Source of the DNA: a virus | DNA: 13,326 nucleotides | UHGV virus genome: UHGV-0203667 | Direction: 5' to 3' (one strand) | Part shown: piece after piece, positions 1 through 13,326 of the stretch | How the letters are laid out: each line of letters starts with the position of its first letter | Numbering within the stretch: position 1 is the stretch's first letter | Made by a program: the position numbers and the translations under genes | The notes under the pieces: generated by a model | What the model was told of the DNA's origin: nothing | Database searches by the model: none | Seen by the model: the letters and a program-made list of their open reading frames with translations, nothing else

Positions 1-531
1 ATGTTATTTCAGAAAGATAAAGAATCAGAAAACAAAAAGCTTTTTAAAGCAATAGTAAAAATGTTCTTTAAGGAGGCCGCACAGTTCGGGGCTACTATCC
101 TGCTTATTGGCCCTTGGGCAATGGCTATCTTCTTTTACCCTGCTACCTTATTTATTGGCAGTAGCAAGTTCGGCAATGGACCGTTTCATGTGGATACTGG
201 TTTTATAGATTTTCTCCTGATCCGCCCTATAAATGCTGTTCTCAATGCTTTCTACTTCCCCACTAGTCTGGAAGGGTGGGCGGTCACCTGGGGCGTTTTA
301 GGCTTAGCATTTGCAATATGGGTGATCGGCTTTTGGTGGAATGCGATCTGTGTTCTCCTTGATATCGATGGCGGAAAAAGCCGTAGAAGCGGTGGTAGCA
401 GTGGAGCAGGTATTTATGCACATGTAGGTACCAGGGGAGCTAGTGTTACCGCAGGTACCCGATTCGCTGGCGGCTGGCTGAGCATAGGCAAACGCGGCGT
501 TAGTTGGAGAAAAAGCAAAAAACTGTTCTGA
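1..531 (+). CDS. Multi-pass membrane protein with Gly/Ser/Arg-rich basic C-terminal tail; function unknown. The ORF touches the window edge, so the true start may lie upstream or at an internal Met
   Basis: The frame is open from base 1 to TGA 529-531. There are three long hydrophobic segments (ILLIGPWAMAIFFYPATLFIG, FIDFLLIRPINAVLNAFYF, WGVLGLAFAIWVIGFWWNAICVLL). A strong intrinsic terminator follows about 8 nt downstream. Confidence 0.6.
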   Translation: MLFQKDKESENKKLFKAIVKMFFKEAAQFGATILLIGPWAMAIFFYPATLFIGSSKFGNGPFHVDTGFIDFLLIRPINAVLNAFYFPTSLEGWAVTWGVLGLAFAIWVIGFWWNAICVLLDIDGGKSRRSGGSSGAGIYAHVGTRGASVTAGTRFAGGWLSIGKRGVSWRKSKKLF

Positions 532-538
532 CCTACCA

Positions 539-562
539 GGGGGCCATCACGGCCCCTTTTTA
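539..562 (+). terminator. Rho-independent terminator of the 1-531 gene
   Basis: GGGGCC (540-545), loop atcac, GGCCCC (551-556), followed by TTTTTATTT. Confidence 0.85.
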
Positions 563-580
563 TTTATCCCTCAATTAACC

Positions 581-610
581 CCTATTTATCCCCTATTTAA
601 TGCCTATTTA
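581..610. repeat. Three direct CCTATTTA repeats at exact 11-bp phasing (581, 592, 603), with a degenerate copy at about 561
   Basis: Read directly: cCCTATTTAtc cCCTATTTAat gCCTATTTAtt. One repeat per helical turn suggests a phased protein-binding or bent-DNA site. Confidence 0.6.
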
Positions 611-691
611 TTGATTTAATCCGTTTTATGTCACAACCGCCCGGTTGACAGAGTAATAGAGAGGGTGTAACCCTTTTTCGTAATACTAATA

Positions 692-707
692 AAATCAATA
701 AGTTAGC
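692..707. repeat. 16-bp exact repeat AAATCAATAAGTTAGC (partner at 8423-8438)
   Basis: The identical 16-mer occurs at both sites on the same strand. Each lies shortly downstream of the end of a plus-strand gene (531 and 8411). Confidence 0.6.
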
Positions 708-761
708 TTAATAAGCCTTTTCTCTATTTTTGTCAAATTTAACATACCCTAAAAAACTGCA

Positions 762-795
762 AAATCTGGCTGCAAGATTATCTGCAGCTGGATTT
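762..795. other. Imperfect 11-bp hairpin or inverted repeat
   Basis: AAATC tg GCTGCA agattatc TGCAGC tg GATTT. Confidence 0.4.
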
Positions 796-981
796 CTTAC
801 ACCTCATTTTGTGGTATCACCCTGGCTAGTTTGTGCATAAATTGAACAGTTTTTAACATTTCCTCCTCACCTGGTAACCACACAAAAAGCTAAAAACGAG
901 GCACAGATAATCTTAGAGGCCTGTTTTCTTGTTATCACTCTGGAAACGCCGTAGAAGTGATTTTGATGAAAGATGACCTAC

Positions 982-1000
982 CCTATTACACCCCTATTTT
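982..1000. repeat. Second pair of CCTATT(A/T) repeats at 11-bp phasing (982, 993)
   Basis: cCCTATTAca ccCCTATTTT; the same core and phase as the 581-610 cluster. Confidence 0.45.
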
Positions 1001-2011
1001 TTGTTATCACAATTGCATCCTGTGCGGTGTATGGCTATGTACTGAAAGCGGTTTTGGGTGTGGGTGTCAGAAATATCCATTAGCGGTATTAATACCTGTC
1101 AGATGTTCGTCTGAGGTGCCAGGCAGGCGCTCCCCTACCTCCCTTTTTTCTTCTAACAATTCTCAAATATCCGACCACTACTGACCACGTTGCTATTATG
1201 TTAATTCTTAAGCTTTGCTGTATGTTGTGCACATTATTTATTCAGGTGGCTGTACGTAAATTCTGTGCCCACTGATCATGATTTTTAAATCAGATTTTGT
1301 AGTGCGCTTTATTAGTGTAGATAAGATCTATTATGTTAAATGCAATTTTCCCAACCCTTCAAATCAATGACTTACGTGTAAGCATGCACTAACACCCCAC
1401 ACAGCACATTAGCCGTATAGATGGCTATACCCCACATATTTGATTGTTTTGTAGTCATTCCCCTGATCATTTAACCAGTATAGCTTGTTATCTGCAGACC
1501 ACAAAATAGGAATTTACATCTGATTAACATAATCTGTTAGCATGATCACTATTACCCACACAACAATAACCCCATGTAAGCCTCTTCAGGCAATTTATCG
1601 GCGTGTTGGTGTGAACAGTCTTTCATGTTCTTTATGAATGCATTGTCCTGTGTGAGGGAAGGATGGACTGCCTCAGGGGCCATACTTATGATGCCCGGTC
1701 AACATAGCTATTGATAAAATCAACGGGTGTTGATCTACATATTTCCCACACATGAGAGGAAATCAGAGCAAAGAGAGAGGAGAGAGGTTTGTTAGTCACA
1801 TATGGTGATTTGAGCTCATCTCAAACCTTCTACGAAGGCCTTTGCTAGTCAAAATAGGTCAATTGACGGCTAATACAGAGTAAAAAATCAGATGCAATCA
1901 CTCCCCACCTGTTGGGATTAACGGCCCCGAGTCAAGGCCTATGCAACGAGGGTATTTCCTACAACCCCTTTCAGTCATACTCAGGCACCACACCCCGGTA
2001 AATATTACCCT

Positions 2012-2320
2012 ACTACCCCGGAAGATTTCTCCGCACTACCTGTAAAATATTTTTACTACTAACACCCTCGAGACGAGGGCTATTTGCACGAGTTTAACGC
2101 TCTCGGGAAGAGCTATAGGCGATTCTACCTGTGAAGAATTTTCACACCTGTGTGTTTATACAGTCATACTTTCCTGTTTTGCAGTCATTGCACCCATGAT
2201 ACACAGCCTCTAACTACTGAAGATTTCTCACTACTTAACCACCATACCTACCCACACCCCTGAGAATTTCTCACCACTACTACCGAAGATTTCTCACTAG
2301 TACCCCTGAGAATTTCTCAC
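2012..2320. repeat. Iteron field: six direct repeats with core GA(A/G)(G/A)ATTTCTCAC, mostly flanked by ACTAC; candidate replication-origin or regulator-binding array
   Basis: Cores sit at 2021 (GAAGATTTCTCcg), 2219, 2262, 2285 and 2308, plus a degenerate palindromic variant GTGAAGAATTTTCAC at 2131-2145. The last three cores are exactly 23 bp apart. A short AT-rich stretch (taaaatatttttac, about 2043-2056) lies inside the field. A wHTH initiator-like gene lies about 1.1 kb downstream. Confidence 0.65.
2146..2165. promoter_or_regulatory. Candidate second LexA box (weaker)
   Basis: ACCTGTGTGTTTATACAGTC has the full CTGT-N8-ACAG core. It matches 14/20 positions of TACTGTATATATATACAGTA and lies inside the iteron field. 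Confidence 0.3.
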
Positions 2321-2342
2321 TCTAATAGATAAAGGAATAGAT

Positions 2343-2387
2343 CAATAAAAAGACCTCCCCCCTAACCCCCAGGGGGAATGGGGAGGG
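2343..2387 (-). terminator. Strong rho-independent terminator readable only on the minus strand, with no minus-strand CDS upstream of it
   Basis: The minus-strand RNA reads CCUCCCC auu CCCC cug GGGG uua GGGGAGG followed by UCUUUUUAUU. On the plus strand the hairpin has no U tract after it. Confidence 0.75.
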
Positions 2388-2389
2388 AT

Positions 2390-2830
2390 CAGAGAGTGGG
2401 GAAGGTTTTCTAAGGGAAAAGCTTAACCCACAAATGAAAGCCTAAAGAGCATGAGCGACTCTTTAGGCAATCTGTGTGGGGTGACAATGTATTCCATACA
2501 TGACACGTCACCCAATTGTGTGTGGGGAGCGTAGTGCTATAGCACGTAGCTTTATAGTGTGGAGTCCGGATAAGAGACTTCTGTTTCCAATCCGGACCGT
2601 TTAAGCGAGTGGTTTCTCGCGCGGGTGCACGCACACATATATAAAGGATACACTCATAAATCGAAAATAAGGCCCCTAAATGGCCTTCTGGCTGCATTAA
2701 CCTGTGTGAGTAGTGCAATTGCATTACCTGACCTCTAAATCGCGTTAGAATCGATTTTAGAGCGCTTAAGGCAAAAGTGCTCTCCCTCCCTTGTGGACTT
2801 GCTTGTACCTATAGCACACCTAAATGATAA
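2390..2830. ncRNA. Candidate structured non-coding RNA or structured DNA region (strand unresolved)
   Basis: There is no credible ORF. Hairpins and palindromes:
- 10-bp perfect hairpin at 2440-2468.
- 13-bp hairpin at 2479-2513, flanked by direct TGTGTGGGG repeats (2473-2481 and 2519-2527).
- 12-bp palindrome GTGCTATAGCAC at 2534-2545.
- 8-bp perfect hairpin at 2564-2597.
- Hairpin at 2669-2687.
- 10-bp palindrome TGCAATTGCA at 2715-2724.
- Two mutually exclusive hairpins at 2733-2762 and 2759-2783. The latter has a G-T pair that only works on the plus strand. Confidence 0.35.
2658..2687 (-). terminator. Possible second minus-strand intrinsic terminator
   Basis: The minus-strand RNA reads AAGGCC auuuagg GGCCUU followed by AUUUUCGAUUU. 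On the plus strand there is no U tract. Confidence 0.4.
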
Positions 2831-2839
2831 TAATTCTCA

Positions 2840-2868
2840 TTGACAATTGGTTGACAATATGATAAGAT
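2840..2868 (+). promoter_or_regulatory. Sigma70-type promoter P1 (TTGACA-17-TAAGAT)
   Basis: -35 TTGACA at 2840-2845, 17-bp spacer, -10 TAAGAT at 2863-2868. A second TTGACAAT sits 11 bp downstream (2851-2858) and a third at 3031-3038. Confidence 0.65.
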
Positions 2869-2903
2869 TATAAATAGGGGGAGAAACAGATCCGGAGGTC
2901 AAT

Positions 2904-3053
2904 GTGGAAATTACAGATGTAATAGCGATCATCAACCTGGCTGTACTGTGGTGCGGTGTTGCCTACATAGCCGGAGTAACTGCAATCGACAACCTTGAAG
3001 AAAAAATGATAGATAAATACAAAAAGATTGTTGACAATCTCGCAAATAGCTGA
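2904..3053 (+). CDS. Small (49 aa) single-pass membrane protein, not in the supplied ORF track (GTG start)
   Basis: GGAGG (2895-2899) plus 4 nt precedes GTG at 2904. The translation is VEITDVIAIINLAVLWCGVAYIAGVTAIDNLEEKMIDKYKKIVDNLANS, ending at TGA 3051-3053. It has a hydrophobic N-terminal helix and a charged C-terminus. The gene has its own promoter (P1) and a downstream terminator. Confidence 0.55.
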   Translation: MEITDVIAIINLAVLWCGVAYIAGVTAIDNLEEKMIDKYKKIVDNLANS

Positions 3054-3059
3054 TAAAAT
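3031..3059 (+). promoter_or_regulatory. Sigma70-type promoter P2 (TTGACA-17-TAAAAT) embedded in the 3' end of the small ORF
   Basis: -35 at 3031-3036, 17-bp spacer, -10 TAAAAT at 3054-3059. It would start a transcript at about 3066, upstream of the 3109-3141 terminator and the 3183 gene. Confidence 0.5.
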
Positions 3060-3108
3060 ATAAATCATAGGGTAATTCTCATCATAGTGAATTTCCTTAA
3101 ACAAAAAT

Positions 3109-3141
3109 GCGGGGGCTTGTCTTAAGTTCCCGTTTCTTTTT
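3109..3141 (+). terminator. Rho-independent terminator or attenuator immediately upstream of the rep-like operon
   Basis: GCGGGGGCUU gucuu AAGUUCCCGU forms a 10-bp stem that includes three G-U pairs, so it folds only as plus-strand RNA. It is followed by UUCUUUUU. Confidence 0.7.
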
Positions 3142-3182
3142 AACCGTATATCATTCTGATTCGAATTATAGGAGGCCCCGTT

Positions 3183-3398
3183 ATGGCAAGCAACGGACCG
3201 ACTAGCCCCCTGGTTAGCTGGACTACTGATGAGATCGTCGAAAACGTGCTCAGCGGCAAGTTTTATAAAAATTCTGTTTATGCTTTTATCCGTCGTAATA
3301 AAGGAAAATATCCACACATTGAAGCGGCAATTTTAGAACTGAACCGTCTTCGCCTTGAGCGTGAGCTGGCTAAATACACCAACAACATTGATAAATAA
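3183..3398 (+). CDS. Small hypothetical protein (71 aa)
   Basis: AGGAGG sits 7 nt upstream of the ATG. The C-terminal half is basic and helical. The gene is immediately followed by the rep-like gene. Confidence 0.7.
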   Translation: MASNGPTSPLVSWTTDEIVENVLSGKFYKNSVYAFIRRNKGKYPHIEAAILELNRLRLERELAKYTNNIDK

Positions 3399-3411
3399 TT
3401 ATGGGGGAACT

Positions 3412-4308
3412 ATGGCAAGTAATTACGGGGAGGTTTTTAATCCCCATTTCGAACGCCTCATTCAGTACACTTTTGATAAACCAGTAGCAACAACAATTGC
3501 TAATAAAAAGACTGGAAAAACAAAAGAGCGATTTAATTTAGACCTGATAGAGGTAACAATTTATGGAAAAATGGCAGGTTTTCATTTAAACGGGCAAGAA
3601 ATATTTATCTCAGAGCAGACCTTAGCAAAAATATGTGGTGTGAGTGATAGAAAAATCATCGAATCTATCAAAACTCTGGAAAATGCCGGGCTTATTTCTA
3701 AAGAAAGCCGGAAAGGTATGTCTAACATTTACAAACTGTTAATTACTCCTTCTCAAATCTGCAAAATGTGTGATGAACAGAAGATAGAACCAATGAGTAA
3801 TGCAGGTGGTGAAGATAAACAGCCTCAGGAAGCCCCAAAACAAGCCACACAGCAAGCTAAAAAGGCTAAAGTAGTGCAATTGCCTACCCAAGACACTAAA
3901 GCGCCTCAAATTAACGCTGTTAGTGACAAGCCACGCCGGGGCCGTCCTGTGAAAGATGTAACCGATGGGGGCTGGATTGTCCTGGGTGAGAGTGAAGCTA
4001 AAGATAGAATGCGCTCACTGTGGGAAAGCAAATACAAAGGTTTAAATAAACGTTGCCCGATCCGTTTGTCAAAGATTCAGGAGGATTTTTACACCACAGA
4101 GGAGGTAATACGCCATAAAGGCAATAGAGACGGTGAAATCTGGAAACCGGAAGAATACTGGCATTTAACCAGACCTGTTTTTATTTTTGCAAATAAACTT
4201 ATTGGGATGGGATTTGAAATATTGTTAGATCAAACTTACGGAGATTATCCTGAAATATTGTGGAGAAATGTTAGAAAGAATAAAAAAGGCATTTTAGAGT
4301 TTAGATAA
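3412..4308 (+). CDS. Putative replication-initiator/O-like DNA-binding protein: N-terminal winged-HTH, Q/A/K-rich linker with AT-hook (RRGRP), C-terminal domain
   Basis: The start is moved from 3355 to ATG 3412 (GGGGGA SD; removes the overlap with the 3183 gene). The motif ISEQTLAKICGVSDRKIIESIKTLENAGLISKESRKG is typical of wHTH initiator or DnaD-like N-termini. KPRRGRPVKD is encoded around 3931-3948. The iteron field lies upstream. Confidence 0.6.
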   Translation: MASNYGEVFNPHFERLIQYTFDKPVATTIANKKTGKTKERFNLDLIEVTIYGKMAGFHLNGQEIFISEQTLAKICGVSDRKIIESIKTLENAGLISKESRKGMSNIYKLLITPSQICKMCDEQKIEPMSNAGGEDKQPQEAPKQATQQAKKAKVVQLPTQDTKAPQINAVSDKPRRGRPVKDVTDGGWIVLGESEAKDRMRSLWESKYKGLNKRCPIRLSKIQEDFYTTEEVIRHKGNRDGEIWKPEEYWHLTRPVFIFANKLIGMGFEILLDQTYGDYPEILWRNVRKNKKGILEFR

Positions 4309-4349
4309 AAATACTGATAATCTTATTTTTTTGTTTAAGGAAATTTAAA

Positions 4350-4496
4350 ATGTATGGCGATTTTGATTATTACCTGGAAAAGGAAAAATATTTTGAAGAT
4401 GAACTATCACAACATTTTTCATATTGGGAAGAATATTGTGGTTGGTTAGCTGAAGATCCAGCAGATGAAGAAAATGATTCTGACATCCCTTATTAA
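4350..4496 (+). CDS. Small (48 aa) strongly acidic protein, not in the supplied ORF track
   Basis: AAGGAA lies upstream of ATG 4350. The translation is MYGDFDYYLEKEKYFEDELSQHFSYWEEYCGWLAEDPADEENDSDIPY, with a stop at 4494-4496. It fills an otherwise empty gap between genes on the same strand. Confidence 0.5.
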   Translation: MYGDFDYYLEKEKYFEDELSQHFSYWEEYCGWLAEDPADEENDSDIPY

Positions 4497-4587
4497 TATC
4501 CCCAAATAAACCAACAAACTACTAAATAAACTAATTACTAGAACTAGATTGATTGCCCTGATCTTTTAAACGTTCGGAGAATTAATC

Positions 4588-5076
4588 ATGTTCAAATCTG
4601 ATCTTTCTGATTCCCAATTTGAAAAACTGGTAGCACTGCAGAAATATCTCCCCAGTGATGATCAACCAACACGACAGGCCAAGCACTTATTAGTCGAGGG
4701 CTTTACCCCTGAATTCGTTGCGGAATACACAGGCGTTAAACTTGAGAAAGTCCAAAAACTATATGAAGAATCCTGGAATCCACGGTGTCGAGTTCCCCTC
4801 AGTGTCTATAACGAAATAGATAGAGATAGAAATGTCTTCGAAGATCGCCGCCGCAAATCTCTTTTAATGTGGAATTGCGGGATGAATATTGAAGAGATAG
4901 CAAAAGAATTAAAAGTAACCTGCTTTCATGTCTGGGGCTTGTTGAGCGACCTCCTGCCACGTAAGGAGCTTAATCAACGTTTGCCTAAGCCCGGTAGTCG
5001 TGCTTATCGCGAATTTATATTCATCTACCGCCGCCATAGAAATAAAGTCCAGAAAGCAATGGCCCAGAAAGCCTGA
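4588..5076 (+). CDS. Hypothetical DNA-binding protein with two HTH-like segments and a basic tail
   Basis: GGAG lies upstream of the ATG. The HTH-like segments are FTPEFVAEYTGVKLEKVQKLY and MNIEEIAKELKVTCFHVWGLL. The C-terminus is Arg/Lys-rich. Confidence 0.7.
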   Translation: MFKSDLSDSQFEKLVALQKYLPSDDQPTRQAKHLLVEGFTPEFVAEYTGVKLEKVQKLYEESWNPRCRVPLSVYNEIDRDRNVFEDRRRKSLLMWNCGMNIEEIAKELKVTCFHVWGLLSDLLPRKELNQRLPKPGSRAYREFIFIYRRHRNKVQKAMAQKA

Positions 5077-5116
5077 GTTTTATCTCTTCGATTTATTTAT
5101 TTTCGACTCACTTTAA

Positions 5117-5159
5117 CCCCTTCCGGGGCTTGACGTTGTCAAGGCCGCAGCTATGCGGC
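5117..5159 (+). promoter_or_regulatory. Triple tandem hairpin module, copy 1 (partner at 12577-12621)
   Basis: CCCC ttcc GGGG | CTTGAC gtt GTCAAG | GCCGCA gcta TGCGGC, with no spacers. It ends 20 nt before the 5180 start codon. Stems are conserved in the partner copy through compensatory changes. Confidence 0.6.
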
Positions 5160-5179
5160 TCTAATTTAAGGAATTCCAA

Positions 5180-5623
5180 ATGTCTCAAATCGCTAAATTA
5201 TTATCCCAGGTTATCAAAGCTATCGACGCTGAAGATTCAAAAGTTCGCCAGGATCTTTTAGATGGCAAGTTTACCAACACCCTGGCATTTACCCGTGACA
5301 AAGAGCACTTCTTAAAGCACAGACATCACGCTTTCGCTGAATGCAAGTCCGCTAATGGTGATGTTTTCTATGTCGATTTGGTGGTTATGGCATGTAGATT
5401 GTGGATGATTCAGGACCTTATGCGCCAACACGGTGATGATCCTTTTATCAGCATGTGGAACAGCGCCCAGGATGGCTTTGTGATTGCTGCCTTATCCAAA
5501 TCCATGATTGAGGCAGAAGGCGCAAGCCTTCAGAACATGGCAGATCTCTTTGAAATAAGCGTAGGAATGATGCAGACCATGCTGCAGGCGGTGAAGCCTC
5601 TCAAACTGGTTAATCTTGCTTAA
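5180..5623 (+). CDS. Hypothetical protein (147 aa)
   Basis: AAGGAA lies upstream of the ATG. The composition is coding-like and there is no competing ORF. Confidence 0.75.
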   Translation: MSQIAKLLSQVIKAIDAEDSKVRQDLLDGKFTNTLAFTRDKEHFLKHRHHAFAECKSANGDVFYVDLVVMACRLWMIQDLMRQHGDDPFISMWNSAQDGFVIAALSKSMIEAEGASLQNMADLFEISVGMMQTMLQAVKPLKLVNLA

Positions 5624-5639
5624 GCTATTGATAAATAAG

Positions 5640-5662
5640 CACTCCCCATTTTTTGGGGGGTG
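5640..5662 (+). other. Stem-loop downstream of the 5180-5623 gene (no U tract); possible RNA stabiliser or weak terminator
   Basis: CACUCCCCA uuuuu UGGGGGGUG forms 9 bp including one U-G pair, so it folds only as plus-strand RNA. Confidence 0.45.
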
Positions 5663-5683
5663 CATCAATGAGAGGGTATGCCT

Positions 5684-6118
5684 ATGAATATTGAAGAAAT
5701 GATAGTTGAATTCGAAGAGGGTGATTTCCTGGAAGAAGGGGAGTTTAAATACTCCCGTTTTAAACAGGCGTTATTTAGCAGCGATGATAAACCCCACGTT
5801 AGTGATCTTAACGACGATGATTTATGTCGCTGGGTATGCACCCGCTTATATGAAGATGGAAAGTATACAGGCCAAAACTTTCCAAATCTCTATTTCAAAG
5901 CACAAACATTTGAGGAAGGGCAAAGAGTGAAAAACCTGGTCGATAAAATGCTGTCAGCCGGATATTTGCATAAAGAATTATTAAATCCTAAAGCTGAAAG
6001 CAAGCGCCATTATATTTTTGTGTGGTCTGTGGGGGATAAGTGCCCACTGCATGGGAGTCCTTCCAGGACCTTAGCTAAAGCTAAGCCCGTTGGGTCTGTT
6101 AAGCGTAAAGGCAAATGA
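5684..6118 (+). CDS. Hypothetical protein (144 aa), acidic N-terminus, possible winged-helix C-terminal half
   Basis: ATG 5684 is preferred over 5678 because GAGGG lies 7 nt upstream of it. The stop TGA at 6116-6118 lies just before the next start codon. Confidence 0.7.
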   Translation: MNIEEMIVEFEEGDFLEEGEFKYSRFKQALFSSDDKPHVSDLNDDDLCRWVCTRLYEDGKYTGQNFPNLYFKAQTFEEGQRVKNLVDKMLSAGYLHKELLNPKAESKRHYIFVWSVGDKCPLHGSPSRTLAKAKPVGSVKRKGK

Positions 6119-6119
6119 T

Positions 6120-6305
6120 ATGAATACCTACGAAAAGATTTATCAAAAATTAAAAAGTGATAACAATGCTCCCGTCATCAAGGGCGGGGCTTCTTCCTCT
6201 GGTGACCTCTCAATCGAAGAGCTTGCGGAGAAATATAATATTGATAAAGAGGCCCTGAAAAGGGCTATTTCATTATCAAAATCTTTAAGACAGGGCGAGG
6301 TGTAA
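6120..6305 (+). CDS. Small hypothetical protein (61 aa)
   Basis: ATG 6120 lies 1 nt after the upstream stop, suggesting translational coupling. The track ORF from TTG 6090 overlaps the upstream gene and is less likely. Confidence 0.6.
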   Translation: MNTYEKIYQKLKSDNNAPVIKGGASSSGDLSIEELAEKYNIDKEALKRAISLSKSLRQGEV

Positions 6306-6308
6306 GAG

Positions 6309-8411
6309 ATGGCAATGAAGGAAGTCGCCAGACTAACAAACGTTATTTACTGGGACTCTGATAAATCCTCCTGGCGAAAAGAAGTTAAGCGCTTGGAGGA
6401 TTATAAAAAATCCTGGAAGAAAGCTACCGACGATATAGCTAAAGCGGATTTTAAATCTAATCAGGCTGTGCTCAGAACACAAAGAACACGCGCTAAGGTG
6501 GAAGAGCAGATCGCCAGAGCACAGAAGAAACAACGTGCTCAGGCTGTCAGCCGTCTGACCGGGGGCAATAATCCGGAGCTCTCCTCTATGCGCAAGTTCT
6601 ATCAGCAGCAAGCCAGAGAGGCCGCCAGACAACAAAAACTGTTAGATCGTAGTGTTGGAGATGTTCAGCACAGAAAAGCACGTGTAGGGGCCAACAGTGC
6701 ACGAATCAGCAGCATGTTTGATGGCTCCCTGGTTGCTCAGTTCCAATCCAGAATTCAAAGAGTTAATGCTGATTATGCTAAAGGGGCTATTAACCTGCAG
6801 ACCTATAATCAGAAAATGGCCCGACTCAGATCTGAAATGAAGATGGCAACAGCAGAGGCCGGAAAATTTCAGAGCAAACTGGATAGAGTTGCGATCACAG
6901 GATCTAAGCTGCATGACAACCTGGGGAAACTAAATTCTACTTTAGGCAAGATAGCTATTGGCCTTACTGCCGCTGGCTGGGGTGTTCAGCGTGCTGTTAG
7001 TGGTGCTATGGGTAGCCTTGCAGATCGCAACAGTGCCTACTTCGGTTTGATGGCACAGAACAAGGATGATAAAGCCAAGACTGATCAGCAGATGGCCTAC
7101 GTCAAAAGAATCTCTTATGACTACGGGATGGATCAGCGTGAGACCGAAGGCGGTTTTATGCGCTTTGCTGCAGCCACACCGAGCATAGAAGAGAAAGATA
7201 AACAGGCTCTTTTTGAGGCTATGGCTATTAAAGGTCGCTCAGTGGGTGCTACCGCAGACCAACAGAACAGGGCTATCGTTGCACTAGGGCAAATATATAG
7301 CAAGGGCGGTCGGGTGTATGCGGAAGAGCTTAAGGGCCAACTTTCTGAAGCCCTGGCAGGTTCTCAGGTAGATTTCACTAAGGCCGCTATCGATGCCGGA
7401 GTCATCAAGAAAGAGGAAGAATTTAATAAAGCCCTTGAAGATGGCAAGATCACCATGGATAAGCTTCTCCCTTCTTTGGTGAAAATCTGGTCTGCAGCCA
7501 AGAATACGAAAGCCTTTGCTGAATCCATGAAACAGCCAGAAGTAGCAATGCAGCGCATGAAAAACAGCTTTAACGAGCTGGCGATTCAGTTTATGGGTGT
7601 TGTGGATCCTGCCGATGGCGTTGTTAGCTTATCTGAATCTCTGATCTCCATCTTCGAAGACCTCACCACTGATATGGACGGCAGCGGGAGCGCGGCAAAA
7701 CAGTTTGGTGAAGCAGTCGGTGCTGCCATGCGGGAGATCATGTATTGGGTAGGCTTCGCTAAGGGATATATCGAGGTCAAGGCTAAAGAGTTCGGCATGA
7801 CCGGATCAGAGGTTGGCGAGCTTATCGGGAAACTAGTAGTCGGCTTAGCTGGTCTGAAAGTTATTACCACACTGCTTTCCCCTCTAACCGGATTTGTTTC
7901 ACTTGTCACCCAACTGATAGCCTTGTTAGGTAAAATCCCTGGTATGAGCAAGCTTATGGCATCTGCCTCAGGTGGAACGGCAACAGGAGCAGCAGTTATC
8001 AGTGCAGGCTCTAACGCTGAAAGAAGCTTCATTGATGGCAAGACGCAGGAAATGAGTAAGGAGAACTCAAAACAGGGTGCTTTGTTTGAGCTGGGAAGAT
8101 TTGTCAGCAATGCTGGCGCACTGTTCACACCTGGCGGTGATACTGGTCCTTTGTTCGATCAGGTCAAAGGCTGGTTTAATAAAGGGCCAACATTGACAGT
8201 AGACACTGGCATCAGACCAACACCAACGGGTGGCATAGCTATCCAGAATGGTGGATATCAACCAGTCCAAGTAAATGTAGCCCCACAAGGTGAGATTTCC
8301 GGCAAATGGGAGATAACCATCGATGAGGGGGGAATTGCCAGGGTGATCCAGAAGGAAGTCAGCGATCAGTTGGATTGGAAAGCCACACAGGAATCTAACC
8401 AGCTTTTCTAA
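6309..8411 (+). CDS. Phage tail tape measure protein (700 aa)
   Basis: The N-terminus is a long K/R/Q/A-rich coiled coil. The central region GQIYSKGGRVYAEELKGQLSEALAG is typical of the tape-measure core domain. A hydrophobic segment LIGKLVVGLAGLKVITTLLSPLTGFVSLVTQLIALLG follows, then a Gly-rich C-terminus. A GAGG SD lies upstream. Confidence 0.85.
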   Translation: MAMKEVARLTNVIYWDSDKSSWRKEVKRLEDYKKSWKKATDDIAKADFKSNQAVLRTQRTRAKVEEQIARAQKKQRAQAVSRLTGGNNPELSSMRKFYQQQAREAARQQKLLDRSVGDVQHRKARVGANSARISSMFDGSLVAQFQSRIQRVNADYAKGAINLQTYNQKMARLRSEMKMATAEAGKFQSKLDRVAITGSKLHDNLGKLNSTLGKIAIGLTAAGWGVQRAVSGAMGSLADRNSAYFGLMAQNKDDKAKTDQQMAYVKRISYDYGMDQRETEGGFMRFAAATPSIEEKDKQALFEAMAIKGRSVGATADQQNRAIVALGQIYSKGGRVYAEELKGQLSEALAGSQVDFTKAAIDAGVIKKEEEFNKALEDGKITMDKLLPSLVKIWSAAKNTKAFAESMKQPEVAMQRMKNSFNELAIQFMGVVDPADGVVSLSESLISIFEDLTTDMDGSGSAAKQFGEAVGAAMREIMYWVGFAKGYIEVKAKEFGMTGSEVGELIGKLVVGLAGLKVITTLLSPLTGFVSLVTQLIALLGKIPGMSKLMASASGGTATGAAVISAGSNAERSFIDGKTQEMSKENSKQGALFELGRFVSNAGALFTPGGDTGPLFDQVKGWFNKGPTLTVDTGIRPTPTGGIAIQNGGYQPVQVNVAPQGEISGKWEITIDEGGIARVIQKEVSDQLDWKATQESNQLF

Positions 8412-8422
8412 TATTGTGATCT

Positions 8423-8438
8423 AAATCAATAAGTTAGC
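8423..8438. repeat. 16-bp exact repeat AAATCAATAAGTTAGC (partner at 692-707)
   Basis: Identical to 692-707. It lies 12 nt after the tape measure stop codon. Confidence 0.6.
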
Positions 8439-8460
8439 CTGACCGGATAAACTCCAGGCA

Positions 8461-8493
8461 AGAAAAAAGCCCCTAAGTGTTAACAAAGGGGCT
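8461..8493 (-). terminator. Rho-independent terminator, strong on the minus strand and weak at best on the plus strand
   Basis: The minus-strand RNA reads AGCCCCU uuguuaacacuu AGGGGCU followed by UUUUUUCU. On the plus strand the stem is followed by CUUCUCC. Confidence 0.75.
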
Positions 8494-8913
8494 CTTCTCC
8501 GGTATCCTTTTGATGCGGGGCAAAACCTGCTAACAAAAATCAACCTCTCGCGAGACTAATGTTAGCAGGTTGCCGGAAGGTAAGTCAACTCCGGCCTATA
8601 AACCTTAAAGCGACTATAAAATTGCCCCGCCAATTGTGATGATCCGACCTTTGAGGCGGGTCCGGTGCCCAGGGGGTGCAGTGATGCACAAACCAGGCAA
8701 CGATAAACAGGCTAACAGTGATAGCGGCGCTCTCTCAGCGCACTAAATCCTAACCAGTCCGGGAAAGAGGCTGGCTCTATCGACCGCTCATGCACGGGAC
8801 AATGCATACCTGATAAAGGATTCTCACAAGGGACCAATCGCGAGAAAAGAAGTGGAAAGGGGCTGATTTGTGGTGTATCACTACGGCCTCAAAAGACACC
8901 CTATTGCCTTTTT
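8494..8913 (-). ncRNA. ORF-free, highly structured roughly 420-nt region between the last minus-strand CDS and its terminator; candidate structured 3' UTR or ncRNA
   Basis: The supplied track has no ORF here. A perfect three-way junction spans 8515-8630: outer stem GCGGGGCAA/TTGCCCCGC (9 bp), inner stem ACCTGCTAACA/TGTTAGCAGGT (11 bp, with a 24-nt loop holding the palindrome TCTCGCGAGA), and inner stem GCCGGA/TCCGGC (6 bp). Further hairpins are GTGCA gtga TGCAC (8676-8689) and GCGCT ctctc AGCGC (8727-8741). The strand is assigned from the terminator orientation only. Confidence 0.4.
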
Positions 8914-9372
8914 TCAGCCTCTCCCCACATTTGACCAGTATTTGATTGCACCGATCAAATCATCATAGTGGCGCATTGCATCATTGAAGCCTTTATAGCT
9001 TGCCCATTGTGGGGAAACCTTGTTGTTGCTGAATTGCCCACTAATCAGGATAGTCTCCAGAATGTCGGCGTATCGCTTGCCAATTCGCTTCCTGACGGCC
9101 TCAGAGCTCCCACCCTTTACGATTGCATTAATCAGGGCTTTTGTGTGTCTCAGGCTCTCATAGAGCATTGCAGCGTGGGCAGATTCCATAAAGGAGCGCT
9201 TAGGCAGATCACCCCACCCCTCAGAATGAATTGCTGCCAATGTGGCGTAATTCAGGCCGCTATAGTGTTTCCCGTCATCCCAGCCAACCGCTACACCTTC
9301 CATCTGTGAGAGCTCTTTATGCAGCTTATCCATCATGCGCTTGTCTATGGTGCAACGGACTTTCGGACTCAT
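8914..9372 (-). CDS. Putative head-tail joining or tail-completion type virion protein (152 aa)
   Basis: ATGA start/stop overlap with the upstream gene. The motif AAIHSEGWGDLPKRSF resembles the HEFG..P.RPF motif of HK97 gp10-like and morphogenesis proteins. This was recognised by eye only. Confidence 0.6.
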   Translation of the reverse strand: MSPKVRCTIDKRMMDKLHKELSQMEGVAVGWDDGKHYSGLNYATLAAIHSEGWGDLPKRSFMESAHAAMLYESLRHTKALINAIVKGGSSEAVRKRIGKRYADILETILISGQFSNNKVSPQWASYKGFNDAMRHYDDLIGAIKYWSNVGRG

Positions 9373-10181
9373 TTGTTGATCTCCGTGATGTCATCAAGCA
9401 ACATGTTGGCCTTATCAATCATCGTTTCGTGGAACTCATTCGACACGACAGACTTATCACCTGCTGCAATCTTTCCCGCTGCCTCTCCCTGTGCATATTC
9501 CCCGCGATGCTTAGCCCTGGTTGATTTCGTAGCAGCATTGCCAGCGTTACTACCCTCTTTAGCACTGTTAACAGCACCCTTTTGCTGTGTTTTATTCACC
9601 TTCTTACTGTTAGTGAAAACTCCGGCATTTTCGACCATCTTCACCTTGAAGGTGCGGAATTCTTCAAAAGTGCAATCAATAGTGATGCAGTCGCCAGAGG
9701 AAGAGCTACGCTTAACTTCACATTTCGTCATGATGAAGTTCTCAAGGAGTCCGACATCTTCACCCACCAGGCTGATAATCTGGCGCTTGTCTCTCATTTC
9801 CATAAGTGCCTGAACAGCGGCAGCAGGGCGCATAGATTCACGGGGATTATCTGGATCAGTGTTCCGGTCGATGTAGTTCTCTTTCCGGATGATATGAGGG
9901 GAAGAGGTAATAATACCCGTAAAGCTGACAGATTTATCTTTAATGACGGCATGGTCTGACATGGTGGTGCCATCCTCGACCGCATAGCTCGATTTCTCAA
10001 CAGGGAACGAATAGCTGACATCAGAGATAGAGTCAAAGAAGATAGCCACATTATCGGTATAGTTGAAGCCATCCATCATATTTTTGTTTTGTGAATATCC
10101 CCCACACATAACAGTGAATGCAGGAGATCTCGACTCAGCTTGTTTTGCAGCTGTCAGAGCATCACTAGCCATATTAAACAT
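9369..10181 (-). CDS. Putative virion structural protein (270 aa) with K/A/G-rich C-terminal region; the N-terminal half is reminiscent of Dit-like/baseplate-type domains (weak call)
   Basis: GGAGG lies upstream. The start may be ATG 10181 or ATG 10172 (MASDALT), which has better SD spacing. It sits inside the structural operon. Confidence 0.6.
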   Translation of the reverse strand: MFNMASDALTAAKQAESRSPAFTVMCGGYSQNKNMMDGFNYTDNVAIFFDSISDVSYSFPVEKSSYAVEDGTTMSDHAVIKDKSVSFTGIITSSPHIIRKENYIDRNTDPDNPRESMRPAAAVQALMEMRDKRQIISLVGEDVGLLENFIMTKCEVKRSSSSGDCITIDCTFEEFRTFKVKMVENAGVFTNSKKVNKTQQKGAVNSAKEGSNAGNAATKSTRAKHRGEYAQGEAAGKIAAGDKSVVSNEFHETMIDKANMLLDDITEINK

Positions 10182-10246
10182 GCCTCCAAATTGAATCTTT
10201 TGGTGGCCCTGTGTGAATTCTGATAAAAAGACAGGGCTATCTATCG

Positions 10247-10507
10247 TTATTTTGCAAAACGATTATGCGCATTCAGGGCTTTTTTGCGGTCCTGGGCTTG
10301 TTTGCGTGCAATAAAATGTTCGAAAGTCTCGGCCCAGGTGCATTTATTATATTCACGGTATTTGTGCATAGCCTGGCGGCTAACTTGATAGACAGATGCG
10401 AATGTGGAGATACGCAGGAATTCCGGCAGATCCTCGTCATCGATATGGATAATATCAAAAGGCACGTCATCACGGTCGCCGTATAAAACAATTTTCATAA
10501 AAGACAC
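10247..10507 (-). CDS. Small HTH-containing protein (86 aa) inserted between capsid and downstream virion genes
   Basis: GAGGTG lies 6 nt upstream of the ATG. The HTH-like segment is ISTFASVYQVSRQAMHKY, and the N-terminus is acidic. Confidence 0.7.
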   Translation of the reverse strand: MSFMKIVLYGDRDDVPFDIIHIDDEDLPEFLRISTFASVYQVSRQAMHKYREYNKCTWAETFEHFIARKQAQDRKKALNAHNRFAK

Positions 10508-10531
10508 CTCAAAAACTTAAGACGGGGATAA

Positions 10532-10580
10532 CAAAAAAGGGAGGAGGGAAAGACCTACCCACAATCTCCCACCTCTTCCC
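10532..10580 (-). terminator. Probable partial (leaky) intrinsic terminator just after the major capsid gene
   Basis: The minus-strand RNA reads GGGAAGAGGUGGGAG auuguggguaggu CUUUCCCUCCUCCC followed by UUUUUU. The stem is imperfect, with G-U pairs that are valid only on the minus strand. Confidence 0.5.
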
Positions 10581-10587
10581 TTTTCTT

Positions 10588-11631
10588 TTATTTAGCCTTG
10601 GCTTTTGCCAGAGCAGCGGCGGCGGTGTTTTTAACACTCACTTTAACCACCACCTCGGGCATCATATTCATAAATGCGTATGAGCTCTCGCAAAAGACCT
10701 CGCGCTTAGCTCTTGAATCTTGCATATACATGAAAGCTTCACGTGCAGCGCCGTTTGCCAGCTGCAGATTGCGAGCGCAAGGGCCAAAAAATTGAGTATA
10801 AACACCCATATCGCCCAGTGCATAAGGCTGGAATTGTGGGACCAGATAAGCAGTATTCTCTGGCAGACTATCCATTTGCACCACACGCAGGGCTAAGCCC
10901 GGAATGCGGAAGGTCGGGAAGCCCGGCAGAATATCCTCAGGGAACATCAGACCTTTGTCGGTAATGTTCTGATTGCCGAACAACAGCACTTTACGAAGCA
11001 GCTCGTCAGTCTGAATTGCAGCAAAGAGTTCAGCACGGCAGAACAGGGTGAAACCACGCAGGGCACGAACGACACCACGCTGTTTAACCTTGCTCAGTGC
11101 AACCAGGTCCTGCAGCTGTTTAAGGATATCTTGAGCTAGATCCACTTCAGAGGTGGACTGTTCTACTCCCAGCAGTTCGCACACATTCAGTTCTTTACCC
11201 TTGGTGAGGATAATTTTGTTCTCAAAGAGAGCAAGCTGGCGTGCTTCTTCGTGGGTCTGGCGTAAGCCTTCGCCAAGCTGAATAACACGACGAGCGGTTA
11301 CAGACTCTAAATTCTCTTCGGAATCTTTGCCCGGAACACGGATACCTTGCCAGTCTGACGGGAATATGGCCGAGCTGGCGGCTGTAAAGGCCATGTCGCC
11401 CGTGCCCGTTTCACGCTCATCTGCGGTAATGGTAGCCATCTGTTCACCGTAGCGCGGATACTGACCGAAAGCGGTTTGTTTCACCCTGCGAACTTTGTCG
11501 TACTCAAATTTGAACGTCGAAGAATAGACGGTAGTATTAAACACGTTCATTGCTGAAATAATCTGGTTATCCAGCGGGATATCTTTAATCAGACCACACA
11601 GATCGCGAACTTCGAATTCTTTCTTAGCCAT
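10588..11631 (-). CDS. Major capsid protein, lambda gpE-like family (347 aa)
   Basis: The start is reset to MAKKEFEV at 11631, with AAGGAGG 6 nt upstream. The track start at 11730 gives a Cys-rich extension that overlaps the upstream gene. The size, the position after a roughly 110-aa decoration-like gene, and the C-terminal pattern (...ESSYAFMNMMPEVVVKVSV) resemble lambda gpE (...SAPLMLLADPDEFVSVQLA). Confidence 0.75.
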   Translation of the reverse strand: MAKKEFEVRDLCGLIKDIPLDNQIISAMNVFNTTVYSSTFKFEYDKVRRVKQTAFGQYPRYGEQMATITADERETGTGDMAFTAASSAIFPSDWQGIRVPGKDSEENLESVTARRVIQLGEGLRQTHEEARQLALFENKIILTKGKELNVCELLGVEQSTSEVDLAQDILKQLQDLVALSKVKQRGVVRALRGFTLFCRAELFAAIQTDELLRKVLLFGNQNITDKGLMFPEDILPGFPTFRIPGLALRVVQMDSLPENTAYLVPQFQPYALGDMGVYTQFFGPCARNLQLANGAAREAFMYMQDSRAKREVFCESSYAFMNMMPEVVVKVSVKNTAAAALAKAKAK

Positions 11632-11642
11632 TTTCAACCTCC

Positions 11643-11978
11643 TTATTGTGCAACACGCAAATCGCCATTGCTGGCAGCAACAACAGCGGCTAAGCCGTCT
11701 TTGTCCACATAGGCCGGATTGATGTAGCAACCTTTGTTCGCAACAACGATAAAGGAATCACCAACTTCAGCACGTTCTACAACCAGCAGCGGAGTTTTAT
11801 CGGTGTGCGTTGCTTTAACGAAGGTCTCAACCTCGCCAGCCTCAGTCACCACAACAACAGTGCCAGCCGGAATCTCAGCCTTAACTTTGTTTTTAACTTC
11901 AACGTCGCGAATACTAAATTGCTCATCTGCGGCGTATGAAATGATGTGTCCGCGTGTGCGGATAGTCATATCTCTCAT
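11643..11978 (-). CDS. Putative head decoration/cement protein (111 aa)
   Basis: AGGTGA lies upstream of the ATG. It is a beta-rich roughly 110-aa protein immediately upstream of the capsid gene, the gpD position in lambda. The family assignment is tentative (gpD-like versus DUF2190-like). Confidence 0.65.
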   Translation of the reverse strand: MRDMTIRTRGHIISYAADEQFSIRDVEVKNKVKAEIPAGTVVVVTEAGEVETFVKATHTDKTPLLVVERAEVGDSFIVVANKGCYINPAYVDKDGLAAVVAASNGDLRVAQ

Positions 11979-12452
11979 TTGATCACCTGCGATTTAAATT
12001 AACTCCCCTCAAAGGGCTCAGGTATAACCTCTCAAACCACGACAGGCTCGGGCCGAAAAGTTATGCCGGAAATCTAAAGGGGGATTGATATAAGGAGAGG
12101 GAGATAGCCCCGCACCGTCCAAGCGGGGGCTATTCCATATGGGGAAAACCAACAACAGTTGGCTGATAGTTCACTGCATGGTTACGGTTGCTAGAGAGCA
12201 CTATCACGAAAGGCACTCCCCCGAATCAGTTCAGGCTGCGGTCACATCAGCGGGGAAATACCTTTCGGGATAGCTACCCACACCGAAAACCCGCAAAAGA
12301 AAACTGTGTGGATAACTAGCCCAATAGGAGAATTAATCGACCACTCTAAGATGATCAGGGTAGTGTTATTTATAAGGCGGCACCGCTACCTGGTCGCCGT
12401 TACTTTGGAGGAAAATACGGCAAATCACCTTCGCTAAATGATTCACGGTATA
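11979..12452 (-). other. Roughly 470-nt ORF-free structured leader between the LexA-controlled promoter and the head genes
   Basis: There is no ATG ORF with an SD. Structures include a 10-bp bulged stem ATAGCCCCGC/GCGGGGGCTAT (12104-12133), CCAAC aaca GTTGG (12149-12162), CCACAC/GTGTGG (12279-12311) and others. No hairpin followed by a U tract was seen on the minus strand. Confidence 0.5.
12307..12315 (-). promoter_or_regulatory. Perfect DnaA box (TTATCCACA on the minus strand)
   Basis: The plus strand reads TGTGGATAA at 12307-12315. It is a single copy, so chance cannot be excluded. Confidence 0.3.
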
Positions 12453-12470
12453 CTGTATATTATATCAGTA
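12451..12470. promoter_or_regulatory. LexA (SOS) box
   Basis: TACTGTATATTATATCAGTA keeps CTG-N10-CAG intact and matches 15/20 positions of TACTGTATATATATACAGTA. All mismatches are A/T swaps in the spacer. It overlaps the -10 element and the start site of the minus-strand promoter. Confidence 0.8.
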
Positions 12471-12487
12471 TTTACTCACATTGTCAA
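12459..12487 (-). promoter_or_regulatory. Perfect consensus sigma70 promoter (TTGACA-17-TATAAT) directed leftward toward the head operon
   Basis: The minus strand reads TTGACA atgtgagtaaatactga TATAAT. The -35 is at 12482-12487 and the -10 at 12459-12464. The predicted start site is near 12452. Confidence 0.85.
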
Positions 12488-12576
12488 CACCCTGATTATA
12501 TAAATTCTAATAATTAGCGTAGTAACGGTATTTTCAGACCTCTATCAATCCCATCAATACGTCACCTCATCCCTGA

Positions 12577-12621
12577 CCTGCTTTGCAGGCTTGGCACACA
12601 GCCAAGGTCGCAGCTATGCGA
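12577..12621 (+). promoter_or_regulatory. Triple tandem hairpin module, copy 2 (partner at 5117-5159)
   Basis: CCTGC ttt GCAGG | CTTGGC acaca GCCAAG | g | TCGCA gcta TGCGA. It shares GCTTG..CAAGG and CGCAGCTATGCG with copy 1, and the stem differences are compensated. Confidence 0.6.
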
Positions 12622-12629
12622 CTCCTATC

Positions 12630-12660
12630 ATCTATCATAACTTTTTCATTCGTGATAGAT
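12630..12660. promoter_or_regulatory. 8-bp inverted repeat ATCTATCA-N15-TGATAGAT (possible operator), with a direct TATCAT duplication
   Basis: Read directly. It lies between the hairpin module and the right-hand small genes. Confidence 0.3.
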
Positions 12661-12757
12661 ATCTTTTGATCAATATCAATGTTTTCCTGGGATTTGCCCG
12701 GCTATAGTTCGAATCAAGGAAGGGGAGCATTGATAGCACCAAAACCGAACAAACAAA

Positions 12758-12772
12758 TCAACTTCTCGCAAA
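12758..12772 (+). repeat. Conserved 5'-UTR motif TCAACTTCTCGCAAA (exact copy at 13301-13315; related TCAACCTCTCGCGAG at 8540-8554)
   Basis: The 15-mer is identical at both sites, on the same strand, and each is followed by a purine-rich SD-like sequence (AAGGTGA or AGGGG). Confidence 0.55.
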
Positions 12773-12783
12773 AGGTGATAGTT

Positions 12784-12906
12784 ATGGGTATCAAGAACAG
12801 TGCCAGCGCATGGCAAAAGGCCAGGTTTCATCACCCACACATTGTTAAGGCAATTGAGGTGGTTGGAGTGTTAGCCCTGATGTTAGCTCTGTGTGTGGAG
12901 GTGTGA
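12784..12906 (+). CDS. Small (40 aa) membrane protein
   Basis: AAGGTGA lies 5 nt upstream of ATG 12784. The translation is MGIKNSASAWQKARFHHPHIVKAIEVVGVLALMLALCVEV, with a hydrophobic C-terminus. The track start at 12679 has no SD and would translate through the conserved UTR motif. Confidence 0.5.
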   Translation: MGIKNSASAWQKARFHHPHIVKAIEVVGVLALMLALCVEV

Positions 12907-12907
12907 G

Positions 12908-12976
12908 ATGGGCAAAGGAGGCAAAGCATTTTTTAATAGGTCTGGCTATCCTGGATGTTCTACTAATCATGATTGA
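12908..12976 (+). CDS. Possible 22-aa peptide (MGKGGKAFFNRSGYPGCSTNHD)
   Basis: GGAGG lies 6 nt upstream of the ATG, and the ATG is 1 nt after the upstream stop. The ORF is very short, so confidence is low. Confidence 0.25.
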   Translation: MGKGGKAFFNRSGYPGCSTNHD

Positions 12977-13008
12977 GCGGAGTTTATGAACAGCATTGAG
13001 AGGAGTTT

Positions 13009-13269
13009 ATGACGGGGGCTAAAGATATCAGGAGACTGAGGGAAGAGCTGATAGCTGAAATTAAAGCTAAGGCAAAGCAAATGGAGATAGCCGCGCAAAT
13101 GGATGTAGCGGAACAGATGTACAAGATGGTTGAAGAGGGAACACCACGACAGGTTATCGCTAAAACCTTCGGTGTGGGGATCGCCACCGTGCACAGAAGG
13201 CTGAAAGCCTATGCCGACTACCACAACATTGAGAGAGGGGAGGATGGGAGATTTAAGAAGAATAAATAG
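13009..13269 (+). CDS. Small HTH DNA-binding protein (86 aa), coiled-coil N-terminus
   Basis: GGAG lies upstream of the ATG. The HTH segment is TPRQVIAKTFGVGIATVHRRLKAY. Confidence 0.75.
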   Translation: MTGAKDIRRLREELIAEIKAKAKQMEIAAQMDVAEQMYKMVEEGTPRQVIAKTFGVGIATVHRRLKAYADYHNIERGEDGRFKKNK

Positions 13270-13300
13270 TAGGAACAGTCCAACAGGTTATTAACTAAAT

Positions 13301-13315
13301 TCAACTTCTCGCAAA
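13301..13315 (+). repeat. Second copy of the 5'-UTR motif TCAACTTCTCGCAAA
   Basis: Identical to 12758-12772. It is followed by GGGG, and the window ends before any start codon. Confidence 0.5.
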
Positions 13316-13326
13316 GGGGTACCGTC

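Follow-up and report, generated by a model that had tools for sequence, protein, structure and literature searches.

A constrained gap without credible genes, probably a cis-acting control region, in a phage-satellite-like circular plasmid of Escherichia coli

The window analysed here, the whole 13,326-nucleotide stretch UHGV-0203667, is one complete circular element, a plasmid-like satellite of approximately 13.3 kb. The preliminary description had read it as a phage-type genome, but the replicon is not a complete phage. It encodes an HK97-type capsid protein, a tape-measure protein and a Dit-like tail-tube initiator that is approximately 50% identical to that of rV5-like myophages. Pfam and PHROGs scans of the element, in which several small proteins received no assignment, returned no match to terminase or portal families. 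With this phage-satellite gene content the plasmid looks like a phage satellite, and the protein similarity suggests that rV5-like phages may act as its helpers. Between an upstream gene (1–531) and position 2903 lies a gap free of credible ORFs, which recurs in at least 20 related circular E. coli plasmids of 13–14 kb. It is unannotated yet present in every syntenic relative; absence from such relatives, raised earlier as a ground for doubt, was not seen. About 29% of the 13 kb element is constrained non-coding DNA, an unusual share among phage-related replicons. Searches with the capsid protein against viral contigs, with Rep against genome contigs and with an HTH alignment against metagenome contigs yielded no more distant relatives. 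The capsid family is tight in a 5.8-billion-protein database, with one 79% outlier on a contig that ends before the gap. The gap DNA had no match in the phage database in near or distant mode, and we found no description of the plasmid family in the literature. The features of the gap are collected in Table 1.

Table 1. Features of the gap and a cassette copy outside it, in window coordinates (a point marks features without a strand)
Feature	Position	Strand	Basis or remark
Intrinsic terminator of the upstream gene (1–531)	538–558	+	GGGGGCC-atca-CGGCCCC then T run
Five 11-bp phased repeats, CTATTTATCCC type	561–615	.	repeat family search
Constrained non-coding core, 1.1 kb, many invariant blocks	701–1790	.	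ORF-free
ORF	957–1184	+	at least 40 aa
ORF	1089–1232	-	at least 40 aa
Block common to window and rV5, TGCCAGGCRG...TTCTTMTAACAATTCTCAAATATC	1107–1171	+	blastn, nhmmer
Candidate Xer (dif/cer-like) site, AGTGTAGATAA-GATCTA-TTATGTTAAAT	1314–1341	+	sequence match
Octamer CCCACAYA, four copies (1396, 1431, 1555, 1745)	1396–1752	+	motif count
ORF	1552–1683	-	at least 40 aa
Hypervariable field of single inverted-repeat sites	1791–2212	.	repeat search, relatives compared
Four terminal inverted-repeat iterons, CTGA(A/G)(G/A)ATTTCTCAC	2213–2322	.	starts 2213, 2256, 2279, 2302
A+T-rich stretch adjoining the iterons, 82% A+T	2323–2350	.	composition
G+C-rich poly-C/poly-G hairpin, resembling a minus-strand terminator	2351–2400	.	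hairpin scan
ORF	2410–2724	-	at least 40 aa
11-bp hairpin with minus-strand T-rich tail and TTTGTGGG	2440–2468	-	left end of cassette array
Motif, cassette A, motif: TCTGTGTGGGG, hairpin TGACAATGTATTCCATACATGACACGTCA, TTGTGTGTGGGG	2469–2528	.	
Terminal structured module T1	2529–2660	.	z -3.5 to -4.9
Terminator-like hairpin AAGGCC-atttagg-GGCCTT then ATTTTCGATTT	2669–2687	-	
Mosaic hairpin modules	2690–2810	.	relatives compared
Overlapping divergent promoters	2830–2868	.	consensus-level prediction
Three-hairpin cassette copy outside the gap	6057–6094	+	covariance model R1: 43 bits, E = 5.5e-8

The claim that the region holds no credible ORF stands for 532–2903, where no listed ORF behaves as coding. 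The earlier count of only two ORFs is right in that 957–1184 and 2410–2724 are the largest, but the listing contains four of at least 40 aa. Relatives differ in the core by indels of 1, 11 and 21 nt, which are incompatible with coding. We consider it very improbable that the gap is decaying coding sequence, made up of degenerating prophage pseudogenes, or that it houses missed small protein genes. A stop-free frame of 96 codons (894–1181) is retained in most relatives, and automatic gene callers at times predict a 72- or 104-aa gene at 2410–2724. However, a 1-nt insertion at 996, inside ORF 957–1184, shifts the frame in two relatives (L018 and L020), and ORF 2410–2724 runs across two terminator hairpins and the cassette array. 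Neither shows an excess of mismatches at the third codon position: the rates at positions 1/2/3 were flat in the 894–1181 frame (0.060/0.031/0.058) and in ORF 2410–2724 (0.096/0.104/0.098), compared with 0.056/0.040/0.153 in the element's genes. Six-frame translations of the gap had no Pfam match at E ≤ 1 and no PHROGs match at E ≤ 0.1, and the tiled pseudogene fragments named earlier as a sign of a decaying prophage did not appear in these scans. The gap also evolves more slowly than synonymous-like sites, the opposite of decay.

At the left end, the terminator of the upstream gene is conserved in all relatives. The 11-nt phased repeats that follow were correctly recognised in the preliminary description; relatives carry 5–7 copies in differing variants. 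They are the sole hints of a partition function, an earlier suggestion for which we found no support, and the element encodes no partition NTPase. The core is ORF-free but under purifying selection: mismatches run at 0.052, as against 0.153 for the third positions of codons in the element's genes, and codon periodicity is absent, in a family whose close relationship (90–97% identity) limits the power of conservation and in which recombination may distort local substitution rates. A long ncRNA in the core is unsupported: the MFE z-score is about 0 on both strands, showing no excess of RNA structure, and Rfam was empty. Rfam had no match in the whole window at the gathering score and, for 450–3100 at E ≤ 5, only a spurious miRNA match (E = 2), with C4 and IsrK absent. 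Scans of the DNA for tRNA and tmRNA genes and for Chi sites found none, and DnaA boxes were not enriched, the sole perfect box lying in the element's second gap. CCCACAYA has eight matches in the window compared with 0.71 expected, six of them within the gap. The short palindromes reported earlier exist, but of their coordinates only 1279–1292 was exact; on rereading, GTCAATTGAC lies at 1858–1867, AAGGCCTT at 1835–1842 and ATCAAC-gggt-GTTGAT at 1719–1734. Approximately 800 nt of the core carry no assigned feature.

The core contains a candidate Xer site with the 11 + 6 + 11 bp layout of dif, cer and psi; the central region of Xer sites is 6–8 bp, and plasmid Xer sites have accessory ArgR/PepA or ArcA sequences and are recombined by XerCD. 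Its XerD arm (1331–1341) is an exact 11-mer match to that of dif, whereas on reading the sequence only 7 of the 11 positions of its XerC arm match dif (GGTGCGCATAA); the spacer is the 6-bp GATCTA. The dif 28-mer itself was confirmed against the literature. Positions 1315–1344 are invariant across the plasmid family, and a multimer of the plasmid exists, a 39.6 kb trimer record. XerCD might resolve multimers at this dif-like site. Both rV5 and the window also have a word resembling the XerD arm in non-Xer contexts, and a 19-mer from the site retrieved four new relatives together with two chance matches in unrelated DNA that had no XerC arm.

To the right of the core, the iteron field noted earlier is real, with nine matches to GARRATTTCTC compared with 1.3 expected. 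The four terminal iterons are dyad-symmetric sites with start-to-start spacings of 43, 23 and 23 nt, and are the predicted Rep binding sites of an origin. The site types found singly at 1791–2212 (2015–2035, 2036–2056 and 2125–2145 among them) are those used as terminal iterons where a relative has a different Rep allele. The adjoining A+T-rich stretch is a putative DNA unwinding element, and the G+C-rich hairpin beyond it lacks its T tail in most relatives. Cumulative GC skew reaches its minimum at about 2250–2550. The C-over-G bias described for roughly 1380–2330 is visible as negative skew at 1351–1650 and 1801–2400, but it is not continuous, being slightly positive between them. Rep is encoded at 3412–4308, approximately 1.1 kb downstream of the iterons, and its N-terminal wHTH matched Pfam HTH_36 (E = 1.3e-7) and PHROGs replication-initiation/O-like families (down to E = 1.3e-10). 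Each of the five Rep allele groups has a terminal iteron type of its own, and the iterons co-vary with the N-terminal wHTH. One relative, L004, does not follow this pattern; it differs at residues 84, 85 and 89 of the HTH recognition helix.

By sequence, 2213–2350 has the anatomy of a lambda-O-type iteron origin. The earlier suggestion of an origin gains support from iterons that lie beside an 82% A+T stretch and whose sequence tracks the Rep wHTH allele. Plasmid replication would start with Rep dimers binding at the terminal iterons and opening up the A+T stretch. The reference system is ori-lambda with its O protein. As in lambdoid and iteron plasmid origins, the initiator has an N-terminal wHTH (HTH_36; 'replication initiation O-like'), and an A+T-rich stretch follows the four dyad-symmetric sites, of which the last three lie 23 nt apart, in line with the regular spacing of about two helical turns of such tandem sites; specificity for the iterons goes with the initiator's N-terminal domain, its C-terminal domain being conserved. 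Lambdoid origins lie inside the initiator gene, but here rep begins only at 3412, well beyond the last iteron (to 2322), and no P-like helicase loader was recognised in the plasmid. The plasmids also differ from known iteron origins in that each has single copies of the site types of other Rep alleles.

The array at 2440–2810 consists of hairpin cassettes bracketed by YTGTRG / TGTGTGGGG repeats. Three minus-strand terminator-like hairpins were found (2356–2378, 2440–2468 and 2669–2687), where two orphan terminators had been described. At 2440–2468, which is a candidate terminator of a leftward transcript, three unrelated hairpin alleles retain the same tail. The neighbouring site at 2469–2528 holds 0–3 cassettes per relative, invariably in the order C, A, B. 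An alternative module, T2, replaces T1 in other relatives, and an extra TTGACAAT promoter module is inserted at 2690–2810 in some. Only 2360–2810 is strongly structured, with z-scores, computed for 2425–2825, of -4.6 (minus) and -5.0 (plus), values too close to assign a strand by fold energy. We also dropped a UUCG-tetraloop argument for the plus strand because the stem is equally compatible with a 3-bp triloop.

From the alignments and covariance model, the three-hairpin cassette is a dispersed element of variable presence, with its pairs kept by compensatory changes. In 7 of its 12 pairs the changes are compensatory (98.6% paired), and none of 500 shuffles reached the observed score. All changes in the stems are from one Watson–Crick pair to another, and G-U (G-T) pairs are absent. 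The model found 42 matches in 23 loci at no fewer than nine sites. The array copies all share one orientation, whereas copies at other sites occur in both. In the window, the copy outside the gap lies at the 3' end of ORF 5678–6118 and is preceded by TGTGTGG / TGTGGGGG. This ORF has 144 aa in the copy-bearing relatives L015 and L016, and 127 aa in L014, which has no match at the site. The cassette was absent from the chromosomes of 5,426 E. coli genomes. A hairpin-2 pattern combined with the covariance model gave only pattern-driven matches of 16–19 bits in viral contigs, and a three-motif pattern gave only unrelated CRISPR-like or tandem arrays in viral and genome contigs, all of them unlike the window. 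CRISPR arrays have identical repeats of at least 23 nt, regularly spaced unique spacers and associated cas genes. We rejected a CRISPR array here, where the repeat is only 9–14 nt and variable and the place of 'spacers' is taken by shared hairpin cassettes whose order is fixed; among the 19 window ORFs tested, Pfam revealed no cas-type domains.

Immediately right of the array, a rightward promoter, TTGACA-17-TAAGAT (2840–2868), and a leftward one, TTGTCA-16-AATTAT (2857–2830), are predicted, with duplicated TTGACAAT boxes at 2840 and 2851. The region is 96% conserved; promoter-like sites are not enriched (9 found versus 7.2 expected). These overlapping predicted promoters and their duplicated boxes make the proposed immunity or control region plausible. 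They would act as a switch for the rightward rep/tail operon, and the leftward promoter would drive transcription of an untranslated RNA across the cassettes as far as the terminator at 2440–2468, facing the origin. All of these elements, promoters, leftward transcript and terminator alike, are predictions at the consensus level.

A counterpart of the gap exists in rV5 and other Vequintavirus phages, as a 2.5 kb region that has been labelled 'non-coding' in rV5, with no function assigned (PMC3606486). This region (LR694610.1, 104002–106558) is ORF-free and conserved in 122 phage records. It shares with the gap a block that is invariant in 21 relatives of the plasmid; blastn aligned 24 nt at 95.8% (E = 2.7e-4) and an nhmmer profile matched rV5 105009–105064 (E = 0.013), giving a homologous stretch of about 56–65 nt. 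The two regions have 45 10-mers in common, compared with 17.4 ± 6.0. The covariance model detected the cassette in rV5 at E = 1e-6, the sole copy with E below 0.01 in the 138 kb genome, and this copy lies inside the conserved non-coding region. Rfam found nothing real in the rV5 region. The two regions are alike in size and lack of ORFs, in the TAACAATTCTCAAATATC block, CCCACACA octamers and CCTGAAGAGG sites, in a three-hairpin cassette with direct repeats on both sides and in a dif-like site. They differ in that only short stretches (24–65 nt) can be aligned and the shared elements vary in order and orientation. rV5 has one cassette and the plasmids several; the transcription units on either side of the rV5 region are convergent, whereas a divergent promoter closes the plasmid gap; and the dif site of rV5 is near-perfect, whereas the XerC arm of the plasmid is degenerate. 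A 'DNA translocase FtsK' label on a small gene adjoining the rV5-type region was unsupported by Pfam, and we did not use it. The rV5-like virulent phages are under exploration for biocontrol and therapy.

We conclude that the 13.3 kb circular plasmid, with its phage-satellite gene content, probably has in 532–2903 a control region that is non-coding and acts mostly in cis, with the functions of the core (701–1790) and of the cassette array inferred from sequence. Of the composite originally proposed (an origin, partition or immunity control region, or a long ncRNA), the origin is supported and control is plausible, whereas we saw no evidence of partition and no support for a core ncRNA. Proteins of a helper phage or of the host might use the motifs shared with rV5 as sites for replicating, resolving or packaging the element. 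We offer, tentatively and as something short of probable, a more specific reading: that the plasmid gap is a functional mimic of the Vequintavirus region. The common signals (three-hairpin element, G-rich octamer, TAACAATTCTCAAATATC block and dif-like site) would then mark the cis-acting replication, resolution or packaging centre of Vequintavirus, and an undescribed family of plasmid-borne satellites would have copied and amplified them to hijack its helper.

Other explanations concern the right-hand part. It seems rather unlikely to us that about 2430–2825 is a functional ncRNA, either a leftward RNA repressor or a copy-number control RNA, with the cassettes as modules and the CCCCACACA linkers as protein-binding or processing sites, by analogy to the RNA immunity of P4, P1 and N15 or to plasmid countertranscripts. 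The strong fold of 2425–2825 on either strand would suit such an RNA, as would the clean consecutive hairpins, with unpaired linkers, formed by the minus-strand cassettes, the compensatory changes, the hairpin and T tail retained on the minus strand in three unrelated alleles, and the leftward promoter-like site. However, no Rfam family matched, C4 and IsrK included, an antisense-target scan with RNAduplex, a poor test on long sequences, gave no outlier, and whole cassettes are gained and lost freely. Variation that is Watson–Crick only fits DNA hairpins equally well. Because cassettes elsewhere lie in both orientations relative to transcription and G-U intermediates are lacking, an RNA role for 2360–2810 is only possible. 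We are similarly doubtful that the array is mainly an accumulation of selfish or recombination-spread miniature palindromes, akin to REP/BIME elements or MITEs, in a permissive zone with no dedicated plasmid function. Like REP/BIME and BOX elements, the cassettes are short hairpin units that lie between genes or at gene ends in both orientations, form mosaic arrays with linker motifs and vary in copy number between strains. At least nine insertion sites are each filled in some relatives only, short YTGTRG-type direct repeats flank the units, arrays differ by the presence or absence of whole cassettes, and one copy lengthens an ORF. REP/BIME elements, by contrast, have many copies in host chromosomes and an associated RAYT transposase. 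The plasmid cassette, a set trio of hairpins, was not found in E. coli chromosomes, occurs also in a virulent phage and travels without a transposase or RAYT-like gene; Pfam and PHROGs assigned no transposase (RAYT) family in the element and gave only sub-threshold HTH-domain matches. Within the array, orientation and the order C, A, B are fixed, and the single significant copy in the 138 kb of rV5 sits exactly in the conserved non-coding region, which argues for function there.

A further idea, which we judge distinctly improbable, is that the cassettes, together with the polar G-rich octamer, take effect in single-stranded DNA during replication, serving as ssi-type priming signals or as signals for helicase loading in the lagging-strand template on both sides of the origin. 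The array does lie directly beside the iterons, the A+T stretch and the G+C-rich stretch, and the iterons mark a change of strand for the strict octamer TGTGTGGG, with minus-strand copies to the left (1403, 1562 and 1752, plus 10108 and 12841 further round the circle) and plus-strand copies to the right (2473 and 2519). The stems contain no G-U or G-T pairs, and rV5 encodes a T7-gp4-like helicase-primase (PMC3606486). But the motif copies are few, looser versions of the motif are not polar, cassette orientation is mixed at other sites and, on reading the sequence, no primase recognition feature is consistently present.

The plasmid family offers a defined, testable iteron origin, with a specificity that varies between natural Rep alleles, and a new dispersed three-hairpin element with clear covariation that is common to these plasmids and to virulent phages. 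The shared motifs give a first way into the function of the rV5 'non-coding' region, on record since 2013 but unexplained. Should the satellite reading be right, this element would be a plasmid-borne satellite of a virulent myophage in E. coli, and the motifs would point to how its helper recognises it.

The 13,326-nt window is one entire circular element, and the sequence of its long ORF-free stretch (532-2903; the gap) is identical in two contigs of ~13.36-13.38 kb. The window resembles some ten complete E. coli 'plasmids', each 13.2-13.7 kb long, and one 39.6 kb trimer. Its genes encode capsid, tape-measure and Dit-like proteins and a replication protein, Rep (see table), and none of its proteins matched a terminase or portal family. 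For the Dit-like protein, identity with the tail-tube initiator of rV5-like (Vequintavirus) myophages is ~50%; for the capsid and tape-measure proteins it is only ~25%. The capsid family is tight, with at least 92% identity and every member coming from 13-14 kb E. coli contigs. We infer that the element is a phage satellite borne on a plasmid, or is related to such satellites. The trimer (L009, NZ_CP043822.1; 39,610 bp) is a head-to-tail array of a 13.2 kb unit, in one copy of which the capsid and baseplate genes are disrupted and additional hairpin cassettes are present. In a 30 kb contig (L011, NTNY01000053.1), the locus at 13450-21041 is a family member joined to resistance DNA (APH-family aminoglycoside phosphotransferase genes, a DDE transposase and a tetR-family gene); the junction reflects either co-integration or a join introduced during assembly.

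Coordinates of features in the window, and of the dif-like site in phage rV5 (L214 is a segment of the rV5 record)
Feature	Position	Strand	Remark
Left edge of gap	532-700		semi-variable
Core of gap	701-1790		conserved
Candidate Xer site	1314-1341		AGTGTAGATAA-GATCTA-TTATGTTAAAT
Hypervariable field	1791-2330		
Short segment	2331-2450		conserved
Structured part	2451-2810		mosaic
Promoter region	2811-2903		conserved
Rep	3412-4308		HTH_36 / lambda-O-like kind
Tape-measure protein	6309-8411		
Dit-like tail-tube initiator	9369-10181	minus	
HK97-type capsid protein	10588-11631	minus	
Small HTH_7 protein	13009-13269		
dif-like site of rV5	LR694610.1 105181-105208 (L214 5181-5208)	minus	GGTGCGCATAA-TGGGTA-TTATGTTAAAT; both 11-bp arms equal E. 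coli dif

The preliminary description had reported a stretch without any credible ORF at 532-2839, and our analysis bears this out. The gap holds only four ORFs, of 40-104 aa, and its 2.2-2.9 kb counterpart is unannotated in every relative. Relatives differ by 1-nt indels at 850, 996, 1292, 1461 and 1680 and by an 11-nt insertion near 1690. Six-frame translations of the gap found no match in Pfam or PHROGs, and Rfam and tRNA scans of it were empty. Substitutions in the gap lack codon periodicity, whereas codon positions 1, 2 and 3 of the element's genes mismatch at rates of 0.056, 0.040 and 0.153. No open frame in the gap shows the behaviour of coding sequence. An alignment of 17-21 distinct sequences divided the gap into six parts. 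The core is constrained, because its mismatch rate against ten relatives (0.052) is one-third of the third-codon-position rate and near the rates at first and second positions. The gap is both non-coding and constrained. Pseudogene decay and missed genes are unlikely explanations for it. Two further ORF-free stretches, 8412-8913 and 11979-13008, are also conserved (mismatch rates of 0.018 and 0.090) and bring the non-coding share to ~29%. We also observed that the segments 8380-8620 and 12550-12670 fold with unusual stability (z as low as -4.3 and -6.0), and that the ORF-free stretch 11979-13008 carries a perfect DnaA box, TTATCCACA, at 12307-12315 (minus) and a fourth TTGACAAT box at 12480-12487 (minus), the latter probably serving the leftward capsid operon as promoter or operator.

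The left edge opens with the upstream gene's terminator (538-558), after which come 11-bp phased repeats, in five to seven copies, and a TTGACA hexamer that is conserved. Sliding-window MFE z-scores across the core were ~0 on both strands, which argues against a large structured RNA there. Numerous blocks in the core are invariant, and one of these (1315-1344) covers the candidate Xer site, whose XerD arm is the same as that of dif and whose XerC arm matches at only 7 of 11 positions; XerCD may resolve the element here. The octamer CCCACAYA is strongly enriched in the window (8 copies against 0.71 expected), with four plus-strand copies in the core and two minus-strand copies in the structured part.

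A predicted iteron origin in the gap matches the element's Rep. The hypervariable field consists of inverted-repeat sites, 15-17 bp long, whose centres are A/T-rich and whose outer half-sites vary, and the three to five tandem copies nearest 2325 vary between relatives, following the N-terminal allele of Rep. Across the window and its relatives (L001, L002 and so on), terminal iterons are CTGA(A/G)(G/A)ATTTCTCAC with Rep type a (window, L001, L015, L018 and L020), ACCTGTTGGAATTTCC with type b (L002, L006 and L017), CCTGTAAAATATTTTTAC with type c1 (L003, L014 and L016) and CGGTAAATATTTCCG with type c2 (L005 and L009); type d (L008) has a terminal iteron of its own type, and the unrelated Rep of L007 and L011 comes with its own inserted iteron block. 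The sole exception is L004, which pairs a type-a Rep with CGGA-type sites; residues 84, 85 and 89 of its Rep, within the HTH recognition helix, are not those seen in the window and L001. Rep itself is a two-part mosaic, with ~130 highly variable N-terminal residues and ~170 C-terminal residues that are nearly identical across types a, b-like L002 and d. The iterons are followed by an 82% A+T stretch (2323-2350), which Rep would open, and then by a G+C-rich hairpin region. Cumulative GC skew reaches its minimum at the iteron/A+T region, although it is confounded with gene orientation. This anatomy is that of a lambda-O-type or iteron origin, the latter an already known kind, except that the predicted origin lies 1.1 kb upstream of rep and that each element retains single sites typical of other Rep alleles. 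In the window, such single sites (CGGA, GTAAAA, GTGAAG and CGGTAAAT types, the iterons for other Rep alleles in relatives) lie at 1993-2145; they may be recombination relics or may titrate a competitor's Rep.

To the right of these sites, the folds of 2425-2825 are much more stable than those of shuffled controls, whichever strand is taken (z of -4.6 and -5.0). In the array here, a hairpin (2440-2468) comes first; next are units that each combine the G-rich repeat YNTGTGTG(TG)GGG with a hairpin cassette. Beyond these lie a terminal module of one of two kinds (T1 or T2), mosaic hairpins and, last, the promoter region. A relative may have from 0 to 3 cassettes (A, B/B', C/C' and D), and the order C, A, B never varies; what distinguishes one array from another is therefore which whole units have been gained or lost. 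Three consecutive hairpins are common to cassettes B, B', C, C' and E. In hairpins 1 and 2, both sides have changed in 7 of 12 pairs, 98.6% of cells are paired, and the covariation score was reached by no shuffle. Because the cassettes compared have no G-U intermediates in these hairpins, the covariation does not fix the strand, or RNA versus single-stranded DNA.

This three-hairpin element is dispersed as well as covarying. A covariance model built solely from the relatives' cassettes (R1) matched the window at 6057-6094 (plus; E=5.5e-8), where the 3' end of ORF 5678-6118 lies, and gave 42 matches over 23 related loci. Projected on the window, cassettes occupy at least nine sites (~2347, the array, 4562, 6075, 6151, 8384, 10570/10617, 12006 and 13298), each filled in some relatives only, in both orientations, and between genes or at gene ends. 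YTGTRG-type direct repeats usually bracket the copies. Among the 5,426 E. coli chromosomes searched, none carried the array. The copy at 6057-6094 lengthens its ORF, whose protein has 144 aa in L015 and L016 (copy present) and 127 aa in L014 (no copy); the following gene probably starts at ATG 6121, not TTG 6090.

Rival readings would make the array a functional regulatory RNA, a set of selfish mini-elements or a series of single-strand priming signals. An untranslated leftward transcript may run through it: on the minus strand the cassettes give clean folds that leave the CCCCACACA linkers single-stranded, a promoter-like site (2857-2830, leftward) overlaps a strong predicted rightward promoter (2840-2868), and the left-end hairpin has a minus-strand T-rich tail in three unrelated alleles. 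An antisense-target scan for this putative RNA gave no outlier.

The gap is also related in content to a non-coding region of rV5-like phages. R1 has a single match in rV5 at E=1e-6, the others being two overlapping matches with E above 1. This match lies between convergent transcription units, inside a 2,557-nt stretch without annotated genes (LR694610.1, 104002-106558) that the rV5 genome paper termed 'non-coding' and gave no function (PMC3606486). The stretch is 90-99% conserved, and almost without annotation, in 122 Vequintavirus records. A 24-nt block of the window (1148-1171) is nearly identical in it (E=2.7e-4), and a profile search lengthened this block to about 56-65 nt (E=0.013). The gap and the rV5 stretch have 45 exact 10-mers in common, among them TTTCCCACACA, TTGCCTGAAGAGG, AAGATTTCTC and TATTATGTTAAAT, compared with 17.4 +/- 6.0 (maximum 37) for other equal-length rV5 segments. 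The block, the 10-mers and the cassette thus reveal a common motif vocabulary, in which order and orientation differ.

In rV5, the word TATTATGTTAAAT belongs to the dif-like site. Phage nomo has such a site at about 1775-1802 of its segment L215, with one change in the XerC arm, and both sites sit within the conserved 2.5 kb non-coding region. A small gene beside this region is annotated 'DNA translocase FtsK' (nomo_87, L215 3115-3378, minus; L214 7123-7386, minus), for which Pfam gave no support at E<=0.01. In the literature searched, we found no description of an element this small in which so much DNA is constrained yet non-coding, of a three-hairpin element occurring both in a family of plasmids and in a group of virulent phages, or of a dif-like site in rV5's unexplained non-coding region. 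A dif-like site is unexpected in a virulent phage. Helper or host proteins may recognise the motifs common to the gap and the rV5 region, in replication, resolution or packaging.

Follow-up and report, generated by a model that had tools for sequence, protein, structure and literature searches.

The stretch of DNA that we analysed (13,326 nt; the window) is an entire ~13.3-kb circular E. coli plasmid with a few phage structural genes. Four near-palindromic repeats lie in tandem at 2213–2320 and abut an AT-rich patch (2321–2352), which is followed by a GC-rich inverted repeat (2353–2395). The array ends ~1.1 kb upstream of the start codon of a plus-strand gene at 3412–4308, which encodes a protein of 298 aa that we call Rep, and the DNA in between is hairpin-rich and non-coding, with two small ORFs and two promoters. 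The repeats themselves are surrounded by a mosaic region of 2.3 kb that is free of ORFs.

The repeats of the array are real and non-random. A motif scan of the window finds exact plus-strand matches to GARRATTTCTCAC starting at 2219, 2262, 2285 and 2308, which are four exact copies of the core GA(A/G)(G/A)ATTTCTCAC or, written more fully, TGA(A/G)(G/A)ATTTCTCA(C). A repeat search returns a single family of 21-nt units starting at 2213, 2256, 2279 and 2302, spaced by 43, 23 and 23 bp; counted as 23-bp units from the same positions, they make up the array of what we call type A, or own-type, iterons. At up to two mismatches the core has 11 matches in the window, nine of them within 2021–2320, whereas shuffled windows have 1.36 on average and at most six (none of 200 shuffles reached 11). 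The initial annotation had reported these four copies, with the last three 23 bp apart, and both searches agree; its two alternating subtypes, ACTAC(T/C)GAAGATTTCTCAC and ACCCCTGAGAATTTCTCAC, and its palindromic variant at 2131–2145 (GTGAAGAATTTTCAC) are present as well. A further copy that it placed at 2021 (GAAGATTTCTCCG) does match the core at two mismatches, but it belongs to another repeat type, as the middle unit of a second trio (see below). The units of the array are near-palindromic: TGAGAA-T-TTCTCA is a perfect 6-1-6 palindrome and, like GTAAAATATTTTAC, CGGTAAATATTACCG and others, forms part of a set of direct repeats that are semi-palindromic and converge on an A/T tract, which is the layout described for RepA_N-type origins (PMC7145576). 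The array also has what is expected of iteron origins in general, at least three direct repeats of ~17–23 bp with a phasing of about two helical turns. This geometry had been proposed from the start and holds for the 23-bp spacing, but 23 bp is ~2.2 helical turns, so that neighbouring sites are turned by ~70 degrees and are not exactly in phase.

The landmarks next to the array are origin-like, and we followed them in a set of 25 related sequences (the window, L001–L011 and L013–L025). The patch at 2321–2352 is 78% AT, compared with 55% for the window, has the joint-highest AT content over 1800–2900 and belongs to the four 40-mers of lowest stability between 600 and 3200. It abuts the last iteron, contains two AATAGAT motifs and one GATC, and is a candidate DNA-unwinding element, i.e., the easily melted AT-rich region that adjoins the repeats in iteron origins. 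The AT-rich patch that was originally seen inside the repeat field does exist, at ~2040–2056, but it corresponds to a B-like repeat unit, and the origin-like patch is outside the field. The anchor sequence at the AT-rich patch, CTAATAGATAAA, is kept in 24 of the 25 sequences and reads CTAATAAATAAA in L013. The GC-rich inverted repeat (CCTCCCCCCTAACCCCCAGGGGGAATGGGGAGGG) looks like a terminator on the minus strand, where a T-run comes after the hairpin and a terminator scan places the site at 2378–2356; the hairpin is retained with changed loops in L007 and L013. Downstream, a strong sigma-70–like promoter at 2840–2868 (plus strand; TTGACA-17-TAAGAT) heads an operon consisting of orf49, orf71 and rep, and a second promoter is found at 3031–3059 (plus strand; TTGACA-17-TAAAAT); they match the consensus at 10/12 and 11/12 positions, respectively, and both have an extended −10 TG. 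A core scan of the window at up to two mismatches found no own-type iteron near either promoter, and since the array is also 1.1 kb away from rep, the autoregulation usual in iteron plasmids is not evident here. A scan of the window for TTWTNCACA found no DnaA box within 1 kb of the array, the only matches being at 414, 832 and 12307, a count no higher than chance. The cumulative GC skew has its minimum at ~2250–2550, although over 13 kb skew is confounded by gene orientation.

Rep consists of an N-terminal winged-helix DNA-binding domain (aa ~10–125), a disordered linker (aa 130–181) and a helical C-domain (aa ~182–298). The AF2 model shows a single wHTH plus an unrelated C-domain, with a helix at aa 79–91, and the predicted recognition helix, aa 78–89 (SDRKIIESIKTL), is encoded at 3643–3678 on the plus strand. 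As modelled, the fold of the N-domain is DnaD-NTD/RepA_N-like, as is characteristic of RepA_N-type initiators, while a fold search found no DnaD-like or other match for the C-domain. The best PHROG family matches of Rep are replication initiators, with “replication initiation O-like” at an E-value of 1e-8. In Pfam, Rep matches only HTH_36 and weak single-HTH families; RepA_N (PF06970, E ≤ 0.01), the tandem WH1-WH2 Rep_3 (PF01051) and Phage_rep_O gave no match. Against PDB sequences, the Rep profile finds only weak generic wHTH regulators (MarR, GntR and CodY at E 0.04–0.2, TubR at E 0.11), and annotation pipelines name the Rep relatives “HTH protein” or MarR/GntR family regulator (PGAP, RefSeq).

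Comparison of the relatives links the array to this protein. In all of them, the units sit at −106/−108, −63/−65, −40/−42 and −17/−19 from a TAATAGATA-type anchor (a unit-offset scan covered 24 loci), and the position of the array beside the AT-rich patch and the GC-rich hairpin and its 43/44-23-23 spacing are kept in 25/25 sequences, L014 being a cut contig in which three of the four units are visible. The absence of the repeats from relatives had been named at the outset as an observation that would speak against iterons; the four-unit geometry recurs throughout, whereas the sequence of the array falls into six types. Each array type comes with its own variant of the recognition helix (aa 78–89), two in the case of type B, and no variant is shared by two types. 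The pairs of core and helix are TGARRATTTCTCA with SDRKIIESIKTL in type A, CGGARRATTTCTCCG with SDRKIRDSIKSL in type E, CTGTMAAAATATTTTAC with SRPT[VI]I[NK][SA]IKSL in type B, CTGTTGGAATTTCCCAC with DRGKIVSAIKSL in type C, CGGTAAATATTWCCG with TEKTVRSAIKTL in type D, and GGTAAAAATTACCG with TPKTVRTAIHSL in type F. Between types A and E, TGA..TCA becomes GGA..TCC, a change that is symmetric in both half-sites and accompanies an I-to-R replacement in the helix; this switch is near minimal, with I84R, E85D and T88S paired with T/A-to-G/C changes at symmetric positions. Array type is independent of the Rep wing and of the type of C-domain, as A arrays occur with C1 and C3, E arrays with C1 and C2, and B and C arrays with C1, C2 and C3. 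The control genes orf71, HTH86 and orf49 do not covary with array type: orf71 and HTH86 are identical in L001 (type A) and L005 (type E), HTH86 is identical in L002 (type B) and L004 (type D), and orf49 is near-invariant. L007, which has an unrelated initiator and alone carries an additional array (three 36-nt repeats beside the hairpin), is by its sequence a natural module swap, and because it has retained a type-D array but no initiator of that type, an array can outlast its cognate protein. The 25 sequences are related and their covariation counts are not independent events, so that the independent support amounts to about six recombinant backgrounds plus the L007 swap. An initiator that is encoded by the element and specific for the repeats is a hallmark of iteron origins, and here it is covariation that points to one. 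The original proposal that the repeats are the sites of the 3412–4308 protein thus gains support from comparison, with array position and spacing kept and array types matching helix variants. Furthermore, the relatives combine seven N-groups with three C-types (plus L007), the independent N/C recombination that is known from RepA_N-type initiators. The N-domain of Rep and the iterons would form an exchangeable specificity module, and at least six array types circulate in the family.

What kind of element carries this module is clear in part from its distribution. Of 5,426 complete E. coli genomes, seven carry it, in each case on a replicon of its own and never in the chromosome, and all the close relatives in such genomes are separate circles of 13.2–13.7 kb. 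PLSDB holds five records of the element; the family is typed only as “non-mobilizable”, and the PLSDB record names no replicon type. We found at least 100 Rep clusters, nearly all on contigs of ~13.3–14.4 kb, the few exceptions being on short fragments or on longer contigs, and the hosts of the family are Escherichia and Shigella. No other ORF scanned matches a replication family, and no helicase, primase or loader encoded by the element is recognisable. With all close relatives in complete genomes being separate circular replicons and no other replication gene found, the initial view that the element replicates as a plasmid is well supported. Its further description as a phage-plasmid is apt for the plasmid state but overstates the phage content. 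Among the ORFs scanned, the recognisable phage genes encode a capsid protein (MCP), a tape measure protein (TMP), a tail-tube-initiator/Dit-like protein and a neck protein, and neither terminase, portal, sheath/tube or lysis genes nor ParA, ParM or TubZ genes were detected. This is not the complete phage gene set on a plasmid replicon that defines a phage-plasmid. Since only four phage structural proteins are recognisable, a satellite-like plasmid fits better. The element combines extrachromosomal maintenance with a partial phage structural module, as expected of a phage satellite kept as a plasmid, which would in addition need a helper phage for its transfer. The closest counterparts of the structural genes are those of rV5-like Vequintavirus (50% identity for the tail-tube initiator, 25% for the MCP). 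A megablast search with the whole window found nothing in 50,697 phage genomes, a distant blastn of 532–2900 against the phage collection gave only two trivial short matches, and a scan of IMG/VR with Rep gave no relative. In the window, Rfam detected nothing in the non-coding region and one sub-threshold ctRNA match at 8458–8498, no tRNA was found, and PADLOC had no match for the variable gene at 1–531, its alternative alleles or the three operon ORFs. The non-coding block at 620–1790, for which majority-column scoring suggests a higher conservation than that of the genes, is in fact no more conserved than the well-conserved CDSs (pairwise identity of 95% vs. 94–97%).

The main finding of this study is that the array at 2213–2320 is very probably the iteron set of the replication origin of the element, with Rep as its initiator. 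In the mechanism that we infer, Rep dimers would bind each near-palindromic core of 13–15 bp through the recognition helix (aa 78–89) of the N-terminal winged helix, and the four sites, with their 43-, 23- and 23-bp spacing, would build a nucleoprotein complex beside the AT-rich patch at 2321–2352, where the duplex would open. The C-domain, on its flexible linker, would then recruit replisome components of the host or of a helper phage, and replication, presumably in the theta mode, would maintain the 13.3-kb circle as an E. coli plasmid. An unlikely alternative is that Rep is a transcriptional regulator of the element's genes and the repeats are its operators, with the origin elsewhere or provided by a helper phage. 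Near-palindromic sites are typical of dimeric HTH repressors, and both the weak PDB matches and the RefSeq/PGAP names point to MarR and GntR regulators. However, the nearest strong promoter is >500 bp from the array and the promoters at 2840 and 3031 have no own-type site, four phased copies abutting an AT-rich patch are the architecture of an origin, the PHROG and fold matches of Rep indicate initiators, and the element persists as a plasmid with no other candidate for its replication. Rep may nevertheless have a dual role, as an initiator that also regulates. That the array is instead a packaging signal (cosB- or pac-like, bound by a terminase small subunit) or a centromere-like partition signal (bound by a TubR/ParR-type wHTH) is less probable still. 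Phased direct repeats bound by wHTH proteins are also found at lambda cosB and in plasmid centromeres, TubR is among the weak matches of Rep, and an element with phage structural genes must be packaged somehow; but a signal for the terminase of a helper should be conserved, whereas the array diversifies together with a protein encoded by the element, no terminase or partition gene was detected among the ORFs scanned, and the best family matches of Rep are replication initiators. Finally, we disfavour, as the least probable reading, non-functional remnants of slippage or recombination, for although the repeats lie in a long, mosaic non-coding region, single heterologous units look like leftovers and the L007 array persists without its cognate protein, all 25 sequences agree in the position, copy number and spacing of the array while its sequence was replaced wholesale six times, and strict covariation with a helix is not expected of junk.

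Reading the array as an origin, we place it best among the iteron origins of the RepA_N/PLE kind. It would be a new member of that kind, in a family of elements for which a literature search covering few subscription journals found no published description. PLE, a phage satellite of Vibrio cholerae, has a RepA_N initiator and an iteron origin (PMC7145576, PMC8263062), and its RepA has no BLASTP-level similarity to plasmid RepA_N proteins (PMC7145576). The two systems have much in common: an element that is a satellite or, here, satellite-like, an initiator with an N-terminal DnaD-NTD-like DNA-binding domain and a C-domain without detectable homologues, semi-palindromic iterons centred on an A/T tract in a non-coding region apart from the gene, and an N-domain and origin that covary and can be exchanged together, with independent recombination of the C-terminal parts. 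Unlike the present element, which is found as a free plasmid, PLE sits integrated in the chromosome, and its replication is confined to infection by ICP1. It has three iterons of ~30 bp in two known specificity groups, whereas there are four units of ~23 bp and at least six groups here, together with heterologous single units, and there is no detectable sequence similarity between the two, Pfam RepA_N being unmatched by the present Rep.

Other origins share parts of this layout. The RepA_N plasmids of staphylococci belong to Gram-positive bacteria and typically carry their iterons inside the rep gene. Represented by pSK41 and pTZ2162 (PDB 4pql, 4pt7, 4pta and 5kbj), they replicate in the theta mode and have a dimeric wHTH on semi-palindromic direct repeats and an NTD-linker-CTD architecture, as we find or propose here, but the present Rep is outside their sequence family and its C-domain has no match to a DnaD-like or any other fold. 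The present layout also resembles that of lambda O and ori-lambda, and PHROG O-like families match Rep, but ori-lambda lies inside the O gene whereas this array is 1.1 kb upstream of rep, Rep has no Phage_rep_O match and the element has no lambda P-like loader gene. In ori-lambda, the N-terminal wHTH of O dimers binds four near-palindromic iterons, next to which come an AT-rich region and, after it, a palindrome. Rep_3 initiators have tandem WH1-WH2 domains, and their monomers bind iterons that are asymmetric and lie close to DnaA boxes. Their plasmids (pPS10, R6K, F, P1 and RK2) are similar in having direct repeats phased at ~22–23 bp beside an AT-rich region, an initiator encoded in cis and Rep-iteron pairs that define specificity (incompatibility) groups; they differ from the present element, with its single wHTH, palindromic sites, lack of a Rep_3 match and lack of a nearby DnaA box, although such boxes are common rather than universal near iteron origins. 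As for the element as a whole, the satellite-plasmids cf-PISP and PISP of Vibrio (PMC13230959) are likewise small (11–16 kb), circular and extrachromosomal, and they too combine functions for replication as a plasmid with some capsid genes of phages. They encode parA/repA and PICI-type head modules and have been reported only in Vibrio, whereas the present family, from Escherichia/Shigella, has no par genes and an rV5-like capsid, tape measure, tail-tube initiator and neck protein.

These results give a probable origin and initiator to plasmids of ~13.5 kb with phage capsid and tail genes that form a widespread family in E. coli/Shigella. Six helix variants paired with six DNA sites, among them the near-minimal A-to-E switch, amount to a natural specificity table, with which wHTH-DNA recognition and plasmid incompatibility could be tested directly through exchanges of a few residues or bases.

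Another finding is that the window also carries single units of other types. A distal trio in 23-bp phase at 1993–2061 consists of a D-like unit at 1993 (CCCCGGTAAATATTACC), an E-like unit at 2016 (CCCCGGAAGATTTCTCCG), which is the copy first placed at 2021, and a B-like unit at 2039 (CCTGTAAAATATTTTTAC). They are within 0–1 mismatch of the cores that form the four-copy arrays of other relatives (D in L004 and L008, E in L005 and L015, B in L002, L010 and others). A palindromic H unit at 2125–2152 (CTACCTGTGAAGAATTTTCACACCTGTG), single-copy in most relatives, lies at about −194 from the anchor (−193 to −253 across loci) and is present in 14 of the 24 loci scanned. At 1908–1965, a C-like unit (CCTGTTGGGATT...TTTCCTACA) is split by a ~35-bp insertion at 1920–1954; in a comparison of the window and L005 with L001, L002, L004, L007 and L008, the window and L005 share the insertion, whereas most of the other relatives have the unit intact. 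The distal trio could serve as decoys that titrate the initiators of co-resident competing elements, i.e., as an incompatibility weapon.

A tentative and, like the decoy reading, rather doubtful idea is an arms race, in which phage nucleases would cut satellite origins and thereby select for repeated switching of helix and iterons, whose hyper-diversified pairs would be its trace. The precedent is Odn (Gp88) of ICP1, an origin-directed nuclease that mimics the RepA_N of PLE (PMC8263062). By analogy, rV5-like or Phapecoctavirus phages may deploy such nucleases against the present family. If so, the family would be a genetically tractable E. coli counterpart of PLE-ICP1, with helper and antagonist phages in standard collections; should the satellite reading hold as well, it would offer an E. 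coli model for satellite origins attacked by phage nucleases. In some Phapecoctavirus phages, a single protein joins a Rep-like DNA-binding domain to a predicted nuclease domain, the candidate being gp053 of Mt1B1_P17, whose wHTH is closest to types A and E. No exact iteron-like site and no cluster of such sites was found in the first 50 kb of Mt1B1_P17, around gp053. This protein resembles Odn in fusing a Rep-like wHTH to a predicted nuclease domain, of the T5orf172/GIY-YIG type (phrog_681, E 2.4e-18; Pfam matches just under the cut-offs), and differs from it in having two tandem wHTH domains, which are 39% identical to the type-A Rep of the window and 41% identical to the type-E Rep of L005.

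On sequence comparison, the best explanation of the window's repeat array is an iteron origin served by a RepA_N/DnaD-NTD-like initiator, the 298-aa winged-helix (wHTH) protein, hereafter Rep, encoded at 3412-4308 on the plus strand. The repeats themselves are confirmed. A pattern scan of the window finds GARRATTTCTCAC exactly at 2219, 2262, 2285 and 2308, and allowing two or fewer mismatches raises the count to 11, of which nine fall within 2021-2320; 200 dinucleotide-preserving shuffles of the window gave a mean of 1.36 matches and a maximum of 6, with 0/200 reaching 11. A repeat search delimits four 21-nt units starting at 2213, 2256, 2279 and 2302 (spacing 43, 23 and 23 bp), so that the last three copies do lie 23 bp apart as the initial annotation had it, and the alternation of two subtypes that it described is also present, as is its palindromic variant at 2131-2145. 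Of the five core copies it listed, the last four are exact, and the one at 2021 (GAAGATTTCTCCG) belongs elsewhere, as the middle unit of a separate 23-bp-phased trio (1993, 2016 and 2039) whose units are unlike one another. Every core is near-palindromic, TGAGAA-T-TTCTCA being a perfect 6-1-6 palindrome. The last repeat is adjoined by an AT-rich patch (2321-2352, 78% AT), directly beyond which lies a GC-rich inverted repeat (2353-2395).

This layout recurs in all 25 sequences compared, namely the window, nine related plasmids rotated to the window start, and 15 further usable loci fetched via diverse homologues of Rep. Measured from a conserved anchor (CTAATAGATAAA; CTAATAAATAAA in L013) that marks the start of the AT-rich patch and is followed by the GC hairpin, array units stand at -106/-108, -63/-65, -40/-42 and -17/-19 in 25/25; in L014, where the contig is cut, only three units of the four can be seen. 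The conservation in relatives raised in the initial annotation thus holds for position, copy number and spacing and fails for the repeat sequence, which falls into six types: A (core TGARRATTTCTCA; window, L001, L014), B (CTGTMAAAATATTTTAC; L002, L010, L011, L013, L016, L017, L024, L025), C (CTGTTGGAATTTCCCAC; L003, L006, L018-L021), D (CGGTAAATATTWCCG; L004, L007, L008), E (CGGARRATTTCTCCG; L005, L015) and F (GGTAAAAATTACCG; L009, L022, L023). Replacement of sequence with position, copy number and spacing kept is the pattern of a binding-site array co-evolving with its binding protein.

Rep is the protein with which the array co-varies. It is built of modules that relatives combine in different ways: the N-terminal domain is joined through a conserved linker motif (QEAPKQATQQ) to a C-terminal domain that comes as one of three types (C1-C3), with C-domain type reshuffled independently of the N-domain. 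Array type tracks the 12-residue segment that follows the ISEQTLA motif (aa 78-89 of the window Rep) and that falls, in the AlphaFold model, in the third helix of the winged helix (helix aa 79-91). The segment is SDRKIIESIKTL with array A, SRPT[VI]I[NK][SA]IKSL with B, DRGKIVSAIKSL with C, TEKTVRSAIKTL with D, SDRKIRDSIKSL with E and TPKTVRTAIHSL with F. Types A and E differ at three helix residues, and their sites differ symmetrically on both half-sites (TGA..TCA versus GGA..TCC). A single array type goes with differing wings and C-domains: A with C1 and C3, E with C1 and C2, and B and C with all three. Control proteins of the element do not co-vary, as identical orf71 and 86-aa HTH proteins occur alongside different types of array and orf49 hardly varies. 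The 25 sequences are related and therefore not 25 independent observations; independent support comes from the recombinant backgrounds and from L007 (NZ_CP020521.1, 13006-13118 and 13235-13347), a natural replicon-module swap. L007 encodes an unrelated 303-aa initiator, annotated as MarR family (N-domain 24-32% identity), and it alone carries an extra array of three 36-nt repeats just past the hairpin, within ~500 bp of extra non-coding DNA, with its type-D array retained. The family is an unusually clean natural series of helix/site specificity.

These comparisons also bear on what else the array could be. It is possible that it serves as an operator in addition to its origin role, but operator as its sole function is unlikely, since the array is far from promoters and its layout is origin-like. 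A packaging signal or a partition site, taken together, is very improbable: a site read by a helper terminase would be expected to be conserved, yet the array co-varies with a protein of the element itself, and no partition genes were detected among the ORFs scanned. That the array is junk is scarcely credible, and we rule this out because its architecture is conserved across sequences.

In the origin model, Rep dimers would bind the four near-palindromic sites, the complex would open the adjoining AT-rich patch, and the C-domain may recruit host or helper replisome parts. Rep matches the PHROG families replication initiator, O-like initiator and DnaD-like loader over aa ~46-182 (E 1e-10 to 1e-7); in Pfam it matches only HTH_36, and not Rep_3, RepA_N or Phage_rep_O. 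In its AF2 model (pLDDT 69.5 overall, about 75-90 in folded parts), the N-domain is a wHTH, aa 130-181 form a disordered linker, and the C-domain (window 3937-4308) is helical; modelled alone, the C-domain reaches pLDDT 84, and it gave no fold or family match. The cumulative GC-skew minimum, at ~2250-2550, also fits the model, although for a replicon of 13 kb this counts as weak evidence. Less favourable to the origin model is that no DnaA boxes were found near the array, that no own-type sites occur at the rep promoters (2840-2868 and 3031-3059), and that the fold class of Rep is common to ordinary regulators. Directly after the -10 elements of these two strong sigma-70-like promoters stand TATAAATA (2869-2876) and TATAAATC (3059-3066); TATAAATA is the T4-type late-promoter consensus, so that late transcription of the rep operon driven by a helper phage is conceivable. 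The small ORF just downstream of rep has 48 aa with C1/C2 and 52-54 aa with C3, which hints at a partner of the C-domain.

Replication as a plasmid, as the initial annotation proposed, is supported: all relatives are plasmids and no other replication gene was found. The window aligns at 91-93% identity, across 81-95% of its length, with five plasmids in PLSDB and seven from complete E. coli genomes. All of them are circular and all except one 13.2-13.7 kb, and no chromosomal copy was found in 5,426 complete E. coli genomes. Since the relatives are separate circular plasmids of nearly uniform size, the window is one whole replicon, a circular E. coli plasmid of ~13.3 kb. The exception, L008 (NZ_CP043822.1, 39,610 bp), is a head-to-tail trimer of a 13.2-kb unit with genes broken in one copy, either a real multimer/concatemer or a long-read assembly artefact. 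At 90% identity, Rep forms at least 100 clusters, almost all of them located on contigs of ~13.3-14.4 kb that belong to E. coli, E. albertii and Shigella. The phage half of the proposed phage-plasmid fares less well. Only four phage structural genes are recognisable in the family, for a tape measure protein (6309-8411) and, on the minus strand, a neck/tail-completion protein (8914-9372), a Dit-like/tail-tube-initiator protein (9369-10181) and a major capsid protein (10588-11634); terminase, portal, tail tube, lysis, partition, helicase and primase genes were not detected among the window ORFs scanned. The structural proteins are nearest to rV5-like Vequintavirus (tail-tube initiator 50% identity, capsid protein and tape measure 25%). 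The element has the look of a satellite-type plasmid more than of a phage-plasmid, and the family probably represents satellites that persist as plasmids. Satellite-plasmids have been described from Vibrio only (PMC13230959); searches of the literature turned up no account of this Escherichia family, which is apparently undescribed.

The nearest known system is the replicon of PLE, a phage satellite of Vibrio cholerae. Its initiator, of RepA_N fold, binds semi-palindromic iterons located in non-coding DNA; the N-domain covaries with the origin as one module, whereas the C-terminal parts recombine (PMC7145576, PMC8263062). Part of the window's layout is also seen in staphylococcal RepA_N plasmids and in lambda O/ori-lambda, whereas classical Rep_3 iteron plasmids are alike in logic and unlike in protein. 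The sole phage homologues of the Rep wHTH found are a 328-aa protein, present in full-length form in only six Phapecoctavirus records, among them gp053 of Escherichia phage Mt1B1_P17 (L026 2102-3088; NC_052662.1 20722-21708). It has two tandem Rep-like wHTH domains, the second nearest to types E (41% identity) and A (39%), and a predicted C-terminal T5orf172/MUG113-type (GIY-YIG) nuclease domain (PHROG endonuclease family 681, E 2.4e-18). This is the architecture of Odn, the origin-directed anti-satellite nuclease with which the phage ICP1 cleaves the iterons of PLE (PMC8263062). The first 50 kb of Mt1B1_P17 showed no iteron-like cluster. By analogy, we hypothesize an arms race between element origins and phage nucleases.

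In every element, the DNA upstream of the main array also holds single units matching array types of other elements; which units occur, and their number and order, differ from element to element. The window has D-like, E-like and B-like units in 23-bp phase (1993-2061), a C-like unit (1908-1965) interrupted by a ~35-bp insertion (1920-1954, AACGGCCCCGAGTCAAGGCCTATGCAACGAGGGTA) seen only here and in L005, and the palindromic H unit found in most relatives (2125-2152). Module swaps or recombination at the level of single units may have left these units behind as relics, or they may be functional decoys; their intactness cannot tell the two apart because background divergence is ~5%.

They lie in a 2.3-kb stretch (532-2903) that has no conserved ORF or Rfam match and is present in all relatives, its 700-1600 part being 95% identical, on par with conserved genes. 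Next to it, downstream of the 86-aa HTH gene, the variable cassette at 1-531 may be a cargo hotspot: it encodes a predicted 176-aa membrane protein in the window and an unrelated 195-aa (MNIKTIIAA...) or a 236-aa protein in other relatives, and Pfam, PHROG and PADLOC give no match. In the non-coding gap that follows the tape measure gene, the minus strand at 8458-8498 gives a match to ctRNA_p42d below the Rfam threshold (23.6 bits, gathering score 50, E 0.24), probably by chance. The 532-2903 stretch also holds three minus-strand terminator-like hairpins (2687-2669, 2468-2440 and 2378-2356) and all five occurrences of YTGTGTGRG, against 0.37 expected.

Follow-up and report, generated by a model that had tools for sequence, protein, structure and literature searches.

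A hairpin-dense non-coding block at a lambda-type origin in a family of E. coli plasmids encoding capsid and tail proteins

The plasmid family and its non-coding region

The window, i.e. the whole stretch of 13,326 nucleotides analyzed here, is a complete circular element of E. coli of about 13.3 kb that carries capsid and tail genes together with a gene for an O-like Rep protein (3412-4308). The Rep family comprises at least 100 clusters at 90% identity, and all of these are found on contigs of 13-16 kb from E. coli, Shigella and E. albertii. Since capsid and tail genes are present in the plasmid family and neither a terminase nor a portal gene is recognizable, these plasmids likely represent plasmid-borne phage satellites or reduced phage-plasmids. 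Similarity searches against phages returned no match to the whole window or to its non-coding region. Among plasmids and 5,426 E. coli genomes, matches were limited to the same plasmid family and there was no chromosomal copy. When collections of genome and viral contigs were scanned, neither a 49-aa protein of the element nor a conserved 26-mer was found in them; the 26-mer did identify two family members in metagenomes. Literature searches by family description and by accession found no account of the plasmid family.

Part of the element is a non-coding gap of about 2.3 kb that is unannotated in all relatives. We analyzed a hairpin-dense block within this gap (2343-2830) and compared it across 23 distinct block variants from the plasmid family. 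The block was found in all 23 variants and is retained where Rep identity falls to 40-60%, and its alleles reassort freely with the types of Rep, iteron and leader. The stem-loops and palindromes reported by the initial annotation are all real (2354-2386, 2440-2468, 2479-2513, 2564-2597, 2669-2687, 2710-2727, 2733-2762 and 2759-2783), and the last two indeed compete for the same bases (2759-2762). The 506-nt block folds better than dinucleotide-shuffled sequences on both strands (z = −5.46 for the plus strand and z = −4.47 for the minus strand; 0/100 shuffles as good). In 150-nt windows, this excess peaks at 2401-2650 (z from −3.7 to −5.8; the top 3 of 132 windows), and folding energy is unexceptional at 2301-2450 and 2601-2850. 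The block also lacks genes, as previously stated: its sole open reading frame, of 104 aa on the minus strand (2410-2724), is not conserved in the relatives, and we rejected its coding potential because frame, length and start all shift among them. The hairpin-rich stretch is real, goes beyond chance and is non-coding. As detailed below, it is a composite in which a lambda-type origin ends, a single well-conserved, predicted leftward stop signal follows and hairpin cassettes form a variable array.

The origin-proximal end

Repeat analysis identified five iterons of about 21 bp with internal dyad symmetry at 2015-2322 (2015, 2213, 2256, 2279 and 2302). The symmetry of these 21-nt copies (e.g., GAGAA-T-TTCTC) compares with that of the lambda iterons (TCCCTC...GAGGGA), and the iteron sequence varies among family members together with the Rep type. 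An AT-rich stretch with GATC sites (CTAATAGATAAAGGAATAGATCAATAAAAAGA; 2323-2353) directly follows the last iteron. Its segment CTAATAGATAAA is invariant across the family, and we infer that the stretch serves as the DNA unwinding element. Next lies a G/C-rich palindrome (2354-2386), whose arms CCTCCCC (2354-2360) and GGGGAGG (2380-2386) include an inner CCCC/GGGG.

This arrangement follows that of the lambda origin, which consists of four iterons, an A-rich stretch of about 40 bp and a 28-bp palindrome (12+12) and which is served by the O initiator. In both cases, dyad-symmetric iterons are followed by an A/T-rich stretch of about 30-40 bp and then by a palindrome, in the same order and with similar spacing. 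Moreover, Rep matches the PHROG families "replication initiation O-like" (E-values of 1e-8 to 1e-10) and the Pfam family HTH_36. The two origins differ in several respects: the origin is located here about 1.1 kb upstream of the initiator gene whereas that of lambda lies inside it, there are five iterons of which one is distant, the palindrome is rich in G/C homopolymers, and the lambda origin has no adjacent array of hairpin cassettes. We found no sequence similarity between lambda and the window.

The segment 2343-2387 had been described as a very strong terminator of leftward transcription. Its stem is conserved, but the clean T5 tail is present only in the window and in about 8 of the 23 variants, the others carrying the interrupted form TCTATTGTGTG. 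Under a lenient rule, the minus strand of the palindrome is terminator-like in 18/23 variants, mostly with an interrupted T tail. What was read as a U tract is supplied by the T-rich minus strand of the AT-rich stretch, and the terminator look of this segment is thus expected from a lambda-type origin; in lambda as well, the palindrome and its T-rich tail mimic a leftward terminator. Rather than a terminator, the segment is better seen as the palindrome found behind the AT-rich stretch in such an origin, and 2354-2386 is most simply an origin-flank palindrome. Positions 2323-2386 would accordingly form the right end of the origin, with the five iterons, the presumed unwinding element and the G/C palindrome in succession. 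Beyond this palindrome, a conserved hairpin (2396-2431) pairs GTGGG with CCCAC around GGTTTTC/GAAAAGC, and two variants (L004 and L090) carry a different hairpin at this site (TTTTCAT/ATGAAAA).

Predicted leftward stop signals and promoters

A hairpin that the initial annotation did not list as a terminator, H_B (2440-2468, minus strand), is the best-conserved leftward terminator-like hairpin of the block. In the window, it presents a perfect 10-bp stem (GCCTAAAGAG/CTCTTTAGGC) and a 9-nt loop, and on the minus strand it is followed by the tail TTTCATTTGTGGG. Using a fixed terminator rule, we recovered it in 21/23 variants with a stem of 10-11 bp and a tail reading TTTCATTT or TTCTCTTT. The second terminator of the initial annotation (2658-2687) corresponds to the hairpin AAGGCC/GGCCTT at 2669-2687, whose minus-strand tail is ATTTTCGATTT. 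It lies within the most sequence-conserved part of the block (CCCCTAAATGGCCTTCTGGCTGCATTAAC) and passes the rule in 11/23 variants, the other 12/23 having no terminator there; the stem is broken by C-C or A-G in several variants, and an alternative allele keeps the hairpin without the T tract. The strand asymmetry is confirmed: hairpins followed by U tracts occur on the minus strand only, in the window and across the 23 variants, and the same fixed rule applied to these variants found no conserved terminator-like site on the plus strand. The minus-strand terminator-like hairpins cluster at the origin-proximal end of the block.

At the other end, two promoter-like elements overlap back to back (2830-2868). 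The rightward element, P1 (2840-2868), is strong (TTGACA-17-TAAGAT, with TG before the −10 hexamer) and would start transcription at about 2875. The leftward candidate, Pc, combines a −35 hexamer TTGTCA/TTGACA (2857-2852), a 16-nt spacer and a −10 hexamer AATTAT/AATCAT (2835-2830). It is conserved in 23/23 variants, three of which carry the perfect TTGACA. The leftward promoter originally placed at 2908-2935 matches the −10 hexamer at only 3/6 positions, which makes it weak, and the divergent members L004 and L007 lack it. Between the stop signals and the promoters, an 18-bp palindrome (GTAGTGCAATTGCATTAC, core TGCAATTGCA; 2710-2727) is kept in both alleles of the surrounding block and looks like an operator, although four variants have lost 1 nt from it. 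The two overlapping hairpins next to it (2733-2783) are specific to one allele; other plasmids present unrelated modules at this position, some with an additional rightward promoter (TTGACAATCTTATTGCATAAATGCTATAAG).

Leftward non-coding transcription ending before the origin is plausible in outline, since only the minus strand has T-tailed hairpins and the variants all keep a weak leftward promoter-like element, although neither the very strong terminator nor the promoter at 2908-2935 is supported. In this scheme, Pc (2857-2830), overlapping P1, would send an untranslated transcript leftward through the block, and H_B, together with 2669-2687 in about half of the family, would stop it before it enters the origin, perhaps with the assistance of Rho loading on C-rich linkers. 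The block might then act as a transcription buffer that separates the promoters from the origin, and the leftward RNA would be either a structured by-product or a regulator. As a predicted terminator, H_B resembles intrinsic terminators that insulate origins in having a G+C-containing stem and a U-rich tail, on one strand, between the promoter region and the origin. It differs from them in being an orphan without an upstream gene, in its 9-nt loop and interrupted tail (TTTCATTT) and in bearing a 9-mer of the rrn boxA. Several observations count against a leftward stop: judging from its hexamers, Pc is weak (−10 AATTAT) and overlaps a strong promoter, the boxA-like sequences found on both strands of H_B hint at antitermination over termination, and the tail of the origin palindrome is interrupted in most variants.

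The initial annotation had gone further and likened the arrangement to antisense, copy-control or immunity RNAs (of the plasmid ctRNA, P1 c4, P4 CI and N15 CB kinds), with one or several small leftward RNAs ending at about 2345 or 2660. The minus-strand terminator-like hairpins and the conserved leftward promoter-like element are in line with such RNAs, and the would-be 5' part of the RNA (2669-2830) is the most sequence-conserved part of the block. In addition, a rightward terminator (3109-3133) precedes the 71-aa and rep genes, which suggests that rep expression is probably attenuated by something. We nevertheless regard this as the least probable of the explanations that we considered. A search of 4227 Rfam families, including the C4-type and ctRNA families, gave no match at E ≤ 1 in 532-2903, the sole ctRNA-like match in the window being weak and located outside the block (8458-8498). 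A leftward RNA running from 2822 to 2440 would be wholly upstream of the P1 start site and antisense to no gene. Pairing in trans with the rep leader or mRNA was rejected: predicted duplexes with 2870-3430 were no better than those of shuffled sequences (−38.2 against −35.3 ± 2.7 and −37.2 against −34.8 ± 3.3), and a single local match, complementary to the ribosome-binding site of the 71-aa gene, shows no co-variation between plasmids. The terminator at 2669-2687 is missing from over half of the variants, and the free combination of block alleles with leader and Rep types is unlike what is seen for specificity-determining immunity RNAs. The analogy therefore finds no backing in Rfam matches, in excess complementarity or in target co-variation.

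The hairpin-cassette array and the block as a whole

Between H_B and the hairpin at 2669-2687, the block contains an array (2470-2660) of short hairpin cassettes of 30-45 nt joined by (TG)2-4G2-7 linkers, with cassettes that vary in number and type between plasmids. In the window, where the parts of the array are all read on the plus strand, a first linker (TCTGTGTGGG; 2471-2480), identical to the 10-mer boxC of rrn operons, is followed by cassette U2 (2479-2513), which folds into an outer stem GGGTGAC/GTCACCC and an inner stem ATGTAT/ATACAT. The second linker (2517-2527) is formed by (TG)3 and a G run, in accordance with the length-variable form of the family, and leads to cassette U4 (AGC-GTA-GTGC-TATA-GCAC-GTA-GCT; 2528-2551), after which comes a degenerate linker AGTGTGG. 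Cassette U5 (2564-2597) presents the outer stem GTCCGGAT/ATCCGGAC and the inner stem GAGAC/GTTTC. A small hairpin GCGAG-TGGTTT-CTCGC (2605-2620), which has alternative versions in relatives, comes next. The linker motif TGTGTGGG occurs seven times in the window against 0.32 expected, and the strand on which the GT-rich motif is found switches at H_B. Across the family, the 23 block versions range from 583 to 1213 nt and contain at least 3 units, up to 6 or more, whose order is conserved.

The covariation analysis of homologues revealed strong compensatory change in the stems of one class of cassettes, the 3-hairpin units, a type that the window itself, with U2, U4 and U5, does not carry. In these units, 98.9% of cells are paired and 11/12 pairs show changes on both sides; none of 500 shuffles was as good, and slid controls reached 16-44%. 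These results indicate that the cassette stems are maintained by selection. The GT-rich linkers of variable length likely constitute recombination joints through which cassettes would be lost, duplicated, swapped and occasionally inverted between plasmids. The stems of the 3-hairpin units contain Watson-Crick pairs only, without G-U pairs, and their loops are mostly of 3 nt, features that suit DNA hairpins at least as well as RNA. The plus-strand RNA of the array folds better than the minus-strand RNA in 15/16 variants, by 13.9 kcal/mol on average, but this preference may simply follow from G/T richness, given that the z-scores, which control for composition, are similar for the two strands. 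Counting G-T against A-C mismatches to choose the folding strand gave 21 vs 29, a noisy comparison.

The array is previously undescribed: it matches no Rfam family and no sequence outside of the plasmid family. Searching viral contigs for three spaced TGTGTGGG motifs returned only CRISPR arrays and coding repeats, and a pattern scan for the 2440-2468 palindrome yielded one unrelated GC-rich contig only. Candidate identities of the linker motif (mimicry of a CRISPR repeat or of an anti-CRISPR RNA, integron attC sites, Chi, KOPS, Ter and DnaA boxes) were all discarded based on sequence mismatches. A CRISPR array can also be rejected on structural grounds, since it needs identical repeats of 24-48 nt and unique spacers: the repeat here is a (TG)nGm tract of 8-14 nt, the spacers are shared hairpins and there are no cas genes.

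A first alternative is that the cassettes are small selfish or neutral palindromic units of the REP/BIME or BOX-like type, accumulated in a non-coding spacer that tolerates them, shuffled by recombination or slippage at the GT-rich, microsatellite-like linkers and without function for the element. In line with this explanation, near-identical plasmids differ by the presence, absence, duplication or inversion of units, and the variable length of the (TG)nGm linkers agrees with it. In one variant (L097), a module has entered the loop of H_B between two copies of AAAGAG. Read as its reverse complement, U5 also appears to resemble a REP unit of E. coli. The array shares with pneumococcal BOX elements, enterobacterial BIMEs and CRISPR arrays the alternation of short conserved joints and variable modules, as well as the gain and loss of whole units; the modules differ here in being shared, hairpin-forming and covarying, and the repeat is a mere (TG)nGm tract. 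We consider this explanation unlikely. The units are absent from the chromosomes of the 5,426 E. coli genomes, from phages and from other plasmids, as well as from the other non-coding gaps of the element, and the order of unit types is conserved. In addition, a single 3-hairpin architecture persists through many compensatory changes, which argues for selection on the element itself.

A second alternative assigns the cassettes a role as single-stranded DNA priming signals, in which they would fold on the plus strand where it is exposed, rightward of the origin, as the template of the lagging strand, and would let DnaG primase start DNA chains at CTG near the origin. By definition, the G4 origin has three stem-loops and, immediately 3' of them, a CTG start site (PMC6783573), a layout that we also found in the actual G4 origin sequence. 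Similarly, all the main unit types (U1, U3, U3' and U13) consist of three contiguous stem-loops followed by CTG within 0-3 nt, and their exclusively Watson-Crick stems and 3-nt loops fit this role. The distance from the AT-rich stretch to the start of the array is also 130-330 bp, the strand of the GT-rich motif switches near the origin in 6/6 complete elements, at the minimum of cumulative GC skew, and independence from the Rep type would fit a host enzyme. The cassettes thus share with the G4-type signals of phage G4 and of plasmids R1, R100 and R6K three adjacent stem-loops, a CTG at the 3' foot and a position near the origin. However, they reach less than half of G4ori in both size and stability: as DNA, a unit yields only about −12 kcal/mol over 44 nt, vs −28.5 kcal/mol over about 100 nt for G4ori (DNA parameters), and SSB would probably melt it. 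They occur in multiple, tandem and variable copies, the CTG is missing after the rarer unit types as well as after U2 and U4, and units are inverted in L004 and L097. Sequence similarity to G4ori is limited to one 10-mer, probably due to chance. Finally, a replicon that loads DnaB needs no special priming sites, and priming leaves the T-rich tails of the minus strand unaccounted for. A priming role is doubtful on balance.

In a third alternative, the plus strand is transcribed into a structured RNA with an antiterminator similar to those of rrn leaders and lambdoid nut sites: H_B, a boxA-like CUCUUUA and the boxC-identical UCUGUGUGGG would recruit Nus factors, as happens in rrn leaders and some CRISPR leaders. 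Such an antiterminator would shield the long untranslated array of modules from Rho, and the GU-rich linkers might be repeated protein- or RNA-binding sites that make the RNA a sponge. There is precedent for boxA protecting untranslated arrays (PMC7665894). The boxC of rrn leaders is defined as UCUGUGUGGG, and the rrnB leader contains an identical copy of the 13-mer CAATCTGTGTGGG, which CTCTTTA precedes here. The plus strand has another copy at about 1582-1600, CCTCTT(C/T)AGGCAATTTATC, which has CAATTTATC in common with rrn. The better plus-strand fold of the array and the CUUCGG loops of several cassette units would also agree with a rightward RNA. Elements of rrn leaders and lambdoid nut sites recur on both strands: hairpin, CUCUUUA core and UCUGUGUGGG, in this order, on the plus strand, and on the minus strand UGCUCUUUA with UUUGUGGG behind it.

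Several details differ. The boxA-boxC spacing is 5 nt here versus 18-19 nt in 98% of Enterobacteriaceae rrn leaders. The plus-strand boxA (GACTCTTTAGGCA) matches 7/10 consensus positions of GYTCTTTAANA, and it is the minus strand that has the better boxA (UGCUCUUUA): H_B carries TGCTCTTTA there, a 9/9 match to the rrn boxA (P about 0.1 for the window), and only the weaker boxA-like ACUCUUUA on its plus strand. Both boxA-like sequences are buried within the stem of 2440-2468. Only 12/23 variants keep the exact boxC 10-mer, and the linker itself, as a (TG)nGm tract, varies in length; on these grounds, we rejected boxC identity as a selected feature. Overall similarity to rrn is weak (E = 0.05 with blastn-short; alignment score reached by 9/200 shuffles). 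Within 1700-2830, no plus-strand sigma-70 promoter was found at 9/12 matches or more, with the exception of a weak TTCACA-18-CATACT at 2141. An rrn- or nut-like antiterminator is therefore improbable.

We give a similarly low weight to the broader possibility that the array is a new modular structured element, made of tandem, recombination-shuffled hairpins and boxC-like GU-rich linkers (C-rich on the opposite strand) beside a boxA-bearing hairpin. Its long untranslated RNA would engage Nus factors, Rho or RNases and might serve this family of satellite-like plasmids as a sponge, decoy or platform for processing. If true, competition with a helper phage or with host defence, in an arms race, would account for the diversity of modules.

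In the explanation that we favor, the block is a non-coding spacer that separates a lambda-type origin from the clustered promoters of the rep operon and consists of the origin end, leftward stop signals and the cassette array. The sequences show the anatomy of the block, its conservation, the covariation, the strand bias of the tails and the agreement with the order seen in lambda, whereas the firing of Pc, the working of the stops and any role of the cassettes are proposed. We assign a probability of roughly 40% to this three-part explanation taken jointly. Covarying stems are unnecessary for a simple insulator and count against the part of this explanation that concerns the array.

Recognizing the lambda-type layout of the origin makes the rational design of mini-replicons possible for this family. 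With its very clean compensatory evolution, the cassette array is a well-defined candidate for a structured element of a new kind, RNA or DNA. Even if the array were only an insulator or recombination debris, the block still illustrates that a hairpin with a T run beside iterons may be the palindrome of an origin and not a terminator. These plasmids encode their replication, their maintenance and, probably, their interaction with a helper in the 2.3 kb non-coding region.

A circular plasmid with a hairpin-rich non-coding region

We found that the window is a complete circular E. coli plasmid of ~13.3 kb: circular E. coli elements of 13.2–13.7 kb, recorded as "non-mobilizable plasmids", match it end to end with 91–93% identity. 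Annotated on them are the major capsid protein, tape measure protein, Dit-like baseplate protein and two helix-turn-helix proteins, besides hypothetical proteins. Scans of the window against Pfam (TMP_3, Dit_like, HTH_36) and PHROGs (major head protein, tail completion/Neck1) agree with this annotation, and PHROGs assigned Rep (3412–4308, 298 aa) to "replication initiation O-like". The nearest phage relatives of the capsid are rV5/FV3-like myophages with only ~25% identity; phage records presented no DNA similarity to the window, and no terminase or portal was recognisable in the element. Rep falls into at least 100 clusters (39–93% identity), nearly all on 13.3–15.7 kb contigs of E. coli, Shigella and E. 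albertii, and a literature search returned no published description of this family. We regard the element as a probable phage satellite carried on a plasmid, or else a reduced phage-plasmid. A 39.6 kb "plasmid" (NZ_CP043822.1) matches in several places (six reported, one at 13142–26084) and resembles a multimer with ~13 kb elements joined head to tail, either real or an assembly artefact. Multimers are probably resolved by Xer at a cer/dif-type site, AGTGTAGATAA-GATCTA-TTATGTTAAAT (~1310–1337), which is invariant in 10 aligned relatives: its right arm equals the XerD arm of E. coli dif, and its left arm agrees with the XerC arm at 7 of 11 positions.

Every relative contains ~2.3 kb without annotated genes (532–2903 of the window), and the hairpin-dense block (2343–2830) occupies its right-hand quarter. 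All the hairpins listed in the initial annotation were found in the sequence. Folding energies of the 506-nt block are −177 kcal/mol (plus strand) and −165 (minus strand), relative to −140 and −134 for shuffled sequences (z = −5.46 and −4.47, respectively). Using 150-nt sliding windows over the whole element, 2401–2550 and 2501–2650 were among the three windows, out of 132, with the strongest excess of folding (z −3.7 to −5.8), and 2301–2450 and 2601–2850 were unremarkable on energy alone. Few hairpins occur in the other non-coding gaps. The most over-folded window of the element is 8501–8650 (z −4.8 and −6.1), with a perfect 12-bp inverted repeat (AACCTGCTAACA/TGTTAGCAGGTT, 8524–8571); the nearby hairpin 8458–8498 gave the only Rfam match, a weak one (ctRNA_p42d, E 0.24). 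Since the tape-measure and tail gene blocks converge on this region, its structures are probably bidirectional terminators. The only ORF of the block (2410–2724, minus strand, 104 aa) differs among relatives in frame, start and length and is thus not a gene; the initial annotation had likewise seen no minus-strand gene here. The reported hairpin density is real, but it describes a composite.

To compare this composite across the family, we used the segment from the invariant CTAATAGATAAA (2322) to the start of the 49-aa gene (2904). The 29 loci yielded 23 distinct versions of 583–1213 nt with four zones. The first (2323–2386) is nearly invariant and consists of an AT-rich stretch directly after the fifth iteron, followed by a G/C-rich palindrome (2354–2360 pairing with 2380–2386). 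The second (2396–2470) contains two conserved hairpins, and the perfect 10-bp stem of the second of these, H_B (2440–2468), never varies while its loop does. The third (2470 to ~2660) is an array of units, each formed by a linker (C/A/T)(TG)2-4G2-7 and 30–45 nt of hairpin(s). The fourth (2660–2830) includes the most sequence-conserved segment, CCCCTAAATGGCCTTCTGGCTGCATTAAC, containing the hairpin 2669–2687; it also has an 18-bp palindrome (2710–2727) with allele-specific modules after it, an extra rightward promoter being present here in half of the family, and an invariant promoter block closes it.

A probable origin flank and possible leftward transcription

In layout, the first zone and the iterons before it resemble the origin of phage lambda, which consists of four dyad-symmetric iterons, a ~40-bp A-rich stretch and a 28-bp palindrome (PMC3349717; confirmed on the lambda sequence, where the 12-nt arms are 92% complementary). 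The window presents five dyad-symmetric iterons, the AT-rich 2323–2353 and the palindrome 2354–2386 in the same order and with similar spacing, together with an O-like initiator; unlike in lambda, this origin lies outside the initiator gene. In an origin of this layout, the palindrome read on the opposite strand runs into a T-rich tract, the complement of the A-rich stretch, and will always resemble a leftward terminator. The initial annotation had described a "very strong" minus-strand terminator at 2343–2387. The clean T run of the window is present in only about 8 of 23 variants, the others having TCTATTGTGTG, and by analogy with lambda the most fitting interpretation of this structure is that it belongs to the origin.

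The iterons (2015–2322) differ sharply among plasmids that are ~92% identical (e.g., ACTACTGAAGATTTCTCACTA, ACCTGTTGGAATTTCCCACAGGT and ACCCCGGTAAATATTTCCGG). Dyad symmetry within the repeat is retained in each iteron type, and iteron differences go along with divergence of Rep, which reaches ~40% identity. This points to numerous types of incompatibility or specificity, or to evasion of an origin-targeting agent. Far from the iterons, the second large non-coding gap has a long imperfect inverted repeat (12261–12328) that encloses a perfect DnaA box at 12308–12316 (TGTGGATAA, which is TTATCCACA read on the other strand).

We then searched both strands of the 23 variants for terminator-like hairpins (≥5 stem pairs including ≥3 G-C, loop of 3–9, ≥5 T in 8). 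Three sites were detected, all on the minus strand and never on the plus strand: H_B in 21 variants, the palindrome 2354–2386 in 18 and the hairpin 2669–2687 in 11; this fixed rule identified no other conserved site on either strand. The strand asymmetry is striking, and its best-conserved element, H_B, had been listed as a plain hairpin only. H_B is a credible leftward stop, as is 2669–2687, the hairpin of the terminator proposed at 2658–2687, in half of the family. The −10 hexamer of the promoter suggested at 2908–2935 is poor, and divergent members lack this promoter. Another candidate, Pc (minus strand; −35 TTGTCA at 2857–2852, 16-nt spacer, −10 AATTAT at 2835–2830), is kept in all variants, and its −35 is a perfect TTGACA in three. 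Pc overlaps back-to-back with the strong rightward promoter P1 (2840–2868, TTGACA-17-TAAGAT, TG before the −10 hexamer), and both should therefore compete for RNA polymerase. The minus-only tailed hairpins and the conserved Pc make a leftward untranslated transcript of ~160–400 nt, ending before the origin, plausible; this part of the initial interpretation is supported in outline, as an inference, the promoter being weak. A strong rightward terminator (GCGGGGGCTTGTCTTAAGTTCCCGT then TTCTTTTTAA, 3109–3133) separates the near-consensus promoters 2840–2868 and 3031–3059 (TTGACA-17-TAAAAT) from the rep gene and the 71-aa gene. This terminator resembles an attenuator of rep expression and may be the real copy-number control point.

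The initial annotation had likened such a transcript to antisense, copy-control or immunity RNAs, a reading that we consider the least probable. Rfam matched no family in the block at E ≤ 1, the putative RNA overlaps no gene, and the best duplexes of either strand with the 2870–3430 transcript were no better than those of shuffled queries. One match is suggestive (minus-strand 2660–2684 with AGGAGGCCCC, the ribosome-binding region of the 71-aa gene), but it does not covary, identical block alleles standing beside unrelated leaders. Alleles of the block occur in free combination with types of iteron/Rep and of leader, the opposite of how specificity-determining immunity RNAs behave. The analogy is left without support.

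A variable array of hairpin cassettes

In the third zone, the order of unit types is conserved, their presence or absence varies and alternative modules substitute for one another. The window contains three units (U2, U4 and U5) and other arrays up to six or more. Linker length varies in a microsatellite-like manner, and TGTGTGGG occurs seven times in the window (0.32 expected). One variant (L097) carries an inverted 47-nt hairpin module in the H_B loop, flanked by duplicated AAAGAG; the loop itself is inverted in L004 and L090, and immediately left of H_B in L004 lies a 3-hairpin unit in opposite orientation. These rearrangements indicate that modules move and flip. Nothing comparable to the array was seen in Rfam, in phages or in E. 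coli outside the family.

The 3-hairpin cassette is formed by abutting stems of 5 bp (3-nt loop), 7 bp (3–4-nt loop) and 3–5 bp of G+C (3-nt loop). We aligned eight sequence versions from different plasmids or array positions and counted covariation in the first two stems. In this analysis, of the kind suggested initially, a standard pair is formed in 98.9% of cells, compensatory changes on both sides affect 11 of the 12 pairs, and neither G-U pairs nor one-sided changes were observed. None of 500 shuffles reached these values, and sliding the partner by 1–3 columns reduced pairing to 16–44%. Three versions of the third stem were also seen, each with full complementarity (CCGAC/GTCGG, CCC/GGG and CCTTC/GAAGG). 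This is clear evidence, at the level of sequence, that base-pairing itself is maintained, be it in RNA or in single-stranded DNA.

The cassettes could act as single-stranded-DNA priming signals, although we find this unlikely. In all six complete elements, copies of the GT-rich motif right of H_B are on the plus strand, and those left of it (2427, 1745, 1555, 1431 and 1396 in the window) are on the minus strand. This change of strand falls at the minimum of cumulative GC skew, which would place the cassettes on the lagging-strand template of a rightward fork. The main 3-hairpin units match exactly the outline of G4-type signals, three stem-loops with a CTG start site just 3' (PMC6783573; compared with the real G4 origin). 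The lack of G-U pairs and the loops of 3 nt would fit DNA, and the short stems would fit RNA that folds as it is made, so that sequence alone favours neither. However, the units are smaller and less stable (44 nt, about −12 kcal/mol as DNA) than G4ori (~100 nt, −28.5 kcal/mol), CTG does not always follow and inverted units exist. The 10-mer GTGCCTACGG occurs both in stem a of U3 (three loci) and in the complementary-strand origin of G4, probably by chance (rough expectation ~0.1).

A rightward rrn/nut-like antiterminator RNA is similarly improbable. The stretch 2455–2482 resembles the rrn leader antiterminator. Its 13-mer CAATCTGTGTGGG, preceded by CTCTTTA, is identical in the real rrnB leader and contains the boxC 10-mer UCUGUGUGGG (PMC10250234). 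The palindromic H_B reads UGCUCUUUA on the minus strand, exactly rrn boxA (PMC2724277), then UUUCAUUUGUGGG. A second plus-strand copy, CCTCTT(C/T)AGGCAATTTATC, occurs at ~1582–1600; this boxA-like region (1578–1612, GCCTCTTCAGGCAATTTATCGGCGTGTTGGTGTG) aligns with 2440–2482, has CAATTTATC in common with the rrn leader and is conserved in all relatives, some having exactly CTCTTTAGGCAAT. Nevertheless, the similarity to rrnB is weak (blastn-short E 0.05; alignment score reached by 9 of 200 shuffles), a 9-mer boxA match has p of about 0.1 in the window, and the plus-strand boxA agrees with GYTCTTTAANA at 7 of 10 positions. The boxA–boxC spacing is 5 nt here relative to 18–19 nt in 98% of Enterobacteriaceae (PMC10250234), exact boxC is present in only 12 of 23 variants, and no plus-strand promoter was found upstream.

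We favor, with a probability of about 0.4, a composite in which the left end of the block would be a lambda-type origin flank, H_B (with 2669–2687 in half of the family) would buffer the origin against leftward transcription, and the centre would be an array shuffled by recombination, with GT-rich linkers as joints. Each of the four alternatives, the fourth being functionless mosaic palindromes, appears clearly less probable. The central array consists of family-wide, variable and selected hairpin cassettes with GT-rich linkers, and it is this array that makes the locus deserve experiment.

What the first reader, a model, noticed from the sequence alone, without database searches (positions are those of the whole stretch)
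2840..3141. Autonomous promoter / 49-aa membrane protein / terminator cassette directly in front of the rep-like operon
The cassette comprises TTGACA-17-TAAGAT, then GGAGG, a GTG-started 49-codon ORF (hydrophobic helix plus charged tail), and a plus-strand-specific terminator at 3109-3141. The ORF is absent from the supplied track.

The octamer TTGACAAT occurs three times (2840, 2851, 3031). The third copy forms a second good promoter (TTGACA-17-TAAAAT) inside the ORF's 3' end. Its transcript would hit the terminator after about 75 nt, giving either a short sRNA or an attenuated leader for the rep-like genes.

I see no good promoter between the terminator and 3183, so rep expression may depend on readthrough. 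The peptide has the size and shape of type I toxins, holin-like peptides or superinfection-exclusion peptides.
Basis: partly seen in the sequence, partly recalled or inferred. Interest (0 to 1): 0.55.

Follow-up and report, generated by a model that had tools for sequence, protein, structure and literature searches.

The report
Small RNA gene guarding plasmid replication
The flagged cassette is real: it encodes a conserved 49-residue membrane protein, and from a second promoter inside that gene a roughly 76-base terminated RNA that is complementary to the ribosome-binding site of a small acidic gene 1.2 kb downstream, just after the replication gene; it looks like a previously undescribed antisense control of a phage-like E. 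coli plasmid.

Summary

ORF49 (2904-3053) is a real gene:
- It is 49 codons long in every relative, with no indels.
- It uses a GTG or ATG start.
- pN/pS is 0.24, and a transmembrane helix is predicted.
- RefSeq annotates it in relatives.

P2 (3031-3059) lies inside the 3' end of ORF49. Its hexamers are nearly invariant while the spacer varies. Together with the terminator (3109-3141) it defines a roughly 76-nt two-hairpin RNA.

New result:
- The stretch just 5' of the terminator (3090-3107) is perfectly complementary over 18 nt to 4328-4345. That site is the Shine-Dalgarno region of orf48 (4350-4496), the first gene after rep.
- Five sequence classes keep this complementarity through compensatory changes.
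- Leader class equals target class in all 22 loci that have a target, although rep types are shuffled among them.

Most likely mechanism: a same-strand antisense sRNA, which also serves as a terminating leader, represses an acidic Rep-associated protein and limits transcription into rep. This resembles P1 c4, P4 CI and IsrK in logic, but there is no Rfam match.

Not supported: the TTGACAAT octamer as a motif, and a type I toxin-antitoxin reading. The function of ORF49 remains unknown.

The parts
2840..2868 (+). Promoter P1: -35 TTGACA (2840-2845), 17-nt spacer, extended -10 TGaTAAGAT (2860-2868). Predicted transcription start is about 2875.
   Evidence: Scan result (10/12 match with TG). Both hexamers are invariant in all plasmid relatives. 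On its own, a 10/12 match is at chance level.
2851..2858 (+). Second TTGACAAT copy, inside the P1 spacer. Probably not a separate functional element.
   Evidence: It varies among relatives (TTGTCAAT, TTGACAGT) and has no -10 at 16-18 nt spacing (read).
2894..2898 (+). Shine-Dalgarno GGAGG of ORF49, 5 nt upstream of the start codon.
   Evidence: Read directly. CCGGAGGTCAA is conserved in relatives, with a single C-to-T change in the L008 group.
2904..3053 (+). ORF49: a 49-aa protein with an acidic N-terminus, one transmembrane helix (about residues 6-28) and an amphipathic charged tail. Predicted topology is N-out, C-in.
   Evidence: It is 49 codons long without indels in 16 distinct DNA variants. 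The start is GTG or ATG. Minimum changes by codon position are 12/10/29 and pN/pS is 0.24. Kyte-Doolittle 19-residue maximum is 2.18. RefSeq annotates it in relatives. No homologues exist outside this plasmid family.
2977..3030 (+). Nearly invariant A-rich block upstream of the P2 -35, overlapping ORF49 codons 25-42. Candidate UP element or regulator site. Also the left boundary of the module shared with a Vequintavirus-like contig.
   Evidence: Only 10/54 columns vary, against 25/73 in the N-terminal half of the ORF. Homology with L010 starts at 2977. The UP-element role is inferred.
3031..3059 (+). Promoter P2: -35 TTGACA (3031-3036), 17-nt spacer, extended -10 TGaTAAAAT (3051-3059). It is embedded in the last 8 codons and the stop codon of ORF49. 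Predicted start is about 3066.
   Evidence: 11/12 match with TG. Matches of at least 11/12 are rare by chance. Variable columns: -35 0/6, -10 1/6 (TATAAT in L012), spacer 8/17.
3066..3141 (+). P2 RNA, about 76 nt. It is both the candidate sRNA and the 5' leader of any readthrough rep-operon transcript. It is also the 3' UTR of the ORF49 mRNA.
   Evidence: MFE -22.2 kcal/mol, z = -4.15 against shuffles. The non-homologous class C RNA of L008-type relatives has the same architecture, z = -4.9. No Rfam family matches.
3068..3099 (+). Stem-loop SL1. Its 3' arm carries the anti-Shine-Dalgarno core UUUCCUU.
   Evidence: L014 and L021 have a different stem sequence (CACUA.../...UAGUG) but still form a hairpin (read).
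3090..3107 (+). Antisense segment AAUUUCCUUAAACAAAAA: the 3' arm of SL1 plus the single-stranded A-rich linker (the seed). This is the most variable part of the RNA across relatives.
   Evidence: 18-nt perfect complement to 4328-4345. 0 of 20,000 shuffles reach this length. 15/19 columns vary. Covariation.
3109..3141 (+). Intrinsic terminator: 11-bp stem with three G.U pairs, 3-nt loop and UUUCUUUUU tail. It is specific to the plus strand.
   Evidence: It is kept at the same position with compensatory variants (L012/L014) and with an unrelated hairpin plus T-run in class C.
3183..3398 (+). orf71, the first gene of the rep operon. No promoter of its own was detected.
   Evidence: Homologues occur only in this family.
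3412..4308 (+). Replication initiator (HTH_36, lambda-O-like). It contains a 12-nt repeat array at 3826-3857.
   Evidence: Pfam and PHROGs hits. Tandem repeats.
4328..4345 (+). Target site UUUUUGUUUAAGGAAAUU. It covers the Shine-Dalgarno AAGGAA (4337-4342) of orf48 and ends 4 nt before ATG 4350.
   Evidence: It covaries with the leader in classes A, B, D and E, with an analogous site in class C.
4350..4496 (+). orf48: a 48-aa very acidic protein ending in DSDIPY, the proposed regulated gene. An equivalent acidic tail is fused to Rep in relatives that lack this gene.
   Evidence: It is restricted to this family.

Best explanation
The cassette is a two-output regulatory locus at the head of the replication operon of a 13.3-kb circular, phage-like plasmid.

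**Output 1: a small membrane protein.** P1 drives an mRNA of about 265 nt for ORF49, a conserved 49-residue single-pass inner-membrane protein whose function is unknown.

**Output 2: a short terminated RNA.** P2 is a near-consensus extended -10 promoter built into the last codons of ORF49. It makes a roughly 76-nt RNA that ends at the intrinsic terminator 3109-3141.

**Two proposed roles of this RNA**
1. Its terminator stops most transcription from P1 and P2, so the rep operon (orf71, rep, orf48 and onward) is expressed only by readthrough. This step is inferred.
2. Its A-rich single-stranded linker seeds pairing with the U-rich 5' part of the orf48 translation-initiation region. The pairing then extends into the anti-Shine-Dalgarno core UUUCCUU, giving 18-20 bp in all. 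This occludes the ribosome-binding site of orf48. The complementarity and covariation are shown; repression is inferred.

The pairing could act in trans, as a free sRNA. It could also act in cis, within readthrough transcripts that carry both partners.

**Likely purpose.** orf48 encodes an acidic protein whose tail is fused to Rep itself in relatives that lack the separate gene. The RNA dose scales with plasmid copy number. The most likely purpose is therefore negative feedback on replication, that is copy-number control and incompatibility. The five covarying seed/target classes would act as specificity types. This last step is the least certain.
For: **Sequence features and their conservation**
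- Promoters, Shine-Dalgarno site, ORF and terminator are at the stated coordinates.
- Across relatives, the P2 hexamers are nearly invariant while the spacer is free. The terminator keeps its position with different sequences.

**ORF49 is coding**
- No indels, a start-codon switch between GTG and ATG, changes by codon position 12/10/29, and pN/pS 0.24.
- Hydropathy maximum 2.18.

**The P2 RNA is structured**
- z = -4.15. The unrelated class C RNA has the same layout of 5' hairpins, single-stranded linker and terminator, with z = -4.9.

**Complementarity to the orf48 ribosome-binding site**
- 18 nt are perfectly complementary between 3090-3107 and 4328-4345.
- This is the best duplex in the whole window apart from self-antisense: -32.2 kcal/mol against -27.2 for the next best.
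- 0 of 20,000 composition-preserving shuffles reach 18 nt. Class D also gives 0 of 20,000, and class B gives 5 of 20,000.

**Covariation**
- Classes A, B, D and E keep the pairing: 92.9% of cells are paired, and 10 of 21 pairs carry compensatory double changes.
- 0 of 500 shuffles reach the observed values for paired cells, compensatory pairs or covariation score. Slid controls give 39-64% paired.
- All wobble pairs are G.U or U.G on the plus strand. This fits plus-strand RNA, not DNA symmetry.

**Independent cases**
- Class C has an unrelated leader and a different target gene, yet its single-stranded linker pairs at 18/21 positions with the start-codon region of the first post-rep gene. That gene is again acidic and ends in DSCIPY.
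- Class E targets yet another acidic small gene.

**Specificity and linkage**
- Cognate pairs are always the strongest in the cross-class energy matrix.
- Leader class equals target class in 22/22 loci that have a target. Meanwhile Rep identity to the window ranges 41-100% within class A and 41-91% within class B.

**Link between the acidic tail and Rep**
- In L006-type plasmids Rep itself ends in ...NDSAIPY and no separate orf48 exists.

**Precedents for the logic**
- IsrK, with short and readthrough isoforms, and the P4 CI RNA (PMC4825925).
- P1 c4 RNA controlling ant (PMC8201110).
Against: - There are no expression data, so the promoters, transcription starts and termination are predictions.
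- P1 alone is a chance-level match.
- The most common rep type, class F (L006, L024-L029), keeps P2, the leader and the terminator but has no convincing target. It shows only a 9-nt match at rep codons 4-6, with a duplex energy of -12.3 kcal/mol that is no better than background. Pairing with orf48 therefore cannot be the only function of the element.
- The covariation alignment was anchored by hand on the proposed duplex, so it is fitted to the structure.
- The relatives are closely related, so the number of independent events is small, about five classes.
- Repression rather than activation is inferred only from occlusion of the Shine-Dalgarno site.
- The role of orf48 in replication rests on one fusion observation and on a remembered resemblance of its tail to the SSB C-terminus.
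- orf48 is also the first gene of the operon that runs into the tape-measure gene. The regulated output could therefore be morphogenesis rather than replication.
Confidence: 0.6

Rival explanations
1. The same pairing acts as an immunity or quiescence switch rather than copy-number control. As with P4 CI RNA or P1 c4 RNA, the RNA keeps the operon headed by orf48 silent while the element sits as a plasmid. That operon comprises orf48, three genes of about 150 aa, an HTH gene and the tape-measure gene. Blocking translation of the first cistron would cause polarity on the rest. Infection by a helper phage would relieve the block.
For: - orf48 is the first gene of a co-oriented block that runs into the tape-measure gene.
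- The element carries diverged homologues of Vequintavirus capsid, tape-measure and baseplate genes, but no terminase or portal. This suggests a satellite that must be switched on.
- Precedents exist in P4 and P1.
Against: - In L006-type relatives the acidic tail is part of Rep, which ties the target to replication.
- No Rho-utilisation or polarity evidence is available.
- No complementarity was found between the RNA and a representative Vequintavirus genome that could act as a trigger or sponge.
Confidence: 0.25
2. There is no trans-acting sRNA. The leader is only a transcriptional attenuator or insulator, and the complementarity works strictly in cis. It would form a long-range 5'-leader/orf48-RBS helix inside readthrough polycistronic mRNA, setting the Rep:orf48 ratio or mRNA stability.
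For: - Both partners lie on the same strand, 1.25-1.75 kb apart, in the same predicted operon.
- Class F keeps the promoter, leader and terminator without a target. This shows the attenuator part can stand alone.
Against: - A near-consensus promoter followed about 45 nt later by a good terminator should produce far more short RNA than readthrough RNA.
- The layout of structured 5' domain, open seed, terminator hairpin and U-tail is that of trans-acting sRNAs. It recurs in the non-homologous class C RNA.
- A candidate internal promoter (4293-4321, 9/12) would give orf48 transcripts that lack the leader.
Confidence: 0.2
3. The cassette is a type I toxin-antitoxin or post-segregational killing module. 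ORF49 would be the membrane toxin, and a small RNA would be its antitoxin.
For: - ORF49 has the size and shape of type I toxins: 49 aa, one transmembrane helix and a charged tail.
- It sits on a small plasmid with no recognisable partition or toxin-antitoxin genes.
- A small RNA gene is adjacent.
Against: - P2 RNA is on the same strand, and its best targets do not include the ORF49 initiation region.
- Minus-strand promoter-like sites across the ORF are 9/12 background-level hits with no terminator.
- There is no homology to any toxin family in Pfam, NCBIfam, PADLOC or PHROGs.
- P1 looks constitutive and the Shine-Dalgarno site is strong and exposed. That is unusual for a toxin.
Confidence: 0.1
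4. The two complementary segments are DNA-level inverted repeats flanking the exchangeable rep module. They would be recombination boundaries or paired protein-binding sites, not RNA partners.
For: - The arms bracket exactly the mosaic segment 3100-4300.
- An 86-aa protein with a resolvase-type HTH is encoded at 13009-13269.
Against: - Mismatches in the duplex are G.U wobbles on the plus strand, which would be A.C on the other strand or in DNA.
- The right arm always coincides with a Shine-Dalgarno or start codon, even when the downstream gene differs, as in classes C and E.
- The left arm always lies in the open linker just before a terminator.
- No recombinase catalytic domain is present.
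- Rep types recombine independently of the arms.
Confidence: 0.04

Closest known systems
P1/P7 c4 antisense RNA (immI operon: c4, icd, ant)
   Same: - The regulatory RNA is encoded on the same strand, upstream of its target, in the same operon.
- It pairs with the ribosome-binding region of the first downstream small gene.
- Sequence variants define specificity, as in P1 versus P7 heteroimmunity.
The role of c4 in controlling ant is cited in PMC8201110. The mechanistic details are from memory of Citron & Schuster 1990.
   Different: - c4 is processed out of a longer transcript. Here the RNA has its own promoter inside an upstream coding sequence and its own intrinsic terminator.
- There is no match to Rfam C4 or any other family.
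- The target here is a Rep-associated acidic protein, not an antirepressor operon.
Satellite phage P4 CI RNA with its seqA/seqC targets
   Same: - A mobile element that depends on another phage keeps its replication operon down with a small same-strand RNA from the operon leader.
- A constitutive promoter is followed by early termination.
- An upstream second promoter and a small ORF overlap the region.
The summary is in PMC4825925. The kil/eta details are from memory of Forti et al. 1999.
   Different: - CI acts by provoking premature termination at the leader and is made by processing.
- Here termination is intrinsic and the complementarity is to a distant ribosome-binding site 1.2 kb downstream.
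- There is no sequence or structure homology.
IsrK of Salmonella Gifsy-1, an sRNA with short and readthrough isoforms
   Same: One promoter gives both a short RNA terminated at a Rho-independent terminator and a readthrough polycistronic mRNA. The short form acts on the long form's first cistron (PMC4825925).
   Different: - IsrK activates translation by opening a structure. Here the pairing covers the Shine-Dalgarno site itself, so repression is expected.
- The sequences are unrelated.
Plasmid copy-number countertranscripts (R1 CopA, ColE2 RNAI, pMV158 RNAII, pT181/pIP501 attenuation RNAs)
   Same: - A constitutively made small RNA whose dose follows copy number.
- It blocks synthesis of a replication protein at or near its ribosome-binding site.
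- Sequence variants behave as incompatibility types.
This is established plasmid biology, from memory.
   Different: - Those RNAs are transcribed from the opposite strand and are fully complementary to their target.
- Here the RNA is on the same strand, only 12-20 nt are complementary, and the target is an accessory gene after rep rather than the rep leader.
3'-UTR sRNAs with an internal promoter (DapZ and MicL type)
   Same: The promoter lies inside the 3' end of the upstream coding sequence, and the sRNA shares the mRNA's intrinsic terminator. This classification is from memory. MicL is cited as reference 48 in PMC4825925.
   Different: - Those are chromosomal, Hfq-dependent and act on unlinked genes.
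- Here the target is in the same operon on a plasmid. Hfq dependence is unknown.
Type I toxins (Hok, Fst, TisB, Ldr)
   Same: ORF49 matches them in size, single transmembrane helix and charged tail.
   Different: No cognate antisense RNA to its mRNA was found, there is no sequence homology, and toxicity is untested.

Membership tests
Same-operon antisense RNAs (P1/P7 c4, P4 CI, N15 CA; Rfam C4) | The RNA is encoded on the same strand, upstream of its target, within one operon. | tested here: met
   The leader at 3066-3141 and the target at 4328-4345 are both on the plus strand, with no intervening minus-strand genes.
Same-operon antisense RNAs (P1/P7 c4, P4 CI, N15 CA; Rfam C4) | Complementarity to the ribosome-binding region or leader target, kept by covariation. 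| tested here: met
   18-nt perfect match in the window. There are five covarying classes. 10/21 pairs carry compensatory changes, and 0/500 shuffles reach the observed score.
Same-operon antisense RNAs (P1/P7 c4, P4 CI, N15 CA; Rfam C4) | Sequence and structure homology to the described family (covariance model). | tested here: not met
   cmscan of the whole window against 4227 Rfam families at E up to 1 gave only an unrelated weak ctRNA_p42d hit at 8458-8498.
Same-operon antisense RNAs (P1/P7 c4, P4 CI, N15 CA; Rfam C4) | The mature RNA is produced by processing of a longer leader transcript. | not testable with these tools
   The sequence instead suggests a dedicated promoter (P2) and an intrinsic terminator. 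Processing of the P1 transcript is possible but not shown.
Plasmid copy-number countertranscripts (ctRNA, CopA, RNAI) | Transcribed from the strand opposite to the rep leader, so fully complementary to it. | tested here: not met
   P2 and the terminator are on the plus strand, like rep. Minus-strand promoter-like sites in 3000-3100 are 9/12 background hits with no terminator.
Plasmid copy-number countertranscripts (ctRNA, CopA, RNAI) | Inhibits synthesis of a replication protein and sets copy number and incompatibility. | not testable with these tools
   Only indirect evidence exists: the target's acidic tail is fused to Rep in L006-type relatives.
3'-UTR sRNA with internal promoter (DapZ/MicL type) | The promoter lies inside the upstream coding sequence, and the sRNA shares the mRNA's Rho-independent terminator. 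| tested here: met
   The P2 -35 and -10 lie in ORF49 codons 43-50. The single terminator 3109-3141 serves both P1 and P2 transcripts. This is a prediction only.
3'-UTR sRNA with internal promoter (DapZ/MicL type) | Hfq-dependent trans action. | not testable with these tools
   The A-rich linker and U-tail are compatible with Hfq binding, but that is not evidence.
Type I toxin-antitoxin | Small hydrophobic membrane peptide of fewer than 60 aa. | tested here: met
   49 aa, hydropathy maximum 2.18 over residues 6-25.
Type I toxin-antitoxin | An antitoxin RNA base-pairs with the toxin mRNA. | tested here: not met
   P2 RNA is on the sense strand. A duplex scan shows no ORF49 initiation-region target. 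No credible antisense promoter or terminator was found.
Type I toxin-antitoxin | Toxicity of the peptide when over-expressed. | not testable with these tools
   This needs an induction experiment.
Holin / lysis cassette | A membrane protein adjacent to endolysin and spanin genes, with late expression. | tested here: not met
   The neighbours are a CDS-free region and the rep operon. No lysis-gene hit lies adjacent to the cassette. The only 'endolysin'-labelled PHROG hit in the window (phrog_1517, E 7e-11) is a secondary hit on the Dit-like tail gene 9369-10181.
Intrinsic (Rho-independent) terminator | GC-containing hairpin immediately followed by a U-tract, conserved in position. | tested here: met
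   11-bp stem and UUUCUUUUU tail. Three different hairpin sequences occupy the same position in relatives.

The most novel reading that the evidence does not exclude
The 13-kb plasmids may be an undescribed plasmid-borne satellite of virulent rV5-like (Vequintavirus) phages. The P2 RNA would be their quiescence and immunity determinant. Its five covarying seed/target classes would be specificity types maintained by diversifying selection.

One Vequintavirus-like genome (L010) has captured the class A P2-RNA/rep module. This could be a phage counter-measure that supplies the satellite's own repressor RNA to keep the satellite silent. It could equally be a footprint of helper-satellite recombination.
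Probability: 0.12. Interest if true: 0.85.

Novelty: new variant of a known kind. Interest (0 to 1): 0.6.

Why it matters
- It would add a new regulatory RNA, with no Rfam family, to the small set of same-strand, operon-internal antisense RNAs (P1 c4, P4 CI, IsrK). It differs from them in having its own promoter inside a protein-coding gene and its own terminator.
- It would show plasmid replication or accessory control by a non-countertranscript antisense RNA. Natural specificity classes are already available for direct swap experiments.
- It gives an immediate experimental handle on an unstudied family of about 13-kb E. coli/Shigella plasmids. These carry diverged Vequintavirus-like capsid and tail genes and may be satellites of virulent phages.
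- It flags two uncharacterised small proteins: a 49-aa membrane protein, and a 48-aa acidic protein with an SSB-tail-like end.

Tried and rejected
1. **Rfam.** A scan of the whole window at E up to 1 found nothing in the cassette. There are no tRNA or tmRNA genes.
2. **TTGACAAT as a functional octamer or operator.** Rejected. Only the TTGACA hexamers of P1 and P2 are invariant, and the 2851 copy mutates freely. The 10-mer TAATTCTCAT (2831 and 3073) is not significant (27 of 200 shuffles reach it) and does not covary.
3. **Antisense RNA over ORF49.** Only background-level 9/12 minus-strand promoter hits were found, with no minus-strand terminator.
4. **5'-3' fold-back of the P1 mRNA, hok-like.** It appears in the MFE structure, but the whole-transcript z-score is -1.0 and the 5' segment is not conserved.
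5. **Remote homologues of ORF49.**
   - The word-indexed search found only the family.
   - The HMM search of 1.84 billion representatives found only the family plus spurious repeats.
   - Pfam, PHROGs, NCBIfam, PADLOC and PDB sequences gave nothing.
   - The same holds for orf48.
6. **More distant relatives of the module.** IMG/VR and GTDB representatives gave nothing, by pattern or by protein. The metagenome scan gave four further family members.
7. **A target for class F RNAs.** None is better than background.
8. **sRNA complementarity to a full Vequintavirus genome (phage nom).** Only chance-level 11-13-mers were found.
9. **Homology between ORF49 and Vequintavirus nom_18 at the L010 junction.** BLASTP found nothing, and the junction shares only a 7-nt microhomology.
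10. **Literature on this plasmid family, or on Vequintavirus satellites.** Nothing was found in the held library.
Full report
**What the window is.** The 13,326-bp window is a complete circular element. The 86-aa HTH gene at 13009-13269 is followed 57 nt later by the ATG at position 1, exactly as in its relatives. Those relatives are E. coli plasmids of 13.2-13.7 kb, 83-89% identical over the cassette, present in 7 of 5,426 complete E. coli genomes and classed as non-mobilizable in PLSDB. Protein look-ups place the same family on hundreds of 13-14 kb contigs from E. coli and Shigella.

The gene content is as follows:
- A lambda-O-like replication initiator (3412-4308; HTH_36, phrog_270/678).
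- Several small ORFans.
- A tape-measure protein (6309-8411).
- On the minus strand, a tail-completion protein, a Dit-like protein and a major head protein.
- No terminase, portal, integrase or lysis genes.

**Check of the observation.**
- P1 is TTGACA-17-TAAGAT with an upstream TG.
- GGAGG lies 5 nt before GTG 2904.
- The ORF has 49 codons and ends at 3053.
- P2 is TTGACA-17-TAAAAT with TG. The ORF's stop codon sits inside this extended -10.
- The hairpin at 3109-3133 has 11 base pairs and is followed by TTTCTTTTT.
- There is no promoter-like site before 3183.

TTGACAAT occurs exactly three times on the plus strand. It occurs once more on the minus strand, as the -35 of a 12/12 consensus promoter at 12487-12459.

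Against chance, a 10/12 promoter match is unremarkable (3 observed, 3.8 expected). Matches of at least 11/12 are rare (2 observed, 0.29 expected). The decisive evidence is comparative. I aligned 23 distinct versions of the region:
- The P1 hexamers and the Shine-Dalgarno site are conserved.
- The P2 -35 has 0/6 variable columns and the P2 -10 has 1/6, where the change makes it a perfect TATAAT.
- The P2 spacer varies at 8/17 columns. This is the signature of a promoter.
- The octamer as such is not conserved. The 2851 copy becomes TTGTCAAT or TTGACAGT and has no -10 at a workable distance.

**ORF49 is a gene.**
- It is annotated in RefSeq relatives, for example as WP_157794903.1.
- In 16 distinct DNA versions it keeps 49 codons without indels and switches between GTG and ATG starts.
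- Minimum changes by codon position are 12, 10 and 29, and pooled pN/pS is 0.24.
- Residues 6-28 form a hydrophobic helix (Kyte-Doolittle maximum 2.18), flanked by an acidic N-terminus and a lysine-rich amphipathic tail. This predicts an N-out, C-in single-pass protein.
- It has no homologues outside this plasmid family in 5.8 billion clustered proteins, in an HMM search of 1.84 billion representatives, or in Pfam, PHROGs, NCBIfam, PADLOC or PDB sequences.

Its function therefore remains open.

**The P2 RNA.** From a start near 3066 to the U-tract at 3141, the RNA is about 76 nt. It folds into stem-loop SL1 (3068-3099), a single-stranded A-rich linker (3100-3108) and the terminator hairpin. 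The z-score is -4.15 against dinucleotide shuffles.

Relatives carry at least six leader versions:
- In L012 and L014 the terminator stem has compensatory changes.
- In L014 and L021 SL1 has a different stem sequence.
- In L008-type plasmids the whole leader is replaced, starting right at the P2 -10, by an unrelated 99-nt sequence. This has the same layout of 5' hairpins, open A-rich linker, terminator and U-tail, with z = -4.9.

Rfam has no match.

**The new finding: a target.** I scanned the window for sequences able to pair with the non-terminator part of the RNA. Apart from the trivial antisense strand, one outstanding site emerged. Positions 3090-3107 (AAUUUCCUUAAACAAAAA) are perfectly complementary to 4328-4345 (UUUUUGUUUAAGGAAAUU). 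With G.U pairs the helix reaches 20 bp.

The site covers the Shine-Dalgarno AAGGAA and ends 4 nt before the ATG of orf48 (4350-4496), the first gene after rep. None of 20,000 composition-preserving shuffles of the leader gives a run this long against that region.

The pairing is kept in other sequence classes by changes on both sides:
- Class B: CCUUUAGUAGACUG pairs with CAGUAUUCUAAAGG.
- Class D: an 18-nt perfect match, AAUUUCCUUUAAUGAACU with AGUUCAUUAAAGGAAAUU.
- Class E: a 15-nt perfect match, upstream of a different small acidic gene.
- Class C: the unrelated leader's open linker pairs at 18 of 21 positions with the start-codon region of a 62-aa acidic gene at the same position.

On an alignment of the duplex for classes A, B, D and E:
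- 92.9% of cells are paired.
- 10 of 21 pairs show compensatory double changes.
- No shuffle out of 500 reaches the observed values for paired cells, compensatory pairs or covariation score.
- Sliding the partner by 1-3 columns drops pairing to 39-64%.

I anchored that alignment on the duplex, so it leans towards the structure. The independent run-length statistics and the class C case do not depend on that alignment.

All non-Watson-Crick pairs are G.U or U.G as read on the plus strand. This favours plus-strand RNA pairing over a DNA-level inverted repeat. Cognate RNA/target pairs are always the most stable in an all-against-all matrix.

The leader class equals the target class in 22 of 22 loci that have a target. 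Meanwhile the Rep protein between them ranges from 41 to 100% identity within class A and from 41 to 91% within class B. For example, L002 is B/B with a Rep 91% identical to the window's, and L021 is A/A with a Rep only 41% identical. The two ends therefore switch together, independently of what lies between them.

**What the target is.** orf48 is a 48-aa, very acidic protein ending in DSDIPY.
- The class C counterpart ends in DSCIPY.
- The class E counterpart ends in an acidic DDDYDEDY tail.
- In L006-type plasmids there is no separate gene, and the Rep protein itself ends in ...NDSAIPY.

This fusion links the acidic tail functionally to Rep. From memory, the tail resembles the C-terminal tip of E. 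coli SSB (DDDIPF), which recruits many replication proteins. That is a lead, not a result.

**Mechanism proposed.**
- Shown: the promoters, ORF and terminator by consensus and conservation; the coding constraint on ORF49; the RNA fold; the complementarity to the orf48 ribosome-binding site; its covariation and class coupling.
- Inferred: P2 produces an abundant short RNA, and the terminator attenuates transcription from P1 and P2 into rep. The RNA's open linker nucleates on the U-rich 5' part of the target, and pairing spreads into the anti-Shine-Dalgarno core held in SL1. This blocks orf48 translation, in trans and possibly also in cis on readthrough transcripts.
- Least certain: the physiological output is copy-number and incompatibility control. 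An alternative is a P4/P1-like quiescence switch for the operon that starts with orf48 and runs into the tape-measure gene.

**Weak points.**
- Class F, the most common rep type, keeps P2, the leader and the terminator but has no convincing target. The attenuator or leader role must therefore be able to stand alone.
- There are no expression data.
- The relatives are close, so the number of independent covariation events is about five.

**Comparison with known systems.** The logic matches same-operon antisense RNAs: P1/P7 c4 and P4 CI. It matches IsrK in having short and readthrough isoforms. It also matches 3'-UTR sRNAs that have a promoter inside the upstream coding sequence.

It differs from classical plasmid countertranscripts in strand and in the extent of complementarity. 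It differs from c4 and CI in having its own promoter and terminator, and in lacking any homology to them. It fails the defining test for a type I toxin-antitoxin, because no RNA pairs with the ORF49 mRNA. I therefore classify it as a new variant of a known kind.

**Context noticed on the way.**
- A 38-kb contig (L010, and independently L011) is 98.5% identical to Vequintavirus phages such as Escherichia phage nom for 10 kb. It then switches, within an ORF and at a 7-nt microhomology, into the plasmid's module: window 2977-3977, comprising P2, RNA, terminator, orf69 and the N-terminal part of rep. Further on it carries homologues of the phage tail-fibre genes.
- The plasmid's capsid protein has detectable relatives in the phage collection almost only among rV5-like phages, at about 25% identity. 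The tape-measure protein's longest matches (about 25% identity) are also to rV5-like phages, though its hits span many genera. Short nucleotide patches match the tape-measure and baseplate genes of phage nom.

The plasmid family may therefore be a satellite, or a reduced relative, of virulent Vequintaviruses. I found no paper describing it.

Noticed in passing
window 1-13326 (whole element); L001-L009, L012, L014-L032: The window is a complete 13.3-kb circular plasmid from a family found in E. coli and Shigella. The family carries a diverged major head protein, tape-measure, Dit-like and tail-completion genes, but no terminase, portal, integrase or lysis genes. The capsid protein's relatives among phages are almost all rV5-like Vequintavirinae, at about 25% identity. 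The tape-measure's longest matches are also to these phages. This suggests an undescribed plasmid-borne satellite or reduced derivative. No paper was found in the held library.
   Followed up: partly
L010 10150-11600 (Logan ERR13318355 contig, 38 kb), L011; compare L033 (phage nom) 10277-10552: A Vequintavirus-like genome, 98.5% identical to phage nom over 10 kb, has replaced the 3' end of nom_18 and roughly the nom_19-nom_25 region with the plasmid's module. The module comprises P2, the class A RNA, the terminator, orf69, a 121-aa gene and the N-terminal part of rep. The join lies at a 7-nt microhomology inside the ORF and creates an 82-aa hybrid protein (P0008). This is evidence of DNA exchange between the plasmid family and rV5-like phages. 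No target for the RNA was found in the part of the contig held here.
   Followed up: partly
window 4350-4496 (orf48); L019 3790-3978; L006 Rep C-terminus: orf48 is a 48-aa highly acidic protein ending in DSDIPY. Equivalents end in DSCIPY or in an acidic aromatic tail. In L006-type plasmids the same tail (NDSAIPY) is the C-terminus of Rep itself. From memory this resembles the SSB C-terminal tip DDDIPF, so it may be a recruiter or mimic for SSB-tail-binding host proteins.
   Followed up: partly
window 540-2900: About 2.3 kb has no ORF longer than 104 aa and no annotated CDS in any relative. Yet 600-1800 is 92-99% identical across the family, while 1800-2300 is mosaic. The stretch contains iteron-like arrays at 561-611 (11-nt unit TATTTATCCCC) and 2213-2322 (23-nt unit ACCCCTGAGAATTTCTCACTACT). 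It also has three minus-strand terminator-like hairpins (2356-2378, 2440-2468, 2669-2687). There is no Rfam hit. It could hold the origin, partition or packaging sites, or an undescribed RNA. Phage nom also has a 2.5-kb CDS-free stretch (record 103133-105617), but no sequence similarity was seen beyond a 24-nt patch.
   Followed up: partly
window 1058-2526 and elsewhere: The heptamer CCCACAC occurs 11 times, against 1.04 expected (0 of 200 shuffles reach this). Seven copies lie in the CDS-free stretch. It is a candidate protein-binding motif.
   Followed up: no
window 12487-12459 (minus strand) and 11979-12458: A perfect 12/12 sigma-70 promoter with TG extension (TTGACAAT...TGATATAAT) points at the capsid and tail genes. 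It is followed by a highly conserved leader of about 480 nt before the first structural gene (11978). This is a candidate regulatory leader or RNA.
   Followed up: no
window 4293-4321: A weak promoter-like site (TTTAGA-17-GATAAT, 9/12) at the end of rep would start transcription at about 4328, exactly at the 5' edge of the RNA target site. If it is real, orf48 transcripts lacking the cis leader exist and would need the RNA in trans.
   Followed up: no
window 5140-5180 and the equivalent in L006, L024-L029: The Shine-Dalgarno region of the 147-aa gene (TTTAAGGAATTCCAAATG) is complementary over 9 nt to the RNA core UUCCUUAAA of classes A and F. It is a possible secondary target, but the match is at chance level on its own.
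   Followed up: no
L009 (NZ_CP043822.1, 39.6 kb): This record is a head-to-tail trimer of the 13-kb element. One copy is degraded, with fragmented capsid and baseplate genes. It is either a multimer or an assembly artefact.
   Followed up: no

Follow-up and report, generated by a model that had tools for sequence, protein, structure and literature searches.

Triple-hairpin cassettes are optional inserts in a capsid-encoding Escherichia coli plasmid family and have sister types in Vequintavirus phages

Introduction

Why does one 13-kb genome carry two clusters of three hairpins, upstream of genes, that agree in structure more than in sequence? Both lie on the plus strand of UHGV-0203667, a stretch of 13,326 nt that was analysed at its full length (the window). 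Copy 1 (5117-5159) reads CCCCttccGGGG / CTTGACgttGTCAAG / GCCGCAgctaTGCGGC and, as first described, ends 20 nt before an ATG at 5180. Copy 2 (12577-12621, or 12622 with the outer pair given here in brackets) reads CCTGCtttGCAGG / CTTGGCacacaGCCAAG / (G)TCGCAgctaTGCGA(C). A preliminary description, made from the sequence alone, took the clusters to be a single module kept by selection on structure and proposed regulatory roles for it. Here we ask whether the clusters are real, whether related genomes keep them, and what kind of element they represent.

Results

The window is a circular plasmid with phage structural genes

The window is a complete circular E. coli plasmid. At 91-93% identity it aligns with E. 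coli plasmids of 13.2-13.7 kb that are circular and non-mobilisable, and ENA contig L018 (13,445 nt) yields the window once circularised (13,326 nt plus a 119-nt overlap). BLAST coordinates gave a first hint of a linear replicon with fixed ends, which was ruled out because the records are circular and rotated. There is no near nucleotide match to the window among GenBank phages.

The plasmid encodes an HTH_36 replication-initiator-like protein, a major capsid protein, a Dit-like baseplate protein, a tail-completion-like protein and a 700-aa tape-measure protein. Four plasmid proteins have homologues in the Vequintavirus phage nimi, with identities of 49% (Dit-like), 45% (a 152-aa protein), 25% (tape measure) and 24.5% (capsid). 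Terminase and portal families were not matched among 10 plasmid proteins scanned, transposase families were not matched among 13, and no integrase family was matched among the plasmid proteins scanned. Based on this gene content and the nimi homologues, the plasmid family looks like a plasmid-borne satellite of rV5-like (Vequintavirus) phages. It is also very common: over 100 variants of the tape-measure protein were seen at 92-97% identity, almost all of them on 13-14-kb contigs, and the assembly collection indexes the 152-aa protein in 1,661 blocks. Queries with the 147-aa protein and the tape-measure protein returned no close relatives in IMG/VR or in GTDB species-representative genomes. 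An abundant 13-kb plasmid with capsid and tape-measure genes of its own, related to those of rV5-like phages, is notable in itself, and a literature search found no published description of the plasmid family or of the cassettes reported below.

Both hairpin clusters exceed chance

Both clusters, each with three hairpins, were found where they had been described, and both stand above chance expectation. The window has four tandem hairpin clusters where 0.84 are expected, and one triple cluster where 0.02 are expected. As RNA, both copies fold into three abutting hairpins (-22.0 and -20.5 kcal/mol; z of -3.3 and -2.4), and folded as DNA they reach -14.8 kcal/mol each (z of -4.7 and -4.1). A 12-mer, CGCAGCTATGCG, occurs exactly twice in the window. 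On its own, with two mismatches allowed, it is not significant (at least two matches in 31 of 200 shuffles), and this is what could be said for a chance likeness between unrelated GC-rich intergenic hairpin clusters. The search proposed in the preliminary description, for the gapped 20-base pattern GCTTG-N-CAAGG-N-GCAGCTATGC, gave two matches in the window and none in 200 shuffles. Together with homologous variants in 17 relatives and the pairing test given below, these shuffles refute a chance likeness, and the triple cluster also speaks against it.

Copy 1 contains a 30-nt insert next to a pre-existing hairpin

We collected 33 loci of the plasmid family, of which 29 are non-redundant at the two sites; L018 is the source contig of the window itself. 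These are a sample of about 30 from well over a thousand family contigs. The features of the first site are as follows.

5117..5128, plus strand: backbone hairpin CCCCttccGGGG ("hairpin 1" of copy 1), outside the inserted unit
5129..5158, plus strand: 30-nt insert with copy-1 hairpins 2 and 3, CTTGACgttGTCAAG + GCCGCAgctaTGCGG, GGCT microhomology at both junctions
5170..5182, plus strand: Shine-Dalgarno AAGGA and ATG of the 147-aa gene (ORF list), unpaired when the hairpins fold (fold of 5100-5185)

Hairpins 2 and 3 of copy 1 are present in 3 of the 29 non-redundant relatives (the window, L041 and L038 only) and absent from 26. The empty allele, otherwise identical to the window, joins CCCCTTCCGGGG directly to CTCTAATTT, and therefore the insert is 30 nt long and CCCCTTCCGGGG is a pre-existing hairpin of the backbone. 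Ten non-redundant relatives have this backbone hairpin without hairpins 2 and 3 (relatives in this state include L012, L022, L025, L027, L036, L028, L009, L015 and L026), and CTCTAATTT, on the 3' side of copy 1, is likewise backbone that is also found in alleles without the insert. The remaining relatives have at this junction either another extra hairpin or a wholly different intergenic sequence with its own hairpin.

Copy 1 would be transcribed within a long plus-strand operon, where it would place two stable hairpins ahead of the 147-aa gene, at a distance of 20 nt. It would leave the ribosome-binding site free and may have at most a mild effect on mRNA punctuation or stability. A sequence just upstream of copy 1, CGACTCACT, resembles a T7 promoter core. 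This stretch belongs to the backbone and is shared by all alleles of that type, filled or empty, and no single-subunit RNA polymerase is in play; we treat the resemblance as coincidence.

Copy 2 is a complete cassette at an independent site

The second site holds a longer insert.

12572..12628, plus strand: 57-nt cassette insert, CCTGA + three hairpins + TCCTAT
12577..12589, plus strand: hairpin 1, CCTGCtttGCAGG
12590..12606, plus strand: hairpin 2, CTTGGCacacaGCCAAG, a central palindrome of the YTTRRS class, common to most sister cassettes
12607..12622, plus strand: hairpin 3, GTCGCAgctaTGCGAC, with loop variants GTTA and GCCA in relatives
12459..12487, minus strand: consensus-perfect sigma-70-type promoter match (TTGACA-17-TATAAT, with TG), kept in all relatives

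Where the empty allele has a single G, filled alleles have the insert, with CCTCATC / CCTATCATC repeats on either side. The site is filled in 17 and empty in 12 of the 29 non-redundant relatives, with the same genes kept, and its two diverged backbone types are each found both filled and empty. One relative (L038) has copy 1 and an empty second site, so the two inserts are independent. Variation within the filled alleles includes the loss of hairpin 1 through a 9-nt deletion (L040), an alternative hairpin 1 with arms CCTAC/ATAGG (C·A on the plus strand, T·G on the minus strand) and, in C-type relatives, an entirely different hairpin-2 loop (GTACT) on an unchanged stem.

The promoter match at 12459..12487 faces the capsid operon and reads away from copy 2, which lies ~90 nt upstream of the -35 hexamer, and a promoter scan detected no plus-strand promoter upstream of copy 2. 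Copy 2 probably has no required role. Because copy 2 is missing from 12 of 29 relatives, and hairpins 2 and 3 of copy 1 from 26 of 29, the two copies are optional inserts and not a conserved gene switch.

These alleles also revise the covariation first described between the copies. The exchanges of G-C for A-T in hairpin 2 and of T-A for C-G in hairpin 3 hold up as compensatory changes. The supposed replacement of the whole stem of hairpin 1 does not, because hairpin 1 of copy 1 belongs to the backbone; two unrelated hairpins had been compared, and there is no covariation between them. A further compensatory pair comes from relatives and lies in copy-2 hairpin 1 (CCTGC/GCAGG and CCTAC/GTAGG), which brings the truly homologous hairpins to three double changes. 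Over seven distinct variants, 97.5% of cells are paired, against 92.9% in shuffles (none of 500 reaches 97.5%) and 24-40% in slid controls. The unit common to both copies is hairpins 2 and 3 plus CTC, ~32 nt.

The copies belong to a class of dispersed triple-hairpin cassettes

A whole-plasmid alignment of 27 rotated family genomes revealed triple-hairpin indels of 45-57 nt at no fewer than 10 sites, in both orientations, both intergenic and in-frame within genes. The cassettes are thus dispensable presence/absence polymorphisms at many sites. Each measures 45-57 bp and consists of three perfect inverted repeats set end to end, in which the arms span 4-7 bp and the centres 3-5 nt. The ~30 catalogued variants share one architecture: a 5-bp hairpin, a 6-7-bp central hairpin (YTTRRS..SYYAAR) and a CC..GG hairpin. 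Both copies fit cassette classes, with central hairpins CTTGGC and CTTGAC and the hairpin CCTGC..GCAGG. Sister cassettes of the family include the following.

1796..1848, plus strand: TCACatatgGTGA / TTTGAGctcatCTCAAA / CCTTCtacGAAGG with repeat TTTGCTAG, a 53-nt insert
6050..6100, plus strand: GTCCTtccAGGAC / CTTAGCtaaaGCTAAG / CCCgttGGG, in-frame near the 3' end of a 146-aa ORF
Just 3' of the tape-measure stop codon: GTCCACtctGTGGA / TTTGAGttctaCTCAAA / CCTGCataGCAGG
Upstream of the Dit-like gene: TCCActtcaTGGA / TTTGGCtaaaGCCAAA / CCTGCAaaagaTGCAGG
At two sites: CCCaaaGGG / GTGACTgaaAGTCAC / CTGGCataGCCAG

The cassette at 1796..1848 is present in 5 and empty in 22 of the 27 aligned genomes. 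The one at 6050..6100 is 51 nt long, which is 17 codons, and relatives without it encode 127 aa, compared with 144 aa. Its type recurs at three sites, at ~6050 and ~10525 of the window and, inverted, at ~13274. The window contains four chains of at least three abutting hairpins, where simulation gives 1.0 on average and 3 at most. For comparison, a generic pattern for hairpins 2 and 3 matched at least 120 stretches in IMG/VR; the 81 matches examined, in 80 stretches, were all due to chance and none had the triple architecture. As a negative control, none of these 81 chance palindromes (TTTAGCT..AGCTAAACC) had hairpins abutting on both sides.

Across 30 distinct variants, 463 of 468 stem positions are Watson-Crick pairs (98.9%), two are G·T, none is A·C and three are other combinations. 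Pairing at 463 of 468 positions in stems that differ in sequence, along with the compensatory pairs within the module, bears out the original proposal that structure is kept over sequence. Plasmid cassettes are concentrated in an ORF-poor region with iteron-like repeats, and, in our reading of cassette orientation against the ORF strands, they occur both sense and antisense to local transcription. Inspection of the aligned ends (CATGGGA... and ...TCTGT, ...GGA and TCAGG) revealed no terminal inverted repeats. Nested insertions within hairpin loops were also seen.

The hairpins fit an RNA signal poorly

Might the cassettes act as RNA? The reading would be a cis-acting element, whether an intercistronic stabiliser or processing site, a nut/put-like antiterminator, or a translational operator of the downstream gene. 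Copy 1 does lie within an operon, 20 nt upstream of a start codon, its fold is stable and leaves the Shine-Dalgarno sequence free, and several sister cassettes sit in 5' UTRs or between cistrons. Moreover, an alternative allele at the copy-1 junction also has a hairpin, with G·U on the sense strand (GCCGTCCGG..CCGGATGGC). However, the element is missing from most relatives with identical flanking genes. No Rfam family was matched at either site even at E ≤ 1 (in the whole window, only a sub-threshold ctRNA match elsewhere), which rules out a known RNA family. Intrinsic terminators can be set aside, as the scan lists no site at 5117-5165 or 12577-12630 and the tails, TCTAATTT and TCCTATCA, have no U tract.

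The specific roles first suggested fare no better. Antitermination of the put or nut kind is contradicted by the missing Rfam match, by the lack of a boxA/boxB pattern and by the many relatives without the module. For RNase III, a processing site must offer double-stranded RNA of about 20 bp or more, interruptions allowed, whereas the stems here are 4, 6 and 6 bp in copy 1 and 5, 6 and 6 bp in copy 2, in separate hairpins, which is too short. A regulator of any kind is difficult to reconcile with a dispensable module whose sister cassettes occur in both orientations and even in-frame in ORFs. G·U makes up 0.4% of stem positions (2 of 468), unusual for a selected RNA helix, and no plus-strand promoter was detected upstream of copy 2. 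We consider the RNA reading distinctly unlikely: a strand-specific RNA signal fits near-pure Watson-Crick stems and mixed orientation less well than does palindromy held at the DNA level. Whichever way it is transcribed, a perfect palindrome can also fold as RNA, and transcribed copies may therefore have an RNA-level effect.

Sister cassettes occur in virulent phages and not in host chromosomes

A query of concatenated cassettes matched 70 Vequintavirus records, through the CCC/GTGAC/CTGGC (G/F) type only, at 85-87% identity and in unannotated DNA; overall, plasmids and Vequintavirus phages share one cassette type at 85-88%. The type of the module itself (CTTGGC / GTCGCA) has no match in GenBank phages with either copy as query, so the phage link holds for sister types only. 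In nimi, the cassettes lie in and just beside a 2.5-kb non-coding region between divergent gene blocks (34.6-37.2 kb) that adjoins iteron-like repeats, and convincing cassettes are found only at 34.0-36.3 kb; genome-wide, the count of 14 hairpin chains is only weakly above simulation (mean 7.2, maximum 13). Over the first 50 kb of nimi, phage and plasmids have no nucleotide similarity other than the cassettes. A cassette type therefore recurs at separate sites and also in otherwise unrelated phage DNA.

Cassettes are polymorphic among the phages too. One is carried by nimi and Murica and not by pangalan and HeinrichReichert, and a Vequintavirus-like contig in IMG/VR (L046) has a cassette where nimi has none. 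Several Vequintavirus alignments break exactly at a cassette edge, such that edges coincide with mosaic breakpoints.

Searches for the module elsewhere returned little. A pattern scan of IMG/VR gave eight matches, all attributable to chance; GTDB species representatives gave two, both chance matches in coding regions; and JGI metagenomes added one further family member. A search of 5,426 complete E. coli genomes with the 58-nt module (blastn, word size 11, E ≤ 10) found five places, in family plasmids, and none in a chromosome. The preliminary description had raised the possibility of a host REP/BIME-type repeat found throughout the chromosome, which these genomes rule out. The observation therefore stands, but what it describes is better read as a mobile palindromic cassette than as a regulator.

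The gathering of phage cassettes at one non-coding region with divergent blocks and adjoining iteron-like repeats, the parallel gathering of plasmid cassettes in the ORF-poor iteron-like-repeat region, and the near-perfect Watson-Crick palindromy could point to a functional DNA-level signal common to helper and satellite, in the form of cruciforms, single-strand hairpins or dimer-binding sites. Such a signal might serve ssi-like replication priming, recombination-dependent replication, packaging, or binding of a helper protein to sense infection. We regard this as unlikely, if worth keeping in view, given that each copy examined is dispensable among near-identical genomes, that stem sequences are too divergent for one sequence-specific binder and that copies lie within coding regions and at arbitrary gene junctions. 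In addition, a cassette of ~45 nt is far smaller than the G4-type priming signals, at ~100-140 nt.

Improbable, in our assessment, is the proposal that the cassettes are portable recognition modules traded by the virulent helper (Vequintavirus) and the plasmid satellite, on which a helper-encoded structure-specific enzyme or DNA/RNA-binding protein acts. If so, satellite expression, replication or recombination would be coupled to helper infection, and recognition would rest on the semi-conserved YTT..AAR central hairpin together with the CC..GG third hairpin.

Cassette flanks point to possible short-homology template switching

Cassettes are flanked by direct repeats of 2-12 nt that are sometimes imperfect and differ per cassette type: GAWAGAG for the G/F type, YTGTGKGG for the C/D/E type, CCTMATC for copy 2 and GGCT for copy 1. 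YTGTGKGG also occurs in an array upstream of the replication-initiator gene, between palindromic modules, with 31 matches against 8.2 expected. Left flanks vary by site (TAAT, TTAG, GGAT, ATAG, CATC). Flank repeats of variable length that are specific to the cassette type argue against a fixed-stagger transposase and for copy-choice or slipped-strand events at short homologies.

Several observations might nonetheless be taken to indicate a non-autonomous element of MITE, REP or PATE kind, moved in trans by a hairpin-recognising enzyme of the helper phage or the host; candidates are a Y1/HUH transposase, a RAYT, or a phage HNH or EndoVII-type nuclease. Cassettes are dispersed in both orientations, are polymorphic in presence, are shared across phage and plasmid in a way that implies transfer, and are nested in loops. 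Some form of shape recognition is suggested by the semi-conserved YTTRRS central hairpin and by the CC..GG third hairpin, and the annotation of the phage lists several HNH endonucleases along with an EndoVII-like nuclease. Yet terminal inverted repeats are absent, the flank repeats have no single length and, differing by cassette type, mark no single target motif, and no transposase family was recognised among the 13 plasmid proteins. The phage's "transposase-like" nimi_8 has no significant Pfam match, and the E. coli chromosome has no copies, although a host enzyme working in trans ought to have left some there. Transposition is, on this evidence, an unlikely explanation.

We instead favour, with about even confidence, the reading that the cassettes are palindromic DNA mini-elements gained and lost by short-homology template switching, which resemble REP/BIME or MITE elements and are members of neither. 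Hairpins are known to stimulate short-homology copy-choice and slippage, as in palindrome-stimulated deletion and template switching. From the anatomy of the junctions, copy-choice (template switching or slipped mispairing) between short repeats would gain or lose cassettes, plausibly during replication of co-resident plasmid and phage genomes, and hairpin or cruciform formation would promote the switch. Palindromy would be held at the DNA level, where only foldable cassettes may propagate, one arm may template the other, or both. Under template switching, the cassettes would be selfish or near-neutral DNA.

Some points weigh against this reading. The direction of events is not polarised, and many "empty" alleles could be deletions between flanking repeats. 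The conserved YTT...AAR base of the central hairpin and the recurrent CC..GG third hairpin hint at sequence-specific protein recognition, which pure slippage does not predict.

Discussion

If confirmed, the cassettes, with three palindromes in ~50 bp, would rank with the smallest structured mobile cassettes on record, moving between a virulent phage and a plasmid that apparently parasitises it, and tolerated between cistrons, in promoter regions and in-frame inside proteins. They offer a tractable system for the spread of hairpin-forming DNA without a dedicated transposase and for the seeding of phage mosaic breakpoints. They also carry a warning for annotation: in phage-like elements, hairpins that covary and precede genes are not necessarily regulators.

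How do the cassettes compare with known palindromic elements? Like REP/BIME, they are short extragenic palindromes kept by structure and found in mosaic arrays with a linker (here CTGTGTGGGG), often between cistrons and with a copy number that varies among strains. However, REP/BIME are features of enterobacterial chromosomes, with PU palindromes mobilised by RAYT, and the cassettes are absent from the E. coli chromosome. A REP/BIME unit is one imperfect palindrome of 20-40 nt, whereas a cassette has three perfect palindromes of 11-19 nt each. No tag comparable to the GTAG or CGTC of REP/BIME is common to the ~30 cassette variants, and no domain of the RAYT (Y1 transposase) kind was matched among the 13 plasmid proteins scanned. 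Unlike REP/BIME, the cassettes also occur in-frame in genes and are common to a virulent phage and a plasmid.

MITEs, including the Rickettsia palindromic elements (RPEs), share with the cassettes a non-coding, non-autonomous, dispersed nature and presence/absence polymorphism. RPEs insert in-frame into ORFs and are tolerated inside proteins, as is the 17-codon cassette of 51 nt. MITEs are, however, roughly 100-400 bp long compared with 45-57 bp here, the cassettes lack their terminal inverted repeats and fixed-length target duplication, and no parent IS element was identified. PATEs derived from IS200/IS605 insert 3' of one fixed tetra- or pentanucleotide and make no target duplication, whereas the cassettes have direct repeats and varied left flanks. 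The attC sites of integrons are likewise associated with recombination and conserve a folded single-strand structure while sequence is free. The attC fold is one long imperfect hairpin (R''-L''/L'-R') with extrahelical bases, a GTTRRRY core and IntI as its recombinase, none of which the cassettes have.

Among phage elements, the PeSL (promoter-early stem-loop) cassettes of T4-type phages, reportedly described by Arbiol, Comeau and Krisch in 2010, come close in several respects. These are stem-loop elements of ~50 bp that sit where genes meet in the plastic parts of virulent phage genomes, and recombination between their copies has been proposed to mediate modular shuffling; cassette edges likewise fall at Vequintavirus mosaic breakpoints. 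PeSLs carry an early-promoter consensus, whereas no sigma-70-like match overlaps copy 1 or copy 2. The cassettes also differ from PeSLs in having three hairpins and not one, in their highly variable sequence, in the phage group concerned and in their presence in a plasmid. The hairpin promoter that was another of the roles first proposed has its model in the N4 type, with a 5-7-bp stem, a 3-nt loop, promoter-specific bases and a virion RNA polymerase; only the geometry of hairpin 2 of copy 1 fits, and the related phages are Vequintavirus and not N4-like.

Phage intercistronic RNA hairpins (T7 RNase III sites, T4 UUCG hairpins, lambda nut and HK022 put) differ from the cassettes, which are dispensable and orientation-independent, have short stems and lack boxA/boxB and an Rfam match. 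What the two have in common is a place between cistrons and stable stems, some of them with UUCG-type loops; one sister cassette has C(UUCG)G.

A satellite-like plasmid of E. coli

The window (1-13326) corresponds to an entire circular E. coli plasmid of ~13.3 kb, a member of a very common family for which we found no published description. The major capsid, tape-measure, Dit-like and tail-completion-like proteins are encoded on the plasmid itself, and its capsid and tail proteins are homologous to those of Vequintavirus, with 24-49% identity to proteins of the rV5-like phage nimi. No match to terminase or portal families was recovered among the plasmid proteins scanned. The plasmid appears to be a satellite, carried outside the chromosome, of virulent phages of the rV5-like type.

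Two family records are unusual. On the 353-kb contig JAWROW010000003.1 (L020), part of the plasmid is linked to genes for a DDE transposase and a beta-lactamase, an arrangement that suggests a cointegrate or insertion event. The 39.6-kb "plasmid" record NZ_CP043822.1 (L017) carries approximately three tandem 13-kb units, slightly different from one another, reflecting either multimerisation or faulty assembly.

Repeats and exchange of short modules

The window contains a region with few ORFs, within which several repeats were inventoried:
531-2868, ORF-poor region of 2.3 kb
569-609, 11-nt repeats CCCTATTTA
2063-2098, 35-nt block ACCCTCGAGACGAGGGCTATTTGCACGAGTTTAAC
2213-2322, iteron-like 21-nt repeats

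The motif CTGTGTGGGG is enriched in this region (31 matches vs 8.2 expected), and in relatives it occurs between the palindromic modules of a variable-length array (equivalent to ~2470-2530 of the window). The block ACCCTCGAGACGAGGGCTATTTGCACGAGTTTAAC recurs, flanked by TTTAAC repeats, as an insertion in three relatives (L009, L015 and L026) at the junction that holds copy 1, the triple-hairpin cluster at 5117-5159. Its presence at both locations indicates that short modules are exchanged between the ORF-poor region and gene junctions.

Some cassettes, the 45-57-nt units of three abutting palindromes that are variably present among plasmid relatives and Vequintavirus phages, lie in frame within ORFs. 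A degenerate cassette of phage nimi (L043, 34080-34137) falls within an unannotated ORF and translates as EETSKGVTICPLTEPVQEE; the plasmid in-frame cassette (family site ~6153-6168) translates as EDTPEGVTIGHLPEAAKE. In such cassettes the hairpins seem to decay while the peptide persists.

Sequences beside operons and start codons

Two further features of the window are:
12630-12680, operator-like symmetry adjoining copy 2 (the second triple-hairpin cluster), comprising the inverted repeat ATCTATCA..TGATAGAT and the palindrome TTGATCAATATCAA
12755-12775 and 13298-13318, also 8537 and 11996, 21-nt repeat AAATCAACTTCTCGCAAAAGG

The symmetry, whose alleles vary by backbone type, sits between divergent operons, upstream of the gene for an 86-aa HTH_7 protein (13009-13269). 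Elsewhere, downstream of the tape-measure stop codon, Rfam gives a sub-threshold match to ctRNA_p42d on the minus strand at 8458-8498 (23.6 bits, gathering score 50; E = 0.24), which is probably due to chance. The repeat AAATCAACTTCTCGCAAAAGG occurs immediately upstream of start codons, namely the ATG near 12784 and, across the circle junction, the ATG at position 1, and it resembles start-associated sequences known from some phages.

Follow-up and report, generated by a model that had tools for sequence, protein, structure and literature searches.

The Vibrio crassostreae satellite plasmids PISP and cf-PISP provide a precedent for small replicons with partial virion gene sets (PMC13230959). 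They are circular, extrachromosomal elements of 11-16 kb with replication and capsid genes but no tail genes. Both carry ParA/RepA, and cf-PISP also carries portal, protease, adaptor, terminase and HNH genes. A second precedent is offered by the EPIP satellites of Mycolicibacterium, which combine a gene for the major capsid protein with one for a tape measure protein, something that the authors call exceptional among satellites (PMC12822802). However, EPIPs are integrative (serine integrase), carry small terminase, adaptor, stopper and scaffold genes, and use a temperate siphovirus as helper. A tape-measure-like protein has also been reported for PLE11.

Other systems share single properties. 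PLEs of Vibrio cholerae are satellites of a virulent myovirus and remodel virion assembly by their helper, but they are integrated, are triggered by helper proteins, and employ the external scaffold TcaP rather than a capsid protein of their own. Satellite-encoded HK97-fold capsid proteins that yield satellite-sized capsids are known from cfPICIs and from SaPIbov5 (Ccm). These elements are integrase-bearing chromosomal islands; cfPICIs bring the whole head and packaging module themselves and need to steal tails only. Phage-plasmids of the P1, N15 and SSU5 types place phage genes on an autonomous plasmid, but encode complete virions and lysis functions in 40-110 kb or more.

A plasmid with five virion genes

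The window examined here, a stretch of 13,326 nucleotides, is one complete circular E. coli plasmid of ~13.3 kb. Plasmid records of the same family measure 13,238-13,697 bp (81-95% coverage), and the circular metagenomic contigs L024, L027 and L028 have identical ends. As an autonomous plasmid the element has a worldwide distribution, with independent complete records from five countries showing one gene order, and no chromosomal copy is present among 5,426 complete E. coli genomes. We found no published description in the searchable literature, and the family is apparently undescribed.

Compared with PISP and cf-PISP, this plasmid has none of the head and packaging genes listed above and no ParA, but carries tape measure, tube initiator, completion protein and O-like Rep genes (Table 1); its capsid lineage and host also differ. 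It has no sequence relationship to EPIPs or PLEs. Its tail-core genes without portal or terminase contrast with the cfPICI gene set, and unlike phage-plasmids it is expected to form no particles alone.

Table 1. Features of the plasmid, with coordinates in the window
Feature	Coordinates	Strand	Basis or remark
176-aa predicted membrane protein, Gly-rich C-terminus	1..531	+	variable slot
2.3 kb ORF-poor region	532..2900		repeats, conserved stretch, structured stretch
Two promoter-like sites, TTGACA-17-TAAGAT and TTGACA-17-TAAAAT, both with TG	2840..3059	+	ahead of + strand genes
Lambda-O-like replication initiator, winged HTH	3355..4308	+	Pfam HTH_36, E 1.4e-7
Five small proteins: 48-aa acidic, 162 aa, 147 aa, 146 aa, 71-aa HTH	4350..6305	+	
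Tape measure protein, 700 aa	6309..8411	+	Pfam TMP_3 PF20155, E 1.6e-14; phrog_5255, E 6e-154
GC-rich hairpin and T-run on - strand	8460..8495		RNA fold
Conserved structured RNA motif, 3' UTR of structural operon	8709..8889	-	RNAalifold, conservation
Neck/tail-completion protein, 152 aa	8914..9372	-	phrog_222, E 8e-29
Tail tube initiator (Dit-like), 270 aa	9369..10181	-	Pfam PF21821, E 7e-25
86-aa protein, HTH-like segment	10247..10507	-	position conserved in all clades
Intrinsic terminator or attenuator directly after capsid gene	10530..10586	-	hairpin of -31.7 kcal/mol, then TTTTTTGTT; z -4.7
Major capsid protein, 347 aa	10588..11631	-	phrog_29, E 2e-22
111-aa protein, putative decoration role	11643..11978	-	decoration size and position only
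Structural operon leader, ~480 nt	11979..12458	-	strongly folded core 12091-12310
LexA-like box TACTGTATATTATATCAGTA over promoter -10 element	12451-12470	-	sequence match
Consensus sigma-70 promoter TTGACA-17-TGnTATAAT	12487-12459	-	12/12 hexamer match
86-aa HTH protein, divergent from structural operon	13009..13269	+	Pfam HTH_7, E 3.5e-6; phrog_664 DNA-binding, E 6e-7

The initial annotation had taken lambda-like siphoviruses as the yardstick for gene order. This was the wrong choice. Among phages, the structural genes are closest to those of the rV5-like virulent myoviruses (Vequintavirinae). The plasmid appears to carry only five virion genes, those for the capsid shell (including the decoration-sized partner) and for the inner core of a tail. 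The Dit-like protein is 49% identical to a Vequintavirus 'tail tube initiator' and matches PDB entry 9cuy_K ('Tube initiator protein', E 4e-34) as well as Phi92_gp135, and the neck/tail-completion protein is 45% identical to its rV5-type homologue (PHAGEALMA_054 / bas51_0012). These identities replace the earlier label of 'joining genes'. The tape measure protein (over aa 4-495) and the capsid protein are each 25% identical to their Vequintavirus counterparts. Together with the Dit-like and completion proteins, the tape measure protein would represent the inner axis of a contractile tail and its top. Capsid proteins of relatives match PF03864 (Phage_cap_E), and the capsid gene has its true start at ATG 11631 rather than at the TTG farther upstream that opens the 380-aa ORF. 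The tape measure and capsid genes are the only two ORFs of more than 320 aa in the window.

The 111-aa protein is a putative decoration protein by size and position only: its gene lies directly upstream of the capsid gene in every case, and a 129-aa 'head decoration protein' occupies the corresponding place in Vequintavirus. However, hhalign gives a probability of 1.5% for a relationship between the two proteins, and the AlphaFold model is of low confidence (pLDDT 41). The 86-aa protein encoded in the same operon had no significant family match and is also poorly modeled (pLDDT 58).

In Vequintavirinae, the homologous genes lie on one strand of a ~137 kb virulent genome and follow the sequence decoration, capsid, neck, sheath, tube, chaperones, tape measure, tube initiator, baseplate. 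A terminator follows the capsid gene there too (annotated in vB_Eco_Alma), and GC content is the same (44.2-44.5% in Vequintavirus loci, 44.5% in the window). In contrast, the five plasmid genes are out of context, reordered and divided between two converging operons. No Pfam, PHROGs or NCBIfam model for portal, terminase, protease, sheath, tube, baseplate, fibre or lysis functions found a match. Given this result and the presence of only two large ORFs, the plasmid is predicted to be unable to make a virion alone.

Much of the layout first described from the sequence was confirmed. The tape measure gene closes a series of + strand genes that starts at the O-like initiator and continues through small HTH, acidic and otherwise unassigned proteins; it is followed by a structured non-coding gap, and it converges on the - strand operon that holds the capsid gene. 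Upstream of it, no tail tube (major tail protein), sheath or assembly-chaperone model matched in Pfam, PHROGs or NCBIfam. The five small proteins had no significant match in these collections or in PADLOC, so none was identified as a missing tail or chaperone gene. A G/GT-type frameshift pair was considered for the overlapping 146-aa and 71-aa genes and rejected, because the overlap is not conserved in relatives. The 162-aa protein is 47-49% conserved in the diverged clade, and the 147-aa gene has a dN/dS of 0.02-0.06. The initiator matches replication initiation families (phrog_270/678/391, E 1.5e-10 for phrog_270 to 1.5e-8), starts at an internal ATG in annotated relatives, and has diversified between relatives (43-91% identity).

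The arrangement departs from a standard phage morphogenesis module, with an unconventional layout and transcription scheme. Although the order is not that of a common, well-known genome type, it is kept in every complete relative, including the circular contigs L027 and L028 of a diverged clade with 35-58% protein identity (capsid protein 50%, tape measure 35-38%, Dit 52-58%), so the two-strand arrangement is ancestral and stable. The cassette of a ~110-aa gene, capsid gene, small ORF and Dit gene is retained even where capsid identity falls to 31-42%; the 152-aa gene is present in the relative L010 and absent from L011. All five structural genes are intact and evolve under purifying selection, with dN/dS values of 0.00-0.16 (0.15 for tape measure, 0.10-0.12 for capsid, 0.00-0.05 for neck/tail-completion).

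Control regions and non-coding DNA

The suggestion that the capsid operon is served by its own SOS promoter survives in part. A perfect sigma-70 promoter, invariant in seven relatives, overlaps a LexA-like box; however, the box is intact in four of these relatives and degenerate in the other three, where the left CTG is ATG. The leader downstream is strongly folded at its core, 12091-12310 (-86 kcal/mol; z -5.9 for 12101-12300). The divergently encoded HTH protein is a candidate repressor or regulator; its gene has a dN/dS of 0.08-0.09, and L027 and L028 encode a homologue at the same position (46-47% identical).

The two converging transcription units end at a shared hairpin (8460..8495), which terminates the - strand operon and is probably also the end of the tape measure transcript. 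A ctRNA (Rfam) candidate in this gap was rejected, as its score of 23.6 bits falls below the gathering score of 50 and the matched segment is the hairpin only. Significant structure is present across the gap (8412-8913), with z of -3.8 and -4.5 and windowed values as low as -6.8. Comparison with the diverged clade also places the highest nucleotide conservation of the window in this gap (8581-8896, 77-82%, E 1e-44 to 1e-59). The 3' UTR motif within it is 98-99% identical among close relatives. RNAalifold predicts 52 pairs, 97% paired, of which seven have compensatory changes, compared with 0-3 in slid controls. The motif matched no Rfam family, and it has many G-U pairs when read in the - orientation.

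The ORF-poor region probably contains the origin and other cis-acting sites. The O-like initiator adjoins iteron-like repeats (561-611, 11 nt x4.6; 2213-2322, 23 nt x~4). Positions 601-1700 are 95-98% identical across five complete relatives, whereas the capsid and tape measure genes diverge by 0.24-0.35 at synonymous sites. Positions 2301-2700 are strongly structured (z -8.6 at 2401-2600). This region has no similarity outside the plasmid family. Non-coding blocks rank among the most conserved sequences of the element, have no nucleotide similarity to any phage or E. coli chromosome, and fit with cis-acting packaging or regulatory sites.

A probable phage satellite and competing explanations

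We favor, at a probability of roughly 0.55, the interpretation that the plasmid is a phage satellite that obtains its remaining virion parts from a helper myovirus. At rest, LexA and/or the divergent HTH protein would repress the structural operon, which DNA damage or helper infection would switch on. The plasmid capsid protein, together with helper portal, scaffold and protease, might then form a small shell for about 13-14 kb, and the helper terminase could package the plasmid via a cis site in a highly conserved non-coding block. On the tail side, the plasmid's initiator, tape measure and completion proteins would seed the assembly of helper baseplate, tube and sheath subunits into tails, and the resulting particles would transfer the plasmid while diverting helper resources. 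The identities to initiator, completion protein, tape measure and capsid, along with the matching GC content, make Vequintavirus-type phages a candidate helper type.

Sizes across clades span 13.2-14.9 kb, a narrow range typical of small-capsid satellites that counts for this interpretation, as does the tight control that the promoter and LexA-like box would permit. The SaPI packaging operon is under LexA control. The capsid lineage is private, with 30 clusters as the only match among 1.84 billion representative proteins, and close matches lie exclusively on 13-15 kb contigs. Other observations count against a satellite. No helper phage has been identified, neither the capsid nor the tape measure gene is on any IMG/VR viral contig, and no small terminase, pac site or cos site was identifiable in the element, whose non-coding blocks lack phage similarity. 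Vequintavirinae are virulent, which is awkward beside an SOS-type switch that is itself degenerate in some relatives. Being 25% identical to the phage protein, the plasmid capsid protein may fail to co-assemble with an rV5-type portal and scaffold. Furthermore, a resistance transposon region splits the tape measure gene in one 30 kb derivative, so the plasmid persists without an intact kit.

This persistence also counts for an unlikely alternative, in which an unpackaged plasmid uses diverged virion proteins as dominant-negative decoys that poison rV5-type assembly. The two homologues at 45-49% identity are near enough to interact with their phage counterparts (the other two are diverged), the promoter is strong and switchable, and defenses that block virion assembly are known (PMC10884400, PMC11364771). 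However, decoys would need fewer than the five structural genes that are conserved together here, among them the gene for a full-length capsid protein and that for its decoration-sized partner; the narrow size range and private capsid lineage suggest a packaging constraint; and PADLOC gave no match. Satellites, moreover, normally cause interference as a side effect, so the two readings are compatible.

It is improbable that the plasmid is a segment of a multipartite phage or the partner of a co-resident element that supplies the missing virion genes. Its gene set does complement what a head-and-tail factory lacks, and a second small E. coli element type (19-20.7 kb) has the same tail trio, but this is duplication of the trio, not complementation. 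In two carrier strains, accession numbering points to just one further plasmid each, and judged from the first 50 kb these are ordinary virulence plasmids (ETEC CFA/III and pO157-like); no related chromosomal sequence was found.

That the plasmid is the remnant of a lambda-like prophage or phage-plasmid, whether rearranged, mosaic, decaying or domesticated, is largely refuted and very improbable. An incomplete virion gene set, low coding density (67%), and lambda-type families (Phage_cap_E and O-like Rep) could be read that way. However, purifying selection acts on all structural genes and one architecture persists across clades at 35-58% identity, both of which indicate that the element is not decaying; moreover, it is an autonomous plasmid worldwide, its non-coding blocks are conserved, and its nearest relatives are myoviruses. 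Finally, an invertible structural block, with the convergence as one of two isoforms, is scarcely credible despite structured non-coding regions on both flanks, because these flanks (8412-8913 and 11979-12680) share no inverted repeats, no recombinase catalytic domain is encoded (the 13009-13269 protein has only the HTH_7 DNA-binding domain), and all independent assemblies and diverged relatives have a single orientation.

Variation between relatives is seen in the slot of the 176-aa membrane protein. This protein matched no family in Pfam, PHROG or PADLOC searches; unrelated proteins of 195-236 aa replace it in L008, L009 and L002, and homologues at 38-49% identity are present in L012 and L028.

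Architecture and gene content of a small plasmid family

The initial annotation had described the order of modules as unusual, with a tape measure gene that follows early genes and converges on an inverted head module. This observation is largely correct, as an ORF listing and HMM searches reveal plus-strand genes running up to the tape measure gene, which converges on a capsid operon on the minus strand (see table). The accompanying interpretation fared less well and is only partly supported by the comparisons presented here.

Megablast comparisons align the window end to end with E. coli plasmid records of 13,238-13,697 bp (81-95% coverage, 91-93% identity), and a megablast search of phages returned no match to the whole window. 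The element is present in 7 of 5,426 complete E. coli genomes, as a plasmid in every case and never as a chromosomal copy, and its carriers were isolated from humans, chickens, cattle and feral pigs, with Chile, South Africa, Japan and the USA as the countries represented. The element is also found in several hundred SRA assemblies, and clusters P0004, P0048 and P0083 comprise 283-441 members. Gene order and orientation agree in all annotated relatives. The replicon is circular (44.5% GC, 67% coding, no tRNAs) and carries its own replication functions, namely a lambda O-like Rep protein and iteron-like repeats. ParA was not found in the window, family model searches detect no integrase, and the records are typed as 'non-mobilizable' plasmids. 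Scans of IMG/VR with the capsid protein and tape measure, and of GTDB species representatives, gave no match. In the literature searched, no paper mentions the accessions or proteins of this small phage-derived plasmid family, which is widespread in E. coli and apparently undescribed.

Sizes across clades range from 13.2 to 14.9 kb, compared to ~137 kb for Vequintavirus, with two exceptions, a resistance derivative of 30 kb and a record of 39.6 kb. The latter (L019, NZ_CP043822.1, 39,610 bp) is a head-to-tail trimer of the element, and in one of its copies fragmented genes abound; long-read assembly probably created it as an artefact, a real multimer being the alternative.

Genes and other features of the window
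Feature	Coordinates	Strand	Matches or properties
Membrane protein, 176 aa	1-531	+	
ORF-poor stretch, 2.3 kb	532-2900		Follows the membrane protein gene on the + strand; no credible ORF; 17% of the replicon; two small ORFs come next
Iteron-like repeats	561-611; 2213-2322		Within the ORF-poor stretch that precedes the Rep gene
Exact CTGT-N8-ACAG match	2148-2163		Adjoins 23-nt iterons
Lambda-O-like replication initiator (Rep)	3355-4308	+	phrog_270 E 1.5e-10; Pfam HTH_36 E 1.4e-7
Five small proteins	Between Rep and tape measure	+	No family matches
Tape measure protein	6309-8411	+	PF20155 E 1.6e-14; phrog_5255 E 6e-154
Hairpin with T-run	8495-8460	-	End of the minus-strand operon; about 55 nt past the tape measure stop codon
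RNA motif core	8709-8889	-	3' UTR of the structural operon
Neck/tail-completion protein	8914-9372	-	phrog_222 E 8e-29
Dit-like tail tube initiator	9369-10181	-	PF21821 E 7e-25; PDB 9cuy_K 'Tube initiator protein' E 4e-34
86-aa ORF	Between capsid and Dit-like genes	-	
Intrinsic terminator/attenuator	10530-10586		3' of the capsid gene
Major capsid protein	10588-11631	-	phrog_29 E 2e-22
111-aa ORF	11643-11978	-	
Sigma-70 promoter	12487-12459	-	Perfect TTGACA-17-TATAAT with TG
HTH regulator, 86 aa	13009-13269	+	
21-nt motif (AAATCAACTTCTCGCAAAGGG-like)	8537-8557; 11996-12016; 12755-12775; 13298-13318		Four copies, one orientation

Only two ORFs, those for the tape measure and capsid proteins, exceed 320 aa. 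By HMM searches, no ORF in the window matches portal, terminase, protease, sheath, tube, baseplate wedge, fibre, lysis or chaperone families, and a small terminase model likewise gave no match. The lack of a recognisable major tail protein or G/GT chaperone pair, noted from the sequence alone, is thus borne out, and the small proteins upstream of the tape measure gene, which might have been the missing tail and chaperone genes, match no family. A candidate G/GT-type frameshift pair at 5678-6305 was rejected, given that its overlap is +1, is not kept in relatives and carries no chaperone matches.

The 111-aa ORF had been named a decoration gene. This role is putative: its size and position fit, whereas comparison of the family with the rV5-type decoration protein gave an hhalign probability of 1.5%, which is not significant. 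A PDB sequence search with this family returned no match, and the AlphaFold2 models of the 111-aa and 86-aa proteins (pLDDT 41 and 58) are too poor for a fold search.

Several smaller features vary among or are shared by the plasmids. The gene after the HTH regulator occupies a variable slot, filled in the window by the 176-aa membrane protein, in three relatives (L008 333-920, L009 4284-4994 and L002 7534-8235) by unrelated proteins of 195-236 aa, and in L027, a circular contig of a diverged clade, by T5orf172/DUF723 proteins (3382-4315). This slot may be a position for accessory or defence cargo; PADLOC gave no meaningful match to defence systems. Rep is 43% to 91% identical among plasmids whose other genes are 93-100% identical, which suggests replicon or incompatibility swapping within the family. 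Two copies of the 21-nt motif closely precede a start codon, one that of the ORF at 12784 and the other that of the gene at position 1, and the motif may be a common translation-initiation or regulator-binding element. An ORF of 75 aa at 12679-12906 was set aside, as its dN/dS of 0.57-0.76 indicates that the long form is probably no gene. A 40-aa ORF at 12784-12906 (plus strand), which has a hydrophobic C-terminal half and a good Shine-Dalgarno sequence within a 97% conserved stretch, could encode a small membrane peptide, toxin- or holin-like.

Kinship with rV5-like myoviruses and selection on the layout

The initial annotation judged the gene order against lambda-like siphoviruses, whose module runs on one strand from D and E through head-tail joining, major tail protein, G/GT, tape measure and tail tip. 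This yardstick proves ill-suited, because all four identifiable structural proteins have their closest relatives among Vequintavirinae-type myoviruses. By tblastn, the tape measure and capsid proteins are closest to rV5-like phages (~137 kb, virulent) at about 25% identity. The tube initiator and the 152-aa completion protein share 49% (E 4e-61) and 45% (E 3.5e-35) identity, respectively, with their counterparts in vB_Eco_Alma, and in the wider match lists of both proteins Vequintavirinae-type phages of enterobacteria predominate. In a curated BASEL genome, the homologues lie on one strand, where a 129-aa head decoration protein and the major capsid come first and several neck proteins (among them a 154-aa homologue of the completion protein), sheath and tube come next, followed by two small ORFs, the tape measure, the tail tube initiator and baseplate genes. 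Together, these relationships and this module order argue that the five structural genes were lifted from a myovirus-type module and are not a scrambled lambda module.

A rearranged, mosaic or decaying element had been offered as explanation for the layout. However, the whole architecture recurs in L027 and L028, complete circles with identical ends (14,576 and 13,971 bp) from the diverged clade. Both carry genes for 111-aa, capsid, 78-aa, Dit and 150-aa proteins converging on a tape measure gene, which is preceded by genes for proteins of 83-86, 121, 163 and 125 aa, Rep and a 74-aa protein, and both have an ORF-poor region of 2-3 kb. The structural genes are all intact across five complete relatives and three partial loci, and pairwise dN/dS values are low for the tape measure (0.15-0.16), capsid (0.10-0.12), tube initiator (0.06-0.14) and completion proteins (0.00-0.05) and the 111-aa ORF (0.13-0.20). 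Judged by this conservation, the layout is ancestral and maintained by selection, which rules out recent rearrangement, mosaicism or decay. Inversion isoforms of the structural block are also unlikely, because no inverted repeats join its flanks and no recombinase catalytic domain is encoded.

The capsid protein belongs to a very small lineage of its own. Searched by word index, 5.8 billion proteins yielded only clusters on 13-14 kb E. coli contigs, and an exhaustive HMMER scan of 1.84 billion representatives matched 30 clusters. The two nearest clusters (42% and 31% identity) lie within similar cassettes: locus L010 carries ~110-aa, capsid, small, Dit-like and 152-aa ORFs, and locus L011 has the same series without the 152-aa gene. 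Dit-like homologues with 52-58% identity reside on contigs of 14-15 kb, the circles L027 and L028 being two of them.

Transcription signals and non-coding regions

An 'SOS promoter' had been proposed for the structural operon. The promoter itself is a perfect sigma-70 sequence that is invariant in seven relatives, and its -10 element is overlapped by a LexA-like box, TACTGTATATTATATCAGTA, in which 15 of 20 positions agree with the LexA consensus. Four of the seven relatives have an intact box, and the other three have ATG instead of CTG. SOS control is a plausible possibility. The divergently encoded HTH protein (dN/dS 0.09) is an alternative or additional candidate repressor. Downstream of the promoter lies an operon leader of ~480 nt with a strongly folded core (z -5.9), and the terminator/attenuator behind the capsid gene has an annotated equivalent in vB_Eco_Alma. 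Given where the hairpin with the T-run is located relative to both transcription units, the plus- and minus-strand units appear to end at this common structure.

The structured non-coding region noted behind the tape measure gene is real and conserved. Nucleotides 8412-8913 fold better than shuffled sequences on both strands (z -3.8 and -4.5) and are 98-99% identical among close relatives. Moreover, it is here, rather than in a gene, that the window and the diverged clade match best at the nucleotide level (8581-8896, 77-82% identity, E 1e-44 to 1e-59). A consensus fold in the minus orientation, built from seven sequences representing about three lineages, comprises 52 pairs with 97% of cells paired. 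Seven pairs carry compensatory changes, compared to 0-3 in slid controls, and the covariation score is 0.158 against a control maximum of 0.075; many G-U pairs are valid on the minus strand only. The window matches no Rfam family, its single sub-threshold match being a terminator hairpin. Because independent lineages are few, the covariation is suggestive rather than proof of a new structured RNA motif, for which a 3'-UTR regulator, a processed small RNA and a packaging-related site are candidate roles.

Within the ORF-poor stretch, 601-1700 is 95-98% identical among relatives, far above synonymous-site conservation, and is not predicted to be structured; 2301-2700 shows extreme predicted structure on both strands (z down to -8.6). 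The blocks 601-1700 and 8581-8896 are candidate packaging signals. When the non-coding blocks were compared by distant blastn with phages, plasmids and E. coli genomes, only family members or chance matches emerged, and neither candidate block has a phage match.

A probable phage satellite in plasmid form

The family is most likely a phage satellite in plasmid form. This reading is favored because the element replicates on its own, has no capacity to build a virion, and yet keeps a fixed subset of virion genes under selection, and because of its narrow size range, private capsid lineage and switchable late promoter. By such a mechanism, the plasmid's own capsid protein would build a small capsid, and its initiator, tape measure and completion proteins would nucleate tails on helper parts. 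A large and possibly virulent rV5-type myovirus would provide the portal, packaging motor, sheath, tube, baseplate and fibres. The full proposal, an unrecognised E. coli plasmid satellite that supplies its own small-capsid shell and the inner axis of the tail, takes the rest from an rV5-type myovirus and uses the 3' RNA in control or packaging, is tentative, and we give it a probability of roughly 0.3. One of the main weaknesses of the satellite reading is that it pairs an SOS-type switch with virulent phages as the relatives.

A plasmid that solely interferes with assembly, as a decoy, is a possible explanation as well, and one that is compatible with the satellite reading. It is unlikely that the element is one part of a multipartite phage, as two carrier strains appear, by accession numbering, to have a single further plasmid each, an ordinary virulence plasmid judging from the first 50 kb of each, and no related chromosomal sequence was found.

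Satellite plasmids termed PISP and cf-PISP have been described in Vibrio (PMC13230959). Like the window, these are circular extrachromosomal replicons with their own replication functions. However, their structural set is confined to the head, with no tail genes, and cf-PISP carry portal, protease and terminase, whereas the structural set of the window extends to a tape measure, tube initiator and tail-completion protein, and the window is devoid of portal, protease, terminase and ParA. Mycobacterial satellites can carry a capsid protein and tape measure, and the authors stress the rarity of a satellite tape measure (PMC12822802). With its tail-core genes and without portal, protease, terminase, integrase or ParA, the family falls outside the gene-content definitions of both groups. 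It also differs from cfPICI and PICI, chromosomal islands with integrase and att sites, and from phage-plasmids, plasmid replicons that possess all genes for the virion, packaging and lysis.

To our knowledge, the known E. coli satellites (P4, PICIs and cfPICIs) are chromosomal and take their tails wholesale from the helper. If the family is indeed a satellite, the satellite-plasmid concept would reach beyond Vibrio to Enterobacteria, in the form of a plasmid that brings its own capsid protein and tail core. Components that set tail length and tail initiation could then be satellite-encoded, offering a handle on how the tape measure, tube initiator and completion protein set compatibility in contractile tails. 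If the rV5-helper proposal were also true, no earlier satellite would have been linked to Vequintavirinae-type phages or equipped with this tail-core kit. Phages of the rV5 type are used in therapy cocktails, whose efficacy would be affected by a resident element able to hijack or block such phages. The 'non-mobilizable' typing could be wrong if the plasmids move in phage particles. The family is also of relevance to resistance spread, one derivative already carrying strAB and tet resistance genes.

In that derivative (L002, NTNY01000053.1, a 30.1 kb contig), which harbours strA/strB, a Tn10-type tet region and IS elements, the tape measure gene is broken by the insertion into ORFs of 622 and 87 aa. 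The resistance-bearing version therefore persists without an intact tape measure. In a 15,489 bp metagenome contig (L023), the capsid protein is 94% identical and the tape measure only 67%, and the conserved 8560-8913 element has no blastn match; lineages can therefore exchange the tape measure and 3' region.

A sister family of 19-21 kb E. coli elements shares the trio of Dit-like protein, tape measure (40% identity) and phrog_222 completion protein, in this case on one strand. It comprises two 19 kb contigs (L014 and L015), in which an HNH endonuclease, a Kil-like ORF and a LexA-like box are present too, and a circular plasmid of 20,690 bp (L021, CP057043.1), where an HNH endonuclease is accompanied by a small tyrosine recombinase and an AntA/AntB antirepressor. 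None of the three shows a recognisable capsid gene. A 137,565 bp sequence deposited as an E. coli 'plasmid' (CP057073.1) is an rV5-like phage genome, and it and the 20.7 kb trio plasmid come from different isolates of one pooled cattle faecal series (RHB39).

Follow-up and report, generated by a model that had tools for sequence, protein, structure and literature searches.

An uncatalogued family of structured RNAs with a pseudoknotted core on small mobile elements of Enterobacteriaceae

Described RNAs and the locus

ROOL, GOLLD and HEARO/omega RNA are large structured non-coding RNAs found on mobile elements; when they were discovered, their function was unknown. The RNA described here resembles them in being hundreds of nucleotides long, multi-helical and pseudoknotted, in residing on phage-related or mobile DNA, and in combining a conserved core with variable peripheral insertions. 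However, it has no Rfam sequence or structure match, its architecture differs, its hosts are Enterobacteriaceae and it has no constant nuclease neighbor. CpxQ and SroC are regulatory small RNAs derived from 3' UTRs in enterobacteria; like them, our RNA lies behind an operon's last CDS, runs to an intrinsic terminator and exposes a conserved sequence complementary to the translation-initiation regions of other genes. Unlike them, it is five to ten times longer, has a covarying pseudoknotted core and predicted targets, and belongs to a new family whose other members are not 3' UTRs.

P4 CI RNA and P1/P7 C4 RNA (RF01695) are RNAs of RNA-based immunity. A satellite RNA with a short sequence repeated at two other sites of the element is common to these systems and ours, but the RF01695 match is absent, and our RNA would act at ribosome-binding regions, not in its own transcript's leader. 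Here the repeats are direct, on the strand that encodes the RNA; its pairing partners would therefore be opposite-strand transcripts. The phi29 pRNA (RF00044) is also phage-associated and has a three-way junction, and a palindromic loop in our RNA could allow loop-loop contacts. However, there is no RF00044 match, the host, phage type and size differ, ring-forming complementary loops are not conserved here (the palindrome is lost in the relative L008), and what the family conserves lies outside the junction. Finally, IS110 bridge and seek RNAs (reviewed in PMC13604230) are structured RNAs at the edge of a mobile element near a recombinase. Our RNA shares the structure, the edge position and the nearby recombinase, but there is no IS110-type transposase, the neighbors are structural genes or serine/tyrosine recombinases, the recombinases are of unrelated classes or absent, and guide-like complementarity to the adjacent tRNA regions was not found above 8 nt.

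The window (the whole stretch of DNA analyzed, 13,326 nt) is a 13-kb E. coli plasmid with homologues of the capsid, neck, tail-initiator and tape-measure proteins of rV5-like phages, and is therefore probably a phage satellite. The region of interest lies between the 3' end of the tape-measure (TMP) gene at 8411 and the last minus-strand CDS, which stops at 8914, where the initial annotation had placed it. That annotation spoke of a head module on the minus strand; head genes are indeed there, but the module, made up of capsid, neck and tail-initiator genes, is broader than the label. Single-protein searches for related loci gave no matches, a profile search of IMG/VR returned large rV5-like phages only, and a literature search yielded nothing relevant on an rV5 satellite or a recombinase-associated RNA.

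Constraint and architecture of the RNA

No other part of the replicon has diverged less than the RNA stretch, whose nucleotide-level constraint exceeds that of every plasmid gene. Across six relatives, divergence per site was 0.016-0.018 in 8551-8850 and 0.025-0.42 elsewhere, and L008 retains the region though its neighboring protein is just 50% identical. Measured against shuffled sequences, the fold z-scores of 8412-8913 were -4.46 (minus strand) and -3.82 (plus strand), and the three-way junction alone reached -5.33 on the minus strand. The initial annotation had judged the region more organized than a spacer and had staked this on conservation of its stems in related elements. The region folds far better than shuffles, its helices covary, and the stems are kept in relatives with compensatory changes. 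The region was also rightly called ORF-free, as mechanical ORFs between 8411 and 8914 were just 40-41 aa and had no matches in Pfam or PHROGs. Close relatives carry 1-nt indels within the region; the sole ORF that escapes them (8712-8837) has its frame broken in L008 by a 1-nt indel between two conserved blocks.

The conserved unit is a pseudoknotted core of about 250 nt at 8634-8909 on the minus strand, upstream of the three-way junction. Its parts are the long-range helices P1 and P3, the hairpins H3 and Ha, and P2, and near-invariant boxes join them:

8461-8909, minus strand: whole structured RNA from 5' box to terminator end, about 450 nt; least diverged stretch, with covariation
8900-8909, minus strand: 5' box AGGCAAUAGG, about 4 nt before P1
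8886-8895, minus strand: P1 5' strand CUUUUGAGGC, partner 8648-8657
8648-8657, minus strand: P1 3' strand GCCUCAAAGG, with CCCG directly before it
8877-8884, minus strand: P3 5' strand GUAGUGAU, partner 8715-8722, 1 nt after P1
8715-8722, minus strand: P3 3' strand AUCACUGU, partner 8877-8884
8818-8829, minus strand: P2 (pseudoknot) 5' strand UUGUGAGAAUCC, partner 8634-8645, crossing P1
8634-8645, minus strand: P2 3' strand GGAUCAUCACAA, beginning 2 nt after the P1 3' strand
8789-8808, minus strand: hairpin H3 (UAUGCA/UGCAUG), with conserved UUAUC directly before it
8752-8776, minus strand: hairpin Ha (AGCCAGCC/GGaCUGGUU), with conserved loop CUCUUUCCCGG, then GUUAGGAU
8699-8712, minus strand: box GCCUGUUUAUC (8702-8712), overlapping the 3' strand of helix 4
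8724-8746, minus strand: variable insertion 1, hairpin GCGCU-loop-AGCGC
8664-8693, minus strand: variable insertion 2, holding a GTGA-loop hairpin

In alignment A4, 75 pairs in 9 helices were 98.7% paired, and 13 pairs showed double changes against 1.5 ± 1.1 in shuffles (none of 500 shuffles reached 13; slid controls gave 2 or fewer); independent lineages are few and many rows near-identical, and pair counts refer to sequences, not evolutionary events. Up to 12 lineages contribute the compensatory changes behind the helices. With strands chosen by eye beside conserved boxes, P1 kept 7-10 of its 10 pairs across 12 lineages, each position showing 2-4 pair types, and P3 kept 7-8 of 8, its first pair being G.U in 10 of the 12. 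The window has 10/10 and 8/8 of these pairs, respectively, in a layout common to all 12 lineages.

For P2, we found six compensatory pairs against L008, a relative independent of L053, and P2 replaced a local hairpin (UUCUCGCGA/UUGUGAGAA) from the first alifold prediction. We discarded another possible partner of the 5' strand, AUCAAAAGGA, for want of conservation in L008. Equivalent helices between tail and interior were present in L022, L014, L049, L051 and L053; P2-type helices thus occur in six lineages with differing sequences, and in L049 and L051 the 5' strand may not occupy a homologous position. H3 showed double changes at 4 of 6 pairs (8 sequences) with an invariant closing U.G, and Ha at three pairs with one invariant G.U; in CP134895, CCAG/CUGG of Ha is replaced by CAAG/CUUG. 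Together the two hairpins had 22 double-change cells versus 8.7. Helix 4 (8699-8710 paired with 8777-8788) carries three one-sided changes of the G.U/G-C type, and the box GCCUGUUUAUC is invariant or nearly so in all lineages.

The 13-kb family, L008, the 20-kb family and L057 all retain the 5' box as AG(G/A)CAAUA(G/C), and L053 has the close variant GGACAAUAG; the box may be a weak -10-like element or mark where the RNA starts. Insertion 1 is absent in L008, L053 and L054, and its loop (GAGAG/GAUUG) varies among close relatives. The GTGA-loop hairpin that the annotation described is present at about 8677-8690, but it sits in an insertion that L008 lacks and was read on the strand disfavored by the rest of the evidence.

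Downstream of the core is a 3' domain:

8515-8630, minus strand: three-way junction, stems of 9, 12 and 6 bp
8515-8523/8622-8630: junction stem, 9 bp
8524-8535/8560-8571: junction stem (long arm), 12 bp
8572-8577/8590-8595: junction stem, 6 bp
8536-8559: long-arm loop, 24 nt, containing TCTCGCGAGA
8461-8493, minus strand: intrinsic terminator, AGCCCC/GGGGCU then U6

Much of this domain is as first annotated, including the 9- and 6-bp stems, the 24-nt loop with the palindrome TCTCGCGAGA and the CTATAAA repeats (at 8596 and 8614), although the second stem has 12 bp rather than the claimed 11. Seven of the 27 junction pairs had double changes, compared with 1.6 ± 1.0 for shuffles and no more than 1 for slid controls, and 97.6% of cells were paired. 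A covariance model (R1) built without L008 found L008 at 33.6 bits (E = 2.8e-6), where the 10-nt palindrome of the loop is reduced to CGCG. The terminator likewise agrees with the annotation, being readable on the minus strand only, and L008 keeps it with a compensatory change; it escaped a simple terminator scan on account of a loop longer than 8 nt. However, the junction was absent from the 20-kb family and the phage loci searched. It is a lineage-specific 3' domain only, missing in most family members, and the conserved pseudoknotted core upstream had gone unmentioned in the annotation.

Distribution, strand and classification

A second covariance model (R2) was built solely from copies on chromosomal islands and on 2.7- and 4-kb plasmids (L053-L056). 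R2 found 8731-8821 on the minus strand of the window (the segment with H3 and Ha) at 29.2 bits (E = 1.5e-5); the two models, each made without the lineage tested, therefore recover one another's members. In gut bacteria, the core also occurs on 20-kb plasmids, on 2.7- and 4-kb plasmids and in islands adjoining tRNA genes, and partial matches were present in 92 of 5426 complete E. coli genomes. Carrier strains include E. coli 190 (NZ_CP020521), which has the plasmid, and the laboratory strain NC101, whose chromosomal copy is at about 3233455. The family extends beyond phage-like plasmids. Pattern scans with the conserved blocks across IMG/VR, JGI metagenomes and GTDB genomes returned only the close relatives L012 and L013 and one chance match.

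The surroundings differ among these elements. Island copies lie at the extreme island edge beside tRNA-Gly or tRNA-Leu, oriented toward the junction. On the 2.7-kb plasmid, the sole annotated gene is a serine recombinase that adjoins the RNA, and on the 4-kb plasmid the RNA is next to a recombinase and three further genes. In the islands and on these two plasmids the RNA stands by itself, and on the 20-kb plasmids a terminator and an antisense ORF separate it from the upstream gene. On the 20-kb plasmids and in the island loci L053 and L054, the RNA has beside it a small basic ORF of 51-54 aa, which belongs to no Pfam or PHROG family and has no homologue in the 13-kb plasmid.

Judged from the aligned sequences, the RNA is encoded on the minus strand, an assignment fixed by invariant G.U pairs: the U.G in H3 and the G.U in Ha are invariant, alongside the G.U that opens P3 in most lineages. 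The terminator has its functional reading on this strand only, the RNA keeps one orientation behind a homologue of a 152-aa gene in three plasmid families, and R1 and R2 match one strand only. A tally of G.U pairs predicted for both strands did not favor the minus strand and was uninformative; the local 5' hairpin and the GTGA hairpin fit the plus strand slightly better.

A scan with Rfam 15, as the annotation had proposed, gave 0 matches in the window at the gathering threshold, and in the island and small-plasmid loci L053-L058 only tRNAs and an unrelated STnc550. With permissive E values, 8380-8960 had only sub-threshold, terminator-like matches, and L008, L051 and L052 had none. Searches for tRNAs, tmRNAs and tRNA-like structures found genuine tRNAs beside islands only. 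Constraint, covarying helices, the lack of an Rfam family and the position after an operon all support the original suggestion of a novel ncRNA or structured 3' UTR. On the minus strand, 8461-8909 encodes a member of an uncatalogued family of structured ncRNAs, with no Rfam family and no describing paper found; the explanation as a whole, which takes in family, production and action together, we consider fairly probable.

Probable production, candidate action and alternative explanations

The minus-strand module has a strong candidate promoter:

12459-12487, minus strand: sigma-70 promoter, consensus TTGACA-17-TATAAT, TG-extended; would drive the operon reading into the RNA

In the 13-kb plasmid, the RNA is physically a 3' UTR because it directly follows the last gene of this promoter-driven operon and ends at the terminator. 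Its sequence context makes it likely that the RNA is transcribed from 12487-12459 as the tail of the capsid/neck/tail-initiator operon and may then be trimmed, the product being a stable RNA that would start near the 5' box. For lineages in which a 3' UTR position is excluded, the sequence immediately upstream of the RNA showed no clear promoter.

A purely cis-acting 3' UTR, protecting the structural mRNA from exonucleases and serving convergent termination with no role in trans, would agree with the strong operon promoter, with an RNA that follows immediately on the last CDS and with a terminator pointed toward the TMP gene. We nevertheless consider it unlikely: one hairpin would suffice for protection, as against a 250-nt pseudoknotted core with invariant joining sequences, the 20-kb plasmids interpose a terminator and an antisense ORF before the RNA, and the copies on islands and on 2.7- and 4-kb plasmids are free-standing.

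Returning to an RNA that acts in trans, we tentatively propose that the folded core could serve its mobile element as a platform; its partner, probably a protein, would be shared by this group of small hitch-hiking elements. RNAs this elaborate are usually ribozymes, guide or scaffold RNAs, or regulators that sequester proteins. More specifically, the core might be the RNA subunit of a ribonucleoprotein for these elements, or might itself be catalytic, although we regard this as improbable. Candidate steps would be RNA-assisted recombination or integration near tRNA genes, or the hijacking of helper-phage assembly or packaging. A CsrA sponge was dropped, since an estimate by eye puts about 8 GGA motifs in about 450 nt, roughly the chance number.

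In the 13-kb plasmid, the long-arm loop offers a possible second activity:

8537-8551, minus strand: long-arm loop motif GCGAGAGGUUGAUUU, with copies at 12755-12769 and 13298-13312
12755-12769, plus strand: candidate target box AAAUCAACUUCUCGC, 4 nt before the Shine-Dalgarno (SD) sequence of an unannotated 40-aa hydrophobic ORF
13298-13312, plus strand: second candidate target box AAUUCAACUUCUCGC, just before the SD of a 176-aa membrane-protein gene (1-531)

The 14-15-nt motif is present in 3 copies per plasmid, including the divergent L009, and each extra copy immediately precedes an opposite-strand SD and ATG. The box at 12755-12769 is complementary to the loop over 15 bp with one G.U and is kept in every full-length relative; L008 retains the CGCGAGAGGUU portion of the loop motif. 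The exposed loop would pair with the two boxes immediately ahead of the ribosome-binding sites of the genes for the 40-aa peptide and the 176-aa membrane protein, both in a divergent HTH operon, so that expression of the structural operon would damp their translation. We hold this to be possible but doubtful. At 22.3 bits, the loop-box match does not exceed the best matches that arise by chance (shuffle mean 23.7), and the case is therefore one of position and conservation, judged post hoc. A similarity to type I toxin-antitoxin systems is the small hydrophobic ORF (40 aa, 12784-12906), which has a hydrophobic C-terminus and a good SD; the complementarity, at the strength of chance matches, ends 4 nt before that SD. 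Because the junction domain is missing in most members, pairing through the loop cannot explain the conserved core.

By analogy with the logic of IS110 bridge RNAs, the RNA might act as cofactor or guide when the element recombines site-specifically, helping a small recombinase to choose or synapse its sites. The edge-of-island position beside tRNA-Gly or tRNA-Leu, pointing at the junction, would suit this, as would a small serine or tyrosine recombinase usually within a few kilobases, the recombinase beside the RNA on the 2.7- and 4-kb plasmids, and the 86-aa HTH protein kept in the 13-kb plasmid, which resembles an invertase C-terminus. Yet the recombinase classes differ (small tyrosine, small serine and a 580-aa large serine), one island copy shows no recombinase within 4 kb, and the 13-kb plasmid has no catalytic recombinase although the RNA is its best-conserved segment. 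Between the RNA and the neighboring tRNA regions, complementarity never exceeded 8 nt, in cognate and non-cognate combinations alike, a comparison that short split guides could escape, and an att duplication was not found in the fetched flanks. We therefore rate a recombination guide as rather improbable.

Satellites must carry DNA sites recognized by their helper, and such sites are strongly conserved. The region could accordingly be conserved as DNA, as a helper-phage pac/cos site, an attachment or resolution site, or an invertible segment; recombinases are close by, and P1 resembles inverted repeats 170-560 bp apart. However, several nested and crossing helices covary, which goes beyond one repeat pair, conserved G.U pairs and one-sided G.U/G-C changes are meaningless in duplex DNA, and the covariance models' restriction to one strand also points to RNA. 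Similarity and complementarity of the RNA to the complete rV5-like genome CP057073 were not above shuffles, the 5' box was not enriched there, and the window had no DNA similarity to any of 50,697 phage records. Orientation was the same in 11 of 11 close relatives. Together these observations make a DNA-level site quite improbable.

A replication element, either a ColE1 RNA II-like primer or a second origin, is slightly less probable again. It would account for the RNA being the most conserved part of a small plasmid and for an RNA-bearing 2.7-kb plasmid without a recognizable rep gene. Unlike ColE1 RNA II/RNA I, though, our RNA has no RNAI or other Rfam match, and a strong terminator ends it with no run into an origin. 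Iterons at 2213-2322, about 6 kb from the RNA, adjoin a Rep-like gene, and the RNA region was therefore rejected as the replication origin. The decayed gene raised in the initial annotation, such as a lost distal tail gene that might be expected after the tape-measure gene, has a negligible probability despite a 75-aa ORF called over the 5' part in L008, since the lineages share no ORF, frame-breaking indels fall between and within conserved blocks, Pfam and PHROG matches are absent, intact genes are less conserved than the region, and substitutions preserve pairing.

To our knowledge, E. coli is the bacterium most thoroughly mined for non-coding RNAs, and despite that mining a pseudoknotted RNA of about 250 nt has no Rfam family. 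It is a defined, testable RNA, with coordinates, a structure model, two covariance models and carrier strains, and it is a candidate handle on the control of poorly known small mobile elements. If the core does prove to be a ribonucleoprotein subunit or a catalyst, it would represent a new functional RNA class in the mobile elements of Enterobacteriaceae.

A structured, gene-free stretch on a 13-kb plasmid

A DNA search of the phage collection with the window returned no match. The region of interest has 95-99% identity to E. coli plasmids that are circular, non-mobilizable and 13.2-13.7 kb long, and the window is itself a complete or near-complete 13-kb plasmid of this kind. NZ_CP043822.1 (39,610 bp) carries the region in three copies, probably reflecting either a trimeric form of the 13-kb plasmid or an artefact of assembly.

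Plasmid features, by window position
3355-4308: Rep-like HTH protein
6309-8411, plus strand: tape-measure protein (TMP) gene
8461-8493, minus strand: terminator
8515-8630: three-way junction with stems of 9, 12 and 6 bp
8914-9372, minus strand: 152-aa protein of neck/tail-completion type
9369-10181, minus-strand operon: Dit-like protein (tail-tube-initiator type)
10588-11730, minus-strand operon: major capsid protein
12487-12459, minus strand: perfect consensus sigma-70 promoter, TG-extended

The Dit-like protein shares ~50% identity with the "tail tube initiator" of rV5-like myoviruses and the 152-aa protein shares 45% identity with a head-tail-region protein of an rV5-like genome, while genes for terminase, portal, sheath and tube were seen neither among the ORFs scanned nor in the relatives' annotation. 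From this combination, we infer that the plasmid looks like a satellite or mini-phage of rV5-like (Vequintavirinae-type) phages; a literature search for such a satellite found no paper describing the plasmid. The promoter at 12487-12459 is predicted to drive the structural operon, whose end lies in the region of interest, and an untranslated leader of ~470 nt (11979-12452) separates this promoter from the operon's first gene. An array of four ~21-nt iterons (ACTACTGAAGATTTCTCACTA; 2213-2322, spacing 23-43 nt) lies ~1 kb upstream of the Rep-like gene and is the likely origin of replication.

The TMP gene and the last minus-strand gene converge on a gap of ~500 nt which, as the initial annotation held, contains no real ORF, just mechanical ones of 40-41 aa. 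The minus-strand terminator, the 9- and 6-bp junction stems, the palindrome TCTCGCGAGA in a 24-nt junction loop, two CTATAAA repeats and a GTGA-loop hairpin were all found as described there; the middle junction stem has 12 bp, not 11. The description of the region as highly organised was also borne out, as it folds better than dinucleotide shuffles (minus-strand z-score -4.46, plus-strand z-score -3.82; -5.33 for the junction alone, minus strand). The proposed Rfam scan matched no family at gathering thresholds, with sub-threshold terminator-like matches only, and searches of the region for tRNA and tmRNA found none. In five relatives (CP134895, CP074841, CP035869, CP178698 and locus L013), an extra insertion of ~51 nt directly after the TMP stop codon (between 8411 and 8412; columns 32-82 of alignment A1) forms two or three small hairpins and occurs in two sequence variants.

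Eight close plasmids differ from one another at the ends of both flanking genes and hardly at all in the non-coding stretch. In a whole-plasmid comparison with six relatives, 8551-8850 was the least diverged segment of the replicon, with 0.016-0.018 differences per site versus 0.025-0.42 elsewhere. The few substitutions tend to keep pairing: for example, CCAG/CUGG becomes CAAG/CUUG in CP134895, and in another hairpin the changes are confined to the loop. This pattern argues that the region is selected as nucleotide sequence.

The three-way junction and a pseudoknotted core

A protein search with the 152-aa protein led to an ENA contig (L008) that encodes a relative with 50% identity; the non-coding DNA downstream of that gene aligns with the window minus strand in conserved blocks and lacks two of the window's hairpin regions. 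All three junction stems carry compensatory changes between the window family and L008. A covariance model built from the E. coli family only (R1) detects L008 at 33.6 bits (E 2.8e-6; covariance-model E-values here are rough, from a shortened calibration). The junction alignment has 27 pairs, 97.6% paired, with 7 double-change pairs versus 1.6+-1.0 in shuffles (0/500 as high) and at most 1 in slid controls. R1 had no match in the 20-kb plasmids described below or in the rV5-like phage loci searched. Conservation of the stems in related elements holds, by compensation, in L008 and fails in those two groups; the junction is real but lineage-specific.

Upstream of the junction, in the minus-strand reading, a second set of helices makes up the conserved core.

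Helices of the core, all minus strand
8895-8886 / 8657-8648: P1, CUUUUGAGGC / GCCUCAAAGG
8884-8877 / 8722-8715: P3, GUAGUGAU / AUCACUGU, one nucleotide inward of P1
8808-8789: H3 hairpin
8776-8752: Ha hairpin
8645-8634 / 8829-8818: P2, GGAUCAUCACAA / UUGUGAGAAUCC, starting two nucleotides past the P1 3' strand

Because P2 crosses P1, the predicted fold is a pseudoknot. The full model (alignment A4) has 75 pairs, 98.7% paired, and 13 double-change pairs versus 1.5+-1.1 in shuffles (0/500 as high; slid controls at most 2), with six in P2 by itself. Between the helices are near-invariant, single-stranded boxes: AG(G/A)CAAUAG, UUAUC, GUUAGGAU, GCCUGUUUAUC and CCCG. Within 8865-8895 (minus), the P1 5' strand also has a local alternative partner, which co-varies in L008 (GAGGCCG/CGGCCUC) and in the 20-kb plasmids L022 (GGAGU/ACUCC) and L014 (AGAGG/CCUCU) and pairs less well in the window; this hints at two mutually exclusive folds.

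Together with the relatives described below, these results point to a structured RNA family that has a pseudoknotted core and is new with respect to Rfam and the literature searched.

Carriers of the RNA family

The carriers identified are small Enterobacteriaceae mobile elements, this 13-kb plasmid among them. A second plasmid family, of 20 kb (L014, CP057043.1; contigs L022, L049 and L051), has Dit-like, TMP-like and 155-aa genes; the 1.0-1.4 kb beyond them is non-coding and shares with the window the 5' box, the GCCUGUUUAU box, P1 and P3. Here the P1 strands lie 400-560 nt apart, the core is enlarged to 600-700 nt, and P1 covaries (GGAGUC/GACUCC, GAGGUC/GACCUC, GACUC/GAGUC). These plasmids also encode a small tyrosine recombinase, an HNH endonuclease and an AntA/AntB-like protein. 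The tail following P1 pairs back into the interior in all lineages, with differing sequences.

Through a 37-nt match to Ha, two islands were reached: L053, next to tRNA-Gly in an E. coli chromosome, and L054, on a K. pneumoniae plasmid. Each has a compact ~260-nt core with P1, P3, P2, H3 and Ha. With an island copy as blastn query, 92 of 5426 complete E. coli genomes gave partial matches, most of them on the chromosome and without annotation, and two small plasmids were found, from Cronobacter (2.7 kb; L055, NZ_CP098776.1, 2705 bp) and Enterobacter (4 kb; L056, NZ_CP083840.1, 3995 bp). A covariance model built only from these four copies, L053-L056 (R2), gives a minus-strand hit at window 8731-8821 (29.2 bits, E 1.5e-5) and also detects L008, L009 (a divergent relative) and CP134895. 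On the R2 alignment, H3 and Ha are 98.2% paired versus 79% in shuffles, with 22 double-change cells versus 8.7. Across 12 lineages, with strands picked by eye beside the conserved boxes, P1 keeps 7-10 of 10 pairs and P3 7-8 of 8, with up to 4 pair types per position; the independent lineages behind the covariation are few.

In islands, the RNA sits at the very edge of the element, pointing to the neighbouring tRNA gene. Downstream of the RNA in L053 (~5745-5800, minus) lies GCGGGCGTAGTACAATGGGTAG, similar to the 5' portion of the neighbouring tRNA-Gly but oppositely oriented; ARAGORN does not call a tRNA there. A recombinase is usually near the RNA, and its class varies.

Recombinases near the RNA
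L054-L058: small serine recombinases
L053 and the 20-kb plasmids: small tyrosine recombinases
L060: 580-aa serine recombinase

At another locus, L059, no recombinase was seen within 4 kb of the RNA. L055 has a single annotated gene, which runs convergent to the RNA and encodes a ~206-aa serine recombinase, and no recognisable rep gene was found; L056 has a ~210-aa recombinase beside the RNA and three other annotated genes. Both plasmids may have arisen as circles excised from an integrative element. In the 20-kb plasmids, a conserved small basic ORF (51-54 aa) runs divergently from the RNA, and its homologue adjoins the RNA in L053 and L054; the 13-kb plasmid has none.

Strand, competing readings and possible function

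The minus strand is well supported, but not proven, as the RNA strand. The terminator reads as a minus-strand signal only, and both covariance models give full-length matches on that strand only. The closing U.G of H3 and a G.U in Ha are invariant (8/8 sequences), the first pair of P3 is G.U in 10 of 12 lineages, helix 4 changes via G.U to G-C steps, and RNA orientation relative to the upstream gene is identical in three plasmid families. A tally limited to pairs predicted on both strands did not discriminate, and two hairpins are slightly better when read on the plus strand.

The initial proposal of an ncRNA or structured 3' UTR is supported; the rivals named were a cis-acting 3' UTR, a recombination cofactor, a DNA site, a replication element and a decayed gene. 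A duplex-DNA site is improbable: a single repeat pair could serve for recombination, but helices that nest and cross and keep their wobble pairs could not. A bridge-RNA-like role, though conceivable, is not supported, since the RNA showed no complementarity above 8 nt and no cognate preference at adjacent tRNA regions. An iteron origin was rejected, the iterons being elsewhere on the plasmid, as was a copy of helper-phage sequence, with no match in the phage collection and none above shuffles to a complete rV5-like genome (CP057073). A coding region, decayed or intact, was dismissed on frame-breaking indels, no shared ORF and no protein family match.

The long junction arm's loop, GCGAGAGGUUGAUUU (8551-8537), has two further same-strand copies, at 12769-12755 and 13312-13298, and the same set of three is present in every full-length relative, L009 included. 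In the plus-strand reading, each extra copy is directly followed on its 3' side by a Shine-Dalgarno sequence and a start codon.

Genes downstream of the extra copies
12784-12906, plus strand: unannotated 40-aa ORF, MGIKNSASAWQKARFHHPHIVKAIEVVGVLALMLALCVEV, with a good Shine-Dalgarno and a hydrophobic C-terminus
1-531, plus strand: 176-aa membrane-protein gene, downstream of the second extra copy

The 40-aa product could be a small membrane peptide or toxin. Its ORF (upstream) and the 176-aa gene flank a gene for an 86-aa HTH protein (13009-13269, plus), which is similar to serine invertases in their C-terminal DNA-binding domain and has no catalytic domain; the 176-aa protein, encoded next, looks like a multi-pass membrane protein. 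Two sigma-70-like promoter matches also lie inside the RNA on the minus strand (8559-8588 and 8613-8640; TTGACT-18-TAACAT with TG, and ATCACA-16-TATAGT). L008 retains the former as TTGACT-16-TAGTAT; from this promoter match a ~90-nt short RNA would begin at the conserved loop motif.

Given the position of the motif copies directly 5' of both Shine-Dalgarno sequences, the loop could base-pair at each of the two translation-initiation regions, forming 15 bp including one G.U at the 40-aa ORF and 12 bp at the 176-aa gene; the bare match is at chance level, and the proposal is argued post hoc from position and conservation. Our best guess is that the core is a trans-acting RNA serving the element, probably via a protein partner, to which this lineage would have added an antisense arm.

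Follow-up and report, generated by a model that had tools for sequence, protein, structure and literature searches.

A predicted LexA-type box over a consensus promoter and a conserved structured leader RNA upstream of the capsid operon in an E. coli plasmid family

The DNA analyzed here, called the window, is the full stretch of 13,326 nt, and all coordinates count from its first letter. The window is a complete 13.3-kb E. coli plasmid, which is non-mobilizable. Its end-to-end matches were circular non-mobilizable E. coli plasmids of 13.2 to 13.7 kb with 91 to 93% identity, and one more matching record was a 39.6-kb trimer of the plasmid. The plasmid family was found in 7 of 5,426 complete E. 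coli genomes, with no chromosomal copies. Because E. coli is the host in all named records of the family, E. coli LexA is present. We gathered 33 related elements in four clades. Clade A comprises 22 relatives and the window (23 elements), clade B comprises eight plasmids of 13.3 kb with a capsid protein 79% identical to that of the window, clade C comprises L033 and the partial L032 (42% identical), and clade D comprises L034 (31% identical). The DNA available for clades C and D amounted to 6.8 to 7.6 kb.

The plasmid encodes a replication-initiator-like protein (HTH_36), a tape measure protein, a Dit-like baseplate protein, a tail-completion-like protein, a major capsid protein, and a small HTH_7 protein. 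No resemblance to portal, terminase, integrase, or lysis genes was found among the plasmid proteins in Pfam, PHROG, NCBIfam, and PADLOC scans, and PADLOC and NCBIfam gave nothing informative on the unknown plasmid proteins scanned. Because the capsid, tape measure, and Dit-like genes are present but the portal and terminase are missing, the plasmid is probably a satellite-like element or a defective phage-plasmid, apparently an undescribed one; we found no description of a plasmid satellite of this kind in the literature. The original prediction had suggested a lysis-lysogeny or induction circuit. The lysis-lysogeny notion is inapplicable, since no lysis or lysogeny genes were recognized on the 13-kb plasmid. 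The capsid and tape measure proteins showed only about 25% identity to those of rV5-like myophages. The capsid family is very small: 30 cluster representatives were found at E <= 1e-3 in a set of 1.8 billion proteins. Megablast and blastn searches of the region and the leader against phage records returned no match, and no related loci were detected when the capsid alignment was searched against genome contigs or when the clade C capsid protein was searched against viral contigs.

The capsid operon consists of five genes according to the annotation of the window and its relatives, as follows.

8914..11978, minus strand: five-gene operon
11643-11978, minus strand: 111-aa protein (first gene)
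10588-11631, minus strand: major capsid protein (phrog_29)
10247-10507, minus strand: 86-aa protein
9369-10181, minus strand: Dit-like baseplate protein (PF21821)
8914-9372, minus strand: tail-completion-like protein

A terminator-like site follows the operon at 8846-8821. The gene order of small protein, major capsid protein, small protein, and Dit-like protein was kept in all four clades, and a fifth gene of 152 to 155 aa was also present in clades A to C. The first gene starts at 11978, as had been predicted, but its label as a decoration gene found no support: the 111-aa product had no Pfam, PHROG, or NCBIfam match, and its AlphaFold2 model was unusable (pLDDT 41).

Upstream of the operon, the minus strand carries a promoter overlapped by a LexA-like site, with the following features.

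12496..12518, minus strand: A/T-rich tract upstream of the -35, putatively UP-element-like (read from the sequence)
12482..12487, minus strand: -35 hexamer TTGACA (consensus scan)
12459..12467, minus strand: extended -10 element TGATATAAT (TG 12467-12466, TATAAT 12464-12459)
12451..12454, minus strand: predicted transcription start, 5 to 8 nt past the -10 (from promoter geometry)
12451..12470: predicted LexA-type SOS box TACTGTATATTATATCAGTA, covering the -10 and the predicted start (heterology index [HI], 5.7)

In this promoter, the strongest predicted on the plasmid, TTGACA (12487-12482) and TATAAT (12464-12459) are 17 nt apart, and a TG makes the -10 an extended one. The consensus scan gave it a score of 12/12, which confirmed that both hexamers equal the sigma70 consensus, and no other promoter in the window reached this score. 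Two promoters of like shape, TTGACAAT-N13-TGATAWAATATA, are located on the plus strand at 2840 and 3031. The A/T-rich tract was near-invariant in ten aligned clade A sequences. A near-consensus sigma70 promoter was present in all four clades, 0.44 to 0.64 kb upstream of the first operon gene, in the following forms.

Clade A: TTGACA-17-TATAAT, TG present
Clade B: TTGACA-17-TAAAAT, TG present
Clade C: TTGTCA-17-TATAAT, with a -35 matching at 5/6
Clade D: TTGACA-17-TAATAT, TG present

These promoters matched the consensus at 11 to 12 of 12 positions in clades A, B, and C and at 10 of 12 in clade D, and the -35 was TTGACA in all clade A, B, and D elements examined. A scan of viral contigs with the promoter pattern gave no match.

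The box agreed with the E. coli-type consensus TACTGTATATATATACAGTA at 15 of 20 positions, with CTG-N10-CAG intact and an A/T spacer, exactly as predicted for 12451-12470. The accompanying statement that all mismatches are A/T swaps in the spacer was incorrect, because one of the five falls on the A of ACAG, so that one half-site reads TCAG. The box was also scored by heterology index, as the original prediction had proposed, using a matrix compiled from 26 LexA operators of E. coli taken from the literature and not from a database. The HI of 5.7 was the best in the window and lay within the range of these 26 operators (0.7 to 11). Shuffling the window 200 times produced, on average, 0.005 sites per shuffle with a score as good as that of the box. 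Since 8 of the 20 box positions are set by TGnTATAAT, this motif was also held fixed in random flanks, where an overlapping site arose with an HI of <= 5.7 at a frequency of ~3e-6 and with an HI of <= 9 at ~2e-4. The simulation thus ruled out the box as a by-product of TGnTATAAT, and it is no side effect of the promoter.

The coordinates confirmed that the box lies over the -10 and the predicted start, as it spans the -10 (12459-12464), the TG (12466-12467), and the predicted +1. This is the classic repressing position. Functional SOS boxes of Salmonella have HI values of about 1.5 to 13, and those overlapping start sites tend to show strong LexA dependence (PMC8072944).

We examined the distribution of the box among the relatives. 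An identical and intact box was present in 18 of the 23 clade A elements, including the divergent sublineages L027 to L031, in which the sequence is altered only a few nucleotides downstream of the box. The remaining five (L002, L003, L004, L006, and L007), which are independent complete plasmids, share a 1-nt G deletion that changes CAG to CAT and raises the HI to 11.6; the deletion, found for example in NZ_AP045055, destroys the box and leaves the promoter untouched. None of the eight clade B plasmids had CTG-N10-CAG or any LexA-like site at the promoter, and the one element each of clades C and D had no site with an HI of < 12.5 in the 6.8 to 7.6 kb available. The original prediction had counted homologous elements lacking the box as evidence against it; such elements exist in clade A (5/23) and in clades B, C, and D, whereas 18 of the 23 clade A elements do carry the box. 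Because these relatives lack the box, with the promoter kept, LexA control is not needed for persistence of the element. The distribution suggests that the box is dispensable and lineage specific, and its absence elsewhere is no proof of inertness where it is present. The predicted box is thus a facultative addition of clade A and no conserved feature of the system.

These losses fit a reading in which the box is unused, either as a relic or because it is too weak, and the promoter is effectively constitutive, with capsid control exerted wholly after initiation through the leader RNA. The promoter, leader, and terminator indeed persist where the box is lost, and the same-shaped strong promoters at 2840 and 3031 have no LexA-like box. 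Against this stand the low chance frequency of the box given the promoter, its invariance in 18 elements despite the divergence immediately downstream, and an HI that beats those of many proven operators (by the present matrix and PMC8072944). We regard an unused box as rather doubtful. Given its quality, its place over the -10 and start, and its invariance beside fast-changing sequence, we are moderately confident that LexA would bind and repress at the box in an E. coli cell.

The operon that follows the box includes capsid functions (the major capsid protein and the Dit-like protein), and a leader lies in between. The 475-nt stretch between the promoter and the operon contained no conserved CDS, in agreement with the prediction of no CDS before 11978, and no further sigma70-like promoter. 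The sole candidate for a leader peptide, a 45-aa ORF with a TTG start that spans the hairpin, was rejected because it is broken by indels in the relatives. The first 35 to 45 nt of the transcript were hypervariable among clade A plasmids, and the next ~280 nt were among the best-conserved parts of the plasmid. The leader folds more stably than its shuffled versions, with z-scores of -4.5 for the window and -5.3 for clade B. The structural elements of the leader are as follows.

12415..12451, minus strand: 5'-terminal hairpin of the transcript (minimum free energy fold), with a hypervariable top at ~12425-12448
12359..12398, minus strand: H-type pseudoknot with the invariant A-rich loop AAUAAAUAACA
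12398-12393 with 12381-12376, minus strand: pseudoknot stem S1
12390-12386 with 12363-12359, minus strand: pseudoknot stem S2
12322-12304/12285-12267, minus strand: helix H3 (RNAalifold; the helices span 12164..12322)
12266-12256/12218-12208, minus strand: helix H5, 100% paired, with four covarying pairs
12206-12200/12170-12164, minus strand: helix H8 (RNAalifold)
12100..12136, minus strand: terminal GC-rich hairpin (-21.3 kcal/mol), homologous to the clade B terminator
12060..12099, minus strand: C-rich, G-poor tract after the hairpin, putatively rut-like (C/G of 2 to 2.5 in 60-nt windows)
11976..11988, minus strand: Shine-Dalgarno AGGTGA (11988-11983) and ATG (11978-11976) of the first operon gene

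When 13 distinct leaders of clades A and B were aligned, RNAalifold returned a structure of 67 pairs. In this structure, 95.4% of cells were paired, compared with 40 to 48% when the partners were slid by 1 to 3 columns; the first value is inflated, since the alignment that was counted is also the one from which the structure came. Double-sided changes were found in 14 pairs, compared with 2 to 5 in the slid controls. The fold is specific to the minus strand, as read from the promoter, because it contains many G.U pairs. The best-conserved piece of the leader, CCAGGTAGCGGTG...AATAAATAACA, forms the pseudoknot. Of the pseudoknot cells in clades A, B, and C, 93.9% were paired, and 5 of the 11 pairs were doubly changed, compared with 0 to 2 in slid controls; clade D yielded no hit to a covariance model of this region. 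The top of the 5' hairpin occurs in at least five sequence variants with indels among the relatives. Taken together, the leader is a structured and conserved RNA whose parts are the 5' hairpin, the covarying pseudoknot, the long helices, and the terminal hairpin.

In addition, the leader was compared with known RNAs and other sequence collections. The window had no match in Rfam 15 at the gathering score, with C4/CI-type RNAs, riboswitches, and known leaders included, and a permissive threshold returned just subthreshold noise in the leaders of the window and clade B. A leader motif pattern had no match in the genome, viral, and metagenome contig collections, and no DNA similarity to the leader was found outside the plasmid family.

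The last helix of the leader is a terminator-type hairpin. A simple scan of the minus strand between 12452 and 11978 found no intrinsic terminator, which agrees with the original prediction, but the hairpin at 12136-12100 is homologous to the clade B terminator. The scan of the window missed it because the hairpin is followed by a C-rich tract and no U-tract. In clade B, the hairpin (L010 9792-9826) and TTTATTATTA form a textbook intrinsic terminator of 15 pairs, located about 65 nt upstream of the first gene. The clade C counterpart of the hairpin runs into TTTTTT on inspection of the sequence; the simple scan lists no terminator in this stretch. For clade D, the scan gave a terminator-like site at 1873-1893, and a second hairpin was seen by inspection at ~2010-2045. 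The terminal hairpin of L030, which belongs to clade A, carries compensatory changes, and the hairpin loop GGACAAGG is common to this sublineage and clade C. The promoter is therefore not wired directly to the head genes as had been proposed, because a conserved structured RNA with a terminator-type hairpin intervenes.

The ribosome-binding site was also predicted to be paired in some leaders. In the window, the whole of the Shine-Dalgarno sequence and AUG falls into a predicted pairing with leader nucleotides 12357-12341, and in clade B they are predicted to be locked in a local hairpin of 16/17 bp. The pairing predictions were inconsistent in other clade A variants. Occlusion of the ribosome-binding site as a general rule was dropped on these grounds, and the folding models give only a hint of it.

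The structured leader raises the alternative that the main product of the promoter is an abundant free RNA of ~350 to 450 nt that ends at the terminal hairpin and works in trans, be it as a regulator, decoy, primer, or packaging cofactor. LexA control could be present or absent in this case. The capsid genes would then be served by leak-through or by a helper-specific promoter invisible to sigma70 scans. A terminator between promoter and gene (by scan in clades B and D, read from the sequence in clade C), a near-consensus promoter, and a covarying, strand-specific structure with a hypervariable hairpin top, as in kissing-loop RNAs, would all suit such an RNA. This alternative is nevertheless unlikely in our view, given the invariant linkage of the leader to the capsid operon in four clades, complementarity to candidate targets on the plasmid that did not rise above the chance level, and the lack of an Rfam family match or an antisense promoter. 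A cis-acting leader gated by LexA remains the reading that we prefer.

Other LexA-like sites were found on the plasmid. A palindrome at 2146-2165 had an HI of 6.9, and its CTGT-N8-ACAG was kept with a variable spacer in eight of the nine clade A relatives first examined. It sits inside an iteron array (2015-2322), and ACCTGT is common to one iteron variant. The site was dropped as independent proof of SOS control; since it lies among the iterons and may be a Rep operator, it provides no independent SOS link. A weaker LexA-like site at 1461-1480 (HI of 9 to 10.7) is conserved in clade A.

That the TACTG-N10-CAGTA dyad at the promoter is an operator for some other dimeric DNA-binding protein and LexA-like in appearance only (the 86-aa HTH_7 protein of the plasmid, the Rep initiator, or a helper-phage regulator) is suggested by the palindrome among the Rep iterons, one of which starts with ACCTGT, and by the two HTH proteins encoded on the plasmid, but it is very improbable, because the arms are the exact LexA consensus (TACTG/CAGTA) with only A/T in the spacer, the flanks of the 2146 site differ and no repeat family joins both sites, and the HTH_7 gene is also found in relatives without the box.

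We then compared the LexA-gated arrangement that we favor with known systems. Colicin-plasmid promoters are strong sigma70 promoters on small E. coli plasmids with LexA boxes at or just after the -10, and colicin operons typically have two overlapping boxes and toxin, immunity, and lysis genes. The present plasmid instead combines a single box with an RNA leader and structural genes of phage type. In the lambda PR'-6S RNA-tR'-Q system, a strong promoter is followed after a few hundred nucleotides by a terminator that acts unless an antiterminator intervenes. The order of promoter, RNA, terminator-type hairpin, and late genes is alike here, but the leader is larger and contains a covarying pseudoknot, and the hairpin in the clade of the window has no U-tract. 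No Q-like or antiterminator match was found among the scanned plasmid proteins (Pfam, PHROGs), and no Q-binding element was recognizable. The N15 promoter also has a leader RNA and a terminator downstream. LexA-controlled antirepressors, such as 186 tum, N15 antC, and Gifsy gfoA/gftA, are the usual E. coli pattern (PMC3121763). They share with the present locus an E. coli-type LexA box on the promoter of a phage or plasmid-prophage. Unlike these modules, the box here precedes a ~475-nt noncoding transcript and then structural genes, with no Rfam C4/CI-type RNA. There was no antirepressor-like CDS behind the box, and the downstream proteins had no Tum, AntC, or DinI matches.

Closer precedents are morphogenetic operons. 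The host of SaPIs is Gram positive, with the Gram-positive type of LexA box, and we know of no long structured leader in SaPI operon I. A passage in PMC3152322, citing Ubeda et al. 2007, describes SaPI operon I (capsid morphogenesis and packaging) as repressed directly by host LexA. Both cases would place a morphogenetic operon of a phage satellite under LexA, with satellite status probable for the present plasmid. They differ in that the SaPI is an integrated element whose operon encodes terS and capsid-size factors and no major capsid protein, whereas the element here is a plasmid. In GIL01, a plasmid-prophage of Bacillus thuringiensis, host LexA binds boxes inside the late promoter P3 of the virion-maturation genes (PMC6182141). 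GIL01 and the present plasmid are both extrachromosomal phage elements with a LexA-type site within a virion-gene promoter, predicted from sequence in the present case. GIL01 is a complete phage with tandem boxes and requires both the corepressor gp7 and the LexA-like activator gp6; the present plasmid has a single box, no gp7- or gp6-like genes were detected on it, and its phage gene set is incomplete. A head-gene operon under LexA is thus less unusual than the original prediction held, given GIL01 P3 (PMC6182141) and, as that passage describes it, SaPI operon I (PMC3152322). Because such LexA-run operons are already known, the LexA part would be a further case of that pattern; what looks new is the leader RNA together with the plasmid family.

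Altogether, we consider it somewhat probable that a facultative LexA gate lies over a conserved module of promoter, leader RNA, and terminator that controls the capsid operon. In undamaged cells, LexA would block RNA polymerase at the capsid promoter. RecA-stimulated self-cleavage of LexA, triggered by DNA damage, prophage induction, or phage infection, would free the promoter, which would first yield the ~475-nt noncoding leader and then the five-gene capsid/baseplate operon. The leader would act as a second, older gate, in which the terminal hairpin and occlusion of the ribosome-binding site limit read-through and translation pending a further signal, presumably a factor from a helper phage that counteracts termination or remodels the leader RNA. 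Because the box is repeatedly absent elsewhere, the LexA layer would be an extra outer gate and not the core switch, that is, a dispensable clade A-specific addition to the promoter-leader-terminator module. The core switch most plausibly operates after initiation, by read-through of the hairpin or remodeling of the RNA, with a trigger that is not encoded by the plasmid and is most likely a helper phage.

A broader reading, which we offer only tentatively, is that the window represents an undescribed family of ~13-kb E. coli plasmid satellites, that its leader belongs to a new class of cis-acting RNA switches, and that LexA was recruited in one clade. If this is true, the switch class, with a leader of 0.4 to 0.6 kb, would keep the capsid operon off behind a near-consensus promoter, and a signal from a helper phage would lift the termination or free the ribosome-binding site; LexA in one clade would be an added sensor of infection or induction. 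If LexA binds, the plasmid would be a Gram-negative, plasmid-borne counterpart of SaPI and GIL01, with virion genes tied directly to the host SOS response, and the natural box-plus and box-minus plasmids would form an allelic series for the worth of this tie. More widely, this is a rare E. coli-only plasmid family with a partial phage structural set and a structured leader that matches no described family, and both the plasmid family and the leader are relevant to the timing with which satellites exploit their helper phages.

The window (1-13326) is a whole circular, non-mobilizable E. coli plasmid of ~13.3 kb, which was present in 7 of the 5,426 complete E. coli genomes. Its gene set includes capsid, tape measure, Dit-like, and tail-completion-like genes, and no portal or terminase was found among its genes. 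The capsid family comprised only 30 cluster representatives among 1.8 billion proteins, and no published account of the plasmid was found in the literature searched. One relative, L009 (NZ_CP043822.1, 39,610 bp), consists of three plasmid copies joined head to tail, one of which has fragmented capsid and baseplate genes.

The HTH_7 gene encodes a small HTH protein of 86 aa. In the clade C element L033, a full resolvase gene (PF00239; 2081-2662) lies upstream of the capsid module; clades A and B carry only the short HTH_7 protein in its place. The slot after the HTH_7 gene (1-531, with an ORF running across the window ends) holds variable cargo. The cargo gene encodes 173 to 239 aa in relatives, the version in the window was alignable in only about one-quarter of them, and its product showed no match in Pfam, PHROG, or PADLOC.

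The window also carries the following features:
1461-1480, weak LexA-like site CCCTGATCATTTAACCAGTA, heterology index (HI) of 9 to 10.7
2015-2322, array of GAAGATTTCTCAC-like iterons
2146-2165, palindrome ACCTGTGTGTTTATACAGTC, LexA HI of 6.9
2378-2356, minus strand, terminator
2468-2440, minus strand, terminator
2840-2868, plus strand, near-consensus promoter, TTGACAAT-N13-TGATAWAATATA
3031-3059, plus strand, near-consensus promoter, TTGACAAT-N13-TGATAWAATATA
12560-12640, three short hairpins forming a cassette ahead of the leader promoter
12785-12907, plus strand, unannotated ORF of 40 aa; its Shine-Dalgarno sequence is good and its C terminus hydrophobic

The two plus-strand promoters are identical in shape to the leader promoter, the minus-strand promoter ahead of the capsid operon, and no LexA-like box was present at either. 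Small genes ahead of rep, the replication-initiator-like gene, lie downstream of them. Relatives vary in whether they carry the hairpin cassette; the first hairpin of the cassette (GTCGCAGCTATGCGAC) occurs a second time between two tail genes (5140-5161). Several Logan contigs (L023, L027, L029, and L031) have the 40-aa ORF called as a gene; the motif CAACTTCTCGCAAA(A)GG ahead of it is repeated upstream of the cargo gene (13302-13318).

The region from 531 to 2870 (~2.3 kb) has no annotated CDS in any of the relatives, and short patches of it are common to clades A and B. The iteron array within it probably marks oriV. The weak LexA-like site is kept in most clade A plasmids. In the palindrome, the CTGT/ACAG arms are kept among relatives and the spacer is variable. 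Because the palindrome lies between iterons, it could be a site for LexA or an operator for Rep.

What the first reader, a model, noticed from the sequence alone, without database searches (positions are those of the whole stretch)
11979..12450. 470-nt ORF-free structured leader upstream of the head genes
The supplied track has no ORF here. My own scan found only tiny unsupported frames, for example a 25-codon GTG frame downstream of GGGGGAG.

The region folds into many local stems: the 10-bp bulged stem at 12104-12133, CCAAC/GTTGG, CCACAC/GTGTGG and the palindrome CCATATGG. It also carries a perfect DnaA box.

Leaders this long are rare in front of phage structural genes. This one could be an antitermination or processing platform, a cis-acting riboregulator, or an RNA with its own function released from the SOS-induced transcript.
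Basis: seen in the sequence. Interest (0 to 1): 0.6.

Follow-up and report, generated by a model that had tools for sequence, protein, structure and literature searches.

The report
Structured SOS-controlled leader RNA before capsid operon
The gap is a real, conserved, about 474-base untranslated RNA leader that folds into many stems and sits between a DNA-damage-controlled promoter and the capsid genes of a small phage-like E. coli plasmid; it matches no catalogued RNA family and probably gates expression of those genes.

Summary
Window 11979-12452 carries no conserved ORF and no coding remnant. It lies exactly between a perfect sigma-70 promoter on the minus strand (TTGACA-17-TATAAT, 12487->12459) and the ATG of a 111-aa gene that precedes the major capsid gene. 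A LexA-type box (12451-12470) overlaps the promoter.

The leader-sense RNA folds far better than shuffles (z -4.9). The opposite strand does not (z -1.0). Across 23 relatives, 127 predicted pairs are 98.9% kept, 11 pairs show compensatory changes, and 41 pairs use G-U, which fits this strand only. The core (12193-12412) varies less than second codon positions of the neighbouring genes.

The DnaA box is incidental. It is one arm of a covarying stem and it decays in other clades. Iterons, the likely origin, lie at 2213-2322.

Rfam gives no match. The element is a 13-kb circular E. coli plasmid family of phage-like or satellite-like character.

Most likely function (inferred, not shown) is a cis-regulatory leader. 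A long-range helix occludes the Shine-Dalgarno sequence. A large G+C hairpin, which is a canonical terminator in the most divergent clade, is followed by a C-rich tract and could stop transcription. This is a candidate new leader RNA family of moderate interest.

The parts
12459..12487 (-). Sigma-70 promoter of the capsid operon. -35 TTGACA at 12487-12482, 17-nt spacer with TG extension, -10 TATAAT at 12464-12459.
   Evidence: 12 of 12 matches, the only promoter-like site found in 11800-13326. Conserved in all four clades; the -10 reads TAAAAT in clade D.
12451..12470 (.). LexA-type SOS box TACTGTATATTATATCAGTA (CTGT-N8-TCAG). It overlaps the -10 hexamer and the transcription start.
   Evidence: single match in the window, about 0.01 expected by chance. 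Kept in clades A-C. Both half-sites are destroyed in clade D. LexA binding itself is not tested.
11979..12452 (-). Untranslated leader RNA of about 474 nt, from the predicted start (about 12451-12453) to the base before the ATG.
   Evidence: z = -4.93 on this strand; 127 pairs in 15 helices; 98.9% of cells paired; 11 pairs with two-sided changes.
12415..12451 (-). 5'-terminal hairpin. It is the most variable part in sequence (pi = 0.17), but a hairpin of type AAUCA.../...UGAUUUGCC can form in the clade A-C variants folded; the clade D 5' end differs in sequence.
12359..12394 (-). Motifs invariant in all four clades: CAGGUAGCGGUG (12381-12392) and AUAAAUAACACU (12362-12373). Candidate H-type pseudoknot formed by GGCGAC/GCCGCC and GGUAG/CUACC.
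   Evidence: The evidence is thin: one compensatory pair and three wobble-preserving changes.
12350..12357 (-). Anti-Shine-Dalgarno sequence UGAUCAUC, the 5' arm of long-range helix 3.
   Evidence: pairs with the SD at probability 0.99 in the window.
12267..12322 (-). Helix 6/7 hairpin, 17+3 pairs. Its 5' arm contains the DnaA-box sequence (12307-12315). The apical loop UUUUGCGGRUUU is conserved in all clades.
   Evidence: C-G to U-G and A-U to G-U changes keep the pairing. Clade D keeps the helix with different sequence.
12208..12266 (-). Helix 8/9 hairpin, 15+6 pairs.
   Evidence: four compensatory pairs within clades A-C and more in clade D.
12164..12206 (-). Helix 10 (7 pairs). It encloses a single-stranded loop with a boxA-like sequence, UGCUCUCUAGCAA, at 12188-12200.
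   Evidence: The boxA match is 11 of 13 and is not significant (0.61 expected by chance).
12149..12162 (-). Helix 11, CCAAC/GUUGG.
   Evidence: A-U <-> G-C exchange in 11 of 22 sequences.
12100..12136 (-). It has no U-tract in the window. The hairpin at the same position in clade D is a canonical intrinsic terminator.
   Evidence: L011 2901-2935, 15 pairs, followed by a T-rich run (the tool's stem line already includes four of these Ts); not scored as a terminator in the window.
12063..12102 (-). C-rich, G-poor tract (C 15, G 3 in 40 nt) directly 3' of helix 12. It is a candidate Rho-utilisation site or anti-SD-like tract.
   Evidence: The role is inferred only.
12005..12082 (-). 3' domain, helices 13-15. 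A long irregular hairpin whose tip carries 80-100-nt insertions in clades B, C and some A members.
11980..11987 (-). Shine-Dalgarno region GGUGAUCA of the 111-aa gene, the 3' arm of helix 3.
11643..11978 (-). First gene of the operon, a 111-aa protein of unknown function. It is followed by the major capsid gene (10588-11631), an 83-86-aa ORF, a Dit-like gene (9369-10181) and a tail-completion gene (8914-9372).

Best explanation
The interval is the 5' untranslated leader of the capsid/tail operon of a 13-kb phage-like E. coli plasmid. It acts in cis as a post-initiation gate on that operon.

Proposed sequence of events:
1. In uninduced cells LexA would sit on the box that overlaps the -10 and the start of a consensus promoter.
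2. After DNA damage the promoter fires and makes a multi-helix RNA of about 474 nt.
3. Within it, UGAUCAUC (+96-103) pairs with the Shine-Dalgarno GGUGAUCA 370 nt downstream. This closes the whole folded domain and hides the ribosome-binding site of the first gene.
4. A 15-pair G+C hairpin (+317-353) followed by a C-rich, G-poor tract offers a point where transcription can pause or stop. In the most divergent clade that hairpin is a textbook intrinsic terminator.
5. Full expression of the capsid genes would therefore need a second input that opens or bypasses the leader, such as antitermination, RNase processing, or an RNA or protein partner possibly supplied by a helper phage.

Shown: the promoter and box sequences, absence of coding, strand-specific stability, conserved and covarying helices, and strong purifying selection.

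Inferred: LexA control, RBS occlusion in vivo, termination, and the nature of the opening signal.
For: - Promoter 12/12 with TG extension, and the only LexA-type box nearby, sit exactly at the 5' edge.
- No other promoter-like site lies between it and the ATG.
- Sense-strand folds give z = -4.93 (window), -5.0 (clade C) and -7.1 (clade D). The antisense strand gives -1.0.
- The consensus structure on 23 leaders has 98.9% of cells paired against 40-48% when partners are slid. It has 11 pairs with two-sided changes against 0-5, and a covariation score of 0.073 against 0.02-0.03.
- 461 G-U cells make the structure valid only on the leader strand: 98.9% paired against 82.7% on the other strand.
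- Helices 6 and 8 persist in clade D (54% identity) through 10 compensatory pairs.
- Core diversity is pi = 0.0116. Codon position 2 of the flanking genes gives 0.015-0.018 and position 3 gives 0.09-0.11.
- The SD is unpaired with probability 0.001 in the window, with its partner at +98-103 (p = 0.99). The values are 0.23 in clade B and 0.115 in clade D. In clade D's homologous segment UAAUCAUU, the G-C pair of helix 3 would become A-U, which keeps a 7-bp pairing with the SD; the computed fold of clade D instead pairs the SD mainly with a different upstream segment (+57-62).
- The clade D hairpin is scored as an intrinsic terminator.
- A C-rich tract follows the hairpin in the window.
Against: - No transcript data exist. 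The start site, the LexA binding and any termination are predictions.
- Helix 3 has no compensatory change within clades A-C and is broken at two positions in clade C, where the SD is about 48% open in silico.
- The window's hairpin lacks a U-tract and is not called a terminator.
- No antiterminator (Q, N, NusG/RfaH-like) is recognisable on the plasmid.
- The family is confined to E. coli with four clades, so covariation rests on few independent events.
- Such extreme conservation of loops (CAGGUAGCGGUG, AUAAAUAACACU, UUUUGCGG) hints at a specific ligand or a trans function that a simple gate does not explain.
Confidence: 0.5

Rival explanations
1. The 5' part of the leader (start to helix 12, about 350 nt) is an RNA with its own function. 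One option is a stable RNA released by termination or processing that acts in trans on plasmid, helper-phage or host targets, as the P4 CI RNA or P1 c4 RNA do. The other is a nascent-RNA element that modifies RNA polymerase in cis to read through terminators, as HK022 put does.
For: - In clade D a near-consensus promoter without a LexA box is followed about 335-370 nt later by a canonical terminator. That arrangement forms a self-contained transcription unit.
- The part upstream of helix 12 is much more conserved than the part downstream: pi 0.012 against 0.035-0.055 in clade A, and 0.047 against 0.126 across A-C.
- Loop and linker sequences are invariant across all four clades, as expected for a binding surface.
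- The 5' hairpin and a 3' G+C hairpin would stabilise such an RNA.
Against: - cmscan finds no C4/CI or any other Rfam family, even at E <= 10.
- No second copy or complementary target of the conserved motifs exists elsewhere in the window.
- In clades A-C the hairpin has no U-tract.
- Helix 3 ties the upstream part physically to the RBS.
- No RNA data exist.
Confidence: 0.2
2. The leader is mainly an RNA stability and processing module. Its long near-perfect duplexes (helices 6, 8/9 and 14) would be RNase III/E substrates, and the 5' hairpin would protect the mRNA. This would set the half-life and stoichiometry of the capsid transcripts rather than switch them on or off.
For: - Three helices of 17-21 pairs and a 5'-terminal hairpin that forms in the clade A-C variants despite sequence turnover.
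- Precedents exist from established knowledge: RNase III sites in the lambda N leader and in T7 early mRNAs.
Against: - It does not explain why single-stranded loops and linkers are invariant, or why the SD is specifically paired.
- Cleavage sites cannot be predicted from sequence.
Confidence: 0.15
3. The conservation reflects a DNA-level site rather than an RNA: a replication origin using the DnaA box, a packaging (pac/cos) site for a helper terminase, or a partition site.
For: - A perfect DnaA box lies at 12307-12315, and DnaA-like 9-mers (up to 1 mismatch) are enriched in the window, 13 against 3.6 expected.
- No terminase is recognisable on the plasmid, so a packaging site must exist somewhere if the element is packaged.
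- Nucleotide conservation is very high.
Against: - The DnaA box is lost in clades B-D while pairing of the stem it belongs to is kept.
- Four 21-nt iterons spaced 23 nt apart lie at 2213-2322, near the O-like initiator gene, and mark a far better origin candidate.
- There are no iterons or A+T-rich unwinding tract inside the leader.
- Substitutions follow RNA rules, including 461 G-U cells that would be A.C on DNA or on the other strand.
- Folding stability is strand-specific.
Confidence: 0.07
4. The interval is a decayed or unrecognised protein-coding gene, either small proteins or the remnant of a head gene such as a protease or scaffold.
For: Four ORFs of 43-45 aa and an 80-aa stop-free stretch occur in the interval.
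Against: - No significant Pfam or PHROG match for any six-frame piece of 32 aa or more (best Pfam E-value 0.14).
- No blastn match in 50,697 phage records.
- Frequent 1-2-nt indels among close relatives across the whole interval.
- Substitutions track base pairs, not codons.
Confidence: 0.03

Closest known systems
rpoS-type long 5' UTR with an inhibitory long-range helix over the ribosome-binding site (E. coli rpoS leader; established knowledge)
   Same: - A leader of several hundred nucleotides.
- An upstream segment pairs with the Shine-Dalgarno region and closes a large folded domain.
- Such leaders are also targets of Rho and are opened by a second factor.
   Different: - No sequence or Rfam relation.
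- The opener (sRNAs with Hfq in rpoS) is unknown here.
- The promoter is SOS-type.
- The operon encodes capsid and tail proteins on a plasmid.
Lambda PR'-tR' late leader (6S RNA) with Q antitermination (established knowledge)
   Same: - A very strong promoter.
- An untranslated leader containing a terminator, placed in front of the late structural genes.
- Clade D reproduces this layout, with a constitutive promoter and a canonical terminator.
   Different: - The leader is 2.4 times longer and multi-domain.
- The window's hairpin lacks a U-tract.
- No Q-like protein was found.
- A LexA box sits on the promoter, whereas lambda uses no repressor at PR'.
P4 satellite CI RNA / P1-P7 c4 RNA immunity leaders (Rfam C4 family; accession recalled from memory as RF01695)
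   Same: - The element is satellite-like or plasmid-phage-like.
- There is a long untranslated leader at the head of an operon.
- RNA-level control is plausible.
   Different: - cmscan gives no match to C4 or any family.
- No seqA/seqB/seqC-type repeated complementary boxes were identified.
- The operon here is structural, not replication or immunity.
RfaH-dependent leaders with the ops element (GGCGGTAGnnTG, JUMPStart)
   Same: - Long untranslated leader.
- An invariant GGTAGCG heptamer about 65 nt downstream of the start, upstream of a possible termination point.
   Different: - The 12-mer is not matched within two mismatches. The upstream GGC is CCA and there is an extra G before TG.
- No RfaH-like gene on the plasmid.
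LexA-repressed promoters of colicin and other SOS genes (established knowledge)
   Same: A 20-bp TACTGTAT...CAGTA box overlaps the -10 and the start of a strong promoter on a small plasmid.
   Different: - There is one box, not the tandem pair typical of colicin operons.
- The right half-site reads TCAG rather than ACAG.
- It is followed by a 474-nt structured leader.
- The box is absent in clade D.

Membership tests
Any Rfam 15 family | Covariance-model score at or above the family's gathering threshold | tested here: not met
   (whole window, gathering thresholds): 0 matches. (11900-13100, E <= 10): only three noise hits at 16-19 bits against thresholds of 37-48.
C4 / P4-CI antisense immunity RNA | Match to the C4 covariance model | tested here: not met
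   No hit.
C4 / P4-CI antisense immunity RNA | Internal box complementary to two target boxes in the same leader | tested here: inconclusive
   One search lists only short two-copy repeats. None has the seqA/B/C arrangement, but weak complementarity cannot be excluded.
LexA-regulated (SOS) promoter | 20-bp palindromic box with CTGT-N8-ACAG core | tested here: inconclusive
   TACTGTATATTATATCAGTA at 12451-12470. The left half is exact and the right half reads TCAG, one core mismatch. The pattern TACTGTAT-N7-CAGTA is unique in the window, with 0.01 expected. The full consensus differs at 5 central positions (one search found no match within 3).
LexA-regulated (SOS) promoter | Box overlaps core promoter elements | tested here: met
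   The box spans the -10 hexamer (12459-12464) and the predicted start.
LexA-regulated (SOS) promoter | LexA binding and derepression after DNA damage | not testable with these tools
   Needs EMSA or ChIP and expression data.
Intrinsic-terminator attenuator in a leader | G+C-rich hairpin immediately followed by a U-tract | tested here: not met
   Window: helix 12 is followed by CUCCCUCUCCUU and is not called by the scan. In clade D the homologous hairpin is called, with 15 pairs and a T-rich run. The feature is therefore met in relatives only.
RBS-sequestering 5' UTR | Upstream sequence pairs with the Shine-Dalgarno sequence in the favoured fold | tested here: met
   Window: P(unpaired SD) = 0.001, with the partner at +98-103 at p = 0.99. 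Shuffled-leader controls give 0.02-0.35. The pairing is also in the MFE and the consensus fold.
RBS-sequestering 5' UTR | Pairing conserved or covarying in relatives | tested here: inconclusive
   Clade B gives 0.23, clade D 0.115 (computed partner is a different segment, +57-62; the homologous segment would keep pairing with one G-C to A-U exchange) and clade C 0.48 with two broken pairs. There is no compensatory change within A-C.
RfaH/ops leader | ops 12-mer GGCGGTAGnnTG on the non-template strand | tested here: not met
   the leader motif CCAGGTAGCGGTG is not among the matches with up to 2 mismatches.
Lambda-type nut site / rrn antitermination | boxA (YGCTCTTTA / TGCTCTTTAACAA) followed by a boxB hairpin | tested here: inconclusive
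   UGCUCUCUAGCAA at 12188-12200 matches 11 of 13, but 0.61 such matches are expected by chance. The short-form scan is at chance level. No boxB-type hairpin was identified. In clade C the sequence reads CGCUCUAAU, and it is absent in clade D.
DnaA-dependent replication origin | Conserved DnaA box(es) next to iterons and an A+T-rich unwinding element | tested here: not met
   There is one exact box. It is not conserved in clades B-D. No iterons are in the leader; they lie at 2213-2322.

The most novel reading that the evidence does not exclude
The conserved 5' two-thirds of the leader (start to helix 12, about 350 nt) may be an autonomous, SOS-induced non-coding RNA of a new family. It would be either a put-like nascent RNA that makes RNA polymerase terminator-resistant for the capsid operon, or a released riboregulator through which this satellite-like plasmid talks to a helper phage or the host. 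The invariant loops CAGGUAGCGGUG, AUAAAUAACACU and UUUUGCGG would form its binding surface.
Probability: 0.15. Interest if true: 0.75.

Novelty: new member of a known kind. Interest (0 to 1): 0.55.

Why it matters
It would add a structurally supported, uncatalogued leader RNA to the small set of RNA elements known to control phage or satellite morphogenesis genes.

It also sits on an uncharacterised family of 13-kb E. coli plasmids. These carry capsid, tape-measure and distal-tail genes but no recognisable terminase or portal. The family is found in hundreds of assemblies but in only 7 of 5,426 complete genomes.

The four clades appear to have swapped control logic. Clades A-C combine a LexA box with a hairpin lacking a U-tract, whereas clade D has no LexA box and a canonical terminator. 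This gives a natural experiment on how mobile elements layer transcriptional and RNA-level control, and a handle for finding out what induces the element and what helper it depends on.

Tried and rejected
- Rfam at gathering thresholds and at E <= 10: nothing.
- megablast and blastn of the interval against 50,697 phage records: nothing.
- Six-frame pieces against Pfam and PHROGs: nothing significant.
- Exact-motif scans of viral contigs and GTDB genome contigs for the invariant motif: nothing. The metagenome scan gave only four more members of the same plasmid family.
- Capsid-protein search in viral contigs: nothing.
- Word-based protein searches found only E. coli relatives, so no distant homologues were available for deeper covariation.
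- ops element: rejected.
- boxA: not significant.
- DnaA-box/origin reading: rejected.
- A 12-nt complementarity between the leader (12238-12249) and codons 9-12 of the 111-aa gene (I2) was rejected. Clades B and C change the leader arm without any change in the coding arm.
- An SD-mimic switch was considered, in which AAGGUGAU in the 5' hairpin competes for the anti-SD. It was dropped because the mimic is absent from several clade A variants.
- The pseudoknot proposal is kept only as tentative.
- Literature searches for these plasmids, or for an rV5-related satellite, found nothing relevant.
- One script timed out, one sliding-window fold scan stopped at 10.3 kb, and one literature query was malformed.

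Full report
CONTEXT

The 13,326-base window is essentially one whole small circular plasmid. Nearly full-length relatives at 92-95% identity are complete 13.2-13.7-kb E. coli plasmids such as pE275a_13 and pVTB448v-4. One 39.6-kb record is a head-to-tail trimer of the unit.

The leader sequence occurs in 7 of 5,426 complete E. coli genomes. It is always on these plasmids and never on a chromosome.

Genes on the plus strand are an O-like/HTH_36 replication initiator (3355-4308), several small unknown proteins and a 700-aa tape-measure protein (6309-8411).

Genes on the minus strand form one operon:
- a 111-aa protein (11643-11978);
- the major capsid protein (10588-11631, PHROG 29);
- an 83-86-aa ORF;
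- a Dit-like distal tail protein (9369-10181);
- a tail-completion protein (8914-9372).

The capsid and tape-measure proteins are only about 25% identical to those of rV5-like myophages. No terminase or portal is recognisable, so the element looks like a satellite or a reduced phage-plasmid. The finding is the gap between the 111-aa gene and the divergent HTH gene.

CHECK OF THE OBSERVATION

The interval holds only 43-45-aa ORFs. Nothing is annotated there in ten RefSeq/GenBank relatives.

- 12104-12133 is the core of a 15-pair helix, 12100-12136.
- CCAAC/GTTGG is a 5-pair helix, 12149-12162.
- CCACAC/GTGTGG lies inside a 17-pair helix, 12267-12322.

The DnaA box TTATCCACA is exact at 12307-12315 on the minus strand. 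The palindrome CCATATGG is present, but most relatives read ATGTGG.

The only promoter-like site in 11800-13326 is a perfect TTGACA-17-TATAAT with a TG extension on the minus strand, 12487->12459. That puts the start at about 12451-12453. The sequence TACTGTATATTATATCAGTA (12451-12470) overlaps the -10 and the start, is a LexA-type box, and is unique in the window. The leader is therefore about 474 nt on the minus strand.

IS IT RNA STRUCTURE, AND ON WHICH STRAND?

The leader-sense RNA has an MFE of -169 kcal/mol and z = -4.93. The complementary strand gives z = -1.03.

I collected 29 distinct leaders from RefSeq, PLSDB, Logan/NCBI assemblies and metagenomes. They fall into four clades:
- A, window-like;
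- B, about 89% identical;
- C, about 76% identical;
- D, about 54% identical, with a 111-aa protein 65% identical and a capsid protein 79% identical.

Clade C and clade D leaders also fold far better than shuffles, with z = -5.0 and -7.1.

RNAalifold on the 23 A-C leaders gives 127 pairs in 15 helices. Counted independently:

| Measure | Structure as given | Partners slid by 1-3 columns |
|---|---|---|
| Cells forming a standard pair | 98.9% | 40-48% |
| Pairs with changes on both sides | 11 | 0-5 |
| Covariation score | 0.073 | 0.02-0.03 |

Forty-one pairs use G-U in at least one sequence, giving 461 G-U cells in all. Read on the other strand, the same structure would be only 82.7% paired.

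Helices 6 and 8 survive in clade D with different sequence, through 10 compensatory pairs out of 31.

The covariation rests on few independent lineages, all within E. coli. The structure is therefore well supported at the level of the main helices (6, 8, 11, 12, 14) and less so in detail, especially in the first 100 nt. That part has alternative folds and no excess stability.

SELECTION

Within clade A, nucleotide diversity compares as follows:

| Region | pi |
|---|---|
| Leader core, 12193-12412 | 0.0116 |
| Second codon positions of the 111-aa and capsid genes | 0.015-0.018 |
| Third codon positions of those genes | 0.09-0.11 |
| 5'-terminal hairpin | 0.17 |

The 3' domain tolerates 80-100-nt insertions at its tip. 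Three single-stranded motifs are invariant in all four clades: CAGGUAGCGGUG, AUAAAUAACACU and UUUUGCGG.

NOT CODING, NOT AN ORIGIN

Six-frame pieces give no significant Pfam or PHROG hit (the best is a Pfam match at E = 0.14). There is no DNA similarity to any of 50,697 phage records. One- and two-base indels are scattered through the interval in close relatives.

The DnaA box reads TTATCCATG in clade B, TTATCCATA in C and ATATCTACC in D, while the partner strand keeps pairing through G-U or compensatory change.

Four 21-nt iterons with 23-nt spacing lie at 2213-2322, upstream of the initiator gene. They are the obvious origin candidate. The leader itself has no iterons.

WHAT IT PROBABLY DOES

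Two features point to a cis-acting gate.

The first is RBS occlusion. UGAUCAUC (12357-12350, RNA +96-103) pairs with GGUGAUCA (11987-11980), the Shine-Dalgarno region of the first gene. This closes a domain of about 370 nt. The predicted accessibility of the SD is:

| Leader | P(SD unpaired) | Note |
|---|---|---|
| Window (clade A) | 0.001 | Partner at +98-103, p = 0.99 |
| Clade B | 0.23 | |
| Clade D | 0.115 | Computed partner is AUCAUC-type sequence at +57-62 |
| Clade C | 0.48 | Two pairs broken |
| Shuffled-leader controls (window row) | 0.02-0.35 | |

In clade D the segment at the homologous position (UAAUCAUU) could still form a 7-bp pairing with the SD, with one G-C to A-U exchange (read), but the computed ensemble prefers the +57-62 partner. 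The occlusion is thus strong in the window's clade and not universal.

The second is a possible stop point. Helix 12 is a 15-pair G+C hairpin. In clade D the hairpin at the same position is flanked by A and U runs and is scored as an intrinsic terminator. Clade D has also lost both LexA half-sites.

In clades A-C the hairpin has no U-tract. It is followed by the only C-rich, G-poor stretch of the leader, with C 15 and G 3 in 40 nt at 12102-12063. That is the composition expected of a Rho-loading site; this role is an inference.

The simplest reading has three steps. LexA keeps the consensus promoter shut. After damage a long RNA is made whose fold limits both elongation and translation initiation. 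A further signal is then needed for full capsid-gene expression. No Q-, N- or NusG-like protein is detectable on the plasmid, so the signal could be host- or helper-derived.

RIVALS

- A released or polymerase-modifying RNA (start to helix 12) is the most interesting alternative. The clade D layout, the higher conservation upstream of helix 12 and the invariant loops favour it. No known family matches and no target was found.
- A pure stability or processing module is possible, given three helices of 17-21 pairs.
- DNA-site and coding explanations are poorly supported, for the reasons given above.

COMPARISON WITH KNOWN SYSTEMS

In function it resembles rpoS-type inhibitory leaders. In clade D it resembles the lambda PR'-tR' late leader.

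It is not a member of any Rfam family, including C4/P4-CI. It does not carry an ops element. Its boxA-like 13-mer is at chance level.

I file it as a new member, a candidate new family, of the known kind 'long structured regulatory 5' leader'.

LIMITS

- There are no expression data.
- Phylogenetic breadth is narrow.
- The start site, LexA control, termination and occlusion in vivo are all inferred.
- The pseudoknot proposal rests on one compensatory and three wobble changes.

Noticed in passing
window 2213-2322: Four 21-nt direct repeats (ACTACYGAAGATTTCTCACTA / ACCCCTGAGAATTTCTCAC) spaced 43, 23 and 23 nt apart. They look like iterons, probably the plasmid origin, about 1 kb upstream of the O-like initiator gene.
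   Followed up: partly
window 2148-2163: A second LexA-type core, CTGTGTGTTTATACAG (CTGT-N8-ACAG), lies immediately left of the iterons next to a weak promoter-like site at 2141-2170. The origin region may also be SOS-responsive.
   Followed up: no
window 531-3183: About 2.6 kb has no annotated CDS in any RefSeq relative. Within it, 2281-2760 folds much better than shuffles on both strands, with z down to -6.1 and -4.9, and several terminator-like hairpins occur. It may hold further structured RNA or origin-associated structure.
   Followed up: partly
window 8401-8640: The gap between the convergent tape-measure and tail-completion genes is strongly structured on both strands, z -4.3 and -4.7. 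It is probably a bidirectional terminator region.
   Followed up: no
window 12784-12906 (+): A 40-aa ORF with SD GGTGAT and a hydrophobic C-terminus. It is conserved without indels and is called as a gene in several assemblies, but is unannotated in RefSeq. It may be a small membrane protein at the head of the divergent HTH operon.
   Followed up: partly
window about 12620-12665: Inverted repeat ATCTATCA...TGATAGAT in the divergent half of the intergenic region, with variable insertions nearby (12572-12634) among relatives. It may be an operator for the 86-aa HTH_7 protein (13009-13269).
   Followed up: no
L037 (NZ_CP043822.1, 39,610 bp): The plasmid p3RM10740 is a head-to-tail trimer of the 13.2-kb unit, and some copies carry broken genes. 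It is either a real multimer or concatemer, or a long-read assembly artefact.
   Followed up: partly
whole window: The element carries capsid, tape-measure, Dit-like and tail-completion genes but no recognisable terminase, portal or tail tube. The capsid and tape-measure proteins are about 25% identical to those of rV5-like myophages. This suggests an undescribed satellite-like or reduced phage-plasmid family restricted to E. coli.
   Followed up: partly
whole window: DnaA-box-like 9-mers (up to 1 mismatch) are enriched: 13 against 3.6 expected, with 0 of 200 shuffles reaching 13. They are scattered rather than clustered.
   Followed up: no
L011-L016, L022 (clade D leaders), e.g. L011 about 2820-2830: A poly-A run of variable length (A6-A10) sits at the tip of the helix-8 equivalent in clade D. 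It may be a slippage-prone tract.
   Followed up: no
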